From Patescibacteria group bacterium (GTDB taxonomy: Bacteria; Patescibacteriota; Patescibacteriia; 2-12-FULL-57-11), in assembly GCA_004297205.1 (NCBI GenBank), contig SCUL01000002.1, forward strand, positions 658,893 through 722,892: a DNA stretch of 64,000 nucleotides, given 5' to 3'. Made by a program: the position numbers and the translations under genes. Positions 1 through 64,000 of this stretch are shown in pieces; within the stretch, counting starts at the first letter, position 1, and each line of letters starts with the position of its first letter. The notes under the pieces are model-generated. The model had not been told where the DNA came from. It made no database searches and saw only the letters and a program-made list of their open reading frames with translations.

Positions 1-1245
1 TTCGATGCCGGAGCGGGCGCGGACAGCGTGGACATCGCCTTGCCGCGCACCGAATCGCCGATGAAGACCGGCGGCTACCGGGACGTCATCGTGAAGAGCC
101 GCGCGGACCTGCCGATCGCGGAGGACCTCGGCCGGCGCGACTTCACCATCAACGCCATGGCCTGGTCGCTCAAGGATGGACGGCTGGTCGATCCCTGGAA
201 GGGGATGGCCGATCTTTCGGCGCGCCGTGTGCGCGCCGTCCGCAACCCGGAGGAACGCTTCCGCGAGGATTACACGCGCATGCTGCGGGCCTTGCGTTTC
301 GCCGTGGAGCTCGATGCGACGATCGTCCCGGCGACCTGGAACGCCATCAAGAAGAACGCCAAGCAGCTCGTGGCCGAACGCGGCGGCAGGCCGGTCGTGG
401 CGCGCGAGCTCGTGGCCAAGGAATTCCTGAAGTCGTTGGCCGCGCATCCGGCCGCGGCCATCCGGCTGTGGGACAAGGCAGGCGCGCTCGACGTGCTGAT
501 GCCCGAAGCGATCGCCATGAAGGGTTGCGCCCAGCCCAGGAATTTCCATACCGAGGGCGACGTCTGGCGGCACGCCCTCCTCGCGGTTGAAATGCTCGAA
601 ACGCCGAAGTTCCGGCGCGAACACGCCTCCGGCTGGAACGCCGAAGTCGCGCTCGCCACGTTCCTGCATGACGTCGCAAAGCCCCGCTGCCAGAAGACGC
701 CGGCCAAGGACAAGGTCGAGCGCATCTGCTTTCCGGGGCATGACGCGGTCGGCGCAGAGATGGCCGCGGCGATCATCGACCGGCTGGCGCTCGCGAGCTT
801 CAAGGCGCAGGACATCGACGTCGACCGGGAGCGCGTCGCGTTCGCCGTCCGCCACCATCTGCTGGCGGTGCACGGCAAACCCAAAGAGATGCTGGCCACG
901 ACCATCGAGAAGCACTTTTTCGCGCAGCCGGCCGCGGCGGAGCTGCTGCTCAAGGTGATGTTCGCCGACGGCTCGGCGACGATCGCCGCGAACGGGCGGC
1001 CGATGCTCGCCGCTTACCGCGCCCTCAAGAAACGCATCGCCGAGGTGGCAGCGGTGCGCGGCAAGCCCGGCAAGCGTCCGGCGCCGCTCCTGCGCGGGGA
1101 GGAGATCATGCGGTTGCTGAAGCTCGCGCCCGGTCCCAAGGTCGGAGAAATCGTGGCGGCGCTGCGCGAGGCCCAGCTGACGGGCACGGCGACGACGCCT
1201 GCTGCGGCGCGCGCTTGGCTGATCAAGACCTATGGCAACGGATGA
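1..1245 (+). CDS. cca: CCA-adding tRNA nucleotidyltransferase / poly(A) polymerase family protein with HD domain, 5' truncated at window edge
   Basis: ORF 28..1245 is open to the window start. It carries the RDFTINAMA nucleotidyltransferase motif and a downstream HD-like region (HDVAKP...FPGHD). The N-terminal catalytic head is missing. Confidence 0.8.
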   Translation, partial: FDAGAGADSVDIALPRTESPMKTGGYRDVIVKSRADLPIAEDLGRRDFTINAMAWSLKDGRLVDPWKGMADLSARRVRAVRNPEERFREDYTRMLRALRFAVELDATIVPATWNAIKKNAKQLVAERGGRPVVARELVAKEFLKSLAAHPAAAIRLWDKAGALDVLMPEAIAMKGCAQPRNFHTEGDVWRHALLAVEMLETPKFRREHASGWNAEVALATFLHDVAKPRCQKTPAKDKVERICFPGHDAVGAEMAAAIIDRLALASFKAQDIDVDRERVAFAVRHHLLAVHGKPKEMLATTIEKHFFAQPAAAELLLKVMFADGSATIAANGRPMLAAYRALKKRIAEVAAVRGKPGKRPAPLLRGEEIMRLLKLAPGPKVGEIVAALREAQLTGTATTPAAARAWLIKTYGNG

Positions 1246-2167
1246 CCTGCGCGTCGAAGGCTGGGGCGGCGGCCAGCGGCTCGACGTCTACCTCTTCAAG
1301 GCCGGCCTCGCGCCGAGCCGCAGCAAGGCGCGCGCCGCCGTGGATGCCGGCGAGGTGCTGCTCGACGGCAAACGGGTCACGGCGCACGTGCTCGTGCGCG
1401 ACGGCCAGGCCCTGACCTTCGTCGCGCCCGAGGCGACGTCGAAAGTTTCCCGGGACATTCCGGCCGTCCGCGTCGTCCACGAGAGCGACGATTACTTCGT
1501 CGTGGAGAAGCCGGCCGGCGTCGTCGTCCACGGAGGGCCCGGCGTGACGGGTCCGCTTTTGACCGACGCGCTTCTCGTGCTCGACAAGAAGATCGCCAAG
1601 GTCGGCGAGAGGGATCGGCCCGGCATCGTGCACCGGCTGGACCGCGACGTCTCCGGGCTCATGGTCGTCGCCCGCACGGCGACCGCGTACAAACACTTCA
1701 CCGAGTTGTTCAGCCAACAGCAAGTGCGCAAGGTCTACACCGCGCTCGCGCACGGCGTCGTGGGGGATGAGGTCGGGGAAATCCGGCTGAAGATCGCCCG
1801 CTCCACGCGCCACGCCCGCATGGCGGCACGCCCCGAGAGCCAGGAAGGAAAGACGGCGGTCACGCACTACGAGGTGCTCGAGCGTTTCCCGAATGCCACG
1901 CTGCTGTCCGTCCGGATTCTCACCGGCCGCACGCACCAGATCCGCGCGCACCTCTACGGCATCGGGCACCCCGTCGTCGGAGATCCGCTGTACGCCTTGC
2001 GCCGCAAGACGCCGCTCACGCTCGGTCGGCCGTTTCTCCATGCCGCACAGTTGAGCTTCATTGATCCTTCCGGCGTGGATCGGACGTTCGAGAGTCCGCT
2101 GCCGCCGGAGCTCGCTGGCGTCCTGGCGGCGTTGCGGGCAAAATACCGGAAAACATCCCGCACATGA
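1232..2167 (+). CDS. RluA-family 23S rRNA pseudouridine synthase (RluD-like)
   Basis: N-terminal S4-like region, catalytic HRLDRDVSGLMVVA motif and C-terminal HQIRAHL motif. The start overlaps the cca stop by 14 nt. Confidence 0.85.
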   Translation: MATDDLRVEGWGGGQRLDVYLFKAGLAPSRSKARAAVDAGEVLLDGKRVTAHVLVRDGQALTFVAPEATSKVSRDIPAVRVVHESDDYFVVEKPAGVVVHGGPGVTGPLLTDALLVLDKKIAKVGERDRPGIVHRLDRDVSGLMVVARTATAYKHFTELFSQQQVRKVYTALAHGVVGDEVGEIRLKIARSTRHARMAARPESQEGKTAVTHYEVLERFPNATLLSVRILTGRTHQIRAHLYGIGHPVVGDPLYALRRKTPLTLGRPFLHAAQLSFIDPSGVDRTFESPLPPELAGVLAALRAKYRKTSRT

Positions 2168-2706
2168 TCATCACCCTCTCCGGCCTGCCCGGCTCCGGAA
2201 AAAGCACCGTCGCGAAGATGCTGGCCCAGAAACTCGGCTATCGGTTTTTCTCGATGGGCGATTTGCGTGGCAAGGCAGCGCTGGAGCGGGGACTCACGAT
2301 CGACGAGTTCAACGCCCTGCCGGAGAACACCGACATCATCGTCGACGACTACCAGAAGAAGCTCGGCGAGACCGAAGATGATCTCGTCATCGACGGTCGG
2401 ATTTCCTGGCACTTCATTCCAAAGAGTTTCAAAGTCTTTCTCGACGTGGACCCGGACGTCGGCGCAGATCGCATCTTCGCCGGCAAGCGCGGCGCAAACC
2501 GCGGCGATGAGCCGGAGTACCGGGACGCGGCCCATGTCCGGGAAACCCTGGCGGCGCGGGTCGCGAGCGACACGGAACGCTACAAGAAACACTACGGCAT
2601 CGACTTCGGCGACCGCTCGGTCTACGACCTGGTGATCGACACCAGCAGCCAGATACCGGAAGAGACGGCGGACGCCATTTTGGCGGCGCTGCCTGCACAG
2701 GGTTGA
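2164..2706 (+). CDS. small P-loop NMP kinase-like protein (cytidylate kinase family)
   Basis: Walker A motif GLPGSGKST within the first 15 residues. 180 aa. The start overlaps the previous stop (ATGA). Confidence 0.6.
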   Translation: MIITLSGLPGSGKSTVAKMLAQKLGYRFFSMGDLRGKAALERGLTIDEFNALPENTDIIVDDYQKKLGETEDDLVIDGRISWHFIPKSFKVFLDVDPDVGADRIFAGKRGANRGDEPEYRDAAHVRETLAARVASDTERYKKHYGIDFGDRSVYDLVIDTSSQIPEETADAILAALPAQG

Positions 2707-2731
2707 CGGCCGCAAGCCCACCCCGTATAGT
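2703..2731 (+). promoter_or_regulatory. sigma70-like promoter for rplS (TTGACG-17 nt-TATAGT)
   Basis: -35 TTGACG overlaps the upstream stop. A 17-nt spacer precedes -10 TATAGT, about 22 nt upstream of the rplS ATG. Confidence 0.55.
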
Positions 2732-2753
2732 GCCGCCGACCTGACACATTCCT

Positions 2754-3086
2754 ATGGCAGACGTGACCAAAACCATTCCTGACCTGAAAGCCGGCATGAC
2801 GGTCGCGGTGCACACCCGCATCGTGGAGCCGAACGCCAAAGGCGAGGAAAAGGAGCGCATCCAGATTTTCGAAGGCATGATTCTCGGCATCCGCGGTGCC
2901 GGCATGTCCAAGAGCTTTACGGTCCGCAAGATGTCGCACGGCATCGGCGTGGAGCGCATCTTCCCCCTGCATTCGCCGATGATCGCCAAGATCATCCCGC
3001 TCAAACAGGCCAAGGTCCGTCGCGCCAAGCTGCGCTACCTGCGCGGCAGCAAGAAGCGTCTCAAGGAAACGGCCATCGCCTCCTAA
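2754..3086 (+). CDS. rplS: 50S ribosomal protein L19
   Basis: 110 aa, matches the L19 family pattern (MADVTKTI..., KRAKLRYLRG). Confidence 0.9.
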   Translation: MADVTKTIPDLKAGMTVAVHTRIVEPNAKGEEKERIQIFEGMILGIRGAGMSKSFTVRKMSHGIGVERIFPLHSPMIAKIIPLKQAKVRRAKLRYLRGSKKRLKETAIAS

Positions 3087-3092
3087 GGCAAC

Positions 3093-3122
3093 AAAACCCC
3101 CGGCATGTGCCGGGGGTTTTCG
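3093..3122. terminator. bidirectional rho-independent terminator (AAAACCCCCGGCATGTGCCGGGGGTTTT)
   Basis: Perfect GC-rich hairpin flanked by an A-run and a T-run. It sits between the convergent rplS (+) and the minus-strand gene ending at 3149. Confidence 0.85.
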
Positions 3123-3148
3123 ATACCGCGCGTGCCGAAGTGCTGCGC

Positions 3149-4501
3149 TCAGGCGCGGCCTTGATCGCGGTCAATGGTGGGAGCGGCGTCCCGCTCGACG
3201 GTCGGTGAGTAGTCGCTCGAAGAGGAGATCGGCGCGCCGAAGACGTAGTTGCCGAAGAGGACGTCGGAGAGGTCGTCGACGAGCGTCGCCCACTGCGCGC
3301 CGTAGATCTCGGCCGCAATCTGTTCGTTCGGGAGCGCGCGGAGCTCGCCGCCCAAGGAAATCGCGTAGACGGTCGGGACGGACATGAATTTCACGAGGCG
3401 CACGCCCGGTCGGTAGCGTACGTTCGCGCCCAGGGGGATCGCCGCCATCTGGCTGATGGTGACCGTCTGGACCGAGGAGAAATCGGCGTACCAGGTGTAG
3501 TAGATGCTCGGCGTCGGGAAGGGATGCCGTTTGCCGTCCGATCCCACATAGTAGACGGCCGAGTCGGCTTGGGTCTCCGGGTTGTGATCGTCGGGAATCT
3601 TGATGAGCGAGCCGGCCGGCAGCGCGCCGCTCGATTCCGGCGTTGTGAACGTGGCATCGGTGGTGACGGTTTCGTTGCCGGCCTGGTCGCGCGCCCGGAT
3701 GCGGTAGTGGTAGAGCGAGTTCGAAGCGAGCGGGAAGAGGAGCACGCGATGGGTGCGCGCCGTCGAGGTCGTCGAGATGCTGCGGCCGTAGCTGGTGTCG
3801 AGGCCGAAGTCCACCGTCACGGTGGCGTCTTCGTCCGTGGAGAAAACAACCTCGGCACTCGTCAGATTCACGTTTTCGACGCGGCGCTCCGAGACCACCG
3901 GTCCGGCGGTGTCGGTGGGAGGCGTGAAGGTCACCACGAGTTCGGCAGGCTGCGCCGATTCGCGTGCGCCGTAGCCCCAGGTGAAGGCCGCGCCCGTTTC
4001 GCGCGAGGCGATCATCATGCCGGTCGAGGTTGCCGGGGCGTTCACCATCTCTTGCAGGAGCGCGGTGATGTCGAGGGTCTGGGTGAGTTCATTGTGCGTG
4101 ACCAGGATCTCGGGGAGCGTCGTGCCGACGGTCGGCATGGTGTTCCAGGTGACCGCGGTTTCTTCCCAGGCGGACGTCGTGCCGGAGACGAACAACGGCA
4201 GGGTGGTCCCACCCGACGTCGTGCGCAGGTGCAGGGACAGGTTGGCGTCCGAAACGACGGAGCCGACCGGAATCTGCGACAGGTCGTACCGGAGAAGCAG
4301 ACGGCTGCGCGTGGGCGGGGTGCCGAGGACGAGGAAGAGGTTGTCCTGGGTGCCCCAGTTTCCCGCAGGGGTGCCGGCATTCACGTAGGTGTCGGCGACG
4401 GGCAGAAGCGTCAGGGTGACGCTCTGGGCGGCCGCGGCCGGTGCGGGCGATGCGGCGGCCAAAAGAATGAGCGGAAGCAGGGAGCTGAGGAGTCTGCGCA
4501 T
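3149..4501 (-). CDS. secreted protein with DNRLRE-like beta-sandwich and fibronectin-III-like domains
   Basis: Internal Met of ORF 3149..5470. The upstream part of that long ORF is an artefact overlapping uvrA. Signal peptide MRRLLSSLLPLILLAAASPAPAAAA; LRYDLSQIPVGSVVSDANLSLHL segment; Fn3-like TSAEVVFSTDEDATVTVDFG...YHYRIRARDQAGNE. Confidence 0.6.
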   Translation of the reverse strand: MRRLLSSLLPLILLAAASPAPAAAAQSVTLTLLPVADTYVNAGTPAGNWGTQDNLFLVLGTPPTRSRLLLRYDLSQIPVGSVVSDANLSLHLRTTSGGTTLPLFVSGTTSAWEETAVTWNTMPTVGTTLPEILVTHNELTQTLDITALLQEMVNAPATSTGMMIASRETGAAFTWGYGARESAQPAELVVTFTPPTDTAGPVVSERRVENVNLTSAEVVFSTDEDATVTVDFGLDTSYGRSISTTSTARTHRVLLFPLASNSLYHYRIRARDQAGNETVTTDATFTTPESSGALPAGSLIKIPDDHNPETQADSAVYYVGSDGKRHPFPTPSIYYTWYADFSSVQTVTISQMAAIPLGANVRYRPGVRLVKFMSVPTVYAISLGGELRALPNEQIAAEIYGAQWATLVDDLSDVLFGNYVFGAPISSSSDYSPTVERDAAPTIDRDQGRA

Positions 4502-4510
4502 AACGGAATC

Positions 4511-4544
4511 AAAATATGCTATCCCTGATAGGATAGCATATTTT
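4511..4544. promoter_or_regulatory. perfect 14-bp inverted repeat AAAATATGCTATCC-(6 nt)-GGATAGCATATTTT between uvrA stop and the downstream gene start
   Basis: AT-rich perfect palindrome in a GC-rich genome, 10 nt upstream of the 4501 start codon and 11 nt after the uvrA stop. It could be an operator or a terminator. Confidence 0.4.
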
Positions 4545-4554
4545 CTCGGGATGT

Positions 4555-7446
4555 TTAGAGGACGCGCTTGAGGAGTTGGCCGGTGACCGAGGCCTTGTTT
4601 TTGGCGATCTCCGCCGGCGTCCCGACGGCCACCACTTCGCCGCCGCGCGCCCCGCCCTCCGGACCCATGTCCACGACCCAGTCCGCCGCGCGGATGACTT
4701 CCAGGTTGTGCTCGATGATGAGCACGGTATTGCCTTTGTTGACGAGCTCGTGGAGCACGCCGAGCAACCGCCCGATGTCCTCGAAGTGGAGCCCGGTCGT
4801 CGGTTCGTCCAGGATGTAGAGGGTGCGGCCCGTGGCCCGCCGGCTGAGTTCGGTTGCCAGCTTCACGCGCTGCGCTTCGCCGCCGGAGAGCGTCGTCGCC
4901 GGCTGGCCGAGTCGGATGTAGCCCAGCCCCACTTCGTAGAGCAGTCCCAGCTTGTCGGCGATGGCCGGCTGGTCCGCGAAGAAGTTCCGCGCTTCGGCCA
5001 CGGTCAGCTCCAGGACGTCGGCGATGTTCTTGCCCTTGTAATGCACTTCGAGCGCTTCGGCGTTGTAGCGTTTGCCGTGGCACTCCTTGCACTCCATGTA
5101 GACGTCCGGCAGGAACTGCATGTCGATCTCCACGTAACCTTCCCCGGCGCAGGCCTCGCAGCGGCCGCCACCCTTCACGTTGAAGCTGAATTTTCCAGCG
5201 TCGAATTTGCGGAGCTTCGCTTCCTGCGTTTCCGTGAACAGGTCGCGGATGGCGGTGAAGACGCCGGTGTAGGTGGCCGGGTTCGAGCGCGGCGTGCGTC
5301 CGATCGGCGTCTGGTCGATGGCGATGACCTTGTCGAGGTGCTCGATGCCTTTGATCGACTTGTGCGCGCCGGGAAGCACTTTGGCGCCGGCGTATTCGGC
5401 CGAGAGCGCCTTGGCCAGGATGTCGATGACGAGCGTCGACTTGCCGGAGCCGGAGACGCCGGTCACGCACACCAAGGTGCCGAGCGGAATGCCCACGTCG
5501 ATGTTCTTGAGGTTGAATTCGGTCGCGCCTTTGACGGTCAGCGTCTTGCCCGTGCCTTTGCGGTATTTGGCGGGCGACGGGATGCGCTTTTTGCCGGAGA
5601 GGTAGGCGCCGGTCAGCGATTCCGGGTCCTTGGTGATGGCGGCGGGCGTCCCCTCGGCGATGATTTCGCCGCCGTATTCGCCGGCGCCGGGGCCGACGTC
5701 GATCACCCAGTCCGCGGCCCTGATGATGGCCTCGTCATGTTCGACGACGATCACGGTGTTGCCGCTGTCGCGCAGCTCCTCCATGGTGGCGATGAGTTTT
5801 TCGTTGTCGCGGCCGTGCAGCCCGATCGACGGTTCGTCCAGGATGTAGATGACGCCGGAGAGCTGGGTGCCGAGCTGGGTGGCCAGGCGCACGCGCTGCG
5901 CTTCGCCGCCGGAGAGCGTGTTGGCCGAACGGTCGAGGGTCAGGTAGCCGACGCCGACGTCGATCAGGTGCCCGAGGCGGACGCGGATTTCTTTGAGCAT
6001 CTGCCGGGCGATCCTCATCTGCTCCTCGGTCAAAAGCGAGCCGACCGTTTGGACGTGGCCGTTGCCGTTCTTCTTGCCGCTCGCTTTGCCGTTGCCGTTT
6101 TTTTCCGCGAACAAGGCCACGGCGTCGGACACGGGCAGGGCCACGAGGTCGGCGATCCCGAACGGGCCGATCTTGACGGCCAGCGCTTCCGGACGCAGCC
6201 GCTTGCCGCGGCAGCTCGGGCATTCCAGCACGCGCATGTAGGTCTCGATTTCCTTGCGCAGGTAATCGGAGTCCGTCTCTTTGAACTTCTGTTCAAGGCC
6301 GGGAATGACGCCCTCATAGGTCAGCGTCTTCGCGCCGACCGTGTAGGTCTCGTCACCCGTGCCGTAGAGGATGGTGTTCAGGACCGCCTCGGACAGATCG
6401 GCGACCGGCGTGTCGATGGAAAAGCCGTGGGTCGCCCCGACCGCGCGCACCAGGTCGAGCTGGGCATTCTGGTTGCCGGCAATGCGCGTCCAGGGCTTGA
6501 TGGCGCCCTGGGCGATGGTCAGCCGCGGGTTGGGGATGACGAGCGACGGTTCGACTTTGAGCGTCGAGCCCAGGCCCGTGCATTCCGGGCAGGCGCCGTG
6601 CGGGCTGTTGAAGGAGAACAGGCGCGGTTCGAGCGGCGGCAGGGAAATGCCGCAGCTCCGACAAGCGAACTCTTCGCTCAGGAGCTGATCCTCGCCGCCG
6701 GCCTTGGCCAGGATCAGGAAGCTGTTGCCGAGCTCGAGTCCCTTGACGACCTGTTTTTTGAGCTCCTCGGGCTTGGCCGAGGCGCCGCGCGGCAGACGCG
6801 CCACGAGCACGCTGATGGAGTGCTTCTTTTGCTTGTCGAGCCGGCGGTCCTGCGCCTCTTCGATGGAGATGAAGTCGCCGTCGAGCCGGACGTCCTTGTA
6901 GCCGCCTTTCTCCAGTTCCGCGAGTTCGTGCCGGTGCTCGCCGCGCGCGTCGCGAATGATCGGCGCGAACACGAAGGCCTCCGCACCCTGGGCGGCGGAG
7001 TGGACGATGTCGACGATCTCATCCACCGTCTGGCGGTGCACCGCAGCATTACAGCGCGGGCAGTGCGGCGTGCCGGCACGCGCGAACAGCAGCCGGAGAT
7101 AGTCGTACATTTCGGTGATGGTCCCGACCGTGGAGCGCGGGTTCTGGGAGACGGTGCGCTGGTCGATGGCGATGGTCGGGGAGAGGCCGGTGATCTCGTC
7201 CACGTCCGGACGGCTCTGCAGTTCCAGGAACTGCCGGGCGTAGGAGGACAGCGATTCCATGTAGCGGCGCTGCCCCTCGGCGAAGATGGTGTCGAAGGCC
7301 AGCGACGACTTGCCGGAACCGGACAGTCCCGTGACAACAACAAGCGCGTTCTTCGGGATGTCGACCGAGACGTTTTTCAGGTTGTGCACGCGCGCGCCGC
7401 GGACGGCGATCACCTGCTTCGGGGCCGGAGAGTGCGGGCTCGGCAT
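4555..7446 (-). CDS. uvrA: excinuclease ABC subunit A
   Basis: Two ABC ATPase modules ([18 protein letters not shown]), zinc-finger Cys clusters and LSGGE signatures. Start taken at [25 protein letters not shown], an internal Met of ORF 4555..7548. Confidence 0.95.
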
Positions 7447-7464
7447 GAGCGGGGGCGGGCAAAA

Positions 7465-7500
7465 ATCAATCGCACGGCAGCATACATGCGCCGTGCGATG
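7465..7500 (-). terminator. hairpin terminator after the 7527..9038 gene
   Basis: 9-bp stem TCGCACGGC/GCCGTGCGA followed on the minus strand by a T-run (TTTTTG). Confidence 0.5.
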
Positions 7501-7526
7501 TTGGCAAGTGTGGCGGGGTGAAGCGG

Positions 7527-9038
7527 CTATCGGGCGCCTTCCATGCAATCCCAGAGGTCGCCGGAGATGGAGGCGATGACGGTTGCAACCAGGCTTCCCG
7601 GACTGCCGACCGGTCCGAGCGTCGACAAGGAACTACCCAGGGTTGTTGGTACGGCGTGACAGCCTGAGGGAATATCGCAGGGATTGTCACGACAGCCGTT
7701 CGGGAAGTTGGGAGCCGCTCGTAATGGATTGATCAGTACCGAGCCGCCACCGTACTGGTCTATTATCATTTCCTCCATGCGCAGCGTCGTGCTGCCGTGC
7801 CGCATCATGAGTTGCGCGTCATAATCGCCGCAGCTGCGGACGGCACTGCAATCGATCGTGGCAAGTGCGCAGACATCGAGTATTGCGTCGAATCTGCTGT
7901 CCTGGGCGTAGACGCAGTCCTTGTGCGTGCTCCCGGTGCTGATCGGTCGGAATCGTCGGCATGCGGCGTCATTTTCGGAGAGGCCCCAGTCGCTCAGATT
8001 TTCTTGTGTGATCGTCGGACAGGCCACGCAACCGTAGCCGCTTCTGCCGCGCAGCACGCAGGCTTCGTTTTCGCCGCTGCACACCCCCCACGTGCAGGTG
8101 TTGGTTGCCAGCCGGGTTCCATCCTGTCGCGCCACAGTTCCGTCTTCTCCGCAGCGCCCGGAGGTGGGCGTGACGGTGAACGTCGCACGGTCGAAGTCTT
8201 CGCATTTGTTCGCGGTGAGCGTCTCCACGGTTTGGATTTCCGGCACGATGATGTTGCGCAGCGTCACCAGATCCGGGTTGATCGTCTGGAGGAGCGTGAA
8301 TGAACCGAGCAGGAGCAGCAGGCCGAGAATGGCGTTGGTGATCCGGCCGCGCGCTGCGCCGACGGCCGAGGGGTTGCCGCGGGCCGTCATGTACTGGAAG
8401 CCGCCGACCACGACCATGACCATGGCGAGCGTCACCCCGACGCCGAGTCCGTAGCGGTAGAGGGCCGTGACGTAGGAGGGGATGTCCACGGCCGAGGCGT
8501 AGCTGCCGATGGTCACTTCGAGCGGAACGGGTCCGGCCGCGGGCTCCGGTTCCCCGCCGCTCGTTGTGGGACCGCCGGTCGGCGCCTCGCCCGCGACCGT
8601 GACCGTGACGGAGGCGCTTTCCGTGATCTGCCGGTCGTCCAGAAGCACGCGGCCGCGGAAGAGGTAGGTGCCCGGGGAGGACGGCGCCGGGATGTTGAAG
8701 TCCCAGTTGTCATCCGTCGCATCGCGGAATTCGGGGTTCGGGATCAGGTCCCAGGTCGGCGTTCGGCGGACGACGGAGTCGATGCTGTTGTAGGTCTGGC
8801 GCGTCTCGCCGACGAGGATCACGCTCGGGTCCGTCACCCCCTCGCCGTCGCACGGCGCGGTGAAGCGGAACTTGAAAGTGAAGCGCAGGGTGCTCCCCGG
8901 CGCCACGTCCGTTTTTGGGTTGACGTCGAACCGGACGGCCCCGGGCGTTTCGTCGCAGGGCGCGGCCAGGACCGGCGCCGGGAGGACCGCGGCGAGGACG
9001 AAGATGAGCGCGGCGAGGAGCGCGGGAGCGCGGCGCAT
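7527..9038 (-). CDS. secreted Cys-rich protein with a central TrbC/VirB2-like pilin hydrophobic hairpin
   Basis: Signal peptide [26 protein letters not shown] and an N-terminal beta-rich domain. After a Pro/Gly/Thr linker comes a TrbC/VirB2-like double hydrophobic segment ([27 protein letters not shown]...[21 protein letters not shown]). The C-terminal ~260 aa carry ~22 Cys. The start overlaps the stop of the DsbA-like gene. Confidence 0.55.
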
Positions 9039-9039
9039 A

Positions 9040-9786
9040 TCAGGAGGCGCTGCCGCCGGAGACGATCTGCCGGATGATGTCGCGCAGGATCGGGTAGGGG
9101 ATGGCGCCTTCGACGCGTGCGCCGTTGATGAAGAATGTCGGCGTTCCGCGCACGCCGGCGTCCTGCGCGTCGGCCACGTCGCGGTCGATTTCGGCGTCGG
9201 TCTCGGCGGAGGACAGGCACTGTTCGAAGCGCAGCAGGTCGAGTCCGATCTGCTGGGCGTAGAAGCTCAGGTCGTTGTCCTTGAGGGCGCCGGCGTTTTG
9301 GTACAGCTTGTCGTGCATGGCCAGGAACTTGCCCTGGAGGTCGGCGCAATTGGCGGCGCGCGCCGCGGCCCGGGCGCGCGGGTGGATGGAGTCGATGGGG
9401 AAGTCGCGGTAGATGAGGCGGACGTCGTTGGGGAATTCCGCCAGGACCTGACGCACGCTCGTAAAGGCCTCGCGCGAGAACGGGCATTCGAAGTCGGCGA
9501 ATTCCACGATCGTGATTTTGGCGTCGGCCGGTCCGACGGCCGGATCGTCGGCCGTGACCACGTCGGCGACGGGCGCGGCCGGGCGTTCGCGGCTGCCCGC
9601 GAGGGTCAGGCGCGTCGGATACTGGGGCAGGTCGATGATTCCGCCGCTCGAGATCAGGCGGTAAAAGAAGAACACGCGCCAGATGAACAGGAACAGGAGG
9701 ACGGCGAGGATCGCCCCCACGGCCGTGCCGATGACGGTCAGGGGATGGTGGCGCCAGGAGCGCGCGTTTGTCTCGGCCTCGGGCAT
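9040..9786 (-). CDS. membrane-anchored DsbA-like thioredoxin-fold protein with CPFS (CxxS) active site
   Basis: Internal Met MPEAETNARSW of ORF 9040..10368. N-terminal TM helix, thioredoxin/DsbA-like fold (ITIVEFADFECPFSREAF ... GTPTFFING). The second active-site Cys is replaced by Ser (codon TCG). Confidence 0.7.
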   Translation of the reverse strand: MPEAETNARSWRHHPLTVIGTAVGAILAVLLFLFIWRVFFFYRLISSGGIIDLPQYPTRLTLAGSRERPAAPVADVVTADDPAVGPADAKITIVEFADFECPFSREAFTSVRQVLAEFPNDVRLIYRDFPIDSIHPRARAAARAANCADLQGKFLAMHDKLYQNAGALKDNDLSFYAQQIGLDLLRFEQCLSSAETDAEIDRDVADAQDAGVRGTPTFFINGARVEGAIPYPILRDIIRQIVSGGSAS

Positions 9787-9852
9787 AGGTGCGCCGCCAG
9801 TATACCATTGACCAGCCGCTGCGGCCCGTGATAGATTCGGATGGATCCCTGA

Positions 9853-10080
9853 TTGTCTATGTTGCAAACGGTGTTTTCCGTGGTTCTGATCGTGCTGTCG
9901 GCGCTGCTCATCGGCGCCATTCTTTTGCAGGCCCGCGGTGCGGGCCTGGGCGCCGCCTTTGGCGGCGAAGGCAACGTCTTCCGCACCAAACGCGGGGTGG
10001 AGCGGGTGCTCTTCCGTGCCACGATCGTGATTTCCATTCTCTTCTTCGGCACGGCCCTGGCAAGCGCGGTGCTCTCTTGA
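9853..10080 (+). CDS. secG: preprotein translocase subunit SecG
   Basis: 75 aa, two TM segments and a Gly-rich loop (LLQARGAGLGAAFGGEGNVF) typical of SecG. Confidence 0.75.
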   Translation: MSMLQTVFSVVLIVLSALLIGAILLQARGAGLGAAFGGEGNVFRTKRGVERVLFRATIVISILFFGTALASAVLS

Positions 10081-10093
10081 GCGCGCACACCTT

Positions 10094-11917
10094 GTGGCTC
10101 TTTCCGACCGTTTTTCCCGGCTCCGCAGCCAACACCCCGCACCCGCGGGAGCGGGCGCGGATCTCAACAAACGGCTCCTGACCCGGTTGTCGCCCCGCCG
10201 CACCCCCAGCTGGCGGCAGCTGCGGTATTTACCGACGGTGCTCTCCCGCGTTGAGCGGCGCGTTGCCGCGAGTCTTCTCGCGGTCGTCTTTGTCGGACTC
10301 GGCGTCATGGCGGTGCGCGTCTGGCAGCTCCACGTCGTCTCCGTGCCGGCGCGCGGCGGCGAATACATCGAAGGGCTCGTCGGCGCGCCGACCTACATCA
10401 ACCCGCTGTTCGCGAGCGCCAACGAGGTCGATCTCGACCTGACGCGGCTCGTCTACAGCGGGCTCATGCGCACCACGCCCGAAGGCACGGTCGTGCCGGA
10501 CTTGGCGGAGTCCGTGGAAACGAGCGAAGACGGAAAGACCATCACCGCCCAGCTGCGCGCGGGCCTGCGTTTCCATGACGGCAAGACGCTGACCACGGAC
10601 GACATCCTGTTCACGTTCGAGGCCATTCAGAATCCGGCCTACAAGAGTCCGTACGCGGGGAGCTTCAAGGGAGTGACGATCGCCGCTCCCGACGAACACA
10701 CCGTCACCTTCACGCTGTCCGAGCCCTACGCGCCGTTTTTGACGGCGCTGACCGTCGGCATCCTGCCTGCGCACCTGTGGCGCGACGTGCCGCCGCAGAG
10801 CGCCAACTTGGCCGAGTTCAACCTCAAACCGATTGGCAGCGGCCCCTACAAGTTCAAGGCGTTTTCCCGCGACCGCGTCGGCACCATCCGCAGCTACACC
10901 TTCGAACGGTTTTCCGACAACGGCGGCTCCGGTCCCTTCATCAACCGCGTGGCCTTCCGGTTCTTCCCGGATTTCGATTCGGCGGTCGAGGCCTACCGCA
11001 GCCGCCAGATCGACGGTCTGGGGTTTGCGCCCACCAGCTTGCGCGACCGGCTGCGCGGCCGCCACGACGCCAACGAATACCCGCTGGCCCTGCCGCAGTA
11101 CACGGCGCTGTTTTTCAACCAGAAGCGCGCCGAGGTCTTGAAAGACCCGCAGGTCCGCGAGGCGCTGACGGTGGCGCTCGACCGCGAACGCATCATCGCC
11201 GACGCGCTGCAGGGCGCCGGGGAGCTCGTCGACGGTCCGGTCTTTCCCGGCTTCGCCGGCGTGACCTCGACGCCGCCGCGCGCCGCATTCGACCCGGACA
11301 AGGCGGCGCAGCTCCTCGAGAAGGCCGGCTGGGCCCTGCCCGAGGGCGGCGGTCCGCGCGTGAAATCCACCAAGGACAGCCGCGGCCGCGTCACCGCGAC
11401 GACCACCCTCACCCTCACCCTCACGACCGCGCAGCGCGACGAGACGAGCATGGCCGCCAAAGCCGTCGCCGACACCTGGCGCGCGCTCGGCATCGACGTG
11501 AAGGTGGACGAAGTGCCGGCCGCACGCATGCAGCGCGACGTGCTGCGTCCCCACGCCTACGACGTGCTTCTCTACGGCCAGATCCTCGGCCGCGATCCGG
11601 ATCCGCTGCCGTTCTGGCACAGCGGGCACGCCGTCGAGGGCGGCTTCAACCTGGCGCTGTATGCGAACCGCAACGCCGATGCGCTGCTCGAAGAAGCCCG
11701 CAAGGAACAGGACGCCGAGAAGCGCGGCCTGCTGTACACGCGGTTCGCGAGCCTCGTCGTGTCCGAGCACGCTGCCGCGTTCCTGTACCGGCCGGTCTAT
11801 CCGTACTTCGTGACGACCGCCGTGAAGGGGGTCCGGGCCGACGAGATCGCCGTGCCGGCAGACCGTTTTTCCGGGGTTGCCGATTGGTACATCAAGACGC
11901 GCAAGGGGTGGCGGTAG
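10094..11917 (+). CDS. ABC transporter substrate-binding protein, family 5 (oligopeptide/nickel type)
   Basis: 607 aa with an N-terminal TM anchor and family-5 SBP-like core. GTG start. Confidence 0.7.
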   Translation: MALSDRFSRLRSQHPAPAGAGADLNKRLLTRLSPRRTPSWRQLRYLPTVLSRVERRVAASLLAVVFVGLGVMAVRVWQLHVVSVPARGGEYIEGLVGAPTYINPLFASANEVDLDLTRLVYSGLMRTTPEGTVVPDLAESVETSEDGKTITAQLRAGLRFHDGKTLTTDDILFTFEAIQNPAYKSPYAGSFKGVTIAAPDEHTVTFTLSEPYAPFLTALTVGILPAHLWRDVPPQSANLAEFNLKPIGSGPYKFKAFSRDRVGTIRSYTFERFSDNGGSGPFINRVAFRFFPDFDSAVEAYRSRQIDGLGFAPTSLRDRLRGRHDANEYPLALPQYTALFFNQKRAEVLKDPQVREALTVALDRERIIADALQGAGELVDGPVFPGFAGVTSTPPRAAFDPDKAAQLLEKAGWALPEGGGPRVKSTKDSRGRVTATTTLTLTLTTAQRDETSMAAKAVADTWRALGIDVKVDEVPAARMQRDVLRPHAYDVLLYGQILGRDPDPLPFWHSGHAVEGGFNLALYANRNADALLEEARKEQDAEKRGLLYTRFASLVVSEHAAAFLYRPVYPYFVTTAVKGVRADEIAVPADRFSGVADWYIKTRKGWR

Positions 11918-12087
11918 TCGGCGACGGGCACGCGTCTCTCGGAACCGCGGTCCGTCCCGACCCGGGCGGGACGTCCGCTACCGCTCAGCCGACGCGGCGG
12001 TCGGCTTCCGCGAGTTTCCTGGAGCCGCATGCCCGTCGCCTGGGGGTTGTGGGGAGAGGCGGGGCGTGGTACAACTTTTCACCGAAC

Positions 12088-12174
12088 GGGCGAGTGGCGG
12101 AACTGGCAGACGCACTAGCTTCAGGAGCTAGCGGGCGCAAGCTCTTAAGGGTTCGACTCCCTTCTCGCCCACCA
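12088..12174 (+). tRNA. tRNA-Leu (anticodon CAG), class II with long variable arm, CCA encoded
   Basis: 7-bp acceptor GGGCGAG/CTCGCCC, anticodon loop TTCAGGA, long variable arm, T-arm AAGGG-TTCGACT-CCCTT, 3' ACCA. Confidence 0.85.
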
Positions 12175-12210
12175 GGGTAAATCAGATACGAGGGATGGAG
12201 TCGAACGGAT

Positions 12211-12239
12211 TTGACAAAAGCTGAAATTTTTGGCATAAT
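12211..12239 (+). promoter_or_regulatory. strong sigma70-type promoter TTGACA-17 nt-CATAAT upstream of RNase J
   Basis: Consensus -35, 17-nt spacer and near-consensus -10, about 200 nt upstream of the RNase J start. Confidence 0.6.
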
Positions 12240-12438
12240 ACTCACGATGTTTCTTGCCCCCCGCCCTGGCGGGGCGGCCCGTCCCGCTCAGCGGGACCCG
12301 TTCCTTCAGAACCAGTAGTCAGAGGATGCTTTCCGAGTTTTTGGTTTTTCGGAAACCCTCCGTTGATTATTCGTGCGCCGGACACGCCGCAGGGCCTGCG
12401 TATCGCCCGCTTCCGTAGCCGCCGCAACCACACAACAC

Positions 12439-14268
12439 ATGTCACCACAGAACACTCCGACGTCGTCCCAGGCGCCGTCCCGCTCAGCGGGACCGCGCCG
12501 CGACGACCGTCGCCATTTCCGCGGCCGCGGGCCGCGGGGACCGCGTCCCCCGGGCGCATCCGTGCCGCAGGGAGCTCCGCACATCAAGGAGTTCACCGGC
12601 GCTGACGGCAAGAAACTCAAGATCATCGTGCTCGGCGGCCTCGAAGAGGTCGGCCGGAATTGCACGTTGGTCGAATACGAAAACGACATCATCTTCATCG
12701 ACATGGGGCTGCAGTTCCCGGAAGAGGACCAGCCCGGGGTGGACTACATCATCCCCAACATGTCCTACGTCCGCGGCAAAGAAAAGAACATCCGCGGCGT
12801 GATCATCACCCACGGCCATTACGACCACATCGGGGCCATCCCGCACGTCGTGCCGCGCATCGGCAATCCGCCGGTCTTCGGGCTGCCGATGACCGCGGGC
12901 ATCATCAAGAAGCGCCAGGAAGATTTTGAAGGCGTGAAGATCAACATCCGCGAGGTGAAGATCGACGACCGGCTCGTGCTCGGCAACTTCCAGGTCGAGT
13001 TCGTGCACATCAACCACTCCATTCCCGACGCCGTGGCCGTCGTCGTCCATACGCCGGTCGGTACCATCATCCATACCGGCGACTGGAAATTCGACTACAC
13101 GCCGATCGGCGCACCGCCGGCCGACTTCATCAAACTGGCTTCGCTGGGCGCCCGCGGCGTGCTCGCGCTCATGGGCGACTCCACGAACGCCGCCCATGCC
13201 GGTCACCAGATTTCGGAGCGCGAAATCGCCAACACGCTGCGGTTGATCCTGGAGAAGGCGCAGGGCCGCGTCATTGTCGGCACCTTCGCCTCGCTTTTGG
13301 GCCGCGTCCGCCAGATCTTCGACATCGCCCAGGACCTGGGCAAGAAGGTCGCGCTCGACGGCTACTCCATGAAGACCAACGTGGAGATCGCCCGCGTGCT
13401 CAAGTACATCAACATCAAGCCGGGTACGCTCATCGACATCGCCCAGATCAACGACTACCCCAAGGACAAGGTCGTGGTAGTCTGCACCGGCGCCCAGGGC
13501 GAAGAGCGGGCCTCGCTCATGCGCATCGCCAACGATGAGCACCGCTCGGTCCGCATTCAGCCGGCGGACACGGTCATCTTTTCGTCCTCCGTCATTCCGG
13601 GGAACGAGCGCACCGTGCAGCGGCTCAAGGACACGCTCTACCGCAAGGGCGCGGACGTCATCCATTACCAGATGATGGACGTGCACGCCGGCGGCCACGC
13701 CATGAAGGAAGACATCAAGTTGATGCTCCTTCTCCTGAAGCCGAAGTACTACATCCCCATCGAGGGCAACCACTTCCTGCTGCGTGAAAACGCCAAGGTG
13801 GCCGCCATGATGGGCATCCCCAAGGAGAACATCTTCGTCGCCGACAACGGCCAGGTCATGGAATTCGTGGCCGGCGGCAAGGGGCGCCTCTCCGACGTCA
13901 AAGTGATGGCCGACTACGTCTTCGTGGACGGCCTCGGGGTGGGCGACATCTCGGAAGTCGTGCTGCGCGACCGCCAGGCGCTGGCCGAAGACGGCATGGT
14001 CGTCGTCGTCGCACCGGTCGCCAAGCGCACCGGCGGGCTCGCCGGTAATCTCGAGATCGTCTCGCACGGCTTCGTGCAGGTGGAACATAACCAGGCGCTG
14101 ATCGACGAGCTGAAGAAACACGTCGAGAAGATCCTGATCGACAAAGACACCAAGAGCGAAGCCGACCCCGACGACATCAAGCGCAAGATCCGCGACGACG
14201 TCGGCGCCTTCCTTTTTACGAAGACGCAGCGTCGGCCGATGATCCTGCCGGTGATCATCGAGGTGTAA
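12439..14268 (+). CDS. rnj: ribonuclease J (metallo-beta-lactamase/beta-CASP RNase)
   Basis: KLKIIVLGGLEEVGRNCTLVEY N-terminal pattern, HGHYDHIG metal motif and full beta-CASP/C-terminal domain. Start uncertain: ATG 12439 or GTG 12373. Both give an Arg/Pro-rich low-complexity N-terminal extension. Confidence 0.9.
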   Translation: MSPQNTPTSSQAPSRSAGPRRDDRRHFRGRGPRGPRPPGASVPQGAPHIKEFTGADGKKLKIIVLGGLEEVGRNCTLVEYENDIIFIDMGLQFPEEDQPGVDYIIPNMSYVRGKEKNIRGVIITHGHYDHIGAIPHVVPRIGNPPVFGLPMTAGIIKKRQEDFEGVKINIREVKIDDRLVLGNFQVEFVHINHSIPDAVAVVVHTPVGTIIHTGDWKFDYTPIGAPPADFIKLASLGARGVLALMGDSTNAAHAGHQISEREIANTLRLILEKAQGRVIVGTFASLLGRVRQIFDIAQDLGKKVALDGYSMKTNVEIARVLKYINIKPGTLIDIAQINDYPKDKVVVVCTGAQGEERASLMRIANDEHRSVRIQPADTVIFSSSVIPGNERTVQRLKDTLYRKGADVIHYQMMDVHAGGHAMKEDIKLMLLLLKPKYYIPIEGNHFLLRENAKVAAMMGIPKENIFVADNGQVMEFVAGGKGRLSDVKVMADYVFVDGLGVGDISEVVLRDRQALAEDGMVVVVAPVAKRTGGLAGNLEIVSHGFVQVEHNQALIDELKKHVEKILIDKDTKSEADPDDIKRKIRDDVGAFLFTKTQRRPMILPVIIEV

Positions 14269-14278
14269 GAAACGGAAC

Positions 14279-14306
14279 AAAGGGCGGGGCAACCCGCCTT
14301 TTGTGT
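14279..14306 (+). terminator. rho-independent terminator after rnj
   Basis: GGGCGGGGCAACCCGCC hairpin followed by TTTTGTGTTT. Confidence 0.7.
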
Positions 14307-14360
14307 TTATCTTGACGTTTCCCCTATTTTCCTGTATCTTCCTGTGGCATCCTTTGAAAA

Positions 14361-14748
14361 GACGCCCAGGAAACCAGACGACCGCGGCGATTCCTTCGGG
14401 AATCGTTGAGGAAAGTCCGAACACCGATGCCGTCGCAAGGCGGCATGAGTGGCAGTCGCGAAATGCGACCGGGAGCAAGGGATCGATCGTTCTCTCGGGT
14501 TACGAGAGAGTGGCTGATCCTCCAAGCCCAGGGACAGTGCAACAGAAAAGACACCGCCGATGGCCCCGCAAGGGGATCAGGTAAGGTTGAAATCGTGGGG
14601 TAAGAGCCCACGCGGGACATGCCTCGTGAGGGGCGCCGTGGAAAACACCTGCCCGGTGCAAGAGCAAGTTTGGTCGCTCGCATAGAGAGATGGTCGTCAC
14701 TCCGCTTCGGCGGGGGACAGAATTCGGCTTACCGGTTTGCTGGGTGTC
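14361..14748 (+). ncRNA. rnpB: RNase P RNA, bacterial type A
   Basis: P4 strands GAGGAAAGTCCG (14408-14419) and ACAGAATTCGGCTTAC (14717-14732). A long run matches the E. coli M1 RNA core: CCAGGGACAGTGCAACAGAAAAGACACCGCCGATGGCCCCGCAAGGGGATCAGGTAAGGTTGAAATCGTGGGGTAAGAGCCCAC. A ~15-bp P1 helix pairs the 5' and 3' ends. All ORFs across it are artefacts. Confidence 0.9.
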
Positions 14749-14758
14749 TTTTGAGAGG

Positions 14759-16162
14759 ATGCTTTTTCGTATGATGAAACGCCTCGATCTCGCGTTTCTG
14801 GCCCTGCGCCTGCCGCTCGACTACTTCGCCATCCTCGGCGCCGGTATCGCGGCCTATTTTCTTCGCTTCCAAACGTTCGCCGAATTCCGTCCGGCCACGG
14901 AAATCATCAGCTTCCCGGCCTACCTCGCGCTCATCTCCGTCGGCGCGCTGCTGTGGATGGGAGCACTTGCGCTCTCCCGGCTGTATGCGCCCGGCCGCAT
15001 CCGCACGCTGGATGAAATCGGCCGCATCCTTGCGGGTTGCTCCACGGCGCTTGCGGTGCTCGTGCTCGTCATCTTTTTCCGGCGAGAATTGTTCGCCTCA
15101 CGTTTTATCGTGCTCGCGGTCTGGGCGCTGTCGATCGTCTTCCTCTTTGTGGAACGCATGGCGCTCCGGGCCCTGCAGACCTACCTCTATAAGAAGCGCT
15201 ATGGGAACCGCGCCATCGCGGTCGTCGGCTCCGGCCGCGCCGCGGGCGCCGTCGCCAAGGAGCTGGCCGCTGCCCCGACCATGGGCTACGAGGTGCGCGG
15301 CAGCGTGCCGGACCTCTCCGAAAAGAGCCTGGCCCGCCTGAAGAAGTTGCGGGCTGAAGCGCGCGGACTCGAGGAAATCTTCCTGGCCGATCCGACCGTG
15401 CCTGCCGCTGACCTGGCCCGCCTCTTGGAATTTTCCGATGCCTATCAGGTCGGCATCCGCTACAACGCGGACCTGCTCGCCGGCCGGCGCGTCGGTTTTG
15501 ACGTCGCCATGTTCGGCGGCGTGCCGTTCGTCGAAGTGAAGCGCACCCCGCTCGAGGGCTGGGGCCGCATCTACAAGCGCGCCTTCGATATCATCGCGGC
15601 GGCCGTCTTGCTCGTCCTCACGAGTCCGCTGCTTCTTGTCGTGGCGCTGTCGGTGAGAGCGACCTCGCCGGGTCCGGTGCTCTTCATCCGCAAGCGGGTG
15701 GGGGAGAACGGCCGGCTGTTTCCGTTCTTCAAGTTCCGCTCGATGCGGCTCGATGCGCCGGAAGACTTGGCCGAGCGCAAACGCCACTCGGAGCGGCCGG
15801 GCATCATCCCCAAGCTTCCGGACAACAGCCGTTGGGTGACGCCGGTCGGCCGCTTCATCCGTCGCTGGAGCATCGACGAGCTGCCGCAGCTTTTGAATGT
15901 CCTGCGCGGGGAGATGAGCCTGGTCGGTCCGCGCCCGCATCTGCCCGAGGAAGTCGCGCAGTACGCCGCGCACCACAAAAAACTGCTTCTGGTGAAGCCG
16001 GGCGTCACCGGTCTGGCCCAGATTTCGGGGCGCGCCGACCTGACCTTCGAGGACGAAGCCGCCTTGGATCTTTCTTATATCGAACGCTGGTCGCCCAAGC
16101 TCGACCTCTCCATTTTGTTCAAAACGCCGCTCGCGGTGTTGTCCAAGAAGGGCTCGTATTAG
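14759..16162 (+). CDS. polyprenyl-phosphate sugar phosphotransferase (bacterial sugar transferase, WbaP/EPS family)
   Basis: Internal Met of ORF 14690..16162; the upstream part overlaps rnpB. N-terminal TM helices; C-terminal PF02397-like domain (RAFDIIAA...LFIRKRVGENGR..FKFRSM...DELPQLLNVLRGEMSLVGPRP...KPGVTGLAQI). Confidence 0.8.
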   Translation: MLFRMMKRLDLAFLALRLPLDYFAILGAGIAAYFLRFQTFAEFRPATEIISFPAYLALISVGALLWMGALALSRLYAPGRIRTLDEIGRILAGCSTALAVLVLVIFFRRELFASRFIVLAVWALSIVFLFVERMALRALQTYLYKKRYGNRAIAVVGSGRAAGAVAKELAAAPTMGYEVRGSVPDLSEKSLARLKKLRAEARGLEEIFLADPTVPAADLARLLEFSDAYQVGIRYNADLLAGRRVGFDVAMFGGVPFVEVKRTPLEGWGRIYKRAFDIIAAAVLLVLTSPLLLVVALSVRATSPGPVLFIRKRVGENGRLFPFFKFRSMRLDAPEDLAERKRHSERPGIIPKLPDNSRWVTPVGRFIRRWSIDELPQLLNVLRGEMSLVGPRPHLPEEVAQYAAHHKKLLLVKPGVTGLAQISGRADLTFEDEAALDLSYIERWSPKLDLSILFKTPLAVLSKKGSY

Positions 16163-16248
16163 GGCGTAGAGGGTGGGGGTAGCGTGTCGGGGCGCGATGA
16201 CCGCGCCCCTGCTGTTTTTTTCTGGGAATCCGGTAAAGTGAGCCGGCT

Positions 16249-17361
16249 ATGCGGATCGCGCTTGTCCACGATTACCTGTCCCAGGACGGCGGGGCGGAGC
16301 GGGTGCTCCGGGCCATGCATGAGCTGTGGCCGGAAGCCCCGATCTTCACCCTGTTCCACGACCCGGAACGGGCCAACCCGGCCTTCCGGGAGATGCGGAT
16401 CGTGACCTCCTCCCTGCAGCGGGTGCCGCTTGCGGTGCGCCACTTCCGCTGGTTCCTGCCGGCCATGCCGCTCGCCACCGAGAGCCACGACCTGTCCGGC
16501 TACGACTTGGTGCTCTCCTCCAGCTCGATGTTCGCCAAGGGCGTGATCACGTCGCCGGAGACCCTGCACCTTTCCTATTGCCACACGCCGACGCGTTTCC
16601 TCTGGACGGACCGCCGGACCTACCTCGACCAGAACGTGCCGACCCCGCTGCGCCGCCTGCTGCCGCCCATCATGACCGCGCTGCGCAGCTGGGACCGTTT
16701 GTCCGTGGAGCGCGTCGACCGTTTCATCGCCAATTCCCGGACCGTCGCCGACCGCATTTGGAAGTACTACCAGCGCCGCGCCGACGTCCTGCATCCGCCG
16801 GTCGACGTTTCCGCCTTCACGGTCGGGCAAGGAACCGGCGGCTACTACCTGACGGGCGGCCGGCTCGTCGCCTACAAGCGGTTCGACCTGGCGGTGCGCG
16901 CCTTCTCGAAGCTCGGCGTGCCGCTCAAGGTCTTCGGCGAAGGGCCGGAGCTGCGGGCGCTCCGCGGCATGGCCAAACGCAACGTGGAATTCCTGGGCCG
17001 CGTCGACGACGCCACGCGCGCCGCGCTGTACCGCGACGCCGCGGCGTTCGTCCATCCGCAGATCGAAGATTTCGGCATCACCGCGCTTGAAGCCATGGCC
17101 AGCGGACGGCCGGTCATCGCCTATCCCTCCGGCGGCGCCACCGAAACCGTGAAGAGCGGGGAGACCGGCGTTTTTTTCGACGAGCAGTCCTGGGAAAATC
17201 TGGCCCATGCCGTGATCCGCTTCGCGCCCGAGCGTTTCGATCCGGCGCGCATCCGCGCCCACGCCGAGCAGTTCGCCACGCCGCTCTTTTTGTCGCGGCT
17301 CTCCGGCTACGTCGCCGAGCGCTACCGCGAATTCCGCGACGGCCGCTTCGAGCGGCGTTGA
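16249..17361 (+). CDS. glycosyltransferase family 4 (GT-B)
   Basis: MRIALVHDYL... N-terminus and a C-terminal EDFGITALEAMASGRPVIA GT4 sugar-donor motif. Confidence 0.8.
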   Translation: MRIALVHDYLSQDGGAERVLRAMHELWPEAPIFTLFHDPERANPAFREMRIVTSSLQRVPLAVRHFRWFLPAMPLATESHDLSGYDLVLSSSSMFAKGVITSPETLHLSYCHTPTRFLWTDRRTYLDQNVPTPLRRLLPPIMTALRSWDRLSVERVDRFIANSRTVADRIWKYYQRRADVLHPPVDVSAFTVGQGTGGYYLTGGRLVAYKRFDLAVRAFSKLGVPLKVFGEGPELRALRGMAKRNVEFLGRVDDATRAALYRDAAAFVHPQIEDFGITALEAMASGRPVIAYPSGGATETVKSGETGVFFDEQSWENLAHAVIRFAPERFDPARIRAHAEQFATPLFLSRLSGYVAERYREFRDGRFERR

Positions 17362-17364
17362 CCT

Positions 17365-18546
17365 ATGCTGGTCTTTGACGCGCGTTCGCTGGCCGACGCC
17401 AAACCGAGCGGCGTGCACGGCGTGACCCGCGCCTGGGCGCGCGGGCTCGCCGCGGCGCTTCCTCCGGGTGCGTTCGTGGCCGTAGCCAATGCCGCCGGCG
17501 CCGGAGCGGTGCGGGCCCGCGCCGCACTCGGTCCCGACGTGCCGCTCGTGGTGCGCCGCTTTCCCAACAAGCTCCTGCATGCCGCCATGCGTTTCCTTGG
17601 CGTCCCGACCATCGAAGCGTTGGCCCGCGCCCCGCGCGGATCAACGGTCATCGCCAATCCGCATTTCCTGCGCGTGCGGCCGGACGCGACGTTCGTGCTG
17701 ATCGTGCATGACCTCTCGTATTTCCGCGAGCCGCACTTTTTTTCCCGGCGGATGCGGCTGTGGCACCGGGTGGTCGACTTTCCGCGGCTCATCGCCCGGG
17801 CTGACCGCATCGCCGTCTGTTCGGCCCACACCAAGCGCGACCTGATGGAACTGTTCGCCGTGCCTGCCGCGAAGATCGGCATCATCCGTCCGTCGATCGA
17901 TCCTGCGCTGTTCTCTCCGCCGGCCGCGGCGGCCCGTGACGCCGCGCGCGCGGCCCGCGGCATTCCACGCGACTATGCCTTCGTCTTTTCGGACGGGCCG
18001 CGCAAGAACCTGGCCGCGGCGCTCTCCGGCATCGCCGCCGCGAAGACCGACCTGGCCGTTGTGGTGGCCGGCTCCGAACACCCAAAGGCCGTCGCCGCCG
18101 CGGCACGCGCCGCGGGGATCGCGGAACGCGTGCTGGCGCTCGGCTACTGCGACGACCGGGAGCGTGCAGCGCTTTTGTCCGGGGCGCGGCTCTTGCTCTA
18201 TCCCTCGCTCTACGAAGGCTTCGGACTGCCGCCGCTCGAAGCCATGGCGCTCGGCGTTCCGGTCATCGCCGCCCACGGCTCGGCACTCGGGGAAACGGCC
18301 GGGGACGCCGCGGTCCTTGTGGATCCGCAGGATGCCGCTTCCGTGACCTGCGCGGTGGAGAGGGTGCTCTCCGAGCCCGCCGCGACGGCCGCCCGCGTGG
18401 CCCGGGGGCGGGAGCGGGCCGCTGCGTTACGCCCGGAAAAAGCGGTCAAAGACCTGCTCATGCTCATCAAAGACGCCCGCCACGCGCCGCTCCGGGCGAA
18501 GCGGGCCGCCGCTGTGGTACACTACCGCCATGCGCATCGGGATTGA
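17365..18546 (+). CDS. glycosyltransferase family 4 (GT-B)
   Basis: YEGFGLPPLEAMALGVPVIA motif. The start lies 4 nt after the previous stop. Confidence 0.75.
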   Translation: MLVFDARSLADAKPSGVHGVTRAWARGLAAALPPGAFVAVANAAGAGAVRARAALGPDVPLVVRRFPNKLLHAAMRFLGVPTIEALARAPRGSTVIANPHFLRVRPDATFVLIVHDLSYFREPHFFSRRMRLWHRVVDFPRLIARADRIAVCSAHTKRDLMELFAVPAAKIGIIRPSIDPALFSPPAAAARDAARAARGIPRDYAFVFSDGPRKNLAAALSGIAAAKTDLAVVVAGSEHPKAVAAAARAAGIAERVLALGYCDDRERAALLSGARLLLYPSLYEGFGLPPLEAMALGVPVIAAHGSALGETAGDAAVLVDPQDAASVTCAVERVLSEPAATAARVARGRERAAALRPEKAVKDLLMLIKDARHAPLRAKRAAAVVHYRHAHRD

Positions 18547-19621
18547 CGCGCGAATGGCCGGTGAAACGGGAATCGGCCGGTACGTCACGCGGCTCGTGGA
18601 GGAGCTCGCCGCGATGCGCCCGCCTGGGTTTGAATTCGTGCTCTTTGAGAGAAATCCTGCCGCCGGAAAATTCGCCGCAACCGGCTTTCCGTCCGTGGCG
18701 GCGCCGCCGCGCTGGTACACCGTCCGCGAGCAGCTTCAGATGCCCGGCATCTTCCGCCGCGAGCGGCTCGACCTGCTGCACGTGCCGCATTGGAACGTGC
18801 CGCTCCTGCCGGTCGGCGCGCCGGTCGTGGTGACGATTCACGACCTGATCCTGCTGACGCATCCCAGCCGTCGCGCATCGCTCGGCGGACCGCTGCGCCA
18901 CGTCGTGAAGAATGCCGCCTACCGCCGCGTGCTCAGGCACGCCCTGCGCGGCAGTCGGAAGATCATCGCCGTGTCCGAGACGACCGCCGCCGACATCCGT
19001 CGGCATGATCCGTCCGTCGCGGACAAGGTCGTGGCCATTCCGCTCGGCGGTCCGGAGCTCGCGGCGCGATCCGCAGCGGCTGTTCCGCCGCCTGCCGGAC
19101 GTTACTTGCTCTACGTCGGCAATGCCTACCCGCATAAAGACGTGGAGACGCTCCTTGCCGCGGTTGCAATGCTGCGCGCCTTGCCGGAGTTCGGCGATGT
19201 GCGTCTGCTCTGGATCGGTCAGGACGATTTCTTTTCGAAGCGCGTGCGCGCTTCGGACGCCTGGCGGAAACTCGGAGAGGTCGCCGCGTGGCTCGGAGCG
19301 GTCGGCGACGCTGAACTGGCCGCCGCCTACCGCGGCGCCCAAGCGCTCGTGACTGCGACGCGCGCCGAGGGCTTCGGCCTGACGCCGCTCGAAGCGCTGG
19401 CCTTCGGCACGCCTGCGGTCGTCACCGACATTCCCGTGCACCGCGAAGTGCTCGGTGCCGCCGCACGCTACGCCCCGCCCGGAAACGCCGCCGGTCTCGC
19501 CGCTGCAATCGCAGCCACGCTCCGCGATCCGCAGGCCCGCGCCGTGGCCGCCCCCTCCCGTTTCTCCTGGCACCGCATGGCCGAACAGACACTCACCGTT
19601 TACGCCGCAGCCCTCGCATAA
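18530..19621 (+). CDS. glycosyltransferase family 4 (GT-B)
   Basis: MRIGIDAR... N-terminus and AEGFGLTPLEALAFGTPAVV motif. Overlaps the previous gene by 17 nt. Confidence 0.75.
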   Translation: MRIGIDARMAGETGIGRYVTRLVEELAAMRPPGFEFVLFERNPAAGKFAATGFPSVAAPPRWYTVREQLQMPGIFRRERLDLLHVPHWNVPLLPVGAPVVVTIHDLILLTHPSRRASLGGPLRHVVKNAAYRRVLRHALRGSRKIIAVSETTAADIRRHDPSVADKVVAIPLGGPELAARSAAAVPPPAGRYLLYVGNAYPHKDVETLLAAVAMLRALPEFGDVRLLWIGQDDFFSKRVRASDAWRKLGEVAAWLGAVGDAELAAAYRGAQALVTATRAEGFGLTPLEALAFGTPAVVTDIPVHREVLGAAARYAPPGNAAGLAAAIAATLRDPQARAVAAPSRFSWHRMAEQTLTVYAAALA

Positions 19622-19625
19622 CCGC

Positions 19626-22373
19626 ATGGCGAAACGCCTTTCCAAACCGAACGACACGCGCACCGTCCGCACCCTCGCCGCCCTGCGGAAACTTGTGCGT
19701 GGATCGCGGCCGGCGCCGCGTTCCGTCGCGCGCGTGCTGCGCGCCGAAGTCGCGGCACCCGTTGCGCCCCCGCCCGTCGCGTTTTCCGAAGATCGCGCCC
19801 GTGCCATCGCCCGGGCCCTGGCTGCCGCGCCGGATGCGCCGCACCGCTCGCCCGCCGCGCTTTCCATCCGTTCGCACGTCGCCGCGCCCTTGTCGCCTCA
19901 CCTCGTTGAGGCGCGCGCCTCCGGCGTGCCGGACCAGGCGGAGCCCACACGGACCGTGCGCCGCACCGGGATGTTGCGCGCCGTGGCCGATTGGACGTCG
20001 GCCGTGCTCGGCGCGCCGGCCCGCCACAGCGCGGAGCTCCGCCTCAACCCGCATCGCGCCGATCAGGTGCGGCCGGACGCCTTCGCCGCCCGCGTCCGTC
20101 TCCACGCCGATATTCCGGCCGCGCTCGTCCGGGGATTGTCGGATGCCGCCGCAGACGGCGCGTCGATCTTGGTCCGACCCTTCGATGCTGCGTTCAATGC
20201 CGGATCAGGCGACCGGCTGCAGCCGCTCCTGCCCTACACCGCCTCCGCCGTGCCGGAGCATGCCGAGCTGGAGATACCCGAACATGTGACGGCCCACATG
20301 CGCGCGCCGCTCCGAACCGATGCGCCGCCGACACTCACGGATGAGGCCTCGGACTACTGGTTCTCCGGCTTGTTGCCATTCGGGCTGGCCGGCAACTGGC
20401 GCCGCTCGTTGGTCGCCGTCGCGGTCATCGCCATCGTGGCCCTCCTGCCCGTCCATTTCTCGGGGGCGTATGCCAGCGCCCGCCGCTTGGTGGCCGACGT
20501 GCGCGTGCGCGGCGACCAGGCCGTCGCTGCCATGCGCTCGGCCGGTGAAGCCGCGGCGGACCGGGATCTCCCGGCCACGACCTCGGCTTTGGCCGCCGCC
20601 TCGGCCGCCTTCGGCGACGTACGCGCCGCGCTCGGCCCCGTGGGGGGCGCGCTCGTGACGCTGGCTGACAAGCTGCCGGGCGGATCGCGCGCCGCGGCGG
20701 GCGCGGCGCTCTTCACCGCAGGCGACACCTTCACCCGCGCGGGCGAAGAGATCGCCACGCGTTTGGCCGCGCTGGAGCATGACGCGCCGCCCACGGCGGT
20801 CCTGGCCGCGCTGCGCGAGAGCGTGGCGCGCCTGGGCCCTGACGTGGCGCGGGCCGCCGAAGCACTCGCCGCCATCGATCCGGAAGACATCCCGGCCGAG
20901 CACCGCGCCGAAATCGCCGCGCTTGCCGCGAGCGCCGGCGGCATCCGCCAGGCCTTTGCTGATTTCCTGCCGCTGGCCGATGCCACCGGGTCGCTGCTCG
21001 GCGCCGACGGCAGCCGCCGCTATCTGCTCGTCTTCCAGAACCAGCACGAGCTGCGTCCGACCGGCGGGTTCATCGGCAGTTTTGCCGAAGTGACGCTCAA
21101 AGACGGCCGCATCAGCGACGTGCGTTTCCCGCCGGGCGGCTCCTATGACATCCAGGGCGACGTGCGCGCCTGGCTGAACCCGCCGGATCCGCTCCGGCTC
21201 GTGGCCGGCCGTTGGCGCTTCCATGACGCCAACTGGTTCCCGGACTTTCCGACGTCGGCCCGCAAGCTTTCCTGGTTCTACGAAAAGAGCGGCGGTCCGA
21301 CCGTGGACGGCGTGATCGCCGTGAATGCCACGGTGCTGTCCGAATTGCTGGCCGTCGTGGGGCCGGTGGAGATGCCGGACTACGGCGTGACGCTGACCTC
21401 GCAGAACGTCCTCGACGAAGTCCAGCGCGCCATCGAACTGCACCCGGCCGATCCGGCCAAGCCCAAGCAGATCCTAGCCGACCTCATGCCGCTCCTGCTC
21501 GCCCGCCTGCAATCGCCGAGTCCGCAGATGAGCTTGGCGCTTGCCGAGCTCGTCGGTCGCGGACTGGCCGCGCGCCGCATCCAGATCAGCGTCGACGACC
21601 CCGCCGTGGCGGGGACCTTTGCCAGCTTCGGCTGGGACGGTGCGCTCAAGCAGACCGACGGCGACTATCTCGACGTCGTGGTGACCAACATCGGCGGCGA
21701 AAAGACCGACGCCGTGATCCGCGACGACATCATGCATGAGATCGCCATCGCCCATGACGGGCGCGTGACCGACACGGTCACCATGACCCGCACCCACCGC
21801 GGCCGGGCCGGCGTCCCCATGACCGGCACCGGCAACTACACGTATCTGCGCATGTATGTGCCGGAAGGCAGCGCGCTCGTCTCCGCCGACGGCGATTTCG
21901 AGGCGCCGCGGGAGAACCTGTTCATCCCGCGCGAGGAGCGTTACGGCGACGATCCGGAGGTCGTGGCCCCGCTCACGAACGCCGCTGTGGACCGCGCCAG
22001 CGGCACCCGCGTCTATGAGGAACTCGGCAAGACTGTCTTCGCCAACTGGATGCGGTTGCTGCCCGGCGAAAGCAAGATGGTGCGTTTCACCTACGAACTG
22101 CCATTCCGCGTCACCGTGCCCGAGCGCGCCGAAGGCCTCGCCGCGGCGCTGGCCGCTCTTTCCGGCGCGCCGGAGCGGGGTCGCTACACGCTCCTTCTCC
22201 AGAAACAGTCCGGCGCCGAAGAACGCTACGTGACGGTGCGCGTGCGTCCGCCGCAGGGGATGCGTCCGCTCGCGGCCCTCCCGGACGAACTGACGCTGAC
22301 GGAGTCCGACGCCCGCCTCGACGTCTGGCACCAGGAGACCGACCGTTTCCTTGGCGTGCTGTTCGGCTTCTGA
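19626..22373 (+). CDS. large membrane-anchored DUF4012-like protein
   Basis: Internal Met MAKRLSKPNDTRT of ORF 19455..22373; the upstream part overlaps the GT4 gene. TM segment then RYLLVFQNQHELRPTGGFIGSFAEVTL... conserved core. The family assignment is from memory of the motif and is not verified. Confidence 0.7.
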   Translation: MAKRLSKPNDTRTVRTLAALRKLVRGSRPAPRSVARVLRAEVAAPVAPPPVAFSEDRARAIARALAAAPDAPHRSPAALSIRSHVAAPLSPHLVEARASGVPDQAEPTRTVRRTGMLRAVADWTSAVLGAPARHSAELRLNPHRADQVRPDAFAARVRLHADIPAALVRGLSDAAADGASILVRPFDAAFNAGSGDRLQPLLPYTASAVPEHAELEIPEHVTAHMRAPLRTDAPPTLTDEASDYWFSGLLPFGLAGNWRRSLVAVAVIAIVALLPVHFSGAYASARRLVADVRVRGDQAVAAMRSAGEAAADRDLPATTSALAAASAAFGDVRAALGPVGGALVTLADKLPGGSRAAAGAALFTAGDTFTRAGEEIATRLAALEHDAPPTAVLAALRESVARLGPDVARAAEALAAIDPEDIPAEHRAEIAALAASAGGIRQAFADFLPLADATGSLLGADGSRRYLLVFQNQHELRPTGGFIGSFAEVTLKDGRISDVRFPPGGSYDIQGDVRAWLNPPDPLRLVAGRWRFHDANWFPDFPTSARKLSWFYEKSGGPTVDGVIAVNATVLSELLAVVGPVEMPDYGVTLTSQNVLDEVQRAIELHPADPAKPKQILADLMPLLLARLQSPSPQMSLALAELVGRGLAARRIQISVDDPAVAGTFASFGWDGALKQTDGDYLDVVVTNIGGEKTDAVIRDDIMHEIAIAHDGRVTDTVTMTRTHRGRAGVPMTGTGNYTYLRMYVPEGSALVSADGDFEAPRENLFIPREERYGDDPEVVAPLTNAAVDRASGTRVYEELGKTVFANWMRLLPGESKMVRFTYELPFRVTVPERAEGLAAALAALSGAPERGRYTLLLQKQSGAEERYVTVRVRPPQGMRPLAALPDELTLTESDARLDVWHQETDRFLGVLFGF

Positions 22374-22374
22374 T

Positions 22375-24276
22375 ATGGCGAAGAAAGAGAAAAAGCCGAT
22401 GGTGCCGGTCGATGCCGTCGTCGAACCGCCGCCTCCGCCCGCACCCGTTTCCACGGAGGCGGATCTCGAGTACGACCTGCGCCAGATCTACGCCGGGGAC
22501 GACGGCAACATGCCGGACCTCCACACGCTGGAGAAAGCGCGCAGCAACCGGTTGCGCACCGCGCTCATCGCGTTGGTGTTCTTTTTCGGACTCTTGGCCG
22601 CGACGGCCTGGGCCGGGTTCTTTGTCTTCCAGCCGGGCGCGTTCCGCGGCGAAGGCGTCAAAGTCAGCGTCGCAGCGCCCGCACCGCTCGTGGCCGGCGG
22701 CATGGCCACGCTCAAGATCCGTTATGTGAACGGGGAGCGCGTGGCGCTCGGTTCGTTCGAAATCGCCGCCACGTTTCCCGAAGGGTTCCATATGATTTCC
22801 GCCACGCCGCCGCCGATCGAAGGGACGCGCTGGATCATCGGGTCGTTGGGCAGCGGCCAGAGCGGGGAGATCGAAGTGACGGGGACGGTCGACGGCGCCG
22901 TCGGCACGCCGCTGGCCTTTTCCGCCTACGGCACCTACATTCCGGCCAATTTCAATTCCGAATTTCAGTCCGTCGGTTCGCTCACCACCGGGGTCGCCGA
23001 CTCCGTGCTGAAGCTCTCCGTTTCGGGACCGGACCGGACTCCGGCAGGGGAGGCGGTCACGTACCTGGTGCGCTACGAGAACGCCGGCGACGTCACCTTG
23101 TCGGGCGCTGCGGTCGAACTGACGCTGCCGCCGGACTTGCTGATCGAATCCGTGACGCCTGCCCAGCGCGTCGAGGACCGCCGCGTGCCGCTGCCGGACA
23201 TCCTGCCCGGCGCGAGCGGCGAGATAGCCGTCCGCGGCAGCTACGCCTCGGAAGCCAGCGGCCAGCGCATCGTCTCGGCCACGGCCGGCGTGCTCGCTCC
23301 GGACCAGCGGCTCGCCGTCTACGCGCGCGCCGAAGGCCGGACCGACGTCGTCGGCGGCGACCTGGTGCTGACCGCGGTCACGAACGGCGTCTCCGGCACC
23401 GGCCGCGTCAATTTCGGCGACACGTTGCGCACCACGCTGACCTATGAGAACCGCGGCTCGGTCGATTTGAGCGGCGTCGACATCACGCTCGTCTACGAGG
23501 CGCGGCCGACTGCGGGTGGGTCGTTTCTGAATTTTGAGACGCTGTCTGACGAATCCGCCGGGGTGCGCGAGGGCGGCCGCGTCACCTGGACCAAGACGCA
23601 GATCGCCCGGCTGGCGAAGCTCGCGCCCGGCGACGAAGGCACGATCGACGTCAGCATCAACCTCGCCGACGCGCCGTTCAGCTTGTCCGACCGCGCGTAC
23701 GCCGTCGACGTTTCGGCCGAGGCGCGCGTCGCCAAGGTCGGCGACCTGCCGGTCGGTCGCGCCGTGAAGAGCGCCAAGACGACGCTCTCCTTGAACTCCG
23801 ACCTGCGCTTCGGCGCCGCGACCCGCTACTTCAACGACGACGACCTGGCCGTCGGCACCGGGCCCGTGCCGCCGCGCGTCGGCGCCACCACCACCTACCG
23901 CGTTTTCTGGACGGCGGACAACACGCTCCATGAGCTCACCGGACTCACTCTGCGCGTTCCGTTGCCGCCGGGCGTTGCCTACGCCGAGCGCGGCCAGGCC
24001 TCGGCCGGAGAAATCCGTTTCGACACCGCGAGTTCCACGGTCGTCTGGACGTTGAACCGCATGCCGGAATCGGTGACCCGCCTCGACGGCGCCTTCGACG
24101 TGCGCATCGTGCCGACCGCCGCCGATGCCGGAAAGATTCTGTCCTTGACCGGCCCGCTCAGCTTTGAAGCGACCGACACCGCGGCCGGCGGCATCATCGT
24201 CCGCACCATCGAGCCGCTCGACACCAACCTCGAAACCGATCCTCAGGTCTCCGGAAAAGGAAACGTCATCGAATAG
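22375..24276 (+). CDS. membrane-anchored cell-surface protein with DUF11/CARDB-like repeats
   Basis: Short cytoplasmic N-terminus, one TM segment (LRTALIALVFFFGLLAATAWAGFFVF), then at least 4 repeats of the type VTYLVRYENAGDVTLSGAAVELTLPPDL. The start is 2 nt after the previous stop. Confidence 0.6.
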   Translation: MAKKEKKPMVPVDAVVEPPPPPAPVSTEADLEYDLRQIYAGDDGNMPDLHTLEKARSNRLRTALIALVFFFGLLAATAWAGFFVFQPGAFRGEGVKVSVAAPAPLVAGGMATLKIRYVNGERVALGSFEIAATFPEGFHMISATPPPIEGTRWIIGSLGSGQSGEIEVTGTVDGAVGTPLAFSAYGTYIPANFNSEFQSVGSLTTGVADSVLKLSVSGPDRTPAGEAVTYLVRYENAGDVTLSGAAVELTLPPDLLIESVTPAQRVEDRRVPLPDILPGASGEIAVRGSYASEASGQRIVSATAGVLAPDQRLAVYARAEGRTDVVGGDLVLTAVTNGVSGTGRVNFGDTLRTTLTYENRGSVDLSGVDITLVYEARPTAGGSFLNFETLSDESAGVREGGRVTWTKTQIARLAKLAPGDEGTIDVSINLADAPFSLSDRAYAVDVSAEARVAKVGDLPVGRAVKSAKTTLSLNSDLRFGAATRYFNDDDLAVGTGPVPPRVGATTTYRVFWTADNTLHELTGLTLRVPLPPGVAYAERGQASAGEIRFDTASSTVVWTLNRMPESVTRLDGAFDVRIVPTAADAGKILSLTGPLSFEATDTAAGGIIVRTIEPLDTNLETDPQVSGKGNVIE

Positions 24277-24329
24277 TCCCGCCGCGGCGGGACTGGTGCG
24301 TCCGGCAAGAATCTCACACGCTCAAAAGG

Positions 24330-24359
24330 AAAACCGCCCCACAGACGTGAGGCGGTTTT
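24330..24359. terminator. bidirectional terminator between the DUF11 gene and tRNA-Arg
   Basis: AAAACCGCC...GGCGGTTTT hairpin flanked by an A-run and a T-run. Confidence 0.7.
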
Positions 24360-24361
24360 CC

Positions 24362-24436
24362 TGGTGCACCCGCCAAGAATCGAACTTGGATCACAGGCTT
24401 CGGAGGCTTGTGTTCTATCCGTTGAACTACGGGTGC
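24362..24436 (-). tRNA. tRNA-Arg (anticodon CCG), CCA encoded
   Basis: On the minus strand: perfect 7-bp acceptor GCACCCG/CGGGTGC, D-arm GTTC-AACGGATA-GAAC, anticodon loop CTCCGAA, T-arm CCAAG-TTCGATT-CTTGG. One A.C mismatch in the anticodon stem. Confidence 0.85.
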
Positions 24437-24457
24437 AAACGAGTGAGGCGCGACCGT

Positions 24458-25405
24458 CTACTTTCCGCGCAGACGGTTCGCGAGCCGGTACAACGTATAC
24501 CAGAACGGGCGCAGCGGCAACTCCTGCGCCCCCGGCAGGGACACGCGCTGCCCGCCGAAGCCGGTCTTGAAGCGGGTGATGCCGGTCCAGCGATGCGAGG
24601 CGGGTGCGTCGGGCGGCGCGACGCCCCAGAAGTCATACCTCGTGCAGCCGGCGAGCTTGGCGATGCGCATGGCCTCGCCGTGCAATAGATACGGCGCCAT
24701 CAGGTTGCGCTTCAGGTCGGCCGAGGCGCCGTGCAGGTACGTTGCCGTGTCGCCGAAACGGATCAGGATCATGCCGGCGAGAAGATCATCCTCGTGTTCG
24801 GCGATGACCAGATGCGCGGTGCAGGTCTGCGCGTCCTCAAGCGGACCGGCGAGCGCGGTAAGCATCTTCTGATAGTACCCCTCCGGATGCAGGGAGAAGC
24901 CGTCGCGTTTGGCCGTGGCCGCGAATATCTGCCAAACGGCGGGCCAGTCTCCGGCGCCGCCGATGCGTACGGTGACGCCGTGCTTCTGCGCCAGGCGCAG
25001 ATTGTAGCGCGTCTTGTGGTGCATGGCCGCCAGCAGCGCCTCCTCGGATTGCGTCAGGTCCAGAAGGAGCGTGTGCTCCGGCAGGCGCGCGGCTGCGGCG
25101 GTGCCACCCGCGACACCGGCGGACGCGGCCGCTTCGACGTGCAGAAAGGTGCCGTTCGTTTTCTTGAGATCGCCGATGAGGCGCTCGGCGAGCGCCTGCG
25201 TGAACGGTGCGCGGAAAACATCCCATTCGGTGAGGCCACCGGGCAACGGCCGGGACACGACCTGCGCCGCAACGCCGCCCTGCTCGTAGCGGCGCACCTC
25301 GCGGCCGACGTTGCGTTGGAATTCACCCCACTGCCATGACTGCAAGAACGCCCCCGAAACGGGAGCGTGGGCGAGCGCGGCGCGGTTCCATTCCTGGGGC
25401 GACAT
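24458..25405 (-). CDS. FemAB-family peptidoglycan interpeptide-bridge aminoacyltransferase (FemX-like)
   Basis: 315 aa with the FemAB/PF02388 pattern (YNLRLAQKHGV...FLVWTT..., C-terminal RYDFWGV). Confidence 0.75.
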   Translation of the reverse strand: MSPQEWNRAALAHAPVSGAFLQSWQWGEFQRNVGREVRRYEQGGVAAQVVSRPLPGGLTEWDVFRAPFTQALAERLIGDLKKTNGTFLHVEAAASAGVAGGTAAAARLPEHTLLLDLTQSEEALLAAMHHKTRYNLRLAQKHGVTVRIGGAGDWPAVWQIFAATAKRDGFSLHPEGYYQKMLTALAGPLEDAQTCTAHLVIAEHEDDLLAGMILIRFGDTATYLHGASADLKRNLMAPYLLHGEAMRIAKLAGCTRYDFWGVAPPDAPASHRWTGITRFKTGFGGQRVSLPGAQELPLRPFWYTLYRLANRLRGK

Positions 25406-25498
25406 GCCGCCATCCTACAAAAGAAAACCCCGAGGGGCTAGAGGCAGCGGGGATTGACAGGCAGGCTTGGCGGTGCGGGAGGGGCGCCGTGATACAGT

Positions 25499-25951
25499 AT
25501 GGCTGTGGATATGCCGAGCAAGAAAAGATACGTCACGGAAGAGTACTTGGAGACCCGCTTGGACAAGCTCGTCCAGGAGGTCGCGGTTGTATTTCAATCG
25601 AGTTTTTCCGAACAACAGGTCCAGATCAATGAGTTGCGCGAGATGGTCAGGCAGGGTTTTGGGATACTTGATGGTTTTGTGGGAAAGATGAATCGTCTAC
25701 ATACGCTTCGTGAGGTCCATCGCTGCCTCCGATCCGTGAGTCGCTTCGCCGCCACATGCCTTCGGGATGTTCCACCCGTCGGTCACGCTGCGGTTCGTCG
25801 CTCCTCGTCCGATATCACCAGTCAGTCTGATGTTCTCGGAAGAGGAGAGGATCTTGGAAGACCCTCTGGAACGGCCGTCGCCCGTTCCTGCCTGTGCGCT
25901 ACGTCTCGCGCACGAGGTCGATTGCGGCCTGCAGATCGGACATATTCCTGA
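25499..25951 (+). CDS. hypothetical small protein (only the N-terminal ~78 aa unique part is convincing)
   Basis: The N-terminus MAVDMPSKKRYVTEEYLETRLDKLVQEV... looks like a real amphipathic protein. From ~25738 the frame reads through repeat element R1, so the C-terminal ~70 aa may not be genuine. Confidence 0.3.
   Translation: MAVDMPSKKRYVTEEYLETRLDKLVQEVAVVFQSSFSEQQVQINELREMVRQGFGILDGFVGKMNRLHTLREVHRCLRSVSRFAATCLRDVPPVGHAAVRRSSSDITSQSDVLGRGEDLGRPSGTAVARSCLCATSRARGRLRPADRTYS
25738..25892 (-). repeat. intergenic repeat element R1 (long form, tail A)
   Basis: Begins GAGTCGCTTCGCC...GGGATGTTCCACCCGTCGGTCA and ends with the hairpin GGAACGGCCGTCGCCCGTTCCTGCC. The core is diverged. Confidence 0.7.
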
Positions 25952-26111
25952 TCCGGTCCACCAGGCCCACCTTCCTGAGCACCGCGCTGATTTCCCTGCC
26001 ACCCGTCGTCAGGCCGGCCTCGGCCAGCAGCGCCTCGGCCTTCTCCTTCGCCTCGAGCAGGGAGCATCGCTGCGTCTCATGCAGCACCCCCATGACGACC
26101 ATTCTGTTCAT
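25899..26111 (-). CDS. hypothetical small protein (70 aa)
   Basis: MNRMVVMGVLHETQRCSLLEAKEKAEALL..., preceded by GGAGA-7 nt-ATG immediately after repeat R2. Confidence 0.4.
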   Translation of the reverse strand: MNRMVVMGVLHETQRCSLLEAKEKAEALLAEAGLTTGGREISAVLRKVGLVDRIRNMSDLQAAIDLVRET

Positions 26112-26123
26112 GTCTTCGTCTCC

Positions 26124-26293
26124 AGTCGCTTCGCCGCTGCGCGCCTTCGGGATATTCCACCCGTCGATCATGCCGCGTTCTCGTTCCTCGTCTCACGCCA
26201 CGAGTACCTGCTCATGCCTTGAGAAGAGGAGAGGGCGCTTGCGCGTACCGCATCGCCCCCGAGACTTTGACCGCTGTCTCCTGCGGGCCGTGT
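26124..26293 (-). repeat. intergenic repeat element R2 (long form, tail B)
   Basis: AGTCGCTTCGCC...GGGATATTCCACCCGTCGATCA...CCTCGTCTCACGCCACGAG...CTCATGCCTTGAGAAGAGGAGAGG, plus hairpin tail GAGGGCG...CGCCCCC. It sits between the stop of the 172-aa gene and the RBS of the 70-aa gene. Confidence 0.75.
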
Positions 26294-26812
26294 TCACGGC
26301 GTTTCGAGCATGTCTTCCCACGTTCGATCATCGCCCCATTCTGCCTGAACGAGGCGTGCGCCGGCTGGTGTCCAGACACCGCACTGCACCGACATCCAAC
26401 TGACTCTCGGGAGATTCACCGGATCGATGCGAGTGAAGAGCTCGGCCGCCTTCCTTTCGTGGAAGTACCCGATGAGACGGCTGTCGCTCCGATTGTCGTA
26501 ACCGCCATCCGGAAGCTTGAACGGAAGGCAGCCCTCGGGGTGTGTCACACCGTAGACCAGGTGGCCGTCCGAAGCGTCGACGCGGAAACGGACGCGGTAG
26601 ACCCTGCCGATGCTGCTGACGGCTTCCGCGGAAGCCGGTTGGATCTCGGGAGCTTCTCCCTTGAAGAACACGACGATCCAGCCGCAGACGGTGAGAGGTA
26701 CGACTTGGACGCGCAGCTCGCGAGCACGCTTGCGCAGGACGTTCGCCTGGCGATTGAGCTCCTCGACCTGCGACTCCACGCTCTTCAGTTCGCTGACCAA
26801 TAGATGAACCAT
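26294..26812 (-). CDS. hypothetical membrane protein (N-terminal coiled coil, one TM segment, C-terminal domain)
   Basis: 172 aa, SD GGGAGAAAAAATG, MVHLLVSELKSVESQVEELNRQANVLRKRARELR, then TM segment VVPLTVCGWIVVFF. Confidence 0.5.
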   Translation of the reverse strand: MVHLLVSELKSVESQVEELNRQANVLRKRARELRVQVVPLTVCGWIVVFFKGEAPEIQPASAEAVSSIGRVYRVRFRVDASDGHLVYGVTHPEGCLPFKLPDGGYDNRSDSRLIGYFHERKAAELFTRIDPVNLPRVSWMSVQCGVWTPAGARLVQAEWGDDRTWEDMLETP

Positions 26813-26838
26813 TTTTTCTCCCGTTCTCCTTTTTGTTT

Positions 26839-26929
26839 CCTCGTCTCACCGCACGAGCGTCGCTCATGCCTTGAGAAGAGAAGGAGTCGCGTGACTCCTT
26901 GGAACGGCCGTCGCCCGTTCCTGCCTTGA
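26839..26929 (-). repeat. intergenic repeat element R3 (short form, tail A)
   Basis: Core CCTCGTCTCACCGCACGAGCGTCGCTCATGCCTTGAGAAGAGAAGGAG plus hairpins AAGGAGTC-acgc-GACTCCTT and GGAACGGCCGTCGCCCGTTCC. The last hairpin abuts the stop of the lipoprotein gene. Confidence 0.7.
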
Positions 26930-27322
26930 TCAGGGAAACGTCGCCACCCATCCGTTCGGAAGGACGAACTCCTCTGCCGGACCGACGTTCCCGGTGGCCA
27001 CCTCGCCGACGAAATTGCCGTCGATGATCTGGATGTTCCGGAGGTGCGCCTCACGAGCGGGAACCACTCGGCAGCGGCTCCGGACGTGGAAGCCATCGGC
27101 GGCTTCGCAGTGGCCACGCTCGTTGGCGGCATCCGGACCGAACCATGTGCCGCGACCGTCGCGCTCGCAGGTCGCCTCGCAGAGCACGTCGGCAGGCTGC
27201 GGACAGCCCGCCTCGATGATGGCGACGGCTTCGGCCAGGTTGTCGTAGCAGGCATCGCCCTCCGACGGAGGCGACTGCGTGCAGCCGACCAGCATCAGAG
27301 CAGAGAAGATGATTGCACGCAT
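26930..27322 (-). CDS. lipoprotein (lipobox LVGC)
   Basis: MRAIIFSALMLVGC-TQSPP signal/lipobox, 130 aa with 8 Cys. Internal Met of ORF 26930..27586. Confidence 0.6.
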   Translation of the reverse strand: MRAIIFSALMLVGCTQSPPSEGDACYDNLAEAVAIIEAGCPQPADVLCEATCERDGRGTWFGPDAANERGHCEAADGFHVRSRCRVVPAREAHLRNIQIIDGNFVGEVATGNVGPAEEFVLPNGWVATFP

Positions 27323-27336
27323 CGCACACCCCATTG

Positions 27337-27507
27337 AGTCGCTTCGCCGTCGCATGTCTCCGGGATATTCCACCCGTTGATCACGTTTCGGTTCATCGCT
27401 CCTCGTCTCACGCCACGAGCGTCGCTCATGCCTTGAGAAGAGGAGAGGGCGCGTGCGCGAATCGCCGCACCCTCGAGACTTTTTTCGTCGGCTGTCTCCC
27501 GCCGGAA
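27337..27507 (-). repeat. intergenic repeat element R4 (long form, tail B)
   Basis: The best-conserved copy: GAGTCGCTTCGCCGTCGCATGTCTCCGGGATATTCCACCCGTTGATCACG...CGCTCCTCGTCTCACGCCACGAGCGTCGCTCATGCCTTGAGAAGAGGAGAGG, plus tail GAGGGCGCG...CGCACCCTC ending at the stop of the upstream gene. Confidence 0.75.
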
Positions 27508-28095
27508 CTACTTCCGCCACCTCGCGATCTCCTTGAACGTGGCCTCGTCCACCTCTAGACCGGGGGATGATCCGAGGGTCCACCACCGCCGCGGCGGTGC
27601 GGCGACGTCCTTCATCGCCGCCTCGTACTCGTCGACCTCGATGAGGTCGAACAGGACCGACGCGTCGAGACCGATCGCATCATCGATCTCAAGAAGACGC
27701 GCGGCCAGGCCGCTGTCCGCCGTTTCCATGAGCGCGCGCTCGAGTGAGCAGCGCGCCGCGAAGCACGAGCGGACGGTGTGGAACTCGTCAACACCGCACG
27801 GCAACTCGCCGTTCGCGATGAGGGGGAGGATTCCCGCCATTTCCTCGAACTCCTCAGCGCATGCGAGCGCGTAGCGGAGTCCGTCCTCCTCTCTTTTCGC
27901 CGTCATCTGTGCGGCGGCGTCGCACATGTTGCGGAGATCGGCCACCTCCCTTCGCACCTCTTCGGCGGTGTCAGGCTCGCACCCGCACACCCCCTCGTCG
28001 GTGCGGCATGGACAACCCATGCCGGAGTGCCCGTATGGGCGCTCCGAGAAGTTCTTTACCCTCTCTGACCCACAGAAAGCACAAGCCATGTGCAT
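27508..28095 (-). CDS. hypothetical Cys-rich (zinc-ribbon-like) acidic protein
   Basis: Internal Met of ORF 27508..28302 (MHMACAFCGSERVKNF...GMGCPCRTDEGVCGC...). SD AAGGAG precedes the start. The upstream part of the long ORF is repeat-encoded. Confidence 0.5.
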   Translation of the reverse strand: MHMACAFCGSERVKNFSERPYGHSGMGCPCRTDEGVCGCEPDTAEEVRREVADLRNMCDAAAQMTAKREEDGLRYALACAEEFEEMAGILPLIANGELPCGVDEFHTVRSCFAARCSLERALMETADSGLAARLLEIDDAIGLDASVLFDLIEVDEYEAAMKDVAAPPRRWWTLGSSPGLEVDEATFKEIARWRK

Positions 28096-28108
28096 CTCCT
28101 TTTTTCTT

Positions 28109-28262
28109 GAGTCGCTTCGCCACAACGCGCCTCCGGGATATTTCACCCATCGGTCACATTGTAGCTCATCGCTCCTCGTCTCACACCACGAGCGGATTCG
28201 TGAGTTGAGATGAAGAAGAGGATCTTGGAAGACCCTCTGGAACGGCCGTCGCCCGTTCCTGC
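28109..28262 (-). repeat. intergenic repeat element R5 (long form, tail A)
   Basis: GAGTCGCTTCGCCACAACGCGCCTCCGGGATATTTCACCCATCGGTCA...CCTCGTCTCACACCACGAG...GAAGAGGATCTTGGAAGACCCTCTGGAACGGCCGTCGCCCGTTCCTGCC. Confidence 0.75.
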
Positions 28263-28268
28263 CGATTG

Positions 28269-28447
28269 CTACTCGTTCAATGCCATCTCCTCGATCAACC
28301 ACCGTTCGTCGGGGTCCTCGAGGTCCATTTCGTACTTCTCCGCGAGTTCCAACACTCGCTGCGCGAACAGCTGCTGCGCCTTTGTTTCATCGAACCCGGC
28401 GGCGATGAAGTCACCGAGGGTGAAGGCTGCCGTCTCGTACACTGCCA
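28269..28447 (-). CDS. hypothetical small acidic protein (~59 aa)
   Basis: MAVYETAAFTLGDFIAAGFDETKAQQLFAQRVLELAEKYEMDLEDPDERW..., SD GAGGAGG directly after R6. Below the ORF-track length cutoff; coordinates are approximate. Confidence 0.35.
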
Positions 28448-28453
28448 TGGTTT

Positions 28454-28544
28454 CCTCCTCGTCTCACGCCACGAGCGTTGCTCATGGTTTGAGATGAAAA
28501 GAGGATCTTGGAAGATCCCCTGGAACGGCCGATGCCCGTTCCTG
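28454..28544 (-). repeat. intergenic repeat element R6 (short form, tail A)
   Basis: CCTCCTCGTCTCACGCCACGAGCGTTGCTCATGGTTTGAGATGAAAAGAGGATCTTGGAAGATCC...GGAACGGCCGATGCCCGTTCCTGC. Its second hairpin GGATCTT-gg-AAGATCC shows compensatory changes relative to R1/R5. Confidence 0.7.
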
Positions 28545-28597
28545 CTTGCCCCGAGCGAAGTCGAGGGGCCTGTCCCGCGCGTCTCGCGGGACTGTAG

Positions 28598-28689
28598 TGG
28601 CACCGTCGGGAGTCGAACCCACTGATTGCCCCGACACTTGGTGTTGCCAAGCTGGAGAATCCCCTCCATATATATCGTCAGGCAGTGCC
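28598..28689 (-). other. tRNA-like fragment / pseudo-tRNA (possible integration-site remnant)
   Basis: On the minus strand: GGCACTG...GTGGG-TTCGACT-CCCGA-CGGTGCC-A. There is a 7-bp acceptor-like pairing including one G.U and a canonical T-arm/T-loop. No D-arm or anticodon arm could be folded. It is followed by an 8-bp GC hairpin GTCCCGCG/CGCGGGAC. Confidence 0.25.
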
Positions 28690-28718
28690 TTGTGCGCCCT
28701 TTGTCGAGGCGCTGTTCA

Positions 28719-28841
28719 CTACTTTTTGTCGCTGTCCTCCTGAACCGCGATCCAGCCGCGCTTGATGGCGTAACGGACCAGCAACGCGCCGGCAGAACAG
28801 ATCATGACCCAGATGAACGCAACGATGATGATCTTCAACAT
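28719..28841 (-). CDS. hypothetical 40-aa single-TM protein
   Basis: MLKIIIVAFIWVMICSAGALLVRYAIKRGWIAVQEDSDKK, SD GAGGAGG-4 nt-ATG directly after R7. Confidence 0.3.
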   Translation of the reverse strand: MLKIIIVAFIWVMICSAGALLVRYAIKRGWIAVQEDSDKK

Positions 28842-28845
28842 GCGA

Positions 28846-28930
28846 CCTCCTCGTCTGACCGCACCACCGGAGTGATGCCTTCGGAAGAGGAGAGAGCGCA
28901 TGCGCGATCCGCATCGCTCTCTGGACCCGT
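28846..28930 (-). repeat. intergenic repeat element R7 (short, diverged core, tail B-like hairpin)
   Basis: CCTCCTCGTCTGACCGCACCACCGGAGTGATGCCTTCGGAAGAGGAGAGAGCG-catgcgcgatccgcat-CGCTCTC. The hairpin is perfectly complementary and shows compensatory changes versus R2/R4. Confidence 0.6.
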
Positions 28931-28965
28931 TTTGTTTCTCCGGTGGGGTCCGAACCGGTTGTGCC

Positions 28966-29238
28966 TCAGCGCGAGGCGTAGATGATGGCCTCGCCATCGG
29001 CCACGATGTGCGTGGTTCCGACGGTGTACTCCTCGTGGGAGCGCAGCGTCTCGACCACCACGGGCACACGACCGACGATCTCGATCGTGTCGAGGACGAT
29101 CACGTGGCTTTCGGGCCGCGTGGTCTCCCGCGCCTCGTGGCGCTCTTCCCAGGCGAGAACCGCCGGGGACGTCATCGTGAGCGACGCGAACGCCGAGAGG
29201 CAGAGAACCGCGAACCCGAGCACCATGAGCTTCGTCAT
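28966..29238 (-). CDS. hypothetical secreted protein (~90 aa, signal peptide)
   Basis: Internal Met MTKLMVLGFAVLCLSAFASLTMTSPAVLA of ORF 28966..29529. The upstream part of that ORF is low-complexity. Confidence 0.45.
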   Translation of the reverse strand: MTKLMVLGFAVLCLSAFASLTMTSPAVLAWEERHEARETTRPESHVIVLDTIEIVGRVPVVVETLRSHEEYTVGTTHIVADGEAIIYASR

Positions 29239-29480
29239 CTTCGTTTTTCCGTTTTCCCGGTAGAGCTCTCCGCAGTGGCGTTTCCGCGTACTGAGTGCTC
29301 TCCGCCACACGACCCGATCTCTCACCCTCAGGTCTTGTGGCGGTGGGTTTTCAAGGTCCGCTTCGGCCGGCACCTGTGACGACAAGCTGCACATGTGCCG
29401 TCCGGTTCCTCCTTTTCCATCCTTAAAGAACGCATGACTATAGCATGCCCAAGCGGTTTTGTCAAGCCTGCGCCTGGCAT

Positions 29481-29512
29481 AAAGCAAAGAAAGTGGCTCA
29501 TCTGAGCCACTT
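29481..29512 (-). terminator. rho-independent terminator downstream of ruvA
   Basis: Perfect 10-bp palindrome AAGTGGCTCA-tc-TGAGCCACTT, followed on the minus strand by a T-rich run. Confidence 0.7.
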
Positions 29513-29539
29513 TCCCTGTATAGAGCCAAGAAACACGTG

Positions 29540-30091
29540 TTATTTTCTCTTCAAAATAGCCAGTGTTTTTTTGAACCGTTCGGCATCCGGAAGATCCATG
29601 GAAACGGCGCTGAGCGCGGCTGCCGCTTCCTGCTTGCCGTAGCCCATGGTGACGAGCGCGTCCTGCAGATCGTCGGTCGGGCCGTCGTCGGCATCCACCA
29701 GCTTTCCCTTGAGTTCGAGGACGATTTTTTGGGCGGTTTTTTTGCCGACGCCGTGGGCCGAGGAAATGGCGCCGATGTCGCCCCGCTCGATTGCCGAGCG
29801 CACCGTCTGCGGGCTGCCCATGGCGAGGATGGCCAGCCCGGTGCGCGGTCCGACCCCGGAAACCGCGATCAGCTGCCAGAATAGTTCGAGCGCGTCGAGC
29901 GTGGCAAAGCCGAAGATCTCGCGGCCGTCGTCGCGGATCGCTTCATGGGTGTAGAGCGTGGTGCTGCTGCCGGGCGCGTTCTTGGCGAGCAGGTCCGCCG
30001 CGCACACAACACGGTAGCCGACCCCGGCCACGTCGATGATGACGTAGTCGTTGCCGCGGGCCAGGATTGTTCCGGTGAGAGAAGCGATCAT
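29540..30091 (-). CDS. ruvA: Holliday junction DNA helicase RuvA
   Basis: 183 aa with the RuvA N-terminal OB domain, helix-hairpin-helix pair and C-terminal domain pattern. Confidence 0.9.
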   Translation of the reverse strand: MIASLTGTILARGNDYVIIDVAGVGYRVVCAADLLAKNAPGSSTTLYTHEAIRDDGREIFGFATLDALELFWQLIAVSGVGPRTGLAILAMGSPQTVRSAIERGDIGAISSAHGVGKKTAQKIVLELKGKLVDADDGPTDDLQDALVTMGYGKQEAAAALSAVSMDLPDAERFKKTLAILKRK

Positions 30092-30098
30092 GCGGGCT

Positions 30099-30142
30099 GT
30101 AGGGGCGGACCAATGTGTCCGCCCTCAACTAGTAATTACAAT
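30099..30142. repeat. 27-nt GC hairpin GTAGGGGCGGACCAATGTGTCCGCCC plus TTACAAT box; near-identical copy at 37567-37609
   Basis: 26/27 identity with the copy after rpe. Located between the nrdJ stop and the ruvA start. Confidence 0.5.
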
Positions 30143-32261
30143 TCGGCGTCGGACACCCACCCGCGTATTCCGGGTCCACGGTCAGCTGCGCCGTGGCCGC
30201 CTCGTCCGCGCCGCGCGGGAGGGAGCCGACGGAGAGCACCTGTTCCTGCTTGGTGCCGTAGCGGTACACGGTGATGCCTTTGCACTTCATCTTCCAGGCC
30301 AGCAGATATGCCTTGCGCACGTCTTCGATCGTGGCTTTCTCCGGCAGGTTGATGGTTTTGGAGACGGCATTGTCCGACCACTTCTGGAAGGCGGCCTGCA
30401 TCTTCACGTGCCAGGCCGGTGGGATTTCGAGCGCGGTCTGGAAAAGTTTTTTGACCGGCGCCGGCACGCCCTTGGCGCGGGCGACGTTGCCGGTCTGCGC
30501 CGCGTGGAACAGGATGTCCTGGCTGTAGAATCCGCGGCCGCGGGCGATCCGCTCGAACTGCGCGTTCACTTCAAGGAGGCGCGTGCCTTCCATGACGTTG
30601 CGGACGAAGGCGATGGCGAAGAGCGGTTCGATGCCCGACGAGCAGCCGGCAATGATGGAGATCGTGCCGGTGGGTGCGATCGTCGTGACCGTGGCGTTGC
30701 GCATGTGGCGGCGGCCCATCTTCTGCCAGCGGCTGCCTTTGAACGACGGGAAGTCGCCGCGGAGTCTCCCGAGCGCCTGGGAGGTTTTGTGCCCCTCGGT
30801 CCAGACGGCCTTCATGAGTTTGTCGGCGAAGGCGAGCGCCCGGGGGGAGGCATAGGGGATGCCGAGCGCGACCAGCGCTTCGGCAAAGCCCATCACGCCG
30901 AGTCCGATGCGGCGGTGTTCTTTGGTGACTTCGGCCACGCGCGGCAGGGGATAGGTGTTGATGTCGATGACGTCGTCAAGGAAGCGCACGCCGAGCCGGG
31001 TCAGGCGGGCGAGCTTCTCCCAGTCGAAGCCGTTGGTACCGACGAGTTTGGCCAGGTTGATGGAACCGAGCGTGCAGCTTTCGTACGGATGCAACGGCTG
31101 CTCGCCGCAGGGGTTGGTGGCCTCGATGCGGCCGGCGTGGCGCGTCGGGTTTGTGCGGTTGATTTCGTCGATGAAGACGAGCCCCGGATCGCCCGTGGCC
31201 CAGGCCTGCTCGCAGATCTCGCGGAACAGCTCGCGCGCTTTGCGGCTGCCGGTTTTTTTGCCGGTGCGGGGGTTCACGAGCTCCACCGTTCCGCCCGTTG
31301 CGACGGCGCGAAGGAAACGGTCGGTCGCGGCCACCGAGATGTTGAAGTTCTTGAGCGTCAGGCCGTCGCCCTTGAGCGCGATGAAGCGCTCGACGTCCGG
31401 ATGCGTCACGTCGAGCATGCCCATGTTGGCGCCGCGCCGCCGGCCGCCCTGCTTGATGACCTCGGTCGTGGCGTCGAACAGCTGCATGAAGCTGAGCGGT
31501 CCGCTGGCCACGCCGCCGGTGGAACGCACCAGGTCGCCGTCCGGCCGGATGGCGGAGAAGTTGAAGCCGGTGCCGCCGCCGGACTGGTGGATGAGCGCGG
31601 TGGCCTTCAGCGTGTCGAAAATGCTCTCCAGTTCGTCGCGGATGGGGAGGACGAAGCAGGCCGCGAGCTGCCCGCGCGGGTTGCCGGCGTTCATGAGCGT
31701 CGGCGAGTTCGGCAGGAATTCGCCCGCGGCCATGGCCCGGTAGAACTCCTCGGCGGCCTTCGCGATCACGTCGGTCGGCGCGCCGTAGCGCTGCTCGCCC
31801 TGGGCCACGGCGCCCGCCACGCGGCGGAACATTTGGGACGGCGTCTCGATGATGCGGCCGTTCTCGTCTTTTTTCAGGTAACGGCGCTCCAGGACTTTGA
31901 TGGCGTTGACGCCGAGTTTGAGGTCATCGGCGATGCCGAAGTACGTTTTGTGTTTGCCGTTCGGCCGTTTCAGCGTCGGATACAGGACGTAGGCCTTGGC
32001 GACCTCCGGCATGTGGAGCTGCATGAGTGTCTCTTCGACGGCGTCGCGCACGTCGGCGGTCGAGGGGATCCGGCCCTCGAAGGTTTCGGCGATGACCGTT
32101 GCGACGCGGTCGGCCGCGGCCGCGGCCTTGGCGCGCGACGGATGCCCCATGACGTCGGCCATGGCCTTGCTCACCGAGCGCGCGATTTTCGCGAGCTGGA
32201 ACGGTTCGAGCCGGCCGTCGGATTTTCGCACCATCTTCGGCGCGTCGGGGACGCTCTTCAT
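30129..32261 (-). CDS. nrdJ: adenosylcobalamin-dependent (class II) ribonucleotide reductase
   Basis: Class II RNR core including NPCGEQPL and C-terminal Cys pairs. Start taken at MKSVPDAPKMVRKSDGR, an internal Met of ORF 30129..32417. Confidence 0.9.
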   Translation of the reverse strand: MKSVPDAPKMVRKSDGRLEPFQLAKIARSVSKAMADVMGHPSRAKAAAAADRVATVIAETFEGRIPSTADVRDAVEETLMQLHMPEVAKAYVLYPTLKRPNGKHKTYFGIADDLKLGVNAIKVLERRYLKKDENGRIIETPSQMFRRVAGAVAQGEQRYGAPTDVIAKAAEEFYRAMAAGEFLPNSPTLMNAGNPRGQLAACFVLPIRDELESIFDTLKATALIHQSGGGTGFNFSAIRPDGDLVRSTGGVASGPLSFMQLFDATTEVIKQGGRRRGANMGMLDVTHPDVERFIALKGDGLTLKNFNISVAATDRFLRAVATGGTVELVNPRTGKKTGSRKARELFREICEQAWATGDPGLVFIDEINRTNPTRHAGRIEATNPCGEQPLHPYESCTLGSINLAKLVGTNGFDWEKLARLTRLGVRFLDDVIDINTYPLPRVAEVTKEHRRIGLGVMGFAEALVALGIPYASPRALAFADKLMKAVWTEGHKTSQALGRLRGDFPSFKGSRWQKMGRRHMRNATVTTIAPTGTISIIAGCSSGIEPLFAIAFVRNVMEGTRLLEVNAQFERIARGRGFYSQDILFHAAQTGNVARAKGVPAPVKKLFQTALEIPPAWHVKMQAAFQKWSDNAVSKTINLPEKATIEDVRKAYLLAWKMKCKGITVYRYGTKQEQVLSVGSLPRGADEAATAQLTVDPEYAGGCPTPNCNY

Positions 32262-32276
32262 ACGCACACAGGGTAG

Positions 32277-32304
32277 CACAAAACCAGGCCGTATGGCCTG
32301 GTTT
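32277..32304 (-). terminator. hairpin terminator after the methyltransferase gene
   Basis: AACCAGGCC-gtat-GGCCTGGTT, followed on the minus strand by TTTTG. Confidence 0.55.
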
Positions 32305-32331
32305 GAGCGCCCTCTCGGGATGCGCGCTGCT

Positions 32332-32868
32332 CTACCACTCATACCGCAGCAGCCGCTTCTTTTTGAAACCTGAACCGAGCGTGACCACCTCCGTCGGTTG
32401 GCGTCGGGGAAAGGCAAAAGCGTGCGAAATGACCACCGTGCCGGGACGCAATTCCGCCTCGAACTTCGGTTCGAGGTACGCCATGATGTGCGGGAAGGTG
32501 TACAGGAAGATCACGTCGGCGTTTCCCACCGGCACCGAGCGCATGTCGCGGCGGAGGTACGTGATGGCATGGCCCGAGAGGGCGATCCGCAAGCGGCCGA
32601 GCAGCCACACCGTCGGTACGAGTTCCACGCCCATTGCCGTGATCGACGGGTGCGTGTTCTTGGCGGCGAGCAGGATGGAACCGTCGCCCGCGCCCAGGTC
32701 CATCACGTGTTCGCCGCCGCGCAGATGCGCCAGACGGATCATCTCGCGGACCACGTGCTTCGGCGTCCGGATGAAGGGGACGCCGACGAAGAGCCCGAAG
32801 GCCGCCGTGACGACCAGCACGACGCTCAGCGTGACCATCAAGATGATCACGAAGTCGAGGGGCTGCAT
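32332..32868 (-). CDS. small membrane-anchored class I SAM-dependent methyltransferase
   Basis: N-terminal TM helix and motif I VMDLGAGDGSILLAAA. Confidence 0.65.
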   Translation of the reverse strand: MQPLDFVIILMVTLSVVLVVTAAFGLFVGVPFIRTPKHVVREMIRLAHLRGGEHVMDLGAGDGSILLAAKNTHPSITAMGVELVPTVWLLGRLRIALSGHAITYLRRDMRSVPVGNADVIFLYTFPHIMAYLEPKFEAELRPGTVVISHAFAFPRRQPTEVVTLGSGFKKKRLLRYEW

Positions 32869-32874
32869 TGCGGA

Positions 32875-35760
32875 TCAGGCCTTTTTGATGCCGATCCAGA
32901 AGGCGCTTTCGCCGATCTGGATTTGCGCGTCCGCCAACACGTCCGGGGATTTTTCCTCGCGGATGAGGTCGGCGCGGATCGCGGCTTTGATCTCGTCATG
33001 GTGCGCGCGCAGGGCGGCCAGGAGATCGTCGTCCGCGCCCATGATGGAGAGCGTGATGCGGTCGGCCACGGTGAGCTTGGCGTTCTTGCGGAGGTTCTGG
33101 ACGTGGCGGATGAGTTCGCGCAGCGCACCCTGGAGTTTCAGCTCCGGCGTCATGGTCGTGTCGAGGGTCACGACGATGGAATCGCCGGACGGTTCTTTGA
33201 AGGCGACGGCCAGCACGTTCAGCTCCTCGCGGATGAGGGCCGCCGCTTCTTCTGAAACGGCCTTGGCCTGGATGGCGGCCGCGGCCAGCGGTTGGCGGAC
33301 AGGGACCTTGAGGCGGGCGCGCTCTTCTTGGCCGAAGGAGACGATGCGCCGCGTATGGTCCATCTCGGTGAGCAGCGCTTCGTCCGCGCCGCCCGCCGCC
33401 GGCCAGTCCTCGAGGTGCACGCTCTCCTTGCCGCCGTCGACGCGGGCGTAGAGCGATTCGGCGATGAACGGCAGGAACGGCGCGGCCAGCCGCGCGAAGG
33501 CGGCAAGCACCTGCTGGAGCGTGGCGGCCGCGGCGGCGCCGTCCGGTCCTTTCATGCGGTCGCGGCTGCGGCGCACGTACCACGTCGAGAGGTCGTCGAC
33601 GAAGGCGGAGAGGGCACGTCCGGCTTCCGTGATGCGCAGGGCGTCGAGGTCGGCGGTCATGTCTTCGGTCAGCCGGTTGAGGCGCGCCAGAATCCAGCGG
33701 TCGAGGATGTGTGTGCTCGGCGCGGCTGTGGTTGCGGTCTGCGGGCGGTAGGTCTCCCAGAACGTGAGGACGTTCCACAGGATGTTCAAGGTTTTTTTCA
33801 CGACCATGTCGAGGTCGGCCTCGTCGAAGCGCTTGGGGTCGCCCGGCTGGTTGACCGTGTACATGTAGAAGCGGCAGGCGTCGGCGCCGTAGCGGTCGAT
33901 CATCTCGAAGGGATTCACGACGTTGCCCTTCGACTTCGACATCTTCTGTCCCTTGGCGTCCAAAATGTGGCCGAGGCAGACGACGTTCTTGTACGGCACG
34001 CCGCGGCCGAGCAACGTCGACGTGGCGAGCAGGGTGTAGAACCAGCCGCGGGTCTGGTCGATGGCCTCGGCGATGTAGTCGGCCGGAAATGCTTCCGCCC
34101 GCCCTGAGCGTGTCGAAGGGTCCACCTTCTCCTTGTTCTCGAACGGGTAGTGCCATTGCGCGAACGGCATGGCGCCCGAGTCGAACCAGACGTCCATGAC
34201 GTCCGGGATGCGCATCATGGTGCCGCCGCAGGCGCAGCGGAGCTCCACCGCGTCGATGAACGGCCGGTGCGGATCGAACCCCTCTGTCTTCGGGCGCGTG
34301 GCGTCCGTGGCGCGGTCCGCGAGTTCCGCGAACGAGCCGATGCAGTCCTTCTTCCCGCAGGCCGCGCAGGTCCAGACCGGGATCGGCGTGCCCCAGTAGC
34401 GCTCGCGGCTGATGGCCCAGTCGCGCACGCCGTTCAGCCATTCGCCGAAGCGGCCCTCTTTGATGTAGCCGGGGGTCCAGGTGATCTGTTCGGCGTTGGC
34501 CATGAGTTCGGCCTTCACTTTGGAGACGGCGAAGAACCAGGAACGCTTGGCGTAGTACAGGAGCGGCGTCGAACAGCGCCAGCAGAACGGGTATTCGTGC
34601 ACGTACGGCTCGACCCGCCACAGCAGGCCGCGGCCTTTCAGGTCCTCGGTGATGAGCGCGTCGCCGTCTTTCACGAACATGCCGTTCAGCTGCATGCCGA
34701 ACGGATTCTCCGTGATGAAGGCGAACTGCCCTTCGGCATTCACGGTGCGCAGCAGAGGGAGCGCGTTCTCACGGGCCACGCGCAAGTCGTCTTCGCCGAA
34801 GGCCGGGGCGATATGGACGATGCCGGTGCCGTCCTCCGTGGAGACGAAGTCGCCGGAGACGACCCGGTGCGCCGGCGCGTCCGGTGCAGCGAGCGCGTAG
34901 AGCGGCTCGTAGTCCTTGCCCACGAGATCCTTGCCGGCGAGCTCGCGGAGCACCGCGTATTCCTGGCCTTCGAGGACCATCAAGCGCGACTTGGCGAGGA
35001 TCAGCCGCTCGCCGCCGATGTCCACCTCGACGTAGGTGATGTCCGGGCCGACCGCCAGCGCGACGTTCGCGGGCAGCGTCCAGGGCGTCGTCGTCCAGAC
35101 GAGGAACGCGGCGCCGTCCTTCGTCTTGAACCGCACGTAGACCGACGGGTCACGTACTTCTTTATATCCCTGCGCCACCTCGTGGCTGGAGAGCGCCGTA
35201 CCGCAGCGCGGGCAGTAGGGGACGATCTTGTCATCCTCGACCATCAGCCCGCGGTCCCAGATCTGCCGGATCATGGCCCAGAGCGATTCGACGTAGGCCG
35301 GCTCGTAGGTCACGTAGGGATGCTCCAAATCGACCCAGAAGCCGATGCGCTTGGTGAGCCGCTTCCAGTCCTCGAGGTAGGTCCAGACCGACTCCTTGCA
35401 GAGCGCGTTGAAGTGGGCGATCGATTCCGTGACCGTCGGCTTCAACTTTTCGATCTGCGGCTTGCCGGAGATGCCGAGTTTTTTTTCGACTTCGAGCTCG
35501 ACCGGGAGCCCGTGGGTGTCCCAACCGGCTTTGCGTTCCACGCGGAAACCGCGCATCGTCTTGTAGCGGGGGATGATGTCCTTGTAGGCGCGGGCCTCGA
35601 CGTGGTGGATGCCGGGCTTGCCGTTGGCCGTCGGCGGACCTTCGTAGAAGACGAAGCTGCCCTGCGGCGCGGGCTTCTCCAGCGTTTTTTCGAAGATGCG
35701 CTCCCGCTCCCAGCGGGCCAGCACGTCCTCTTCCATCTTCGGGAAATCTATGCCGGGCAT
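32875..35760 (-). CDS. ileS: isoleucine--tRNA ligase
   Basis: Class I HIGH-type motif (PTANGKPGIHHV), KMSKSKGN, editing domain and C-terminal Zn-binding Cys. Start taken at MPGIDFPKMEEDV (alternative 35793). Confidence 0.95.
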   Translation of the reverse strand: MPGIDFPKMEEDVLARWERERIFEKTLEKPAPQGSFVFYEGPPTANGKPGIHHVEARAYKDIIPRYKTMRGFRVERKAGWDTHGLPVELEVEKKLGISGKPQIEKLKPTVTESIAHFNALCKESVWTYLEDWKRLTKRIGFWVDLEHPYVTYEPAYVESLWAMIRQIWDRGLMVEDDKIVPYCPRCGTALSSHEVAQGYKEVRDPSVYVRFKTKDGAAFLVWTTTPWTLPANVALAVGPDITYVEVDIGGERLILAKSRLMVLEGQEYAVLRELAGKDLVGKDYEPLYALAAPDAPAHRVVSGDFVSTEDGTGIVHIAPAFGEDDLRVARENALPLLRTVNAEGQFAFITENPFGMQLNGMFVKDGDALITEDLKGRGLLWRVEPYVHEYPFCWRCSTPLLYYAKRSWFFAVSKVKAELMANAEQITWTPGYIKEGRFGEWLNGVRDWAISRERYWGTPIPVWTCAACGKKDCIGSFAELADRATDATRPKTEGFDPHRPFIDAVELRCACGGTMMRIPDVMDVWFDSGAMPFAQWHYPFENKEKVDPSTRSGRAEAFPADYIAEAIDQTRGWFYTLLATSTLLGRGVPYKNVVCLGHILDAKGQKMSKSKGNVVNPFEMIDRYGADACRFYMYTVNQPGDPKRFDEADLDMVVKKTLNILWNVLTFWETYRPQTATTAAPSTHILDRWILARLNRLTEDMTADLDALRITEAGRALSAFVDDLSTWYVRRSRDRMKGPDGAAAAATLQQVLAAFARLAAPFLPFIAESLYARVDGGKESVHLEDWPAAGGADEALLTEMDHTRRIVSFGQEERARLKVPVRQPLAAAAIQAKAVSEEAAALIREELNVLAVAFKEPSGDSIVVTLDTTMTPELKLQGALRELIRHVQNLRKNAKLTVADRITLSIMGADDDLLAALRAHHDEIKAAIRADLIREEKSPDVLADAQIQIGESAFWIGIKKA

Positions 35761-35875
35761 AGGAAAGATGGGAGAAGCGTACCGGGCGGACACGCGCCCG
35801 GCAAGAGTTGACAGGACGGCGGAAAGTCGCTAGGTTGGCCTGTCCGCACCCCGCCGCGGAAAGAAAGGAGGAGGC

Positions 35876-36424
35876 GTGGACGCTGGAAGAGAAGCACGTC
35901 TGTCCGTGATCAAGAAGATCTCGGATCCGATCGACCGAACCAGGGAAATCCTCGCCGATGTCGCCGACTTCTTCGACCAGGAAGTCCGCAGGCGGGCGGA
36001 GCTGGTCACGCGCCTGCGCTCGCCGACGCCGCCGACGGAGATCGAGGGTCACACGCTGCCGCCGCGCGAGGCGGCCATCAGGATCTTTCGATCAGAGATC
36101 GTGGACATGACGAACGTCGTCCTGTACCCGGGCGTCAAAGCCCGTCTCAACAAGAACGACGTCAACCACCTGAATTTCCACAAAGAGCATCTGCTCTTCG
36201 TGAACAGGCTGCTCGCGAGCTTCCTCGACAGGCTCAAGATCTCGAAGCGTCGGGGCAGCATCATGCTCTCCCGCCACCTAGGTGACGCCGCGGCCGCCGC
36301 GGAGTGGATGGAGTCGGTCCATGCCCTGGTCGTCCTGACCGTCGTCGAGATCGACGCGCTCATCCTGGCCGAAGAGGACAGGGAAACGCTCCGGCCCGCC
36401 GCAAGCGGACCACCGGAGGAGTGA
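35876..36424 (+). CDS. hypothetical protein (182 aa)
   Basis: A clean ORF with coding-like composition. No confident family assignment. Confidence 0.5.
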   Translation: MDAGREARLSVIKKISDPIDRTREILADVADFFDQEVRRRAELVTRLRSPTPPTEIEGHTLPPREAAIRIFRSEIVDMTNVVLYPGVKARLNKNDVNHLNFHKEHLLFVNRLLASFLDRLKISKRRGSIMLSRHLGDAAAAAEWMESVHALVVLTVVEIDALILAEEDRETLRPAASGPPEE

Positions 36425-36460
36425 AGCGCCACGCACACGCGGGGCGCGCTTTTTTATTCA

Positions 36461-36469
36461 TGCTACAAT
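36461..36469 (+). promoter_or_regulatory. extended -10 element TGCTACAAT about 9 nt upstream of the rpiB ATG
   Basis: A T-run precedes it and the start codon follows 8-10 nt downstream, suggesting a leaderless or very short-leader transcript. Confidence 0.4.
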
Positions 36470-36477
36470 CACCGCGT

Positions 36478-36936
36478 ATGAAACCCGTCGTCATCATCGG
36501 CACGGACCACGCCGGGTACCGCCTCAAGGAACGGCTGAAGCGCTGGCTTGCGGCCTCCGGGTACGAGGTGCTCGATTTTGGCACGACCTCGGGGAGCGAC
36601 GCGGACTATCCGGACTTCGTGATTCCGGTGGCCGAGGCGGTGGCGGCCGCGAAGGGCGCGGCACGCGGCATCGTGCTCGGCGGCAGCGGCAACGGCGAGG
36701 CGATCGCCGCCAACAAAGTGCGCGGTGTCCGCGCCGCGCTGTGTTTCGATGCGCAGACGGCGAAGCTCGCTCGGGAACACAACGATGCCAACATCCTGGC
36801 GCTCGGTGCCCGCACCGTGACGCGCAGTTTCCCACTCGTCCAGCGCGTCGTCCGCCTGTTTTTGACGACGCCGTTTACGAAAGCGCCGCGCCACGTCCGC
36901 CGTCTCAAAAAAATCGCCGCCTATGAGGCGAGCTGA
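36478..36936 (+). CDS. rpiB: ribose-5-phosphate isomerase B
   Basis: MKPVVIIGTDHAGYRLKE...GTTSGSDADYPDF...VLGGSGNGEAIAANK pattern. Internal Met of ORF 36304..36936. Confidence 0.85.
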   Translation: MKPVVIIGTDHAGYRLKERLKRWLAASGYEVLDFGTTSGSDADYPDFVIPVAEAVAAAKGAARGIVLGGSGNGEAIAANKVRGVRAALCFDAQTAKLAREHNDANILALGARTVTRSFPLVQRVVRLFLTTPFTKAPRHVRRLKKIAAYEAS

Positions 36937-37567
36937 ACTCATTCCGTCGCTGCTTGTTCCCGACGAGGCCGCCTTTCGCGCCCGCATCGCGCTTCTGGGG
37001 GACGTGGCCCAGGCCGTGCACATCGACGTCATGGACGGCGTCTTCGTCGCCAACACCACCTGGGCCGATCCCGCGGCCATCCGGAACATGCACCTGCCCT
37101 TCGTGATCGAGGCGCATCTCATGGTGACGCATCCCGAGCGCCTCGTGGACGACTGGATCATGGCCGGCGCGCGCCGCGTCTTTGTCCATGTGGAAGCGCC
37201 GGGGAATCCTTTGGCTGCCGTCGAGGCGATGCGCGCCGTGGGACGGGAAGGGGGACTGGCCATCAACCCGGAGACGCCGGTCTCCCGGATCGCCGACCTG
37301 CTCGCGGAACTCGACGCCGTGCTCGTGATGGGCGTGAAGCCCGGCTGGAGCGGCCAGGCATTCCAGAGCGTGGCGCTCAGCAAGGTCGCGGAGCTGAAAC
37401 GGCTGCGGCCGGAGCTGCGCGTCGGCGTCGACGGCGGCGTGACGCCGCCGATCGCCGCCGATCTCGCGGCGCTCGGCTGCGACGCCGTGGTCGCGGCGCA
37501 CGCCCTGTACGACGCGCCGGATTTCAAAAAAGCGGTGGAGGATTTCGAGAAGGCATTGGCGGGGTAG
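36923..37567 (+). CDS. rpe: ribulose-phosphate 3-epimerase
   Basis: HIDVMDGVFV and MGVKPGWSGQAF motifs. Overlaps rpiB by 14 nt. Confidence 0.9.
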   Translation: MRRAELIPSLLVPDEAAFRARIALLGDVAQAVHIDVMDGVFVANTTWADPAAIRNMHLPFVIEAHLMVTHPERLVDDWIMAGARRVFVHVEAPGNPLAAVEAMRAVGREGGLAINPETPVSRIADLLAELDAVLVMGVKPGWSGQAFQSVALSKVAELKRLRPELRVGVDGGVTPPIAADLAALGCDAVVAAHALYDAPDFKKAVEDFEKALAG

Positions 37568-37609
37568 GGGCGGACCGATGTGTCCGCCCCGCCTCGTTTT
37601 TGTTACAAT
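37567..37609 (+). terminator. hairpin GGGGCGGACCGATGTGTCCGCCCC plus T-run, then TTACAAT box upstream of tktA
   Basis: Terminator-like structure after rpe, followed by a -10-like TTACAAT 9 nt before the tktA ATG. Same hairpin as at 30099. Confidence 0.55.
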
Positions 37610-37618
37610 GCCGTTCGT

Positions 37619-38479
37619 ATGGCGCATGCCCACGACAAGGAGATCGCCCGGCTGGAGGAGATCGCCAACGACATCCGGAAGAGCATCATCGAGATGCTCT
37701 TGGCCGCCGGTTCGGGGCACTCGGCCGGCCCGCTCGGCATGGCGGACTTCTTTGCCGCCATGTACTTCCACGTCCTCCATCACAATCCCAAAAAGCCGCA
37801 CTGGGAGGAGCGCGACCGGCTGATCCTCTCGAACGGCCACATCTGTCCGGGGCGCTACGCGGCCATGGCCCACGCCGGCTACTTCCCCAAGAAGGAATTG
37901 CTGACGCTCCGCAAATTCGGGACGCGGCTCCAGGGACATCCGGAGCGCGAACGGCTTCCGGGCGTGGAAACGACCTCCGGCCCGCTCGGCGCCGGTCTGG
38001 CGCAGTCCGCGGGTTTGGCCTACGCCGCGCGCCTCGACGGCAAGAAGTGGCGCACCTACTGCCTGACCTCGGACGGCGAACAAGAAGCCGGGCTCCACTG
38101 GGAGGCGGCGCTCTTCGCCGGCAAATACCGGCTGGCCAACCTCACGGCCTTCGTCGACCGCAACAACATCCAGATCGACGGCATGACGGAAGACATCATG
38201 CCGATCGAGCCGTTGCGCGCGAAGTGGGAGGCCTTCAACTGGCATGTCATCGACTGCGACGGCAACAACATGCAGGCCATCATCGACGCCGTGCATGAGG
38301 CCAAGGCCATCGTCGAAAAGCCGACCGTCATCATCCTGCACAACATTCCCGGCCGTGGCGTCTCCTTCATGGAAGGGAAGTTCGAGTGGCATGGCATGCC
38401 GCCGAACGCCGAGCAGGCCGCCATCGCGCTCCGGGAGCTCCGCACGCTCGGCGGTCGGATCCGTGCTGAACACGAATAG
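37619..38479 (+). CDS. transketolase, N-terminal (TPP-binding) subunit
   Basis: Split transketolase; N-terminal section with TPP-binding region LSNGHICPGRYAAMAHAGYF. Confidence 0.9.
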   Translation: MAHAHDKEIARLEEIANDIRKSIIEMLLAAGSGHSAGPLGMADFFAAMYFHVLHHNPKKPHWEERDRLILSNGHICPGRYAAMAHAGYFPKKELLTLRKFGTRLQGHPERERLPGVETTSGPLGAGLAQSAGLAYAARLDGKKWRTYCLTSDGEQEAGLHWEAALFAGKYRLANLTAFVDRNNIQIDGMTEDIMPIEPLRAKWEAFNWHVIDCDGNNMQAIIDAVHEAKAIVEKPTVIILHNIPGRGVSFMEGKFEWHGMPPNAEQAAIALRELRTLGGRIRAEHE

Positions 38480-38481
38480 GT

Positions 38482-39468
38482 ATGGCACTGAATCCCAAGG
38501 CATATCTCGCCGCCGATCTGCTGGCAAAGACGATCCTGAAGAAGCCGACCCGCGACGGCTACGGCGACGGCGTCGTCGAAGCGGGCAAGAAGAATCCGAA
38601 CGTCGTCGTCTGCTGCGCGGACCTGACCGAGTCGACGCGCTCCTTGGCATTCAAAAAGGCCTTCCCGGAGCGTTTCGTGCAGTTCGGCGTCTCCGAGCAG
38701 TCGCTCGCGGCCGTCGCCGCCGGCATGGCCATGGCCGGCAAGGTGCCGTTCATTTCTTCCTACGCGATGTTCTCTCCGGGCCGCAACTGGGAGATGATCC
38801 GCACCAACATCGCGCTGAACAACGTCAACGTGAAGATCATGGGCGCGCACGCCGGCGTCTCGGTGGGCCCCGACGGCGCCACGCACCAGGCCGTCGAGGA
38901 CATGGCCATCACCCGCGTCATCCCGCGCATGACCGTGATCGCGCCCTGCGACATGCACGAGACGCGCAAGGCGACCATCGCCGCCGCGACGCTCGCGGGC
39001 CCCGTCTACGTGCGCTTCGCCCGCGAGAAGACGCCGGTCTTCACCACGAACAAGACGCCGTTCAAGATCGGCCGCGCGGAGACGTTCCGTTTCGGGAAGC
39101 ACGCGACCATCGTGGCCTGCGGCCCGCTCGTCCATACCGCGCTGCTTGCCGCCGAGGTGCTTGCCAAGAAGGGGATCGACTGCGAGGTCATCGACAACCA
39201 CACCGTGAAGCCGATGGATGCCAGGACGATCCTCGCCTCGGCCCGCAAAACGCGCCGCGTCGTGACCGTCGAGGAGCACCAGGTGCACGGCGGCATGGGC
39301 TCGCGCGTCGCCGAGATTCTCGCCGCCTCCCTGCCGGTCCCCATGGAGTTCGTCGGCATGCAGGACCGTTTCGGCGAAAGCGGCAATCCGGAGGAGCTGA
39401 TCGAACATTTCGGCATGGGCGTCTCGGCCGTCATCGCGGCCGTGCGTAAAGTGATGAAACGGAAGTGA
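38482..39468 (+). CDS. transketolase, C-terminal (pyrimidine-binding) subunit
   Basis: GVSEQSLAAVAAGMAMAGKVPFISSYAMF... Immediately follows the N-terminal subunit. Confidence 0.9.
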   Translation: MALNPKAYLAADLLAKTILKKPTRDGYGDGVVEAGKKNPNVVVCCADLTESTRSLAFKKAFPERFVQFGVSEQSLAAVAAGMAMAGKVPFISSYAMFSPGRNWEMIRTNIALNNVNVKIMGAHAGVSVGPDGATHQAVEDMAITRVIPRMTVIAPCDMHETRKATIAAATLAGPVYVRFAREKTPVFTTNKTPFKIGRAETFRFGKHATIVACGPLVHTALLAAEVLAKKGIDCEVIDNHTVKPMDARTILASARKTRRVVTVEEHQVHGGMGSRVAEILAASLPVPMEFVGMQDRFGESGNPEELIEHFGMGVSAVIAAVRKVMKRK

Positions 39469-39517
39469 CTTGTCATTTCGGCTCATATGACCACACTTGA
39501 GGGTTCGAAATGATATG
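39466..39517 (+). promoter_or_regulatory. conserved intercistronic element copy 1 (TGACTTGTCATTTCGG...CTTGAGGGTTCGAAATGATATGG)
   Basis: Spans from the tktB stop codon to the pfkB start codon. Near-identical ends recur at 42419-42469. Confidence 0.5.
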
Positions 39518-40492
39518 GCCAGGAAGCTCGACATCATCTCGATCGGCGACGCCACGCTCGACACCTTCATCCGGGTGTCCGACGCCTCCTTGATGTGCAC
39601 GGTGGACCGCGAGAATTGCCTGCTCTGCTTCAACTACGCCGACAAGATCCCGATCGTCTCCTTGGACCGCACCGTGGCCGGCAACGCCGCCAACAACGCC
39701 GTCGGTTCGGCGCGGCTCGGCATGCAGGCCGCCTTCTACTCCGTGATCGGCGACGACGAGGTCGGCCGCATGATCCGCGCCACGATGAAGAAGGAAGGCG
39801 TCTCCGAGGACTATCTGGTCATCGACAAGAAGCGGCCGTCGAACTATTCGGTCGTGTTGAACTACCAGGGCGAGCGCACCATCCTTTATTACAGCGAACC
39901 GCGCACCTACAAGCTTCCGCCGCTCGCGCCGGCCTCCTGGATGTATTACACGGCGATCGGCAGCAACCACCACAGCTTGGAACGCTCGATGCTGGCGTAT
40001 CTCAAGCGCCACAAGACCAAGCTCGGCTACAATCCGGGCACCGGCCAGATCCGCGAAGGCCTGAAGCGCCTGAAGCCGCTCCTGGCCGTGACCGAAGTGC
40101 TGTTCGTGAACAAGCAGGAAGCCGAGCAACTCGTCGGCCGGCGCGGGGAGATGCATGAACTGGCCGCCGCGCTCCGCCAGACGGGCCCCAAGATCGTCGT
40201 CATCACCGACGGGCCGCGCGGCGCGCACGCCTTCGACGGCAGCCATCTGTGGAAGATGGGCGTCTTTCCGGCCAAGGTCGTGGAAATGACCGGCGCCGGC
40301 GACAGTTTCGCCACGGGATTCGTGGCCGCGCTCCACCGCGGGCTTGGCGTCGCGGACGCGCTCAAATGGGGGAGCGCCAATTCGGCCGGCGTCATCGGAA
40401 AAATCGGTCCGCAGGCCGGCCTCCAGACCGTGGCCGGCATCAAGAAGATGATTACCACGTACAAGGCGGTAAAACCCGTGGAGGAATCCTGA
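39515..40492 (+). CDS. PfkB-family carbohydrate kinase (ribokinase-like)
   Basis: PfkB signatures (DIISIGDATLD, GAGDSFATGF). ATG at 39515 preferred over TTG 39497 because the upstream 18 nt are a conserved element shared with an unrelated gene. Confidence 0.8.
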   Translation: MARKLDIISIGDATLDTFIRVSDASLMCTVDRENCLLCFNYADKIPIVSLDRTVAGNAANNAVGSARLGMQAAFYSVIGDDEVGRMIRATMKKEGVSEDYLVIDKKRPSNYSVVLNYQGERTILYYSEPRTYKLPPLAPASWMYYTAIGSNHHSLERSMLAYLKRHKTKLGYNPGTGQIREGLKRLKPLLAVTEVLFVNKQEAEQLVGRRGEMHELAAALRQTGPKIVVITDGPRGAHAFDGSHLWKMGVFPAKVVEMTGAGDSFATGFVAALHRGLGVADALKWGSANSAGVIGKIGPQAGLQTVAGIKKMITTYKAVKPVEES

Positions 40493-40493
40493 C

Positions 40494-41435
40494 ATGCTCA
40501 CCGCACTCGCTCCCGTCCTGCAGAAGGCGCACCGCGGCCGCTACGCCGTCGGCGCGTTCAATATCAACAACCTGGAATTGGCCCAGGGCATCATGGCGGC
40601 GGCCGAGAAGCTGCGCGCGCCGGTGATCCTGCAGACCTCGGAAGGCGCGATTGACTACGCCGGCATGGAGTACCTCGCGGCCATCGCCTGGGTCGCGGCC
40701 GAGCGGGTCAAGACGCCCGTCGTCTTCCATCTCGATCACGGCAAGAATCCCTCCCTCGTGGAGCGTGCCATCAAAAGCGGCTTCTACACCTCGGTCATGA
40801 TCGACGGCTCGCATCATCCCTATAAGGAAAACGTCCGCGTCACCAAAAAGATCGTGGCCATGGCCCACCGCCGCGGCGTGTCCGTGGAAGCGGAGCTGGG
40901 CGCCATCGCCGGCATCGAGGACTTCGTGTCCGTGGCCGAGCGCGACGCGCGTCTCACGAATCCGGAGGAAGCCCGCCGCTTCGTGCGCGAGACCGGCTGC
41001 GACGCCCTGGCGGTCGCGATCGGCACGGCGCACGGCGTCTTCAAGTTCAAAGGCGCACCCAAGCTCGACATCCCGCGGTTGCGCAAGATCAAGGCGGCCA
41101 CGAAACTGCCGCTCGTCCTCCACGGCGCCTCCGGCGTCGATCCCAAACTGCGTGCCGCGCTCAAGGACCACTGCGACGACCTGCACGACTGCAACCGCGT
41201 CAAAGACGCCCGCGGCGTGTCCGACGCGCTCATCCGCCAGGCGGTCCGCGCCGGCATCAACAAGATCAACATCGACTCCGACCTGCGCCTGGCCTTCACG
41301 GCCGCCGTGCGCAGCGCGTTGATGAAGGACGTCAAGACCGTCGACCCCCGCAAGGTCGTCGGTCCGGCCCGCGACGCGGTCACGGACGTCGTGATGGGTA
41401 AGATGACGTTGTTCGGTTGCGCCCGGAAAGGCTGA
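40494..41435 (+). CDS. fba: class II fructose-bisphosphate aldolase
   Basis: Class II aldolase pattern (GAFNINNLE, VILQTSEGA, HLDHG, LHGASG). Confidence 0.9.
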   Translation: MLTALAPVLQKAHRGRYAVGAFNINNLELAQGIMAAAEKLRAPVILQTSEGAIDYAGMEYLAAIAWVAAERVKTPVVFHLDHGKNPSLVERAIKSGFYTSVMIDGSHHPYKENVRVTKKIVAMAHRRGVSVEAELGAIAGIEDFVSVAERDARLTNPEEARRFVRETGCDALAVAIGTAHGVFKFKGAPKLDIPRLRKIKAATKLPLVLHGASGVDPKLRAALKDHCDDLHDCNRVKDARGVSDALIRQAVRAGINKINIDSDLRLAFTAAVRSALMKDVKTVDPRKVVGPARDAVTDVVMGKMTLFGCARKG

Positions 41436-41437
41436 CT

Positions 41438-42421
41438 ATGAAGAAACTTCCCGCCATCGCCACGCTCGGCGCAGCCACCATCGACGCCTTCGTCTGGTCG
41501 CGCGCCTTTTCCGAAATCCGTTCCTCCCGTTTTTCGACCGGGGTGGGCGAGTGCTTCTCGCTCGGCGCCAAGATCGACATCGACCGTTTCATGCTCTCCA
41601 CCGGCGGCGGCGCCACGAACGCGGGCGCGACGTTTGCCAACCTCGGCTTCGGCACCGCCTGCGCCTGCGCCGTCGGCGACGACCTGTTCGGCCGCGCGGT
41701 GCGCGATGATCTGCGCGAGCGCGGCATCGGCACGGAAGCCGTCGCCGTGCTGCCCGGCGAGCAGACCGCGTTTTCCACGATCCTCGTCATGCCCTCGGGC
41801 GAGCGCACCGTGCTCGTCCACCGCGGCGCCTCGGAGAAGCTGACCGCGGCGCGCGTCCCCTGGAAGAAGCTGCGCGGCGCGTGGCTCTACATGACGTCGG
41901 TCGGCGGGCGGATGGACGTGCTCAAAGGCGCGATGGCGCACGCCGCGCGCGCCAAGCAGCGGGTGTTTTGGAATCCGGGCGGCAAGGACATCGCCCACGG
42001 CCTGCGCGCGCTCAAACCCCATCTGCGCGGCGTCTCGGTGCTTTCGTTGAACCGCGAGGAAGCGGCGACCCTGACCGGCCGCCAGGTCAAAGACACGATC
42101 GGCATGCTGCGCGATTTGCACATGCATGTTCCCGGCGTGGTGTTCACGGACGGCAGCCACGGTGCCTGGTGGAGCGACGGCGAACGTTTGCTCTTCGCGA
42201 AACCGACCGGCGTCAAGGCCCTGAACCGCACCGGCGCGGGAGACGCCTTCGGCTCCGGGTTCCTGGCGGGCTTCATCCGCTTCGGCGATCCGGCCAAGGC
42301 GCTCCAGCTTGCCACCGTGAACGCCGAGGGCGTGATCCGCAAGATCGGCGCCAAGACCGGGTTGCTCCGCCGTTGGCCGTCCGCCGCCGCGCTCACAAAG
42401 ATCCGCATCACCGCTCGCTGA
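41438..42421 (+). CDS. PfkB-family carbohydrate kinase (second copy)
   Basis: Internal Met MKKLPAIATLGAATID of ORF 41417..42421. GAGDAFGSGF motif. Confidence 0.8.
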   Translation: MKKLPAIATLGAATIDAFVWSRAFSEIRSSRFSTGVGECFSLGAKIDIDRFMLSTGGGATNAGATFANLGFGTACACAVGDDLFGRAVRDDLRERGIGTEAVAVLPGEQTAFSTILVMPSGERTVLVHRGASEKLTAARVPWKKLRGAWLYMTSVGGRMDVLKGAMAHAARAKQRVFWNPGGKDIAHGLRALKPHLRGVSVLSLNREEAATLTGRQVKDTIGMLRDLHMHVPGVVFTDGSHGAWWSDGERLLFAKPTGVKALNRTGAGDAFGSGFLAGFIRFGDPAKALQLATVNAEGVIRKIGAKTGLLRRWPSAAALTKIRITAR

Positions 42422-42469
42422 CTTGTCCTTTCGGTTGTCTAACAAATCTTGATGGTTCGAAAGGATATG
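42419..42469 (+). promoter_or_regulatory. conserved intercistronic element copy 2 (TGACTTGTCCTTTCGG...CTTGATGGTTCGAAAGGATATGG)
   Basis: Same organisation as copy 1: it begins at the stop codon TGA of the upstream gene and ends at the ATG of the downstream gene. Confidence 0.5.
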
Positions 42470-43450
42470 GGAAAGATTTTCGTGACGCGTCAGATCCCGG
42501 ATGAAGGATTGAAGAAGCTGAAGGCCGCGGGCCACAGCCTCGCCGTCTACGGCGGCGACCGCGCGATTCCGCGCAAGGAACTCCTGGCCGGCGTGAAAGG
42601 CGTCGACGCGCTGCTCCCGCTGCTGACCGACAAGATCGACGCCGAGGTCATGAATGCCGGCGGCAAGAGACTGAAGATCATCGCCAACTACGCGGTCGGA
42701 TTCGACAACGTCGATCTTGCTGCAGCCAAACAGCGCGGCATTCCCGTCACCAACACGCCGGCGCCGGAAGTCTCGGAGACCGTGGCCGAACACGCCTTCG
42801 CGTTGATGATTTCGCTGGCCCACCGCATTCCCGAGTCCGACCGCTTCGCACGCGCCGGCAAATATAAGGGCTGGGGACCGCAGATGCTCCTGGGTGTCGA
42901 CCTCTACGGCAAAACGCTCGGCATCGTCGGGCTCGGCCGCATCGGCCGCGCCGTTTGCGAACGCGCCGTGAAGGGCTTCCGCATGAAGGTCGTCTACAGC
43001 GACCCGCGCAAGGACAAGGAATTCGAGAAGGAGTTCGGCGCGCGCTATCTGCCGCTCGAGAAGTTGTTGCAGGAGGCCGACTTCGTGTCGCTGCACGTGC
43101 CGCTCCTGCCTTCGACGCGCCACATGATTTCGACCGCCGAGTTCGCGCTCATGAAGAAGACGTCGTACCTCGTGAACACCTCGCGCGGACCGGTCATCGA
43201 CGAGAAGGCGCTCGAGCGCGCCCTGCGCACCAAGCGCATCGCCGGCGCCGGGCTCGACGTCTTTGAGTGCGAGCCGCTCATCGACTGCGACCCCTCGGAT
43301 ACCCTCGAGCTGCGCAAGATGGAAAACGTCGTGCTGACCCCGCACACCGCGAGCGCCACCATCGAAGCGCGCCAGGCCATGTCCCGACTCGCCGCCGACA
43401 ACGTCATCGCGGTCTTGAAAGGCAAGCCGCCCTTGACCCCTGCGAAATAA
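42467..43450 (+). CDS. D-isomer-specific 2-hydroxyacid dehydrogenase (glycerate/hydroxypyruvate reductase-like)
   Basis: NAD-binding GLGRIGRAV motif and catalytic region. ATG 42467 preferred (TTG 42449 alternative). Confidence 0.85.
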   Translation: MGKIFVTRQIPDEGLKKLKAAGHSLAVYGGDRAIPRKELLAGVKGVDALLPLLTDKIDAEVMNAGGKRLKIIANYAVGFDNVDLAAAKQRGIPVTNTPAPEVSETVAEHAFALMISLAHRIPESDRFARAGKYKGWGPQMLLGVDLYGKTLGIVGLGRIGRAVCERAVKGFRMKVVYSDPRKDKEFEKEFGARYLPLEKLLQEADFVSLHVPLLPSTRHMISTAEFALMKKTSYLVNTSRGPVIDEKALERALRTKRIAGAGLDVFECEPLIDCDPSDTLELRKMENVVLTPHTASATIEARQAMSRLAADNVIAVLKGKPPLTPAK

Positions 43451-43459
43451 TACGCTTCC

Positions 43460-44395
43460 ATGTCGCGCCTTCCGGCACTGTTGCGTCATCTGGCGGAGTC
43501 CTACGTCGCCGTCCTTGTTATCGCGCTCACAATAGGCCTTTTTGTTCCGTCCGTCGGCCGGCAGCTGTCGCCCTACAGCACGTTCATCTTACAGAGCATC
43601 TTTTTCCTTTCCGCGTTGAAACTCGATCTGAAGTCCGTAGCGCGGGAGATGCGCAATTGGCGCGCTGTCGCCCTGGCAAATGCGTTCATGCTTATGGCGT
43701 TTCCGGCGGTCGGCTATCTGCTTGCTCGTCTTTTTGCGCCGCAGTACGCATTACCCGTCCTGATCCTCGCCGCCATGCCGGCGGGGATGACGACGCCGTT
43801 GCTCGCCGAACTCGTCGGCGGGTCGGCGGCATTCGCTCTGGTGCTTACGGTAACGACCTCGCTGCTTGCCCCGGTGACGGTCCCGCTTGTCATCCAATGG
43901 CTTGCCGGCGCAGCCGTCGAAGTGTCGTTCCTGACGATGTTCCTTTCGCTGCTCTCCGTGATCATTGCGCCGTTCGCGCTCGGACAGCTTGTCCGCGCGT
44001 TCATGAAGAAACGGATCGACGCAACATCGTTTGCGTTCAAGCCCGTGTCTCTCACACTGCTCGGTCTGCTGATCGTGAGTGTGATTGCAAAACAGGCCGA
44101 AGCAATTTTGGGGAACGGGCGGCTGCTCGTCGAGGGACTGGCGGTACTCATTGTTTATTTTGTGCTTGCGCATGCAGCGGGATTTTTCGGGTTTCCTTGG
44201 TTGCGTCGGGACCTGCGGCTCTCGACGACGGTGTGCTTGTCGTACATGAATTTCACACTCGCCATCTACCTGGCGGGTCGATTTTTCCCGCAACCGGAGG
44301 TGCTTGTACCGGTCGTGCTCTCCGTCATCCCGTGGAGCGTCGGCATTATTCCCTTCCGTGCGCTAACGCGACGGGCGCGGTACCATGCAGGTTGA
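43460..44395 (+). CDS. bile acid:sodium symporter (BASS) family membrane transporter
   Basis: 311 aa, ~9 TM helices, BASS-like repeats. Confidence 0.65.
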   Translation: MSRLPALLRHLAESYVAVLVIALTIGLFVPSVGRQLSPYSTFILQSIFFLSALKLDLKSVAREMRNWRAVALANAFMLMAFPAVGYLLARLFAPQYALPVLILAAMPAGMTTPLLAELVGGSAAFALVLTVTTSLLAPVTVPLVIQWLAGAAVEVSFLTMFLSLLSVIIAPFALGQLVRAFMKKRIDATSFAFKPVSLTLLGLLIVSVIAKQAEAILGNGRLLVEGLAVLIVYFVLAHAAGFFGFPWLRRDLRLSTTVCLSYMNFTLAIYLAGRFFPQPEVLVPVVLSVIPWSVGIIPFRALTRRARYHAG

Positions 44396-44398
44396 CCT

Positions 44399-44809
44399 AT
44401 GCACGGATTCACCAAGCGCTGCCACTGCGGCAGCCGCACCATTCCCTTCTGGGCGCGCGCCCCCTTCGACGAGCATGCCGTGGCCCAGGTCTTTTGCCCG
44501 CATTGCGTGAACCAGGCGCCGCCGGAAGCGCTCGACGTGGCCGTGACCGGGGTCCACGGCTGGTCCGGCGTCTACGCCATCGACTGGAATCAGGCGGCGC
44601 TCCACGACCGTGATGCAAAGTTCCGCGACGCGCCCGCCTACTACGAGAAGCTGTTCAAGAAGGATTTGGTCACGTTCGGCTTCCTGCCGCGGATACGGGC
44701 CGAGGGCGCCTATACCCTGTTAGGCATCCGCGGATTCGTGCCGAGCGAATCGGCGCCGCTCTCCGCCAAGAGCAAGAAGGCCCTCAAGAACGAGGAACGC
44801 GCGGGTTGA
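44399..44809 (+). CDS. hypothetical Cys-cluster protein (CHCG...CPHC)
   Basis: 136 aa with two Cys pairs (KRCHCG, FCPHCVNQ) suggesting a zinc ribbon. Confidence 0.5.
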   Translation: MHGFTKRCHCGSRTIPFWARAPFDEHAVAQVFCPHCVNQAPPEALDVAVTGVHGWSGVYAIDWNQAALHDRDAKFRDAPAYYEKLFKKDLVTFGFLPRIRAEGAYTLLGIRGFVPSESAPLSAKSKKALKNEERAG

Positions 44810-44937
44810 CCCCCGCTCGTTTTTCGATTACAACTAGTGTCATTCTGAGCGGCGCGAAGAATCCTACCGGTGCTTGTCAGAGATCCTGCAGCGACAAGAA
44901 GGATCCTTCATTACCTTTCAGGATGACAACAACACGC

Positions 44938-45011
44938 GGGCCGCTAGCTTAGTGGCAGAGCACCCGGTTTGCATCCGGGAGATGAGGGTTCGATTCCCTC
45001 GCGGTCCACCA
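44938..45011 (+). tRNA. tRNA-Ala (anticodon TGC), CCA encoded
   Basis: Acceptor GGGCCGC/GCGGTCC with the G3.U70 Ala identity pair, anticodon loop TTTGCAT, T-arm GAGGG-TTCGATT-CCCTC, 3' ACCA. Confidence 0.85.
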
Positions 45012-45171
45012 GAGAGAACCTAACCCAGACAATAAGGTGGAAGTGCATGACGGCGCTCAAGAAAGCGCCGTTTTCGTTCCCGATCGATCCGGGTAGTTCC
45101 GTCCACGACACCAGGAGAGAAACCGAACCCAAGATAAAGAAAGAGACTGAGCAAAGTCAGTCTCGTGGACG

Positions 45172-45393
45172 TCAGTCGTCCTGGCTATCTCCGCTCTCAT
45201 CGGGGATTACGCCCCAAAGGCGGAGGTAGGGCTTTCCGAACGTGGTTCCCATGAAGAAGCCGACCTGGATCGCGACGAACGCGACCGCAGTCGGCCACCA
45301 GAGGGGAACAAGGAACGAGAGCACGAGAACGTTTCCGAGCAGATGTGCCGTGGCGAACTTCCACTGACGCTGAGTTCCCATTCTCGGGTTCAC
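45172..45393 (-). CDS. hypothetical small membrane protein (2 TM helices)
   Basis: 73-aa ORF with two hydrophobic helices. Confidence 0.4.
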   Translation of the reverse strand: MNPRMGTQRQWKFATAHLLGNVLVLSFLVPLWWPTAVAFVAIQVGFFMGTTFGKPYLRLWGVIPDESGDSQDD

Positions 45394-45432
45394 TCCTTTC
45401 CCGAGATCGAAGACCCAGCCCCGATGGAATCT

Positions 45433-45972
45433 CTAGCCTGTACGACGCAGCTCTACGTACAGAATCATGATTCCTGACTCGTCGATACGATTCGCTACCA
45501 AGTAGCCCGTCATCGCGTCGCCCATCGGACTGATTTGGAGTAGCCCGGCTCCGAAATCGTGCGTCCGAGGATCATCACTGGCAAACGCGAGTCGCACAAA
45601 GTCGTCGTGCTCGAAGTGCATGTCCTCGATGACCTCGTGGTAGTTCGAGCCTGCGCCCCCGTCCACGATCGTGACCGCCTCGATGATTCCGCCGAGTCCG
45701 CCCGCGGTCGGTACCAAAGTCAGGGTAACCTGGAAATGCCGGGCCGGGGATCCCAGAGCAGCGTGACCCGCGTTGACAATGACTTCGTCAGATACTCCCT
45801 CCCATCGCCCGGTCACATCGCGGGTGGGCGACTCTGCTGCTGCGACGGGCGTCGGACTTCCACGGCCAGTCGTGAGAGTTGCGGCCGCGGTGATGAGAGA
45901 TGCCAGGATCGCGGTCCCCGCGCCCACGAGCGTCATCGTTCGCGTCGACCAGCTGCGCGCTGCCATGCTCAC
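45433..45972 (-). CDS. hypothetical secreted protein
   Basis: 179 aa with N-terminal signal-like segment MSMAARSWSTRTMTLVGAGTAILASLITAAA. Confidence 0.5.
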   Translation of the reverse strand: MSMAARSWSTRTMTLVGAGTAILASLITAAATLTTGRGSPTPVAAAESPTRDVTGRWEGVSDEVIVNAGHAALGSPARHFQVTLTLVPTAGGLGGIIEAVTIVDGGAGSNYHEVIEDMHFEHDDFVRLAFASDDPRTHDFGAGLLQISPMGDAMTGYLVANRIDESGIMILYVELRRTG

Positions 45973-46010
45973 CTCCGTGTGGGCGTCCTCGGGTTACCCT
46001 GCCCGGACGT

Positions 46011-47480
46011 TCAGGTCCTGTCAACGGGGACAGCGACCGCGGGTGCGTCTACAGTCTGTCCGCGGAGCTCGCGCCACGCGGGCCGGACGATGATCTCCGG
46101 ACTGCCGCCGACGATCTCGATGCACTCGACGACGCCGTCGACGGCCCGGCGTCGCAGCACGGGGTCGGGCGAAGCGAGCCACGCCTCGCAGTTCTCCGCG
46201 ATCTCGAGCAGCGCCTGTGTCCCGCGGGTCTCCTCCCCGTCGACCTTGACCGCGCGCAGCCTGCTCTCGCAGGCGCGCATCGCCTGATGGATGTCCGTGA
46301 ACTCCTTCTCGTAGGCGCCGATCGAGACAAGCTCGTTCGCCATCCGCATGACGAGCTGCCGGTACTGGACGTCGAGGCCGCGGCGACCGGCGCGAAGCGC
46401 GCGTACCTGCTCGGCCTGACGCGCAGTCTCCCGACGCATCTCCTCGCGGAGCTGCCGCCGCAGGATTGGTGCAGCACGTTCGGCCAGCCGTAGATCGCGC
46501 ACCTGCCGCACCACCTCCGTCTCGAGCGGCTCCGCTGCGGTGAGGTACCGGCAGGTGCTCCCGGCCCAGTGGCAGCGGTAGTAGGAGTAGACGCGGCCGG
46601 AGGGCTTCACGTGCCGCTCGGGGATCAGGTTCTTCCCGCAGCTCGGGCACCTCACCTTCCCGGAGAGCAGATGCTCGAGCCGTATGCGGGTGCGCCCGCC
46701 CGAGTCCTTCTGACGGAAGACCTCCTGGACGCGGGCGAACACCTCGCGCGAGACGAGCGCCGGGTGCGTTCCGTCGTGCTCGATGCCGCGCACCCGCATG
46801 ATGCCGGCGTAGAACGGGTTCTTGAGCAGGCGGCACAGGCCCGTCGCCGTGACCCGCTTACCGGTCCTCGAGACCAGGCCCTTCCGGTGGAGCTCGTCGG
46901 AGAGGGTGGTCGTCGGTACGGTGCCGGTCGCGAAGCGCTCGAAGGCTTCGCGCATCATCGGCGAGCGAGCCGGGTCGATGAGGACCCGGCCGCGTTCCTT
47001 GAGGTAGCCGACGGGTACCGCCCGAGCCCACCGGCCGCGGCGCAACGACTCGTCGATGCCTTTGCGGATCTCGAGACCGAGATTCGCGCTGTAGAACTCG
47101 GCGTGTGCAGCCATGATGTGTTCGAGGAACTCGCCCATCGGGTTGTCATCGAAACCCTCGACGAGGGAGACGATGCGCACCCCGACGCGGCGGAGCTTTC
47201 CCTTAAGAGTGAGGTAGCCGTAGATGTTCCGGGCGAGCCGATCGACGCGATGGACGAGCAGGACGTCGACCGTGCGGTCCGAGCTCGCGTGCCGCAGCAG
47301 CGACAACAATCCGGTACGTCCACGAAGCGTCTTGCCTGAGCCGACGTCCTGATACTCGCCGGCGATGGGCCAGCGTTCATCGGTAGCCCGGCGCCTGAGC
47401 GCGTGGAGCTGGGCGGGGATCGAGAGATCGCGCTCGGCCTGCTCACCGGTCGAGACGCGGGCGTAGAGAAGGACTGACAT
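46011..47480 (-). CDS. large serine recombinase (resolvase/invertase catalytic domain + recombinase domain + zinc ribbon)
   Basis: YARVSTGEQ catalytic-Ser motif, recombinase domain and CPSCG...C zinc ribbon. Start taken at MSVLLYARVSTGEQ; the ORF track's 47504 start is an upstream GTG. Confidence 0.85.
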   Translation of the reverse strand: MSVLLYARVSTGEQAERDLSIPAQLHALRRRATDERWPIAGEYQDVGSGKTLRGRTGLLSLLRHASSDRTVDVLLVHRVDRLARNIYGYLTLKGKLRRVGVRIVSLVEGFDDNPMGEFLEHIMAAHAEFYSANLGLEIRKGIDESLRRGRWARAVPVGYLKERGRVLIDPARSPMMREAFERFATGTVPTTTLSDELHRKGLVSRTGKRVTATGLCRLLKNPFYAGIMRVRGIEHDGTHPALVSREVFARVQEVFRQKDSGGRTRIRLEHLLSGKVRCPSCGKNLIPERHVKPSGRVYSYYRCHWAGSTCRYLTAAEPLETEVVRQVRDLRLAERAAPILRRQLREEMRRETARQAEQVRALRAGRRGLDVQYRQLVMRMANELVSIGAYEKEFTDIHQAMRACESRLRAVKVDGEETRGTQALLEIAENCEAWLASPDPVLRRRAVDGVVECIEIVGGSPEIIVRPAWRELRGQTVDAPAVAVPVDRT

Positions 47481-47481
47481 A

Positions 47482-47510
47482 CTGAGGTGGTTACGGGTTA
47501 CCACCTCAGC
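47482..47510. promoter_or_regulatory. GC-rich hairpin CTGAGGTGG-ttacgggttac-CCACCTCAG abutting the recombinase start codon
   Basis: 9-10 bp stem immediately 5' of the recombinase ATG. Candidate operator or att-associated site. Confidence 0.35.
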
Positions 47511-47699
47511 GTGCCAAACATCATCTCGAGGACGAACGCGCGTCGTCAGTGGGAGAACGGGACGAAGATGTCCCCACCCAGCATGCAGAATCGTAACGGC
47601 GGTGGGAGGTGGGCGTGGGACACACGATGTCGACAGTTGTCCACAAATCGAGAGCGGTGTGATTGAATTGGCGCCAGCCGGCTGCTGATCTCAAAGAGA

Positions 47700-47733
47700 A
47701 AACCCCTCGGCGCAGGACGTCCGAGGGGTCTCG
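47700..47733 (-). terminator. rho-independent terminator after the Cas2-like gene
   Basis: CCCCTCGG-cgcaggacgt-CCGAGGGG, followed on the minus strand by TTTTCTCTTT. Confidence 0.65.
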
Positions 47734-47742
47734 ATCGGTGGC

Positions 47743-48015
47743 TCAGCTGACGTTATTGTGCATCCACCGGAGGACGACGTCGTCAAGATTTTCAGACCAC
47801 CAAGAAGTCGTCATCCTGGTGATCAGCAGCCGGTCATTCGCGTCGAGACCGCCGGAGCCAAGGAGGTGGGTACGGAGTTCATCGCCCGAGAGAGACGTCT
47901 TCACCAGCCAGACGGATTCAAGAGGCCTGGCATAGGCGAACTGCCGCAGCGCCGCGTGCAATGTCGAATAGTCCTTCCCCACCTTCCGGAGATCGTAGCT
48001 GACCAAGTAGGTCAT
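47743..48015 (-). CDS. stand-alone Cas2/VapD-like small protein
   Basis: 90 aa, MTYLVSYDL...VGKDY..ALRQFAYARPLESVWLV... matches the Cas2 beta-alpha-beta layout (YDV....VAK...YG.RVQNSVF). No cas1 and no CRISPR array in the window. Confidence 0.35.
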   Translation of the reverse strand: MTYLVSYDLRKVGKDYSTLHAALRQFAYARPLESVWLVKTSLSGDELRTHLLGSGGLDANDRLLITRMTTSWWSENLDDVVLRWMHNNVS

Positions 48016-48147
48016 GTGATTGTTGGGCCGCCAGTGTGCTACACTAGTCGTGGTCCTGCTCCACGTCGCGCGTGCTTGGAGCGGCCGCTCTAGGAATGAA
48101 TGGACCGTTATCCCGGTCCATTCGGTATTTTCCCGCAGGTGTGAATC

Positions 48148-48177
48148 TTTGTCAACTTACTCCACACGGGTTGACAA
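48148..48177 (+). promoter_or_regulatory. inverted repeat TTGTCAAC-N13-GTTGACAA overlapping a -35 TTGACA upstream of the XRE gene
   Basis: Perfect 8-bp arms. The right arm contains TTGACA about 31 nt upstream of the ATG. Candidate autoregulatory operator. Confidence 0.45.
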
Positions 48178-48207
48178 CATCCATGTGCCTTGTAAAGATA
48201 GACCTCT

Positions 48208-48561
48208 ATGCAAACCCTTGGTGAGAAGATCAAGGTTCTCCGGGTGGCCAAGGGAATGACGCAGGAGGATCTGGCCGGGAAGCTTGGCTACTCGAAGTCT
48301 TTCATTTCCTATATTGAGAGTGGCGAGCGGAATCTGAGTGACGTCGATACCGATCGTATCGCGAAATGCCTAGAAGTGAGCGCGGAAGACCTTCGTTCGA
48401 AAGGTGCCGTCGTTTCGTTTCAGTTTCGTTCATCGAAGGTCGGCACAGACGAGGAGCACCGCAAGGTTGCTCAGAAGTTCACAGATTACGCGAGGAAACT
48501 AATCGAGGATTCGGATTCCAACCAGGAAGCCAGCGTATGGAAGGGCAGTCAGAAAAGATAA
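48208..48561 (+). CDS. XRE-family helix-turn-helix transcriptional regulator
   Basis: KIKVLRVAKGMTQEDLAGKLGYSKSFISYIESGERNLS HTH. Confidence 0.8.
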   Translation: MQTLGEKIKVLRVAKGMTQEDLAGKLGYSKSFISYIESGERNLSDVDTDRIAKCLEVSAEDLRSKGAVVSFQFRSSKVGTDEEHRKVAQKFTDYARKLIEDSDSNQEASVWKGSQKR

Positions 48562-49013
48562 GAGGAATATTGAAACAAGCGGGCATTACTGTTCCGCCCG
48601 TGGACGTCACAAAGGTGGCCGAGCTGTTTTCGATCCCTGTCATTCCCTACCCAGACTTCCCCGAAGACATCTCGGGGACCATCGTCCGTTTGGATGACAA
48701 CGGCAAGGCGGTGATCGGCATCAATCAGAAACACGCGGCCGTTCGGCAGCGGTTCACGGTGGCGCACGAATTGGGTCACTACCTCTGCGGCCATGACGAC
48801 CGCACCATTGTCGATGATCGTCTCGACAAGGACAGTCCGAAGGAAACCGAAGCCAACCGTTTCGCAGCGGAGCTTCTCATGCCTCGGGATTTGCTTGTCG
48901 TTGACCTAAAGAAGGGTCGCTTTGATATACCTGCTCTAGCTCAGCGCTACCAGGTGAGTGAGCAGGCGATGTCGGTAAGGTTGCTCCAGTCCGGATTGCT
49001 GAAGAAGTTCTAA
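48537..49013 (+). CDS. ImmA/IrrE-family metallopeptidase (HEXXH)
   Basis: FTVAHELGHYLCGHDD HEXXH motif, ...EANRFAAELLMP. Internal Met MEGQSEK of ORF 48366..49013, overlapping the XRE gene by 25 nt. Confidence 0.8.
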   Translation: MEGQSEKIRGILKQAGITVPPVDVTKVAELFSIPVIPYPDFPEDISGTIVRLDDNGKAVIGINQKHAAVRQRFTVAHELGHYLCGHDDRTIVDDRLDKDSPKETEANRFAAELLMPRDLLVVDLKKGRFDIPALAQRYQVSEQAMSVRLLQSGLLKKF

Positions 49014-49099
49014 GTGCGATTCCACTTCGCTTTCAGGAAGTGATTTCTAACATCGTTGATTGGGGTCCACCAAAAGGATTCCAGCATTTGCCATGAAAT

Positions 49100-49660
49100 A
49101 TGCCTGATGAACAAAAAGAAAAGATCGAGATTGCGAGACATTTCGATACTCAGCTTTGGGCAATTCCAGCAGTATTTGTAACCATGGTCGCGTTTCTTTC
49201 TGAAGGACTCGACAAGAAAGACTTTGTAGGTTGGTGGAATTTTTGCTTTTTTCTGACAGCAGCCGCCTTTTCCTGGCTCCTGTTGTTGCTTTTTAATAAA
49301 GTTCACTTTCAACAACTGAGGCTTAGTCACCCTTCAAAGAAAAGCGCGCCCCAGGAGAGCGAGGACAAGGGCGACAAAGAACTCGCGCTTGATTCATTTT
49401 TTTCGCTCTCGAGAGGTGAAGTTGTTCAAGAGGTTCAACGACTAAAGGGTGAGGGCGTGGATATATCACTTTGGCAAGAGTGGCTTGCAAAGCGGACCGT
49501 GGCGGCATGGTGGCGCATTGTCATGACCCTTTTCGCTGTTGGAACTCTTGTGGTAGCTGCATACATTTTTTTCATTCTGATCGGTGATTGTGCAACGCGG
49601 ACGCAGAGTCGGCCTTTTGTTCAGTGTGTAATATCAGCAAAGGCGATTACATATAATTAA
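49100..49660 (+). CDS. hypothetical membrane protein
   Basis: 186 aa with several TM helices; AT-richer than the flanking core genome. Confidence 0.5.
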   Translation: MPDEQKEKIEIARHFDTQLWAIPAVFVTMVAFLSEGLDKKDFVGWWNFCFFLTAAAFSWLLLLLFNKVHFQQLRLSHPSKKSAPQESEDKGDKELALDSFFSLSRGEVVQEVQRLKGEGVDISLWQEWLAKRTVAAWWRIVMTLFAVGTLVVAAYIFFILIGDCATRTQSRPFVQCVISAKAITYN

Positions 49661-49663
49661 GAT

Positions 49664-50125
49664 ATGGATGATCGGGCATTTCTCGAGATCGCAGTAGATG
49701 TTTCTCGGGAATCAGTTATTCTCGGCGGTTTTCCCGTCGGGGCGATCATTGTTCGAGAAGGAGAAATCATTTCGCGCGGCGTCAGCAATGGCAAGCAGCT
49801 GAAAGATCCGACCAGTCACGCTGAAATCGCCGCCATCCGTGACGCCTGTCAGAAGTTGCAGAGGCAGAGTTTGAAAGATGCGGTTCTTTACTCGTCGATG
49901 GAGCCGTGCCTGATGTGCTTTGCTGCGGCGACGTGGGCCTCCGTACCGAGAATAGTGTATGCCTGTGGCAGGGCACGGGTGGGTGAAGAGCATTTTGAAG
50001 GCGCGCACGATGTCCCCGCGTTGAATGCACGTGCCCGCAAGCCCATCGAATTCCTCCACATCACCACCCTCGAAGAAACGGCGGCCCAAGTGATAAGCGA
50101 ATGGAAAACGGAATCCTCGCGATAA
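49664..50125 (+). CDS. cytidine/deoxycytidylate-type zinc deaminase (TadA/guanine deaminase-like)
   Basis: SHAEIAAI and MEPCLMCFAA zinc-binding motifs (H-A-E ... P-C-x-x-C). Confidence 0.8.
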   Translation: MDDRAFLEIAVDVSRESVILGGFPVGAIIVREGEIISRGVSNGKQLKDPTSHAEIAAIRDACQKLQRQSLKDAVLYSSMEPCLMCFAAATWASVPRIVYACGRARVGEEHFEGAHDVPALNARARKPIEFLHITTLEETAAQVISEWKTESSR

Positions 50126-50187
50126 GAGAGGATAAATTCGGTGAAATAGCTGCTAGAATCAGAGAGGTGGAGGGACGGTCGTAGCCG

Positions 50188-51099
50188 TTGGCGGCTTACT
50201 TGAATACCATGCATTGGATTTCACTCTCCTTGCTTGGCCCGCTCTTTTGGGCCTCATCTAATTTCGTCGATAAGTACATCCTCAGTAAACACTCGAAGGG
50301 GATCTTCGACTTCCTTTTCTTTTCAACAATCACGAGTTGGTTCTTGTTTGTCCTTCTGTTTATTTTTGTCGGGATGCCGGAACTGACGGTGTACTCATGG
50401 ATACCTATTTTGACGGGAGTCATCCTCATCTACTCGTACGGCTTCTACGGAAAGGCGCTCGAACAGGGGGACACATCGGCGCTCGTCATTCTGTTCAAGT
50501 TGATTCCAGTTATCACGCTCATCCTGGCGTTCGTCTTTTTAGGTCAAACCGTATCTTCTCGTGAGCTGCTCGGTTTTTTGATCGTTCTTGCGGGAGCAAC
50601 GATCGTTTCGTTTGAAAAAAGCAGAGGCGTCCTTATCAAAGGTTTTGGCATGATACTCATTGCCATATTCATGTGGTCCGTGATGACCCTTTTCATCGAT
50701 TACGGACTCACAAAGATGTCTTTCTGGGATTACTTTTTGCTCGATACTTTGGGTTCAGCGATAGCCGGACTGACGTTTTTTATTGTTCCCGCGATGCGGA
50801 GACAAATCATTGATGGGTTGAAAACTGCCACCACCGGTAAATATGTTTGGTTTTCCGGAAACAATCTTTTGGATTTCTTTGGCCAAATGAGCGTTAAGAA
50901 GGCTCTTGCGATTGCTCCCTCTGCCGGCCTGGTGACGGTCGTCACGCAAGTACAATCTTTCTATGCGATAGTGATTGGACTTGTGCTGACGCTCCTCATC
51001 CCCAAGATCATAAAGGAAGACATCTCCAGGTTTACTTTAGTGAAAAGATTCGTTGGCGCTTTGATCATGTTCTCGGGAGTCTATATTTTGTTGGCGTAG
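50188..51099 (+). CDS. EamA/DMT-superfamily transporter
   Basis: 303 aa, ~10 TM helices in two halves. Start possibly at MHWISLS (50209). Confidence 0.7.
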   Translation: MAAYLNTMHWISLSLLGPLFWASSNFVDKYILSKHSKGIFDFLFFSTITSWFLFVLLFIFVGMPELTVYSWIPILTGVILIYSYGFYGKALEQGDTSALVILFKLIPVITLILAFVFLGQTVSSRELLGFLIVLAGATIVSFEKSRGVLIKGFGMILIAIFMWSVMTLFIDYGLTKMSFWDYFLLDTLGSAIAGLTFFIVPAMRRQIIDGLKTATTGKYVWFSGNNLLDFFGQMSVKKALAIAPSAGLVTVVTQVQSFYAIVIGLVLTLLIPKIIKEDISRFTLVKRFVGALIMFSGVYILLA

Positions 51100-51241
51100 T
51101 TTTTCAATCGGGCGGAACAAAAGCCGAGGCGGGGTGAGTCCCGTTACGCTCGGGTTGCGATTACCGCCAGTGCCTTCGTAGTCGATACGGTGATACAATG
51201 CTTCCGTCGATCATGGCCATTCATCATTTAACAGAACGGGT

Positions 51242-51589
51242 ATGCCATACAGCTGCGGAGAAAACAAGCATCGAGCGATCGTTTTGGCGATCGCCGCGGC
51301 ACATGACACGAAGGATGCGGCCGTCGCAGAGGCAAAGAAACTCTTTGAGGACATCGTGCAGAAAGATTTCGACGGTCATGTCAAAGAGGCATGTCCTCGG
51401 GGGAAATGTCCTGAAGCCCATATTTTCGGCTCCGTGGATCCCAACCCCCCGAAAATCGACGCGCATCAGGATCGCCAGGGGAAGTGGGTCTGTGGCATTT
51501 CAAGTAACCTCATCATCGACGTCTACTGTCTGCCTAAATCTGAAACGGGACCCGTTACCTTCCCTCCGACTATCGAGTGGGAAGAATAG
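51242..51589 (+). CDS. hypothetical protein (115 aa, Cys pairs)
   Basis: CPRGKCPEAH... No family assignment. Confidence 0.45.
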   Translation: MPYSCGENKHRAIVLAIAAAHDTKDAAVAEAKKLFEDIVQKDFDGHVKEACPRGKCPEAHIFGSVDPNPPKIDAHQDRQGKWVCGISSNLIIDVYCLPKSETGPVTFPPTIEWEE

Positions 51590-51609
51590 ACTCGACTTCG
51601 CCATCGCAC

Positions 51610-51633
51610 GCCGCGGTTACCCCGCGGCGTTTT
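51610..51633 (+). terminator. rho-independent terminator (GCCGCGG-ttacc-CCGCGGC + TTTTG)
   Basis: Perfect 7-bp GC stem followed by a T-run after the 51242..51589 gene. Confidence 0.65.
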
Positions 51634-51636
51634 GTA

Positions 51637-51665
51637 TTGACGCGCGTTTTGGGCGGGGGTATGGT
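51637..51665 (+). promoter_or_regulatory. promoter TTGACG-17 nt-TATGGT upstream of the TrpF-like gene
   Basis: -35 and -10 with a 17-nt spacer, then SD GGAAGGAGG and ATG at 51690. Confidence 0.5.
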
Positions 51666-51689
51666 CGCGCCGGTGGAAGGAGGACCACG

Positions 51690-52472
51690 ATGCCCAGTTA
51701 CGTCGGCGTAACCGGATTCACACAGCACGACCAGGTGATGCGCGCGCTCCAGGCGGTGCCGGAGCGTTCGGCCCGGAAGTTCATGGTGGGCGTGTTGGCG
51801 AGCGCCAAGTCGCTGCGCGGCATCCCGCTCAAGCCGGAGTGGCAGGATCGTTACCCGAAGCGCGAGGAGATCGCCGGGATCTTCCCGGACGATCCGCGCA
51901 CGCTCAACCTGGTGCACTACGCGCCCGGGGAGGAGTACCGGGAGACGTTGATCAACGACCTCATCGCGCTCAGCGAAATGGCCGGCCCGCGTTTGCACGG
52001 TTTTCAGCTGAACGCCGCCTGGCCGCGGCCGACCACGCTCGGCGTCTACAGGGAACACTGCGGCTACCGCAACGACGTCATCGTGCTCCAGCTCGGACGG
52101 GCCGCGCTCGCCGAAATGGCGGGCGACCACCGTGCCGTGGCGGAGCGGGTCCGGGAATACGGCGCGCTCATCGACGCCGTGCTCGTGGATCCGAGCTGCG
52201 GCACGGGGCAGCCGTTCGACGCCCGCGCTGCGCGGGCTCTCCTGGCCGCCGTCGCCGACCGCTGTCCGCATCTCGGTCTCGGCGTGGCCGGCGGACTTGG
52301 TCCGGATCGGCTCGACGCGGCGCTTGAGCTGGCGACGGATTTCCCCCGGCTCTCGATCGATGCCGAGGGACGGCTGCGGAGCCCCGACGGGCTGAATGAG
52401 CACGTCGTGTCTGCCTACCTGCAGCAGGCCTACGGCGTACTCGACCGCGTCCCGTACGCATTGCCGGCCTGA
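51690..52472 (+). CDS. TrpF-like (phosphoribosylanthranilate isomerase family) TIM-barrel protein
   Basis: Internal Met MPSYVGVTGFTQHD of ORF 51198..52472 with a strong SD. C-terminal pattern D-x-S-x-GTGQPFD ... GVAGGLGPDRLDAAL ... SIDAEGRL resembles TrpF. No other trp genes are nearby. Confidence 0.55.
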   Translation: MPSYVGVTGFTQHDQVMRALQAVPERSARKFMVGVLASAKSLRGIPLKPEWQDRYPKREEIAGIFPDDPRTLNLVHYAPGEEYRETLINDLIALSEMAGPRLHGFQLNAAWPRPTTLGVYREHCGYRNDVIVLQLGRAALAEMAGDHRAVAERVREYGALIDAVLVDPSCGTGQPFDARAARALLAAVADRCPHLGLGVAGGLGPDRLDAALELATDFPRLSIDAEGRLRSPDGLNEHVVSAYLQQAYGVLDRVPYALPA

Positions 52473-52510
52473 GGAGTTCGTTCGGCCCCACCGGAGGTGT
52501 CGGCCTCAGG

Positions 52511-52547
52511 ACGTCGCACGCCATTGATGCGTGCGACGCTTTTTTAT
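52511..52547 (+). terminator. rho-independent terminator (ACGTCGCACGC-cattgat-GCGTGCGACG + TTTTTT)
   Basis: 10-bp stem plus a T6 run after the TrpF-like gene. Confidence 0.8.
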
Positions 52548-52560
52548 GTATCATGTCGGC

Positions 52561-53325
52561 ATGCCGAAACGCCTCCTCACGCTCGCCGCTGCAATTGCGC
52601 TCCTCGGCGCGTCTTGTTCATCCCCGCCCGCGACCGGCTATCTGCCGCCGCCGGCGGAGCAGCCGCCGCTGGTTGCACCCGCCCGCGAACAGAATCTGAT
52701 CGTCGAAGAGCGCACCGCTTCTTCGTCACGGTTTTTGGTGATCCGGCAGAAGGAGCCGCAGGTGAAGCTGGCGCTTATTCGCCCGGACGAGAACGATCCG
52801 GACATCCTCCTGTCCGTCCCCGGCACGTACACGTCTCCTCAGGATACCATCGAAGGCTACGTCGTGCTCGACGGGCAGATCGTGCAACAAAAGGAACGGC
52901 AGGGCTGGGACGGCGCGATCGCGTTCAAGGACGGCGGCGTCGACATCCGCCAAACCAACCGCGGGCGCGCGCTCACCAAAGAGGCGCTGGCCGACATCGC
53001 TGCACAGGGCGCCTCGCTCATCCAGGTGCATCTGCTTGTCAAAGACGGGACGCCGCAGCACTTCAAGGAACAGCCGCCGACGTTGCGCCGTGCGTTGGCT
53101 GTGATGAAAGATGGCACGCCGGCCGTGATCGAAAGCCGCGACTTCTTCGACCTGAACGCCTTTGCCGCGTTGCTCGTCGAGCTCGGCGCGCGCGACGCCG
53201 CCAACCTCGACATGGGCAGCTGGAGTGCCGGCTGGTACAGGGGCGGCGATGGCCGGCCGGTGCCGATCGGCTATCCGCATGAAAACGCCAAGCGGCAGAC
53301 GAACTGGATCGTCTTCGGGGAGTGA
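52561..53325 (+). CDS. lipoprotein (lipobox LGASC), hypothetical
   Basis: MPKRLLTLAAAIALLGASC-SS signal/lipobox. Internal Met of ORF 52531..53325. Confidence 0.6.
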   Translation: MPKRLLTLAAAIALLGASCSSPPATGYLPPPAEQPPLVAPAREQNLIVEERTASSSRFLVIRQKEPQVKLALIRPDENDPDILLSVPGTYTSPQDTIEGYVVLDGQIVQQKERQGWDGAIAFKDGGVDIRQTNRGRALTKEALADIAAQGASLIQVHLLVKDGTPQHFKEQPPTLRRALAVMKDGTPAVIESRDFFDLNAFAALLVELGARDAANLDMGSWSAGWYRGGDGRPVPIGYPHENAKRQTNWIVFGE

Positions 53326-53366
53326 ACCGGGCCATCAGGGTCCGGTTTTGGTATGATGCTCCCGAT

Positions 53367-55913
53367 ATGGAGGAACGCCGGTATCTGGCGCATGCGACGC
53401 GCAGCGTGGAGGAATCCCTGCGCATGCTTGGCAGTGCGCCGGAAGGACTCACGGTACGCGAGGCCGTCGGCCGGCTGCACTCGGTCGGCGAGAACCGGCT
53501 GACGACGCGGCGCGTCACGCCGCAGCGCGTCCTGGCCCGCCAGTTCCGCTCGGCCTACGTCGGCCTGCTGCTCGTGGCCGCGCTGATTGCGCTCGGCCTC
53601 GGTGAGCGGCTCGATGCCGCGCTCATCCTGTTGTTCGTCGTCCTGAACGCGACGCTCGGGTTCTTCCAGGAATACCGCGCCGAGCGGGCGCTCGAATTGC
53701 TGCGTCTGCTCGTCCCCAAAAAGGCGCGCGTGCGGCGCGACGGAACGGAACAGCTCTTGGAGGCCGCGCATCTCGTGCCGGGCGACGTGGTCCGGCTCGT
53801 GCCCGGCGACCAGGTGCCGGCCGACCTGCGCGTCATCACCGCCGAGGGGCTGCTCGTCGACGAGTCGGCGCTCTCCGGCGAGTCGGCGCCGGCCGCCAAA
53901 GACGCGCGGCCGCTCGCAAAGCCGCCGGCCACCGATCTGGAAGCGCGCAACGTCCTGTTCTCCGGCACCGCCGTCGTCTCCGGCACCGCCGAAGGCGTCG
54001 TCGTGGCCACCGCCGGACGCACCGTGGTCGGGGAGTTGGCGCGCACCGTTGCGGAGACGCCGGAGACCTCCGAGCTCGCCCGGACGCTCGCCGGCTTCGG
54101 CCGTTTTTCGATGGCGCTGACGTTCGTGACGCTCGCCGTCATCTTTTGCGTGAAGTACCTGCTCGCACCCGGGCAGTTCAATGCCGCCGATTATCTGATT
54201 TTTGCGATCGCTCTGGCGGTCGGCGTGATTCCGGAGGCGTTGCCGCTCGTCGTCACGGTCTCGCTGTCCGCCGGCGCGCATCGTCTGGCCCGCAAGAAAG
54301 TCGTGCCGCGCCGGCTGTCCGCCATCGAAGACCTGGGTTCGATCCAGGTGCTGTGCACGGACAAGACCGGCACCATCACCGAGAACGCCATGTCGGTCGC
54401 GGACGTGGCCGGGGAGCGCACCGCGGTGCTTGCGGCCGCGCTTGCCGCCGCGCCGTCCGACGCCTTTGCCGAACACCAGCCGGGCAACGCGTTTGATCGC
54501 GCGCTCGCCGCCGCGGCCAACGTCGAGGCGCGCGCCGCTGCCGGCAGCGCCAAGAGAGTCCAAGAAATCCCGTTCACGCCGGAGCGGCGCCGCAACGTCA
54601 TGCGGCTTCAGGACGCGCGCGGCAACGAACGGCTCGTGGTCCGCGGCGCGCCGGAGGTCGTCCTGCCGCTGTGCGCGGCGGGGCTGGCCGCCGGTCCGCT
54701 TGCCGACTGGGTGGCAGAGCGCGGCCGGGAAGGCAAGCGCGTGCTTGCCGTGGCCGAGAAAGCCGTGGCGCGCGGCGAGGACACCGCCGCCGCGGAGACC
54801 GGCGGCTTCACCTTGCTCGGCGCCGCGGCTTTCGCCGACCCGTTGAAGCGGGACGCCGCAAGCACCATCGCCCGTGCCCGCGCGGCCGGCATCCAGGTCA
54901 AGATTCTGACCGGCGACGGGCCGGACGTCGCGGGCGCCGTCGGCGTGGCCGTGGGGCTTGTGGCGCGGCCGGAGGATGTCGTGACCGGCGCCGCCTTCAG
55001 CGCGCTGAGCTCTTCGGAGAAGCACGTCATCGCCCATGAGCGTCACGTCTTCGCCCGCGTCTCGCCGGCGCAGAAGTTCGAGATCATCGCCATTCTCAAG
55101 GAGCTGCAGGTCGTCGGCTTCCTGGGAGAAGGCTTCAACGACGCGCCGGGGCTCAAACTCGCGCACGTCGGGCTCGCCGTGGACAAGGCCGCCGACGTCG
55201 CCAAGGACGCGGCCGACATCATCCTCCTGAACCACGGCCTGCACGTGATCGTGGACGGCATCATGGAAGGGCGGCGCACCTTCTCGAACACCATGAAGTA
55301 CGTGCGCAACACGCTGTCCGCGAATTTCGGCAATTTCTTCGCGGTGGCGCTGTCCTCGCTGTTCGTGCCGTTCCTGCCGATCCTGCCGGTCCAGATCCTG
55401 CTCATCAACCTGCTGTCCGATTTCCCGATGATCTCGATCGCCACCGACCGCGTCGAGCCGGAAGACCTGCGCCGGCCGGCGGTGGCGCACATCCGGGACG
55501 TGGTGCTGTTCGCGCTCGTGCTCGGGCTCGTGTCCACGGTCTTCGATTTCATCTTTTTCGGCTGGTTCGTCCGTTTCGGCGAGCGGCCGTTGCAGACGAT
55601 GTGGTTCATGGGGTCGATCCTGACCGAACTCGTTCTGTTCTACTCGCTGCGCACCGCGCGTCCGTTCTGGAAGGGCGGTCGGCCGAGCCTGCTCGTGATG
55701 GCGCTGACCTGCGTTGCGACTGCGGCGACGCTCACCCTGCCGTACCTGATCGTCGCCCGCGGCGTCTTCCACTTCGTGCGTCCGGCGCCGGAGTGGATGA
55801 CCGCGGTCGTCGGCATCACCGCCGCCTACTTCGTCACGACGGAAATCGTGAAACTTGCCTACGAGAAGCTCCTTGGGGTACGAAACGGGGAGCATGTCCA
55901 TGATGTTTCCTGA
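53367..55913 (+). CDS. cation-transporting P-type ATPase
   Basis: CTDKTGTITEN phosphorylation motif, TGDGPD / GDGxNDAP-like (GFNDAPGLKLAHVG) motifs and 10-TM architecture. Start taken at MEERRYLAHA. Confidence 0.9.
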   Translation: MEERRYLAHATRSVEESLRMLGSAPEGLTVREAVGRLHSVGENRLTTRRVTPQRVLARQFRSAYVGLLLVAALIALGLGERLDAALILLFVVLNATLGFFQEYRAERALELLRLLVPKKARVRRDGTEQLLEAAHLVPGDVVRLVPGDQVPADLRVITAEGLLVDESALSGESAPAAKDARPLAKPPATDLEARNVLFSGTAVVSGTAEGVVVATAGRTVVGELARTVAETPETSELARTLAGFGRFSMALTFVTLAVIFCVKYLLAPGQFNAADYLIFAIALAVGVIPEALPLVVTVSLSAGAHRLARKKVVPRRLSAIEDLGSIQVLCTDKTGTITENAMSVADVAGERTAVLAAALAAAPSDAFAEHQPGNAFDRALAAAANVEARAAAGSAKRVQEIPFTPERRRNVMRLQDARGNERLVVRGAPEVVLPLCAAGLAAGPLADWVAERGREGKRVLAVAEKAVARGEDTAAAETGGFTLLGAAAFADPLKRDAASTIARARAAGIQVKILTGDGPDVAGAVGVAVGLVARPEDVVTGAAFSALSSSEKHVIAHERHVFARVSPAQKFEIIAILKELQVVGFLGEGFNDAPGLKLAHVGLAVDKAADVAKDAADIILLNHGLHVIVDGIMEGRRTFSNTMKYVRNTLSANFGNFFAVALSSLFVPFLPILPVQILLINLLSDFPMISIATDRVEPEDLRRPAVAHIRDVVLFALVLGLVSTVFDFIFFGWFVRFGERPLQTMWFMGSILTELVLFYSLRTARPFWKGGRPSLLVMALTCVATAATLTLPYLIVARGVFHFVRPAPEWMTAVVGITAAYFVTTEIVKLAYEKLLGVRNGEHVHDVS

Positions 55914-57606
55914 TCCGCGCTGGTTTCTTGACCGGCCCCGACTCCTTCTCGCCGCGCTGCTTCTCGGGGCAGCTCTCTTCTTTTTGCCGAATTTGGCCGA
56001 TCCGTTCGTCTCCGACGATTGGCACCACCTGTGGATCGCCGGGCACCGCACGCAGCCGCTCCTGGCGTATTTCACGACGAACTACGAAGGCACAACCAGC
56101 GGCGGCTCGTACCGGCCGCTCGTGAACGTGCTGTGGGCCGCGGTCGATGCCGCGGGCGGGGGAATGTCGCTTTCCGGCCGGCTGTTCGGCCACACTGCGG
56201 CGCTGGCGGCGCACCTCTTGTGCGTCGCGCTCCTCTTTTTGATCGGTCGGATGCTGGTGCCCGGGCGGCGCGGCACGGCGCTCGGCGCGCTGGCGGCGTT
56301 GTTCTTTGCGCTCATGCCCAACCATCCGGAAGCCGTGAACTGGGTGGGCGCGGCCAGCGATCCCATCGCCACGGCAGCCGTGCTCGCAGGCCTGCTCGTG
56401 TATCTGGACGCGCGGCAGGCGGCGCGGCTGGACTGGACGCATCTGGTGATTCCGGCCGCGGCCATGGCCGTCGGCCTCGCTGCAAAAGAAACGGCGATCG
56501 TCCTGCCGGTGGTCATTGGTCTGCACGCGCTCCTCACGCTGCGCCGTCCGTGGCGCGCGTCCCTCGCGCGGGGCGCCGCATTGCTCGCGCCGCTCGTCCT
56601 CGTCGCCGTCGCCTACCTGCTGATTCGCTTCCGCGCCACCGGGCTCCTCTACGGCTATTATGGCGCCGAGCGCATCCAGACTGATCTCATGGTCGCGGCG
56701 CGCACGTTCCTGGCGATTCCCGTTTCGCAGTTCCTGGCCGGTCCGGCGCGCAGCCATCTGATGCAGGCGCTCTATCGCGGCATCGACACGCACGCCGAAA
56801 CGTATCTGTTGGCCACGCTCGTTCCCGGACTCCTTCTCCTGTTCCGCGCCCGGCGCATCGTCTGGTGGCTGGCCGCCTCGTTTCTTCTCGCCATCGTCCC
56901 GGTCATGCAGTTCGGTTTGAACCATCTGCCCGGCCGCTGGAGCGATGAAGGCGAGCGCTACGCCTACCTGCCGTCGGCTTTCGGCGCCATGCTTGCGGCC
57001 TGGGCGGTGATCGCGCTCTGGAAGCGCGTCCACCGTTCGCGCCCGGCGCTGATCGCCGTCTGCCTCGCCGTGGTCGCCGTGCTGGCCGGACAGCTCGCGG
57101 CAAAAAACGCCGTGTGGTTCCGCGCCAGCCGTTTCGCAGAACAGGTTGCCCGGTCCTGGCCCGCGGACGCGGCACGGCAGGTCTTCGTCTACGGCCTGCC
57201 CGACAACCTGCGCGGCGTCCCGCTGTGGCGCAACGGGTTTGCGCAACGGCTGGAAGCGGCAGGCACGCGTCCCGCCGACCTGCGTGTCTCGGATATCCGC
57301 ACGGTCATGGACGAACCGCATGGATTTCAAGTGAACGACAACGGCCAGAATGTCTTTTGGTACGGCGATCCGGACGACACGTTCGACGTCGTGGGGCCGA
57401 CGCCGCCGGACCGCGTGGCGACGTCCTATGGCACGCTTCTCGGACAACCGCGCTTTGCCGTCTACGCCCTCACCTACCGGCATTTCGCCTCGGATGCGCT
57501 GGCGATTCCGGAGCCGACCCGCTCCGATGCCGCCGCCGCGTTTTGGACCGGGCAGGGTTGGACGATCCGTCCGCTTTCCTTGCCGCCGGGCGAGGCGGTA
57601 CAGTAG
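55894..57606 (+). CDS. multi-TM GT-C-fold glycosyltransferase-like membrane protein (ArnT/PMT-like)
   Basis: About 12 TM helices with an acidic first-loop motif (FVSDDWHH) and a soluble C-terminal domain. The family call is tentative. The start is uncertain and overlaps the P-type ATPase gene end. Confidence 0.45.
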   Translation: MSMMFPDPRWFLDRPRLLLAALLLGAALFFLPNLADPFVSDDWHHLWIAGHRTQPLLAYFTTNYEGTTSGGSYRPLVNVLWAAVDAAGGGMSLSGRLFGHTAALAAHLLCVALLFLIGRMLVPGRRGTALGALAALFFALMPNHPEAVNWVGAASDPIATAAVLAGLLVYLDARQAARLDWTHLVIPAAAMAVGLAAKETAIVLPVVIGLHALLTLRRPWRASLARGAALLAPLVLVAVAYLLIRFRATGLLYGYYGAERIQTDLMVAARTFLAIPVSQFLAGPARSHLMQALYRGIDTHAETYLLATLVPGLLLLFRARRIVWWLAASFLLAIVPVMQFGLNHLPGRWSDEGERYAYLPSAFGAMLAAWAVIALWKRVHRSRPALIAVCLAVVAVLAGQLAAKNAVWFRASRFAEQVARSWPADAARQVFVYGLPDNLRGVPLWRNGFAQRLEAAGTRPADLRVSDIRTVMDEPHGFQVNDNGQNVFWYGDPDDTFDVVGPTPPDRVATSYGTLLGQPRFAVYALTYRHFASDALAIPEPTRSDAAAAFWTGQGWTIRPLSLPPGEAVQ

Positions 57607-57614
57607 TTCGCACT

Positions 57615-58115
57615 ATGGCATCCGCCTCCGATTTCTCCCGTCGCACCGCCGCCGCGGTGGGCGCGCTGGCCCTCGTTTTTCTCGTCGGCGTGGCGGTCGT
57701 CCGCCGTCAGGAACAACCCGTCGTCAGCGACCGGGCGGTCGAGGCCATCGCGGCGCTCGAAGCGGGGCTCGTATTCACCGGGACGCGCTACGACGTCGTC
57801 GTGGCCCAGCTGCGCGCCTCGGCAGACGTCACGCAGAACATCACCGGGCTTGCCACCGACGCCGATGCCATCGCCGGCGCGGCTTCGGCGGTCACGGCTT
57901 CGCTCGGCGGCGTGCGCGGTCCGAGCAAGGACGCGGCCCGGGCCGGCGCGGAGCGCGCCGTGCAGGCCGCCGTTGCCGTGCGCACCTCGGCCCAGGTCCT
58001 TGCCAAGTACGCGGACGGCAGCGCGCCCGCAGTCGACGCCGTGGCCAGCATTCAGACGGCGCTCAGCGAGATCAGCGCCGCCCGTTCGCACATCGCGCCG
58101 CTGCGCATGCAATAA
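57615..58115 (+). CDS. hypothetical membrane-anchored Ala-rich protein
   Basis: Internal Met MASASDFSRR of ORF 57114..58115. Single N-terminal TM helix then an Ala-rich helical region. Confidence 0.45.
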   Translation: MASASDFSRRTAAAVGALALVFLVGVAVVRRQEQPVVSDRAVEAIAALEAGLVFTGTRYDVVVAQLRASADVTQNITGLATDADAIAGAASAVTASLGGVRGPSKDAARAGAERAVQAAVAVRTSAQVLAKYADGSAPAVDAVASIQTALSEISAARSHIAPLRMQ

Positions 58116-58150
58116 AAAAACGACCCCCGCCATGGCGGGGGTCGTTTTGC
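58113..58150. terminator. bidirectional rho-independent terminator (AAAAAAACGACCCCCGCC-atgg-CGGGGGTCGTTTT)
   Basis: Perfect hairpin with an A-run and a T-run, between convergent genes. Confidence 0.85.
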
Positions 58151-58153
58151 GTG

Positions 58154-59293
58154 TTAGATGAGGGGCAATGCGGCTTGGAGTCCGGCCACGAGGTCCCGCT
58201 CGGCATCGGCCAGCGTTTTGCCGCGGATGCAGATGCGGGCGCGGCGCATGCCGCCTTCCGGCTTCCAGGGCGCGGTCAGGCGCGCGGCGTCGTGCGGACG
58301 CGCGGCGTCGACGATGGCGCAGACCGTGCCGTCGGCGGCCTCAAAGGCGAGCAGGGCGACGCGCGCGTCCGGCGAGGTGGCGACCAGTTCGTCGAGCACG
58401 TCGGCGAGTTCCGTGTCCGCCGCGCCGGCCAGGGCAAAGTCCTGGCGGGTCAGCGAGCTCCAGACGAATTTTCGTGCCGGATCGTGCTTGAGGCGGGCCA
58501 GGGCGCGGCCCCACAGGCGCAGCGTCTGCACGGAGCGGGTGCGGTACAGGCCGTGGACGATGCGCTCGCGGTCGGCGCCGAGCGCCACGAGCTCCGCCGC
58601 GGCGGTCAGCGTGTCCGGAGCAATCTTCTCGCTCGTGAAACTGCGGCTCTTCGAAATCATGCCGGCCAGGAGCGCGGTGGCGATTTCCTCGTCGACGAGG
58701 CCGCGGTCGTGGTCCTTGATGAGGCGCCACAGCACTTCCGTGACCGAGGCCGCGGTCAGGTCGACGTAGTTCATGGTGCCGAAATGTTCATTGGCCGGAT
58801 CGTGGTCGAGGTTCGCGGTCGGCACTTTGAAGAAGAGGTCCGGCTGGTCGGCGAACAGCGCTCCGAGCGCGTTCAGATCCGCCGCGCCCAAGGTCACGAT
58901 GAAGTCGTACTTCATGCCGCTCGTCTCGGCGCGCACGTCTTCCGGCCGCCAGCCGCCCTGCTTGGGCGAGACGGCGATTTCGAGATGCGTGTCCGTCAGA
59001 CGGTAGGAGAGGTCGTGGAGCGGGACGTTCTGGGTGGGCAGGCGGATCAGCAGCGTCGTGACCGGCGGCAGCGTCGCGCGCACCCGGCCGGCGAGCGGCA
59101 GATAGGGATGAGCCGCGGCGTCGACAAAGCCATGGGAGACGGCGTCGGCCGGTTTGCCGAGTTTGGCGCAGATGCCCAAAAGGCCCGCGGCGGCGGCGAG
59201 CTGGTCGACGTTCGGGTGGGTCGGCAGGGCAATGAGCACGTGCCGGCTGCGGCCGAGCGCTTCGAAAAATTGGGCGGTTTGGGTGAGGGCCAT
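58154..59293 (-). CDS. nrnA: DHH-family phosphoesterase (NrnA-like bifunctional oligoribonuclease/pAp phosphatase)
   Basis: DHH motif region (HPNVDQLAAAAGL... DHD) and a DHHA1 C-terminal domain. Internal Met MALTQTAQFF of ORF 58154..60403. Confidence 0.75.
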   Translation of the reverse strand: MALTQTAQFFEALGRSRHVLIALPTHPNVDQLAAAAGLLGICAKLGKPADAVSHGFVDAAAHPYLPLAGRVRATLPPVTTLLIRLPTQNVPLHDLSYRLTDTHLEIAVSPKQGGWRPEDVRAETSGMKYDFIVTLGAADLNALGALFADQPDLFFKVPTANLDHDPANEHFGTMNYVDLTAASVTEVLWRLIKDHDRGLVDEEIATALLAGMISKSRSFTSEKIAPDTLTAAAELVALGADRERIVHGLYRTRSVQTLRLWGRALARLKHDPARKFVWSSLTRQDFALAGAADTELADVLDELVATSPDARVALLAFEAADGTVCAIVDAARPHDAARLTAPWKPEGGMRRARICIRGKTLADAERDLVAGLQAALPLI

Positions 59294-59431
59294 GGGAAAG
59301 AAGGAAGCACTATACGGGACATCCGGGGAGCCGTCAACGGGGGTGGTCGGGGGTCTTGACAAAGACGCCCCGCCGTGCCCGCGCCATAGTAGGGGAGCAC
59401 CCCGCCAGGGCGGGGTCAGGAGGATAGGACG

Positions 59432-60322
59432 ATGACGAGGAAGCGTGCGGTGCGGATCGCCGTGTTGTTGACGGCGGTCTGGTGCGCGGCGGGATGCCGC
59501 GAAGAACCGCGCTGGCCGGTGACCACGTCCACGCCGCGGATCGACTGCGGGCCGGCCGTGGGCGATGCGGGAACGTCCGAGGCGGACGCGGGGTTCGCGT
59601 TGTCCGACGCGGGGACGGCAGCGGGAGATGCGGCCGCCGACGGTGCGCCGCCCGCGGACGGCGGACCGCCGCCGCGCTGCATCGGCAGCTACGCCGAGGG
59701 CGTGGCGCTGTTCGCCGCCGAGACGTACGTCGTGCTGCGCGCGCACGTCGATCCGGAGGAGACGGCCGAGATCACTGCCTGGCCGTGGCAGACGTCGCTG
59801 GGCTCGGTGCGCCCGGTGGCGCGCGAGGTCGAGTGGCGGACCGAGGGCGACGCGGCGATGTTCCGCACGGAACCGCTGGCCGACCCGCGCGAACGGCGGC
59901 TGCGGCTCGCGGTCGCGGGCGACGCCTTCGACATGGGCGGGCGGGAACCGTACCTGACGGTCCGGGCCTGCGTGCGCAACGGCTGCCCGGCGGCCGCCGC
60001 GGACGGGTCCCCGTGCCGGTGCGAGGAGGAAGTCTGCAGCCCGATCATCCTCGCTGCGGCCGTGCCGTCCCTCGACGGGCGCTGGAGCTTCAGCGAAGAC
60101 GGCGCGGAGATGGGCGCCTTCGACATCCGGCAGTCCGGCCGGGTCCTCTCCGGCCTGCCCTACGACTTCCCGTTCAACATCGAGGGCGTGGGAGTGCAGG
60201 GCGGCGAGCTCGGCATCCTGGTCACGGGCGCCGTCGCCCCCGACCGTCGCAGCATCAGCGGGCTGCGGTTCACCGAAGACGGCGACGTCATCGGTCCCTG
60301 GTCCGCGCGGCGCGCGGACTGA
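59432..60322 (+). CDS. hypothetical lipoprotein (lipobox AAGC)
   Basis: MTRKRAVRIAVLLTAVWCAAGC signal/lipobox. SD AGGAGGA. Confidence 0.55.
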   Translation: MTRKRAVRIAVLLTAVWCAAGCREEPRWPVTTSTPRIDCGPAVGDAGTSEADAGFALSDAGTAAGDAAADGAPPADGGPPPRCIGSYAEGVALFAAETYVVLRAHVDPEETAEITAWPWQTSLGSVRPVAREVEWRTEGDAAMFRTEPLADPRERRLRLAVAGDAFDMGGREPYLTVRACVRNGCPAAAADGSPCRCEEEVCSPIILAAAVPSLDGRWSFSEDGAEMGAFDIRQSGRVLSGLPYDFPFNIEGVGVQGGELGILVTGAVAPDRRSISGLRFTEDGDVIGPWSARRAD

Positions 60323-60386
60323 GGCGGTCCTGCTGCGGGGCAGGGCCTTTTTCTTTTGGTTTTGCCTTGGTACGCTGGTTCCCGCT

Positions 60387-63044
60387 ATGGCCGAGATGCC
60401 CAAAGCCTACGACCCGTCCGCGCACGAGGATGCCATCCGCCGCCGCTGGGAAGACAGCGGCTACTTCACGCCGGAAAAGTTGCCGGGCAAGCGCACGGAG
60501 TCGTTCACGATCGTCATGCCGCCGCCGAACGTCACCGGCACGCTCCACATGGGCCATGCCGTCATGCTCGCCGTCGAAGACCTGATGATCCGTTTCGAGC
60601 GCATGCGCGGCAAGCGCGCGCTTTGGATTCCCGGCACCGACCACGCCGCCATCGCCACGCAGACGAAGGTCGAGAAGCTGATCATGGAAAAAGAGAAGAA
60701 GACGCGCCATGACTTGGGCCGCGAGGCGTTCTTGAAGCGCGTCGAAGCCTTTGCCGCGGAATCGCACGACACCATCGTGAACCAGGTGCGCATGATGGGC
60801 AGCTCCTGCGATTGGTCGCGCGAGGCGTACACGCTGGACGCGGCGCGCGGCGAATCCGTGAACGAAGCGTTCCAGCAGCTCTACGACATGGGGTTGCTCT
60901 ATCGCGGCGACCGCGTCATCAACTGGTGCCCGCGCTGCGCCTCGACGCTCGCCGATGACGAAGTGGAATACAAGGAAGGGGAGACGACGCTCTACACCTT
61001 CCGCTACGCCAAGGATTTTCCGATCGCCATCGCCACGACGCGTCCCGAGACCAAAGTCGGCGACACCGCCGTCGCCGTGAATCCGGAAGACGCCCGCTAT
61101 AAAAAGTTCATCGGCCAGGAAATCCGGGTGGACTTTTTGGGCGTGCCGCTCACCCTGAAGATCGTCGGACACCGCGCGGTGGATGCCGGCTTCGGCACCG
61201 GCGCGCTCGGCGTCACCCCGGCGCACAGCCAGGTCGACGAGCAGATCGCCCGCGAGAACGATCTGCCGGCGCTCCAGGTCATCGGCGAAGACGGCACGAT
61301 GACGGCGCTGGCTGGAGCATACGCCGGACTCTCGGTGCTCGAGGCGCGCAAACGGATTGTCGCGGATTTGAAGCAGGTCGGACTGATCGAAAGGGAGGAA
61401 ACCGTCGGTCAAAACCTCTCCGTCTGCTACCGCTGCGGCACGCCGGTCGAACCGCTGCCGAAGTTGCAGTGGTTCATCGCCGTGAATACGCACTTCCCGT
61501 TCGCGCAGTCCAAGCGCCATCCGATCCAGGGGATCAAAGACGGCCAGGAAGTGACGCTCAAGGAAGTCATGAGCCATGTCGTGAAGACCGGGCAGATCAA
61601 GATCGTTCCCGAGCGTTTCGAGAAGACGTACTTCCACTGGATCGACAACCTGCGCGACTGGTGCGCGTCGCGCCAGATTTGGTTCGGGCACCGCATTCCC
61701 GTTTGGTACCACTCGGAGAAGAAAGGCGACGATGCCTATGCCGTGGGCGCGCCGCCCAAGGGTTCCGGTTGGCAGCAGGACGGCGACACGCTCGACACCT
61801 GGTTCTCCTCCGGACTCTGGACGTTCTCGACCTTGGGCTGGCCGGACGAAAAAGCCAAGGACCTCGCCACCTACCATCCGACCTCGGTGCTTGAAACGGG
61901 CTACGACATCCTGTTCTTCTGGATCGCCCGTATGATCCTGATGTCCGTGGCGTTGCGCGGCGAAGTGCCGTTCAAAGAGGTCTACCTGCACGGGCTGGTG
62001 CGCGACGAGCAGGGACGCAAGATGTCCAAGTCGCTCGGCAATATCATCGACCCGCTCGACATGATCGCCAAGTTCGGCACCGACGCGGTACGCCTCTCGC
62101 TCGTCGTGGGATCCACGCCCGGCAATGACACGCGTCTCTCGGAAGAGAAGGTCGCCGGCTTCCGGAATTTCACGAACAAGCTCTGGAACATCGGCCGCTA
62201 CGTGCTGACGACGACCTCCGGCGAAACGCCCGATGAGCCGCCCGCGCCGAAGACGCTTGCCGACCGCTGGATTTTGTCGCGTCTCGCCGTGACGCAGGAG
62301 AAGGTGACGGCCCTCCTTGGTACCCACCAGTTCTCGGCCGCCGGTGAGGCGCTGCGCGACTTCACCTGGAGCGAGTACGCTGACTGGTACCTCGAAATCA
62401 GCAAAGGCCAGAAGCAGGATGCCGACCCGGCGTCGACCGACGCCATCCTGCGTTTTTCGCTCGCCACGCTCCTGAAGCTCTGGCACCCCTTCATGCCGTT
62501 CGTGACCGAGATGCTCTGGAAAGAGATGGGGGAGAAGGAATTGATCATGGTTGCCGACTGGCCCGACCACATCGGTCTCGAAGACGTGATCGCGGAGCGC
62601 GAGATGCAGCGCGTCCAGGATGTGGTCATCGCCATCCGCAACGTCCGCAGCGAGCACAAGATCAATCCCAAGCAGGAGATCGAAGTGAACCTGGCCGCCG
62701 GCAGCGAGCGCGAGCTGTTCATCCAGAACGCCGCCGCCGTTTCCGACCTCGCCAACGCCTGCTGCGTGGCCTTCGACGACCGCGAGAAGAAAGCGGAAGA
62801 AGTCGCCGCCGTCTCCGGCGCGGTGCAGATCTACGTCTTCCTTCCAACTGTGGGTGATGAAAAGAGCGAGGCCAAGCTCACGGCGCGCGCTGAGGAGCTG
62901 GAGCGCTACATCGCGCTCATCGAAGGAAAGCTCGCCAACGAGGAATTCACCGGCAAGGCGCCGCCCGCGGTCATCGAAAAGGAAAAGCAGAAGCGGGTCA
63001 CGGCGGCCGAGGAACTCGACAAGATCCGCAAGCAATTGGGGTAG
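60387..63044 (+). CDS. valS: valine--tRNA ligase
   Basis: Class I motifs (PPPNVTGTLHMGHA, KMSKSLGN), editing domain and C-terminal coiled coil. Confidence 0.95.
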   Translation: MAEMPKAYDPSAHEDAIRRRWEDSGYFTPEKLPGKRTESFTIVMPPPNVTGTLHMGHAVMLAVEDLMIRFERMRGKRALWIPGTDHAAIATQTKVEKLIMEKEKKTRHDLGREAFLKRVEAFAAESHDTIVNQVRMMGSSCDWSREAYTLDAARGESVNEAFQQLYDMGLLYRGDRVINWCPRCASTLADDEVEYKEGETTLYTFRYAKDFPIAIATTRPETKVGDTAVAVNPEDARYKKFIGQEIRVDFLGVPLTLKIVGHRAVDAGFGTGALGVTPAHSQVDEQIARENDLPALQVIGEDGTMTALAGAYAGLSVLEARKRIVADLKQVGLIEREETVGQNLSVCYRCGTPVEPLPKLQWFIAVNTHFPFAQSKRHPIQGIKDGQEVTLKEVMSHVVKTGQIKIVPERFEKTYFHWIDNLRDWCASRQIWFGHRIPVWYHSEKKGDDAYAVGAPPKGSGWQQDGDTLDTWFSSGLWTFSTLGWPDEKAKDLATYHPTSVLETGYDILFFWIARMILMSVALRGEVPFKEVYLHGLVRDEQGRKMSKSLGNIIDPLDMIAKFGTDAVRLSLVVGSTPGNDTRLSEEKVAGFRNFTNKLWNIGRYVLTTTSGETPDEPPAPKTLADRWILSRLAVTQEKVTALLGTHQFSAAGEALRDFTWSEYADWYLEISKGQKQDADPASTDAILRFSLATLLKLWHPFMPFVTEMLWKEMGEKELIMVADWPDHIGLEDVIAEREMQRVQDVVIAIRNVRSEHKINPKQEIEVNLAAGSERELFIQNAAAVSDLANACCVAFDDREKKAEEVAAVSGAVQIYVFLPTVGDEKSEAKLTARAEELERYIALIEGKLANEEFTGKAPPAVIEKEKQKRVTAAEELDKIRKQLG

Positions 63045-63097
63045 GGCGACGGGACCGGTTTGAACCGGTCCCGTTTCGTTGTTAGGATACCGTGCGT

Positions 63098-64000
63098 ATG
63101 AAAGGACTGAGCGAAGCCCAGATCGCGGCGCTGTTCGGACGCTCCGTGGAGAACGTCGTGGTCCGCGACCATCTTGTGACGCGCCTGAAAGAGGGGAAGA
63201 AGCTGCGCATCAAGATCGGCATGGATCCGACGGCGCCGGACCTGCATCTGGGGCACGCCGTGGCGCTGCGCCTCTTGCGCCGTTTTCAGGATGCCGGGCA
63301 CACGGTGGTCTTCATCATCGGCGATGCCACGGCGCTGATCGGCGACCCCTCGGGTAAATCCAAGACGCGGCCCCAGCTCGATGCCAAGGAGATCGACCGC
63401 AATGCCAAAACCTACTTCGCCCAGGTCGGGAAGATTCTCGACGTCAAAAAGGCCGAGGTTCGTTACAACTCCGAATGGCTCGGCAAGCTGAAGTTCGCCG
63501 ACGTCATCCGTCTCGCGGCCAAGTTCACGGTGGCGCGCATCCTCGAGCGCGACGACTTCGCTAAAAGGTACAAGAGCGGGATCGACATTTCCGCGCACGA
63601 GCTGCTCTATCCGATGATGCAGGCCTACGACTCGGTGGCCATCAAAGCCGACGTCGAAGTCGGGGGCACGGACCAGACCTTCAACATGCTGGCCGGTCGC
63701 GAACTGCAGAAGAAGATGGACATGTCGGAGCAGGACGTCCTGACCGTGCCCCTGCTTGTCGGCATCGACGGCGTCAACAAGATGTCCAAGTCGCTCGGCA
63801 ACTACGTCGGCTTGTCCGAAAAGCCGGAAGATATGTACGGCAAGGTCATGAGCATTCCGGACGCGCTGATCCCCAGCTGGTTCATGCTGGCGACGGAGCT
63901 CACCGACGCCGAGATTGCGGAAGCGGCGCGCGTCGACAATCCCCGCGACCGCAAGATGCGCCTGGCCCGCGAGATCGTTGTGCTCTATCACGGTGCAAAA
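63098..64000 (+). CDS. tyrS: tyrosine--tRNA ligase, 3' truncated at window edge
   Basis: HLGH (PDLHLGHAVAL) and KMSKS motifs. The ORF is open to the window end. Confidence 0.9.
   Translation, partial: MKGLSEAQIAALFGRSVENVVVRDHLVTRLKEGKKLRIKIGMDPTAPDLHLGHAVALRLLRRFQDAGHTVVFIIGDATALIGDPSGKSKTRPQLDAKEIDRNAKTYFAQVGKILDVKKAEVRYNSEWLGKLKFADVIRLAAKFTVARILERDDFAKRYKSGIDISAHELLYPMMQAYDSVAIKADVEVGGTDQTFNMLAGRELQKKMDMSEQDVLTVPLLVGIDGVNKMSKSLGNYVGLSEKPEDMYGKVMSIPDALIPSWFMLATELTDAEIAEAARVDNPRDRKMRLAREIVVLYHGAK

Follow-up and report, generated by a model that had tools for sequence, protein, structure and literature searches.

What could an RNA with a tRNA's acceptor stem and T arm, and no anticodon, be doing in the middle of an array of small protein-coding genes? 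The sequence that raises this question lies in a 64-kb stretch of DNA, the whole of which was analysed and is referred to here as the window. It is chromosomal DNA of high GC content (about 65%) from a member of the Patescibacteria (CPR), and its genes are housekeeping ones: they encode a CCA-adding enzyme (with PolyA_pol and HD domains), UvrA, RNase J, RNase P RNA, glycosyltransferases, FemAB, RuvA, NrdJ, IleRS, enzymes of the pentose-phosphate pathway and ValRS, and no RNase Z was seen within the 64 kb. The RNase P RNA gene is at 14366-14747, and the FemAB-family protein is encoded at 24458-25405. The array of small genes to which the element belongs occupies a slot that in all relatives has ruvA on one side and femAB and a tRNA-Arg gene on the other. 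An initial annotation had described the 3' half of a tRNA embedded in this array and followed by a GC hairpin, and had offered it as a possible scar of site-specific integration (attL/attR) or as a tRNA-like element of mobile DNA, in either case as support for the mobile acquisition of the array.

Results

A closed five-helix RNA with the ends of a tRNA

Several of the features that had drawn attention to the locus are borne out (Table 1). On the minus strand, from 28689 to 28598, there is indeed a 7-bp acceptor-type pairing with one G.U pair (U6.G67), and both the discriminator A and the canonical T loop TTCGACT are present, the loop in its RNA form, UUCGACU, matching the U54 U55 C56 R57 A58 pattern. 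The fifth pair that had been assigned to the T stem is a G.A mismatch, and the stem of the window element has 4 bp, one U.G and three G-C. The middle of the element had been said not to fold; it does, as a 6-bp helix (P2) around two hairpins (H1 and H2) in the order in which D and then anticodon arms would come, and what stands of that remark is that neither inner hairpin obeys tRNA rules. The element deserves to be called tRNA-like for its acceptor stem, T arm and discriminator A, and the covariance model of the family that we call R2 weakly matches the window's real tRNA-Leu and tRNA-Ala (20 and 19 bits), but it is not merely a 3' half, since the 5' acceptor strand GGCACUG is present and is paired in all homologues. 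Five helices, namely the acceptor stem, P2, H1, H2 and the T arm, are common to 7/7 homologues, and the element is a complete, closed five-helix RNA without an anticodon.

With canonical tRNAs the element shares the 7-bp acceptor stem, a T stem of 4–5 bp, a T loop of the form UUCRAYU, the discriminator A and the order of the cloverleaf helices, but it differs from them in lacking a 7-nt anticodon loop with U33, U8 and a standard D arm, and in having the extra helix P2. The three real tRNAs of the window encode CCA, whereas the element does not. The loops of H2 are 4–6 nt long (CAACA, CAAACA or CACCA, with a GCAA tetraloop in locus L010). In tRNAs, G18-G19 of the D loop and Psi55-C56 build the elbow, and by analogy the GG of the H1 loop could be the counterpart of G18-G19 and could form such an elbow with Psi55-C56. 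A protein-coding reading of the same DNA was considered and rejected: an ATG at 28669 opens a 124-aa ORF, which is not conserved, L007 and L002 having 1-nt indels in the H1 loop.

Table 1. Coordinates of the tRNA-like element, its parts and its neighbours within the window.
Feature	Position	Strand	Basis and remarks
Sigma-70-type promoter TTGACA-17-TATAGT	29437..29465	(-)	After ruvA terminator; 11/12 matches; same promoter in L010
40-aa membrane-peptide gene, upstream	28719..28841	(-)	ORF; also called in L001 and L007
Upstream GC hairpin GCGCCU...GGGCGC	28694..28712	(-)	Just past the 40-aa gene's stop codon; its end is 4 nt short of G1
tRNA-like RNA: GGCACUG CCUGAC GAUAUAUA UGGAG-GGGAUU-CUCCA GCUUGG-CAACA-CCAAGU GUCGGG GCAAUCAG UGGG-UUCGACU-CCCG A CGGUGCC A	28598..28689	(-)	92 nt; G1 at 28689, discriminator A at 28598; sequence, MFE fold, seven homologues (models R1/R2), covariation
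Acceptor stem, 5' strand GGCACUG	28683..28689	(-)	Partner 28599-28605; 7/7 pairs intact in all 7 homologues
Helix P2, 5' strand CCUGAC	28677..28682	(-)	Partner 28630-28635; 6 bp in all homologues
Single-stranded A/U-rich linker GAUAUAUA	28669..28676	(-)	Unpaired in every fold; 7-9 nt; GA start in all homologues
Hairpin H1 UGGAG-GGGAUU-CUCCA	28653..28668	(-)	Occupies D-arm position; loop 3-6 nt, GG in 7/7 homologues
Hairpin H2 GCUUGG-CAACA-CCAAGU	28636..28652	(-)	Occupies anticodon-arm position; no 7-nt anticodon loop
Helix P2, 3' strand GUCGGG	28630..28635	(-)	Covariation, fold
Single-stranded junction GCAAUCAG, P2 to T arm	28622..28629	(-)	Unpaired in every fold; 6-8 nt
T arm: stem UGGG/CCCG, T loop UUCGACU	28607..28621	(-)	T loop UUCRAYU in 7/7
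Acceptor stem, 3' strand CGGUGCC (28599-28605), and discriminator A (28598)	28598..28605	(-)	CCA not encoded
3' trailer CUACA	28593..28597	(-)	CUACA or CUACG in 5/7 homologues
8-bp GC hairpin GUCCCGCG-AGACG-CGCGGGAC	28572..28592	(-)	Kept only in L007 (7/8 bp, same loop)
Three further hairpins: 28548-28569, 28522-28542, 28500-28521	28490..28569	(-)	Terminator scan, repeat family D5, fold
59-aa gene, downstream	28269..28448	(-)	Divergent member of the partner small-protein family; alignments and homologue search

Seven homologues in one clade

Loci were retrieved from related MAGs and assemblies, via RuvA homologues and via the small protein encoded downstream of the element, which we call the partner protein. 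L001 is a Logan contig identical to the window; a pattern scan of metagenomes returned 2 contigs only and added L013, which has the sequence of L017 and is counted once with it among the seven distinct homologues. R1, a covariance model trained on the first four copies (R2 being the model of the element and its homologues), scores 117 bits for the window, 126 for L007, 124 for L015 and for L017, 113 for L002, 69 for L014 and 57 for L010; beyond these, the only matches were the weak ones to the real tRNA-Leu and tRNA-Ala. All seven sit in the small-gene array downstream of ruvA in closely related Patescibacteria, and the RuvA proteins of the element-bearing organisms are 87–94% identical to each other. 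No second copy was detected with model R2 in the window or in any locus. The element was not found in L006, L016 or L011, including with filters off, yet L006 and L016 carry the partner gene; L023, in which the upstream DNA is too short, was left out of the presence and absence comparison. The distribution is very narrow, comprising one genus-level clade and seven sequence variants in all public data searched. The carriers are a small group of ultra-small groundwater bacteria; L002, for instance, comes from groundwater of the Hainich well H41, as does L004.

The partner family is just as confined, with 9 proteins among 5.8 billion sequences, and a profile search with the partner protein led to 21 small clusters, all of them unannotated. 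The protein has no Pfam or NCBIfam match, and its AlphaFold model, a two-helix hairpin, has no structural match in the PDB.

Compensatory change and conservation

The fold of the single sequence has a z-score of only about -2, which is weak, so that the case for the structure depends on conservation and covariation across the seven homologues. When the seven sequences are aligned, 99% of the cells are paired and 13 of 28 pairs have changed on both sides, a count that was taken from an alignment fitted to the covariance model; none of 500 shuffles matches the observed pairing values, and sliding the partners by 1–3 columns leaves at most 2 pairs with both sides changed. RNAalifold returns the identical 28 pairs from an independent MAFFT alignment, and the sequence's own MFE structure is the consensus fold in 6/7 cases. 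The changes fall in every helix: acceptor pair 5:68 is C-G or U-A and pair 6:67 is U.G, C-G or U-A; the third pair of P2 is U-A, U.G or A-U; the H1 stem is GGAG/CUCC, GGACG/CGUCC or GGAC/GUCC, with double changes at 3/5 pairs; H2 has double changes at 6/6 pairs and is completely rewritten in L014 and L010; and in the T stem pair 50:64 is U.G, U-A or C-G and pair 51:63 is G-C or A-U. The T stem of L014 and L010 has 5 bp and directly abuts the acceptor stem as in a real tRNA, while that of L002 is degenerate. A73 is invariant, acceptor pairs 1–4 and P2 are near-invariant in sequence, and H1 and H2 vary freely.

Five of the copies are closely similar (type A), and among them the element is 87–97% identical. 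In the same comparison the DNA of ruvA is 79–87% identical overall and 56–71% at third codon positions, the adjacent downstream spacer 62–78% and the 60 nt upstream 57–71%. Its flanks and the third codon positions of ruvA are less conserved than the element, which is, judging from these identities, under selection. The copies of L014 and L010 are about 70% identical to type A, though their ruvA genes are equally close to that of the window, and the divergence of the partner gene parallels that of the element. Element and partner gene diverge together where ruvA does not, from which it follows that the two travel as a cassette with a history unlike that of ruvA.

No parent tRNA and no sign of mobility

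As had been noted, the 3' half of the element corresponds to none of the window's tRNAs (Leu-CAG, Arg-CCG and Ala-UGC): its 23 nt are single-copy, with no other match in the window at up to 3 mismatches. This holds for the half as a whole but not for its 13-nt T-arm core, GGGTTCGACTCCC, which is identical to that of tRNA-Leu(CAG). The half is also unlike that of tRNA-Arg, the sole tRNA beside the array. In the organism's own genome the search for a parent tRNA covered the 64-kb window; among 185,579 species genomes (one per species), the 3' half TTCRACTCCCRACGGTGCCA was found only as the element itself in the sister MAG H41-bin083_1 and as one chance match, which lies inside a coding region, without a tRNA, of a member of the Acidimicrobiia.

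Programs that recognize tRNAs see little in the element. ARAGORN calls only the three real tRNAs in the window and, run with default settings, -ps or -i, makes no call in any of the 7 homologues, so that the pseudogene-mode check that had been suggested came out empty for all of them; at 80% thresholds its calls are inconsistent (Trp, Ala) and concern 3/7. The Rfam tRNA model (RF00005, gathering threshold 29 bits) has no match even at E<=10, in scans of 2.3 kb and of 116 nt. The sole Rfam match in the tRNA-like part is that of 13 nt of the T loop to tmRNA, which at 6.8 bits and E = 0.31 (gathering threshold 47) is not significant, and three other sub-threshold matches (E about 1–10) overlap other parts of the element. 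The initial annotation had proposed that a 3' half shared with no tRNA, together with covariance scores at background, would reduce the resemblance to a chance T-loop motif. Both were found, yet a chance motif it is not, since the element is conserved with compensatory changes.

Nor do the neighbouring genes point to integration. Between ruvA and femAB there is no recombinase, only small orphan ORFs; the one recombinase that the window encodes, of the serine type, is 17 kb distant and adjoins tRNA-Ala, and no 3' duplicate of this tRNA-Ala lies next to the serine-recombinase island. As for mobile DNA at large, two scans of IMG/VR gave 0 hits and 4 chance hits that failed the covariance model, and blastn against phages and plasmids found no homologue. 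With no tRNA sharing the 3' half and no recombinase in the interval, the attL/attR proposal is not sustained; with no viral, phage or plasmid homologue, neither is that of a mobile tRNA-like element; and mobile acquisition of the array finds no support in a slot between ruvA and femAB that is the same in all relatives. The element is neither a fragment nor a scar, nor is it evidence of mobility. The array as a whole was also considered as an integron or an integrated island, a candidate rejected for want of an integrase and because the flanks, ruvA and femAB, are conserved.

The array and the hairpins around the element

Array lengths run from 1.1 kb in L010 through 2 kb (L002) and 3 kb (L006) to 4.1 kb in the window, the relatives differing by gain and loss of cassettes between repeated modules; in L014 and L015, three or four additional genes separate it from ruvA. 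A FemAB-family gene lies 1–3.5 kb downstream of the element, on the same strand, in every contig that reaches that far. The promoter at 29437..29465, as judged from its sequence, is likely to be the start of the operon that contains the element. On the upstream side, a GC hairpin 4 nt before G1 is found in 6/7 loci and covaries in L014 (GCACCU/AGGUGC); L010 is without it, and the upstream genes are missing there too.

On the downstream side, a member of the partner family follows the element in every locus with downstream sequence. In L002, L015, L017, L014 and L010 the element is followed by an A/C-rich spacer of 34–41 nt and then by the RBS of a 59–62 aa gene, with no terminator between them. 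In the window and L007 an insertion after CUACR brings in the 8-bp GC hairpin together with the repeated terminator module of the array; a repeated 5'-UTR module comes next in the window, and the L007 contig ends before this point. In 5 loci, then, the element has the membrane-peptide gene on one side and the 59–62 aa gene on the other, and in the other 2 it closes the unit.

The hairpin that the initial annotation had pointed to, GTCCCGCG-cgtct-CGCGGGAC, is real and begins 5 nt (CUACA) past the discriminator, although a start at 28575 clips 3 nt from its true span of 28572-28592. It is missing in L002, L015, L017, L014 and L010. Among the hairpins that come after it in the window, that at 28500-28521 has a U-rich tail and is the repeated terminator module of the array; a terminator likewise comes after the window's real tRNA-Arg. 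Perfect 8-bp hairpins are common in the window (51, against 12.5 in shuffles), so that the GC hairpin is unremarkable by itself. Of ordinary terminator type, it opens a terminator cluster as its first stem and lies outside the conserved RNA.

Discussion

From the structure, conservation, tRNA-like features and position of the element we infer its transcription, RNase P cleavage and 3' processing, and an effect on neighbouring mRNAs. The reading that we prefer, and to which we would give an even chance, is that it may be a lineage-specific, non-decoding tRNA-like RNA that is matured like a tRNA precursor and thereby punctuates the transcript of a small-gene operon. Transcription would begin at the promoter downstream of ruvA and proceed within the small-gene operon, and the cell would handle the element as it does a tRNA precursor, RNase P cutting at G1 and the 3' end being trimmed, possibly with addition of CCA. 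The upstream small mRNA would be left with its GC hairpin and 4 nt as an end. In the commoner arrangement, that of L002, L015, L017, L014 and L010, the 59–62 aa gene would gain a defined start, with either a short A/C-rich leader or a base-paired 5' end, and in the window and L007 the element would be the last RNA before a terminator cluster that opens with the 8-bp GC hairpin. Handling of the tRNA type is suggested by what has been retained, as the 12-bp acceptor/T stack, the T loop, the elbow and the discriminator are the features that tRNA-maturation enzymes read. A 7-bp acceptor stem, in particular, is a major determinant for RNase P (PMC4201824), and RNase P RNA, CCA-adding enzyme and RNase J are all encoded in the window.

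Four observations speak against this reading. A minihelix would suffice for RNase P, yet P2, H1 and H2 are conserved, with acceptor pairs 1–4 and P2 near-invariant, which points to some further or other partner. L006 and L016 have the partner gene but not the element, so that it must be either dispensable or replaceable by the ordinary 5'-UTR hairpin module of the array. In the window and L007 the downstream gene is cut off from the element by terminators, so that in these two loci a function for that gene is excluded. And the T stem is degenerate in L002.

It is tempting to look for such a partner in trans, and to see in the element a stand-alone small RNA that mimics tRNA and that, once matured, either binds a tRNA-binding protein or is aminoacylated. 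We consider this unlikely, though it would account for a structure that remains intact in the window and L007 despite being uncoupled from the downstream gene, and for the terminator cluster that comes after it there, as after a gene for a stable RNA; conservation of acceptor pairs 1–4, A73, P2 and the T loop as against free variation of H1 and H2 would also fit an RNA that is recognized by a protein. The same-strand FemAB-family gene downstream, and the CCA-adding enzyme encoded in the window, could be read in the same sense. The staphylococcal tRNA-Gly isoacceptors that serve cell-wall synthesis have weak or mismatched T-stem pairs 49:65 and 50:64, and the weak or mismatched pairs of the element at these positions recall them. 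Against this, the accumulation of a discrete RNA is hypothetical, the link to FemAB may only reflect the position of the array, and L006 has femAB without the element. Nor does the element display an identity set for any of the synthetases that act independently of the anticodon, being without G3.U70 (Ala) and without G73 (Ser); LeuRS is the only one of these that A73 would suit. In its most specific form, in which the RNA would be cut by RNase P, given CCA and charged by an anticodon-ignoring synthetase so as to serve as an anticodon-less aminoacyl carrier, most plausibly for the downstream FemAB-family peptidoglycan transferase, the proposal strikes us as highly unlikely.

A role in cis would bring in the downstream gene instead. 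The element might be a regulatory part of the 5'-UTR of the 59–62 aa gene, a tRNA mimic in the leader that binds a tRNA-binding factor or shields the 5' end from RNase J (also encoded in the window) and so sets the translation or stability of the mRNA. In 5/7 loci it does lie 34–41 nt upstream of the start codon of a gene of the same family with no terminator between, element and gene diverge in parallel, and RNA and gene family have equally narrow distributions. We nevertheless hold this to be quite unlikely: no alternative pairing of the element with the RBS was seen by eye and the spacer is mostly unstructured in context folds, the element is intact in the window and L007 despite the intervening terminator cluster, in L006, L016 and the window the gene has the generic 5'-UTR module of the array as its leader instead, and the partner protein itself offers no functional clue in Pfam, NCBIfam or AlphaFold/PDB comparisons. 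Finally, that the element is a functionless, decaying tRNA pseudogene or att scar is largely refuted and to our minds barely credible, for although variable DNA starts about 5 nt from both of its ends, as at tRNA-linked integration sites, the T stem of L002 is degraded, some relatives are without the element and its tree is incongruent with that of ruvA, all five helices are kept by compensatory changes, conservation exceeds that of flanks and silent sites, the acceptor stem is complete, no tRNA in 185,579 species genomes has the same 3' half, and there is neither an integrase at the locus nor a phage, plasmid or viral homologue.

Returning to processing within an operon transcript, there are close parallels outside bacteria. 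Plant mitochondrial t-elements, the tRNA punctuation of mitochondrial transcripts and the mascRNA of MALAT1 all place a non-decoding tRNA shape at the boundary of a transcript or gene, where cuts by RNase P on the 5' side and RNase Z on the 3' side are thought to set mRNA ends. Like t-elements and mascRNA, the present element is a tRNA-like fold at mRNA boundaries within one transcription unit, an arrangement with which the upstream hairpin, 4 nt away, and the short downstream leader agree; it differs from them in that those systems are organellar or eukaryotic and that its own cleavage is a prediction. We know of no bacterial operon-internal tRNA mimic of this shape, and a literature search found none. 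That search also returned no tRNA-like RNA linked to Patescibacteria/CPR, the single co-mention of 'tRNA-like' and 'Candidate Phyla Radiation' that it did return being concerned with the evolution of release factors.

Among bacterial RNAs, YrlA of M. smegmatis is a tRNA mimic with a 7-bp acceptor stem, which RNase P cleaves and to which CCA is added (PMC4201824). Bacterial Y RNAs such as YrlA resemble the element in being non-coding RNAs with a T arm, a D-like arm and an acceptor-like stem, but in YrlA the tRNA-like module is internal and the termini form a Ro60-binding helix, whereas here the termini form the acceptor stem; the element has no Ro60-binding helix and no Rfam Y-RNA match, and there is no rsr-like gene among the approximately 40 larger ORFs of the window and the ORFs of the array. 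The tRNA-like domain of tmRNA has similarly kept the acceptor stem and T arm, lost the anticodon arm and sent a long helix out from the core; the element, by contrast, has C3-G70 rather than G3.U70, no tag reading frame, no pseudoknots and a length of only 92 nt, and the tmRNA search of ARAGORN (-m) finds nothing in it. The tRNA-Other of B. cereus is carried on a longer transcript and influences the cell wall (PMC3399842). It and the cell-wall tRNA-Gly species are tRNA-derived RNAs that work off the ribosome, and the element too belongs to a longer transcription unit near a FemAB-family gene, but those RNAs are still recognizable tRNAs with a cloverleaf and an anticodon loop and the element is not. 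Taken with the Rfam results, the element looks like a new tRNA-mimic family, strongly supported by covariation and without a match in Rfam 15 or the searched literature.

The case carries a caution for annotation: the two standard checks, scoring with a covariance model of tRNA and looking for the parent tRNA, were both negative here and would have led to a real, selected RNA being discarded as chance. The Candidate Phyla Radiation, to which the carriers of the family belong, is a group whose non-coding RNAs are almost unexplored. Should the element prove to be charged, it would be an example of a tRNA stripped of decoding for another job, and should it serve as a carrier, it would be the first bacterial aminoacyl carrier RNA to have wholly lost its decoding capacity. 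If instead RNase P cuts the element, organellar tRNA punctuation would have a counterpart in bacteria, with a tRNA-shaped signal organizing the processing of a small-gene operon.

A cassette hot spot between ruvA and femAB

The small-gene array that lies between ruvA and femAB is a cassette hot spot: it varies in size from 1.1 to 4.1 kb across genomes whose RuvA proteins are 85-94% identical, recurrent 5'-UTR modules (CUCGUGGCGUGAGACGAGGAG), together with terminator modules, mark the borders of its cassettes, and the cassette products are orphan mini-proteins of signal-peptide, lipoprotein and membrane types.

Features of the window and of related loci
Feature	Position	Strand	Remarks
Small-gene array	25405-29540		syntenic ruvA-femAB intervals in related loci L002, L006, L010, L014, L015
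Repeated leader, ~100 nt	25739-25850, 26124-26215, 27337-27448, 28110-28221	minus	5' of several array genes
Repeated leader, related locus L007	about 8445-8550
Repeated leader, related locus L017	about 697-802
31-nt hairpin, GGCACAUGUGCAGCUUGUCGUCACAGGUGCC	29369-29399	minus	operon leader, after promoter 29437-29465
Large serine recombinase	46011-47504	minus	domains Resolvase, Recombinase, Zn_ribbon_recom
tRNA-Ala(UGC)	44938-45011		1 kb from serine recombinase gene
CCA-adding enzyme gene (PolyA_pol, HD)	28-1245		at window start; N-terminus lost at window edge

The repeated leader, in which GGCGAAGCGACU is invariant, also contains a hairpin that is long and imperfect and is built around CGGG-UGGAAUAU-CCCG, and RNAalifold predicts 24 pairs, with compensatory changes in 4 of them. 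It has no match in Rfam, and it is possible that it is a cis-regulatory RNA or a leader-peptide element. The hairpin of the operon leader is conserved, being identical in the related loci L010 and L015 and carrying 3 mismatches in L011 and L016, and its stem, GGCAC/GUGCC, is identical in sequence to the 5 bp that open the acceptor stem of the tRNA-like element.

The partner protein and RNA-processing genes

The partner protein (28269-28448, minus strand) and its homologues P0121-P0148 make up a small, unannotated family that is marked by the motif LEEVARQVGADLxDPEQFR, doubled in some members (P0130, P0134), and that is without a match in Pfam or NCBIfam; AlphaFold predicts a two-helix hairpin. 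Elsewhere in the window, tRNA-Leu, RNase J and a class A RNase P RNA (143 bits) are clustered at 12088-14747, and CCA is encoded by all 3 of the visible tRNAs.

A putative integrated element near tRNA-Ala

Adjoining the serine recombinase is a stretch of low GC content (48-54%, versus 65%), whose genes include those for an M78/IrrE peptidase, a cytidine deaminase and an EamA transporter. A search for a second copy of the tRNA-Ala(UGC) 3' end found none. Taken as a whole, the region at 44938-52500, with the recombinase and the low-GC stretch beside tRNA-Ala, is probably an integrated element.

Follow-up and report, generated by a model that had tools for sequence, protein, structure and literature searches.

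In ICEBs1 and phi105 of Bacillus subtilis, the XRE-type repressor ImmR is followed by ImmA, a short HEXXH M78 peptidase without extra domains. The pair lies at a divergent promoter region, the immR-immA operon ends with a tyrosine integrase, and the divergent genes are an excisionase and then transfer genes. Enterococcus phage phiFL1A (Phifelvirus) carries a serine integrase, ImmA/IrrE, XRE, and gp05 within about 3 kb, all co-oriented, along with a full structural gene set. SCC cassettes (CcrAB/CcrC) are cargo islands moved by large serine recombinases (LSRs) and insert at the 3' end of rlmH, a conserved housekeeping gene. The CapH/CapP pair lies on the strand opposite to the operon that it regulates with a promoter region in common, and CapP has extra HTH and GAF domains (10.1101/2022.04.27.489752). 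Prochlorococcus tycheposons are small integrative elements with cargo; they reshape islands next to tRNA genes in streamlined genomes without conjugation (10.1101/2020.12.28.424599).

The window (the whole stretch of 64 kb that was analysed) belongs to a high-GC Uhrbacteria-like Patescibacteria (CPR) MAG from groundwater, whose host is uncultured. The tRNA-Ala(UGC) gene at 44938-45011 on the plus strand (ARAGORN; Rfam tRNA, 68 bits) lies directly 5' of the island, as an earlier sequence-only reading had described for tRNA-Ala, and the variable region is bounded on the left by the 3' end of this tRNA. A terminator-like hairpin with a 9-bp GC stem and UUUUCG follows the tRNA at 45049-45072 (plus strand). 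A hairpin occupies the equivalent position behind the tRNA in three loci with an LSR (L006, L007, and L030), as it does in L015, a locus without one. Comparison with the loci of relatives gives a lineage-specific block of 5.2 kb at 45016-50189. The comparison across relatives that the earlier reading had proposed agrees with an insertion, where the block is missing from every relative locus fetched (L003, L004, L005, L014, L015, L016, and L019). In tblastn searches with all island proteins, L003-L005 and L013-L019 gave no match to the two membrane/secreted ORFs, the LSR, the 90-aa protein, the XRE and ImmA proteins, or the membrane protein. The tRNA-Ala gene is 97-99% identical to that of L003, L014, and L015, and homology ends at most 4 nt past the CCA in all three genomes. 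Each of these related genomes has different DNA directly after the same tRNA. In L003 this is a single unrelated gene, low in GC and coding for 321 aa; in L015 it is a gene for 518 aa that weakly matches PADLOC PDC-M36A, then a different deaminase allele. Since close relatives carry different genes after the same tRNA, the tRNA-Ala site is, by sequence comparison, a hypervariable hotspot. On balance, 45016-50189 is probably a genomic island of small size and mosaic make-up that this lineage acquired, either a minimal LSR-borne cargo element or a recently decayed one.

The earlier reading holds in part: all gene classes that it listed are present, but its boundaries and its composition claim do not stand. 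Its integrative element or remnant is borne out by the absence in relatives, the position at a tRNA 3' end, and an intact LSR, but not by att sites, none of which was found. Structural, replication, and transfer genes were not identified in the island in profile searches with Pfam, PHROGs, NCBIfam, and PADLOC, and the same searches agree with the stated lack of capsid, terminase, and conjugation genes.

The LSR of 489 aa is encoded at 46011-47480 on the minus strand and was identified from Pfam, PHROG, and motif evidence. Its Pfam domains are Resolvase (2.2e-30), Recombinase (4.8e-11), and Zn_ribbon_recom (1.1e-6), all above the gathering cut-offs. It matches the PHROG 95 integrase (1.7e-79), and its sequence shows the serine motif YARVSTGEQ together with a zinc ribbon of the form CxxC...C...C. 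The identical protein in NCBI is EPO33_04910 (Patescibacteria MAG), and the gene is apparently intact. The leader hairpin that had been read beside this zinc-ribbon recombinase was also recovered, at 47475-47516 on the minus strand (-25.3 kcal/mol, z -6.1). Both the start codon of the LSR and an SD-like stretch, GAGGUGG, are predicted to be paired in it. The hairpin matches no Rfam family, and a start-codon hairpin of differing sequence is found at the equivalent position in 8/8 homologous LSR loci.

The LSR shares an operon with two small ORFs on the minus strand, which is closed by an intrinsic terminator at 45143-45164 (minus strand; z -3.9; a stem, then a U-rich tail). The protein of 177-179 aa at 45433-45972 (GC3 0.71) has an N-terminal TM/signal segment, and Pfam gave just one sub-threshold match. 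The ORF of 69-73 aa at 45172-45393 (GC3 0.74) has two TM segments and no family match in Pfam, PHROGs, NCBIfam, or PADLOC. Both are gene calls in the public assembly, and their hydrophobic segments agree with their earlier description as small secreted/membrane ORFs. The four ORFs without a significant family match are these two, 49100-49660, and 51242-51589.

A 90-aa protein of predicted Cas2/VapD fold (PHROG 1090, 3.5e-18) is encoded at 47743-48015 on the minus strand, divergent from the XRE repressor gene. An intrinsic terminator at 47699-47732 on the same strand (-24 to -26 kcal/mol, then UUUUCUCUUU) separates it from the LSR. The protein has no Pfam match and no PDB sequence match. Its AF2 model has a pLDDT of 75, and its top Foldseek PDB matches are all Cas2, VapD, or GhoS (TM 0.54-0.62, best E 2e-3). 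The stand-alone Cas2/VapD-like gene of the earlier reading therefore has its terminator, and its modelled fold is modestly supported as Cas2/VapD-like. No CRISPR array was found within the 64-kb window. Homologues of the 90-aa protein are found in temperate phages, some with a Cas2-like annotation.

The XRE-family HTH repressor of 117 aa is encoded at 48208-48561 on the plus strand (Pfam HTH_31 8e-13, HTH_3 5e-12). It overlaps by 25 nt the gene for an ImmA/IrrE-type M78 zinc peptidase of 158 aa at 48537-49013 on the plus strand (Peptidase_M78, 3.1e-23). The peptidase consists of the peptidase domain alone and carries the HELGH motif, and the overlapping HEXXH protease had thus been read correctly. 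The divergent control region at 48098-48177 was identified by a promoter scan and pattern searches. It contains the palindrome GAATGGACC-N8-GGTCCATTC at 48098-48123 and the 8-bp perfect palindrome TTGTCAAC-N13-GTTGACAA at 48149-48177. The latter covers both divergent -35 boxes and is the predicted operator, in keeping with the palindromic operator of the earlier reading. Exact TTGTCAAC has three copies in the 64 kb, all inside the island. The predicted leftward promoter has its -35 at 48155-48150 and its -10 at 48132-48127 (scan score 10/12). The rightward promoter would consist of TTGACA at 48171-48176 and an extended -10, and the XRE mRNA would be leaderless. A regulatory role of XRE/ImmA is putative, by analogy with known pairs, as is any connection of this switch to the LSR, against which the terminator between the 90-aa gene and the LSR speaks.

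The genomic context of the LSR clade was compared across 8 independent loci whose LSRs are 43-51% identical. In 5/8 contexts, a tRNA gene no more than 2.2 kb away has its 3' end turned toward the island. Measured from the 3' end of the LSR, the facing tRNA 3' end is 77 bp away in L007-9 (tRNA-Arg), 80 bp in L030/31 (tRNA-Pro), 1.0 kb in the window (tRNA-Ala), and 1.76 kb in L006 (tRNA-Gly). In L011 a tRNA-Ala(CGC) lies at the opposite side of the LSR. In this island 1 kb and two ORFs lie between the LSR and the tRNA, compared with 77-80 bp in the clearest relatives. The clade cargo is small, variable, and often defence-type, and includes a DEAD helicase with Fic and a deaminase, AAA_13, TIR-SEFIR, and Gabija-like genes with CBASS. 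The link of the LSR family to tRNA genes is unusual; the island is otherwise a fairly ordinary genomic island.

The LSR clade (43-51% identity) is absent from the 2.9 million viral contigs of IMG/VR, where the best identity is 27-37%, and from isolated phages, where identity is at most 30%. Judged from these searches, the clade is non-viral. It is improbable that the island descends from a temperate prophage that decayed until little more than its lysogeny module was left, with the LSR as integrase and an ImmR/ImmA-type switch at the tRNA-Ala flank. The replication, structural, and lysis genes of such a prophage would be gone, and what remains would be its integrase and switch plus a moron-like Cas2-fold gene and a few accessory genes. 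The phiFL1A lysogeny module, in which all four families recur (a serine integrase, ImmA, XRE, and gp05, a homologue of the 90-aa protein), is consistent with this origin. The ImmA-type peptidase is also 38% identical to phage antirepressor metalloproteases, and homologues of the 90-aa protein occur in viral contigs as well as temperate phages, one with XRE and ImmA within 2-4.5 kb. However, besides the absence of the clade from viral contigs and isolated phages, its neighbours are chromosomal or defence-type and not phage genes in 8/8 contexts. No structural, lysis, or replication relic is detectable with Pfam or PHROGs, and the gene order is unlike that of phage modules, where here the integrase is on the strand opposite to the repressor operon.

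At the right side, the end at about 51.19 kb that had been proposed was not upheld: the block stops at 50189, and the low-GC tract reaches about 51.6 kb. The EamA/DMT transporter gene at 50190-51165 on the plus strand (ORF 50209-51099; Pfam EamA, 1e-15) had been counted as an island member. It is 92% identical in amino acids and 86.6% in nucleotides to L015 4606-5582. Because it is common to this relative without an LSR, the transporter, though low-GC, is by comparison outside the LSR-linked block. Blastn against L015 and sequence comparison identified a separate 444-bp indel at 51166-51609 (plus strand), with its insertion point directly 5' of a terminator at 51608-51630. Its 115-aa ORF (51242-51589, GC3 0.60) has no Pfam, PHROG, NCBIfam, or PADLOC match.

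The composition shift after the tRNA described earlier is present as a clear GC drop from 48.0 to about 51.6 kb, but it is not uniform. The LSR is host-like (GC 0.69, GC3 0.87; host GC3 0.80-0.89), while its neighbours have GC3 values of 0.44 to 0.76. Because of this difference, the block looks assembled from several sources and not like a one-unit arrival.

The final gene of the block encodes a CDA-fold zinc deaminase (guanine-deaminase / TadA-like) of 153 aa at 49664-50125 on the plus strand (dCMP_cyt_deam_1, 5e-25). Its closest solved relative is the B. subtilis guanine deaminase (3.5e-23), and it scores 70 bits against the TadA model, where the cut-off is 150. It is 46-48% identical to the same-position deaminase in L014 and L015. 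Because 46% identity is found beside an EamA gene of 92% identity, the deaminase appears to be a replacement allele. The right breakpoint is in the deaminase-EamA spacer, and the locus already possessed the deaminase-EamA pair. By its position, this breakpoint fits homologous replacement as well as site-specific integration.

It is possible, though unlikely, that the hotspot turned over via homologous recombination with the LSR as a mere passenger, possibly inactive here. DNA from a related Uhrbacteria donor would have replaced the tRNA-Ala-EamA interval by crossovers in the tRNA and near EamA, e.g., after DNA uptake. Both breakpoints adjoin conserved sequence (tRNA 97-99%, EamA 86.6% nucleotide identity), a divergent deaminase allele (46% to that of L015) is what cassette replacement would give, and the hotspot genes of L003 and L015 are without any integrase. 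The GC3 of the LSR equals that of the host, suggesting long residence in high-GC relatives. The lack of att sites also favours turnover: the search for short repeats that the earlier reading had called for found no attL/attR, tRNA-derived repeat, tRNA 3' fragment, or terminal inverted repeat. When the tRNA-proximal end was compared with candidate distal ends, no direct or inverted repeat scored above shuffled controls. In protein searches with the LSR, the 90-aa protein, and the membrane protein, no island gene had a second copy above 56% identity. Apart from self-matches, the closest relatives are at 51%, 41%, and 56% (the last over 46% of length), respectively, which gives no sign of recent spread. 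The mobility of the block is therefore putative. However, turnover leaves unexplained both the clade LSRs repeatedly found 77-80 bp from tRNA 3' ends in unrelated genomes and the intact LSR with its conserved leader hairpin. Turnover and the LSR route are not mutually exclusive.

The genes that had been read after the switch (a membrane protein, the zinc deaminase, and the DMT transporter) are present at 49100-51099. The membrane protein of 186 aa at 49100-49660 on the plus strand has three long hydrophobic helices and was characterised by AF2 and a homologue search. Its family is rare, with 27 relatives among 1.8 billion representatives, its GC3 is 0.44, and its AF2 model (pLDDT 86) gave no fold match. 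A homologue in L028 lies 38 nt 3' of another tRNA-Ala(UGC), and a homologue in L029 adjoins Fic and DUF4325.

The central genes might instead form a putative stress-responsive toxin/defence module and not a mobility switch, which we regard as quite doubtful. XRE and the M78 peptidase would control two flanking genes, one for a Cas2/VapD-like RNase and one, at the opposite side, for the small membrane protein, by analogy with the Xre-COG2856 three-component toxin-antitoxin or defence operons controlled by CapH/CapP. The putative role would be island stabilisation or abortive phage infection. PADLOC matches the peptidase to capP (3.9e-30) and XRE to a control protein and to capH (4.5e-9), and an NCBIfam match to the spr1629 repressor/antitoxin family reaches 3e-13, below the cut-off. 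The 90-aa gene is in the position of the operon regulated by CapH/CapP (10.1101/2022.04.27.489752), and its modelled fold is Cas2/VapD/GhoS-like. The defence cargo beside the LSR relatives and the membrane-protein homologue beside Fic point the same way. However, the 158-aa peptidase is without the HTH and GAF domains of CapP/IrrE and covers just positions 8-153 of the 242 in the capP profile. The 90-aa protein, the membrane protein, and the deaminase have no PADLOC defence model, except for a marginal dCTPase match of the deaminase (5e-6, catalytic core only). The 90-aa family in phages is not consistently linked to XRE/ImmA, and the membrane-protein homologues are not linked to them.

For the LSR-borne island that we favour, the LSR would recombine a site on the element with an attB that includes part of the tRNA 3' end or of its flank, and integration would leave no duplication, as expected for a serine recombinase. 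In the resting state, an XRE dimer on the 48149-48177 palindrome would repress the leftward promoter and its own rightward operon. The leftward promoter would drive the Cas2-like gene with read-through toward the LSR operon, and the rightward operon would comprise XRE, ImmA, the membrane protein, and the deaminase. Once damage or infection had activated the ImmA peptidase, it would cleave XRE and both arms would be derepressed. The conserved hairpin may bury the LSR start codon and keep recombinase translation low. Because the island has no transfer genes of its own, movement between cells would depend on a helper phage or DNA uptake.

Compared with phiFL1A, the island has the same four families, an analogy that also speaks for the LSR-borne element, and gp05 is 34.5% identical to the 90-aa protein. 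In tblastn against the phiFL1A module (E <= 1e-3), the 90-aa protein alone matches, and the window XRE, ImmA, and LSR have no match. The island genes are split in two divergent arms, unlike those of the phage, and the island has no structural genes. The island resembles SCC cassettes as cargo putatively moved by an LSR, without replication/transfer genes, inserted at a conserved gene's 3' end without long target duplication. It differs in its tRNA flank, its much smaller size, the lack of flanking recognition repeats in our searches, and a distant recombinase (57-84 bits with the NCBIfam Ccr models, cut-offs 700-900). The island shares with CapH/CapP of CBASS and other systems an HTH repressor and M78 peptidase opposite the (here putatively) regulated gene with a common promoter region, and capP is the top PADLOC match of its peptidase. 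However, this peptidase has no HTH or GAF domain, and no recognised defence system adjoins it. The island is small, cargo-carrying, and tRNA-proximal like tycheposons and cryptic tRNA-linked elements. Unlike tycheposons, it has no partial tRNA repeat and no replication module, its recombinase points out of the island at the tRNA, it belongs to a different host phylum and has a recombinase of another lineage, and it is known from sequence alone. The ICEBs1-type arrangement proposed earlier holds for the ImmR/ImmA-type pair but not for the integrase, which is an LSR on the opposite strand outside the repressor operon, nor for the divergent gene, which is Cas2-like and not an excisionase. The island also differs from ICEBs1 and phi105 in having no conjugation machinery and in that its cleavage and induction are putative, by analogy. 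It shares with them an XRE-type repressor followed by a short M78 peptidase without extra domains, the position of this pair at a divergent promoter region, and an integrated element beside a tRNA gene.

The tRNA-Ala(UGC) gene was located with ARAGORN at 44938-45011 on the plus strand. It is followed on the minus strand by the genes of a 69/73-aa two-TM protein (45172-45393), a 177/179-aa protein with a hydrophobic segment at its N-terminus (45433-45972), a large serine recombinase (LSR) of 489 aa (46011-47480), and a 90-aa protein that matched only PHROG 1090 (47743-48015). The genes on the plus strand encode an XRE HTH protein of 117 aa (48208-48561), an M78 peptidase of 158 aa with the motif HELGH (48537-49013), a 186-aa membrane protein without family match (49100-49660), a CDA-fold deaminase (49664-50125), an EamA transporter (50209-51099), and a 115-aa ORF without family match (51242-51589). 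The gene list of the sequence-only reading is thus correct. Its claim that capsid, terminase, and conjugation genes are absent also holds, where no capsid, terminase, portal, tail, lysis, replication, relaxase, or secretion genes were found in the 45.0-51.6 kb stretch using Pfam, PHROGs, NCBIfam, and PADLOC. The ORFs of this stretch do not exhibit prophage structural, lysis, or replication genes (Pfam, PHROGs, and NCBIfam). The hallmarks of ICEs and mobilisable elements (relaxase, type IV secretion, and coupling protein) had no Pfam or NCBIfam match. The gene set of a PICI-like phage satellite is incomplete, where integrase and repressor alone are present and no primase/replication gene or packaging/capsid-redirecting gene was found with Pfam and PHROGs. 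Rfam families other than tRNA had no match in the region. The island is best read, with modest confidence, as a small cargo island borne by the LSR, or a recent remnant of one, that lies in a tRNA-flank hotspot and carries a phage-type XRE/ImmA switch.

The flanking genes of the window have relatives in Uhrbacteria and Patescibacteria. Two loci at the same tRNA-Ala, L014 and L015, are Hainich groundwater contigs whose flank proteins are 81-91% identical to those of the window. Both loci exhibit the order pfkB, 2-hydroxyacid dehydrogenase, 136-aa protein, tRNA-Ala, 518-aa gene, deaminase, EamA, 260-aa protein, and NAGPA. The LSR, small ORFs, 90-aa gene, XRE, ImmA, membrane protein, and 115-aa ORF are all absent from both loci. 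The more distant locus L003 consists of the tRNA, one unrelated low-GC gene of 321 aa without family match (10540-11505), and then NAGPA. Three related genomes thus have three different contents that start right after the CCA end, and by this comparison the tRNA-Ala site is a hypervariable hotspot. The sequence-only reading had proposed a comparison with relatives for presence or absence at this tRNA, and the block is missing from the L003, L014, and L015 loci. By this absence from relatives, the block has one hallmark of a classical tRNA-linked genomic island. The 518-aa hotspot gene of L015 (2439-3995) has a weak match to the PADLOC candidate-defence profile PDC-M36A (1e-7) and a C-terminal D...ExK-like motif.

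Nucleotide homology between L014/L015 and the window extends through the tRNA and 4 nt beyond it, and is regained from window 50190. The LSR-linked block spans 45016-50189. The EamA proteins are 92% identical, whereas the deaminases are only 46% identical, and the EamA gene belongs to a low-GC acquisition that is older and shared. The extent first proposed for the island (45012-51190) has to be revised at its end since the LSR-linked block ends at 50189 and EamA lies outside it. The abrupt rise in identity from 46% to 92% indicates a recombination breakpoint in the deaminase-EamA spacer, and the comparison hints that the resident deaminase may have been replaced by an incoming segment. This evidence bears on the explanation that the hotspot content was replaced by homologous recombination with the LSR as a passenger, which we consider unlikely beside the recurrence of related recombinases near tRNA genes that is described below. 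The spacer at 50155-50184 (~30 nt) is ~67% identical to the 3' end of the L015-type deaminase gene (window 49664-50189 against L015 4105-4605). Homology is broken again at 51166-51609 by a window-specific segment of 444 bp that contains the 115-aa ORF and is missing from L015. The 260-aa gene is preceded by a terminator hairpin, and the segment is inserted directly 5' of this hairpin. The two ends of the segment exhibit a loose repeat, GGTTGCGATTACC and GCCGCGGTTACC.

The gene of an SBF-family transporter (43460-44395) has a GC3 of 0.71, which is below that of its neighbours. L003, L013, L014, and L015 lack this gene between the dehydrogenase and the 136-aa gene, and it is present in the more distant relatives L004 and L016 (58% identity). 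It constitutes a second indel a short distance 5' of the tRNA. The region 25500-29500, beyond the FemAB-family gene after tRNA-Arg(CCG), has a lower GC of 0.59-0.62 and a run of small ORFs without Pfam match. A second island at tRNA-Leu (12088-12174) was ruled out, where the next gene is RNase J.

The block is a compositional mosaic, since the GC3 of its genes ranges from 0.44 to 0.87 against 0.80-0.89 for host genes, and the recombinase is not foreign by composition. The GC3 is 0.87 for the LSR, 0.71-0.74 for the two small ORFs, 0.76 for the 90-aa gene, 0.62 for XRE, 0.67 for ImmA, 0.44 for the membrane protein, 0.60 for the deaminase, 0.59 for EamA, and 0.60 for the 115-aa ORF. A strong GC deviation (0.41-0.59) is confined to 48.0-51.6 kb, includes the shared EamA gene, and gives way to the host level at ~51.6 kb. 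The lower GC that had been noticed after the tRNA is thus real for this tract, but the LSR is host-like and the low-GC tract passes the end coordinate that had been proposed.

The LSR has the domains of a large serine recombinase of the phage-integrase/transposase type. Its catalytic domain matched PF00239 with 106 bits against a cut-off of 23, and the matches to PF07508 (Recombinase, 43 bits) and PF13408 (Zn_ribbon_recom, 29 bits) are each above their cut-offs. The translation exhibits the serine nucleophile motif YARVSTGEQ and a four-Cys zinc ribbon (CPSC...C...C). An exact-protein look-up of the LSR with a GTG start was empty, and the ATG at 47480 agrees with the public gene call. EPO33_04910 from a Patescibacteria MAG is identical to the LSR, and the closest non-self homologues are only 43-51% identical. 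The clade was not found in IMG/VR, whose closest matches share 27-37% identity, and the LSRs of isolated phages are at most 30% identical to that of the window.

Eight independent contexts of the LSR clade were retrieved and each was scanned for tRNAs. A tRNA 3' end faces the LSR 3' end at 77 bp (tRNA-Arg, L007 11455-11604), 80 bp (tRNA-Pro, L030 11458-11612), 1.0 kb (window), and 1.76 kb (tRNA-Gly, L006 2196-4028). L011 (512-2813) has tRNA-Ala(CGC) 2.2 kb away on the other side of its LSR with a TIR-SEFIR gene in between. The tRNA density in such genomes is ~1 per 20 kb. A correctly oriented tRNA within 2.2 kb at five of the eight LSR loci is unlikely by chance at this density, which is our own estimate and not a formal statistic. 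The neighbouring cargo of the clade is small, variable, and often of defence type. It comprises a DEAD helicase with Fic and a deaminase, an AAA_13 ATPase, Gabija-like genes with CBASS, and at times a second LSR. The tRNA-Pro island (L030) is 2.3 kb and consists of the LSR and one small gene flanked by two tRNA clusters. The other island proteins of the window do not recur in the LSR-clade loci.

The start codon of the LSR lies inside a strong hairpin at 47475-47516 (-25.3 kcal/mol, z -6.1), which bears out the leader hairpin claimed from the sequence. In all eight LSR-clade loci, the start codon and an SD-like purine run upstream of it are both paired within a hairpin. The hairpins of the other loci are at ~718-758 in L006, ~9960-10006 in L007, L010, L012, L030, and L032, and ~2778-2815 in L011. 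The hairpins were judged by single-sequence folds and z-scores, and the z-scores of the eight loci are -6.1, -4.3, -0.7, -1.7, -2.5, -4.4, -1.5, and -2.7. The stem sequences vary among loci and contain G-U pairs. No Rfam family matches these hairpins, and RNAalifold on a MAFFT alignment gave no consensus structure, where the stems were misaligned. In L006 at least, the predicted stem depends on G-U pairs, and such pairing suggests that the feature at the LSR start is an RNA hairpin and not a DNA site. Translation of the recombinase may be gated by this conserved leader hairpin. As a candidate attP, the palindrome at the start of the LSR gene was ruled out because it is unbroken in all eight chromosomal loci.

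The short attL/attR repeats that the sequence-only reading had proposed to search for were not found. A generic repeat search returned short matches only, none with a counterpart at the tRNA end. No fragment of the tRNA 3' end occurs in 45012-53500 within 2/16, 4/20, or 6/24 mismatches. When the 190 bp next to the tRNA were aligned by Smith-Waterman with each candidate distal region in direct and inverted orientation, no alignment scored higher than the 95th percentile of shuffled sequences, and no significant half-site symmetry was found between the candidate ends. A tRNA 3' repeat would not be expected after integration by a serine recombinase, which, unlike a tyrosine recombinase, makes no long duplication. 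We infer integration by the LSR, and the absence of att repeats fits a serine recombinase.

The deaminase is closest to the guanine deaminase of B. subtilis and TadA. It is unlikely to be the essential TadA of the host, where it scored 70 bits against a cut-off of 150 and its best solved relative is guanine deaminase. L003 has no deaminase at this locus, which also disfavours that assignment. The family of the 186-aa membrane protein is rare, where a search of 1.8 billion representatives returned 27 relatives. The protein was modelled with confidence as three helices, and fold searches against BFVD and PDB gave no meaningful match. One homologue (L028 1570-2126, a Hainich groundwater contig) follows a different tRNA-Ala(UGC) at a distance of 38 nt with no recombinase between, and the other adjoins Fic and DUF4325. 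These two contexts suggest that the membrane protein may be hotspot cargo in its own right. The L028 contig stops shortly after the homologue. A conserved module of XRE, ImmA, and membrane protein is unsupported, where both retrievable homologues of the membrane protein are in other contexts.

The 90-aa protein has no Pfam match, including to Cas2, and a PDB sequence search returned noise only. Its AF2 model has a pLDDT of 75, and the top Foldseek matches are all Cas2, VapD, and GhoS with weak statistics (TM 0.54-0.62, E 2e-3). It carries LVSYDL at residues 4-9; Cas2 and VapD have a ferredoxin-like fold whose N-terminal beta-strand ends in a conserved Asp. The gene ends with a hairpin followed by a U-tract. 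Homologues are present in temperate phages, and some were labelled Cas2-like by their depositors. The genomic context is not that of Cas2 proper since no CRISPR array is present in the 64 kb and no cas genes were found in the region with Pfam. The predicted model makes "Cas2/VapD-like" fair as a fold description, but not as a demonstrated family membership.

The XRE repressor is directly followed by the M78 HEXXH peptidase, which has no extra domains, as is characteristic of ImmR/ImmA pairs. The two genes overlap by 25 nt (48537-48561). The layout of ICEBs1 is not present, where the LSR is on the opposite strand and is not co-transcribed downstream of the pair. No xis or transfer genes were found with Pfam and PHROGs, and the gene divergent from XRE encodes the Cas2-fold protein followed by a terminator rather than an excisionase. 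The ImmR/ImmA-type pair of the sequence-only reading is therefore retained in gene order and domain make-up, but not in integrase placement or in divergent excisionase and transfer genes. The best PADLOC match of the peptidase is capP, where positions 8-153 of the 242 profile positions are covered and the protein ends at 158 aa. CapP and IrrE have added HTH and GAF domains (10.1101/2022.04.27.489752). The island peptidase does not have the CapP architecture of peptidase, HTH, and C-terminal GAF, and this peptidase-only coverage indicates that it is ImmA-like in architecture. The capP match and the VapD and GhoS fold matches bear on the explanation that the central genes are a toxin or defence module, which we regard as quite unlikely given the ImmA-like domain make-up of the peptidase.

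The divergent region is 192 bp and has a good leftward promoter (10/12 matches). A perfect palindrome, TTGTCAAC-N13-GTTGACAA, spans both -35 boxes at 48149-48177, which confirms as a sequence feature the palindrome that had been noticed there. Its octamer has three exact copies in the 64 kb, all inside the island. A second palindrome lies at 48098-48123, and the terminator of the LSR operon lies at 45143-45164.

CPR/Patescibacteria have tiny genomes, and their gene acquisition is little understood. Each of the three related genomes has its own cargo in this tRNA-flank hotspot, and one variant has an intact LSR with a phage-type switch that, by analogy, would respond to damage. The most notable parts are the tRNA association of the recombinase clade and its conserved leader hairpin. 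If the clade truly targets tRNA flanks, it would provide a concrete and testable route of gene flux in CPR as well as a source of recombinases with conserved, predictable target sites.

The lysogeny module of Enterococcus phage phiFL1A is the nearest known arrangement to the switch genes of the island. There, a serine integrase, ImmA, and XRE are grouped with a homologue of the 90-aa protein, but the order and orientation of the genes differ from those of the island. This likeness bears on the explanation that the island is a remnant of a prophage lysogeny module, which is improbable in our view where no prophage structural genes accompany the switch. The three alternatives are compatible with the preferred reading of a small LSR-borne cargo island and with one another. 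The island on its own is a conventional small genomic island whose mobility we infer. A broader proposal, possible but doubtful, is that the window LSR represents a distinct non-viral LSR clade that targets tRNA 3' flanks under hairpin-gated translation. In CPR and further bacteria of groundwater, such a clade would define minimal cargo-shuttling elements of 2-10 kb that often carry defence genes. As counterparts of tycheposons that use a serine recombinase, these elements would be among the main causes of gene turnover at the tRNA hotspots of such reduced genomes.
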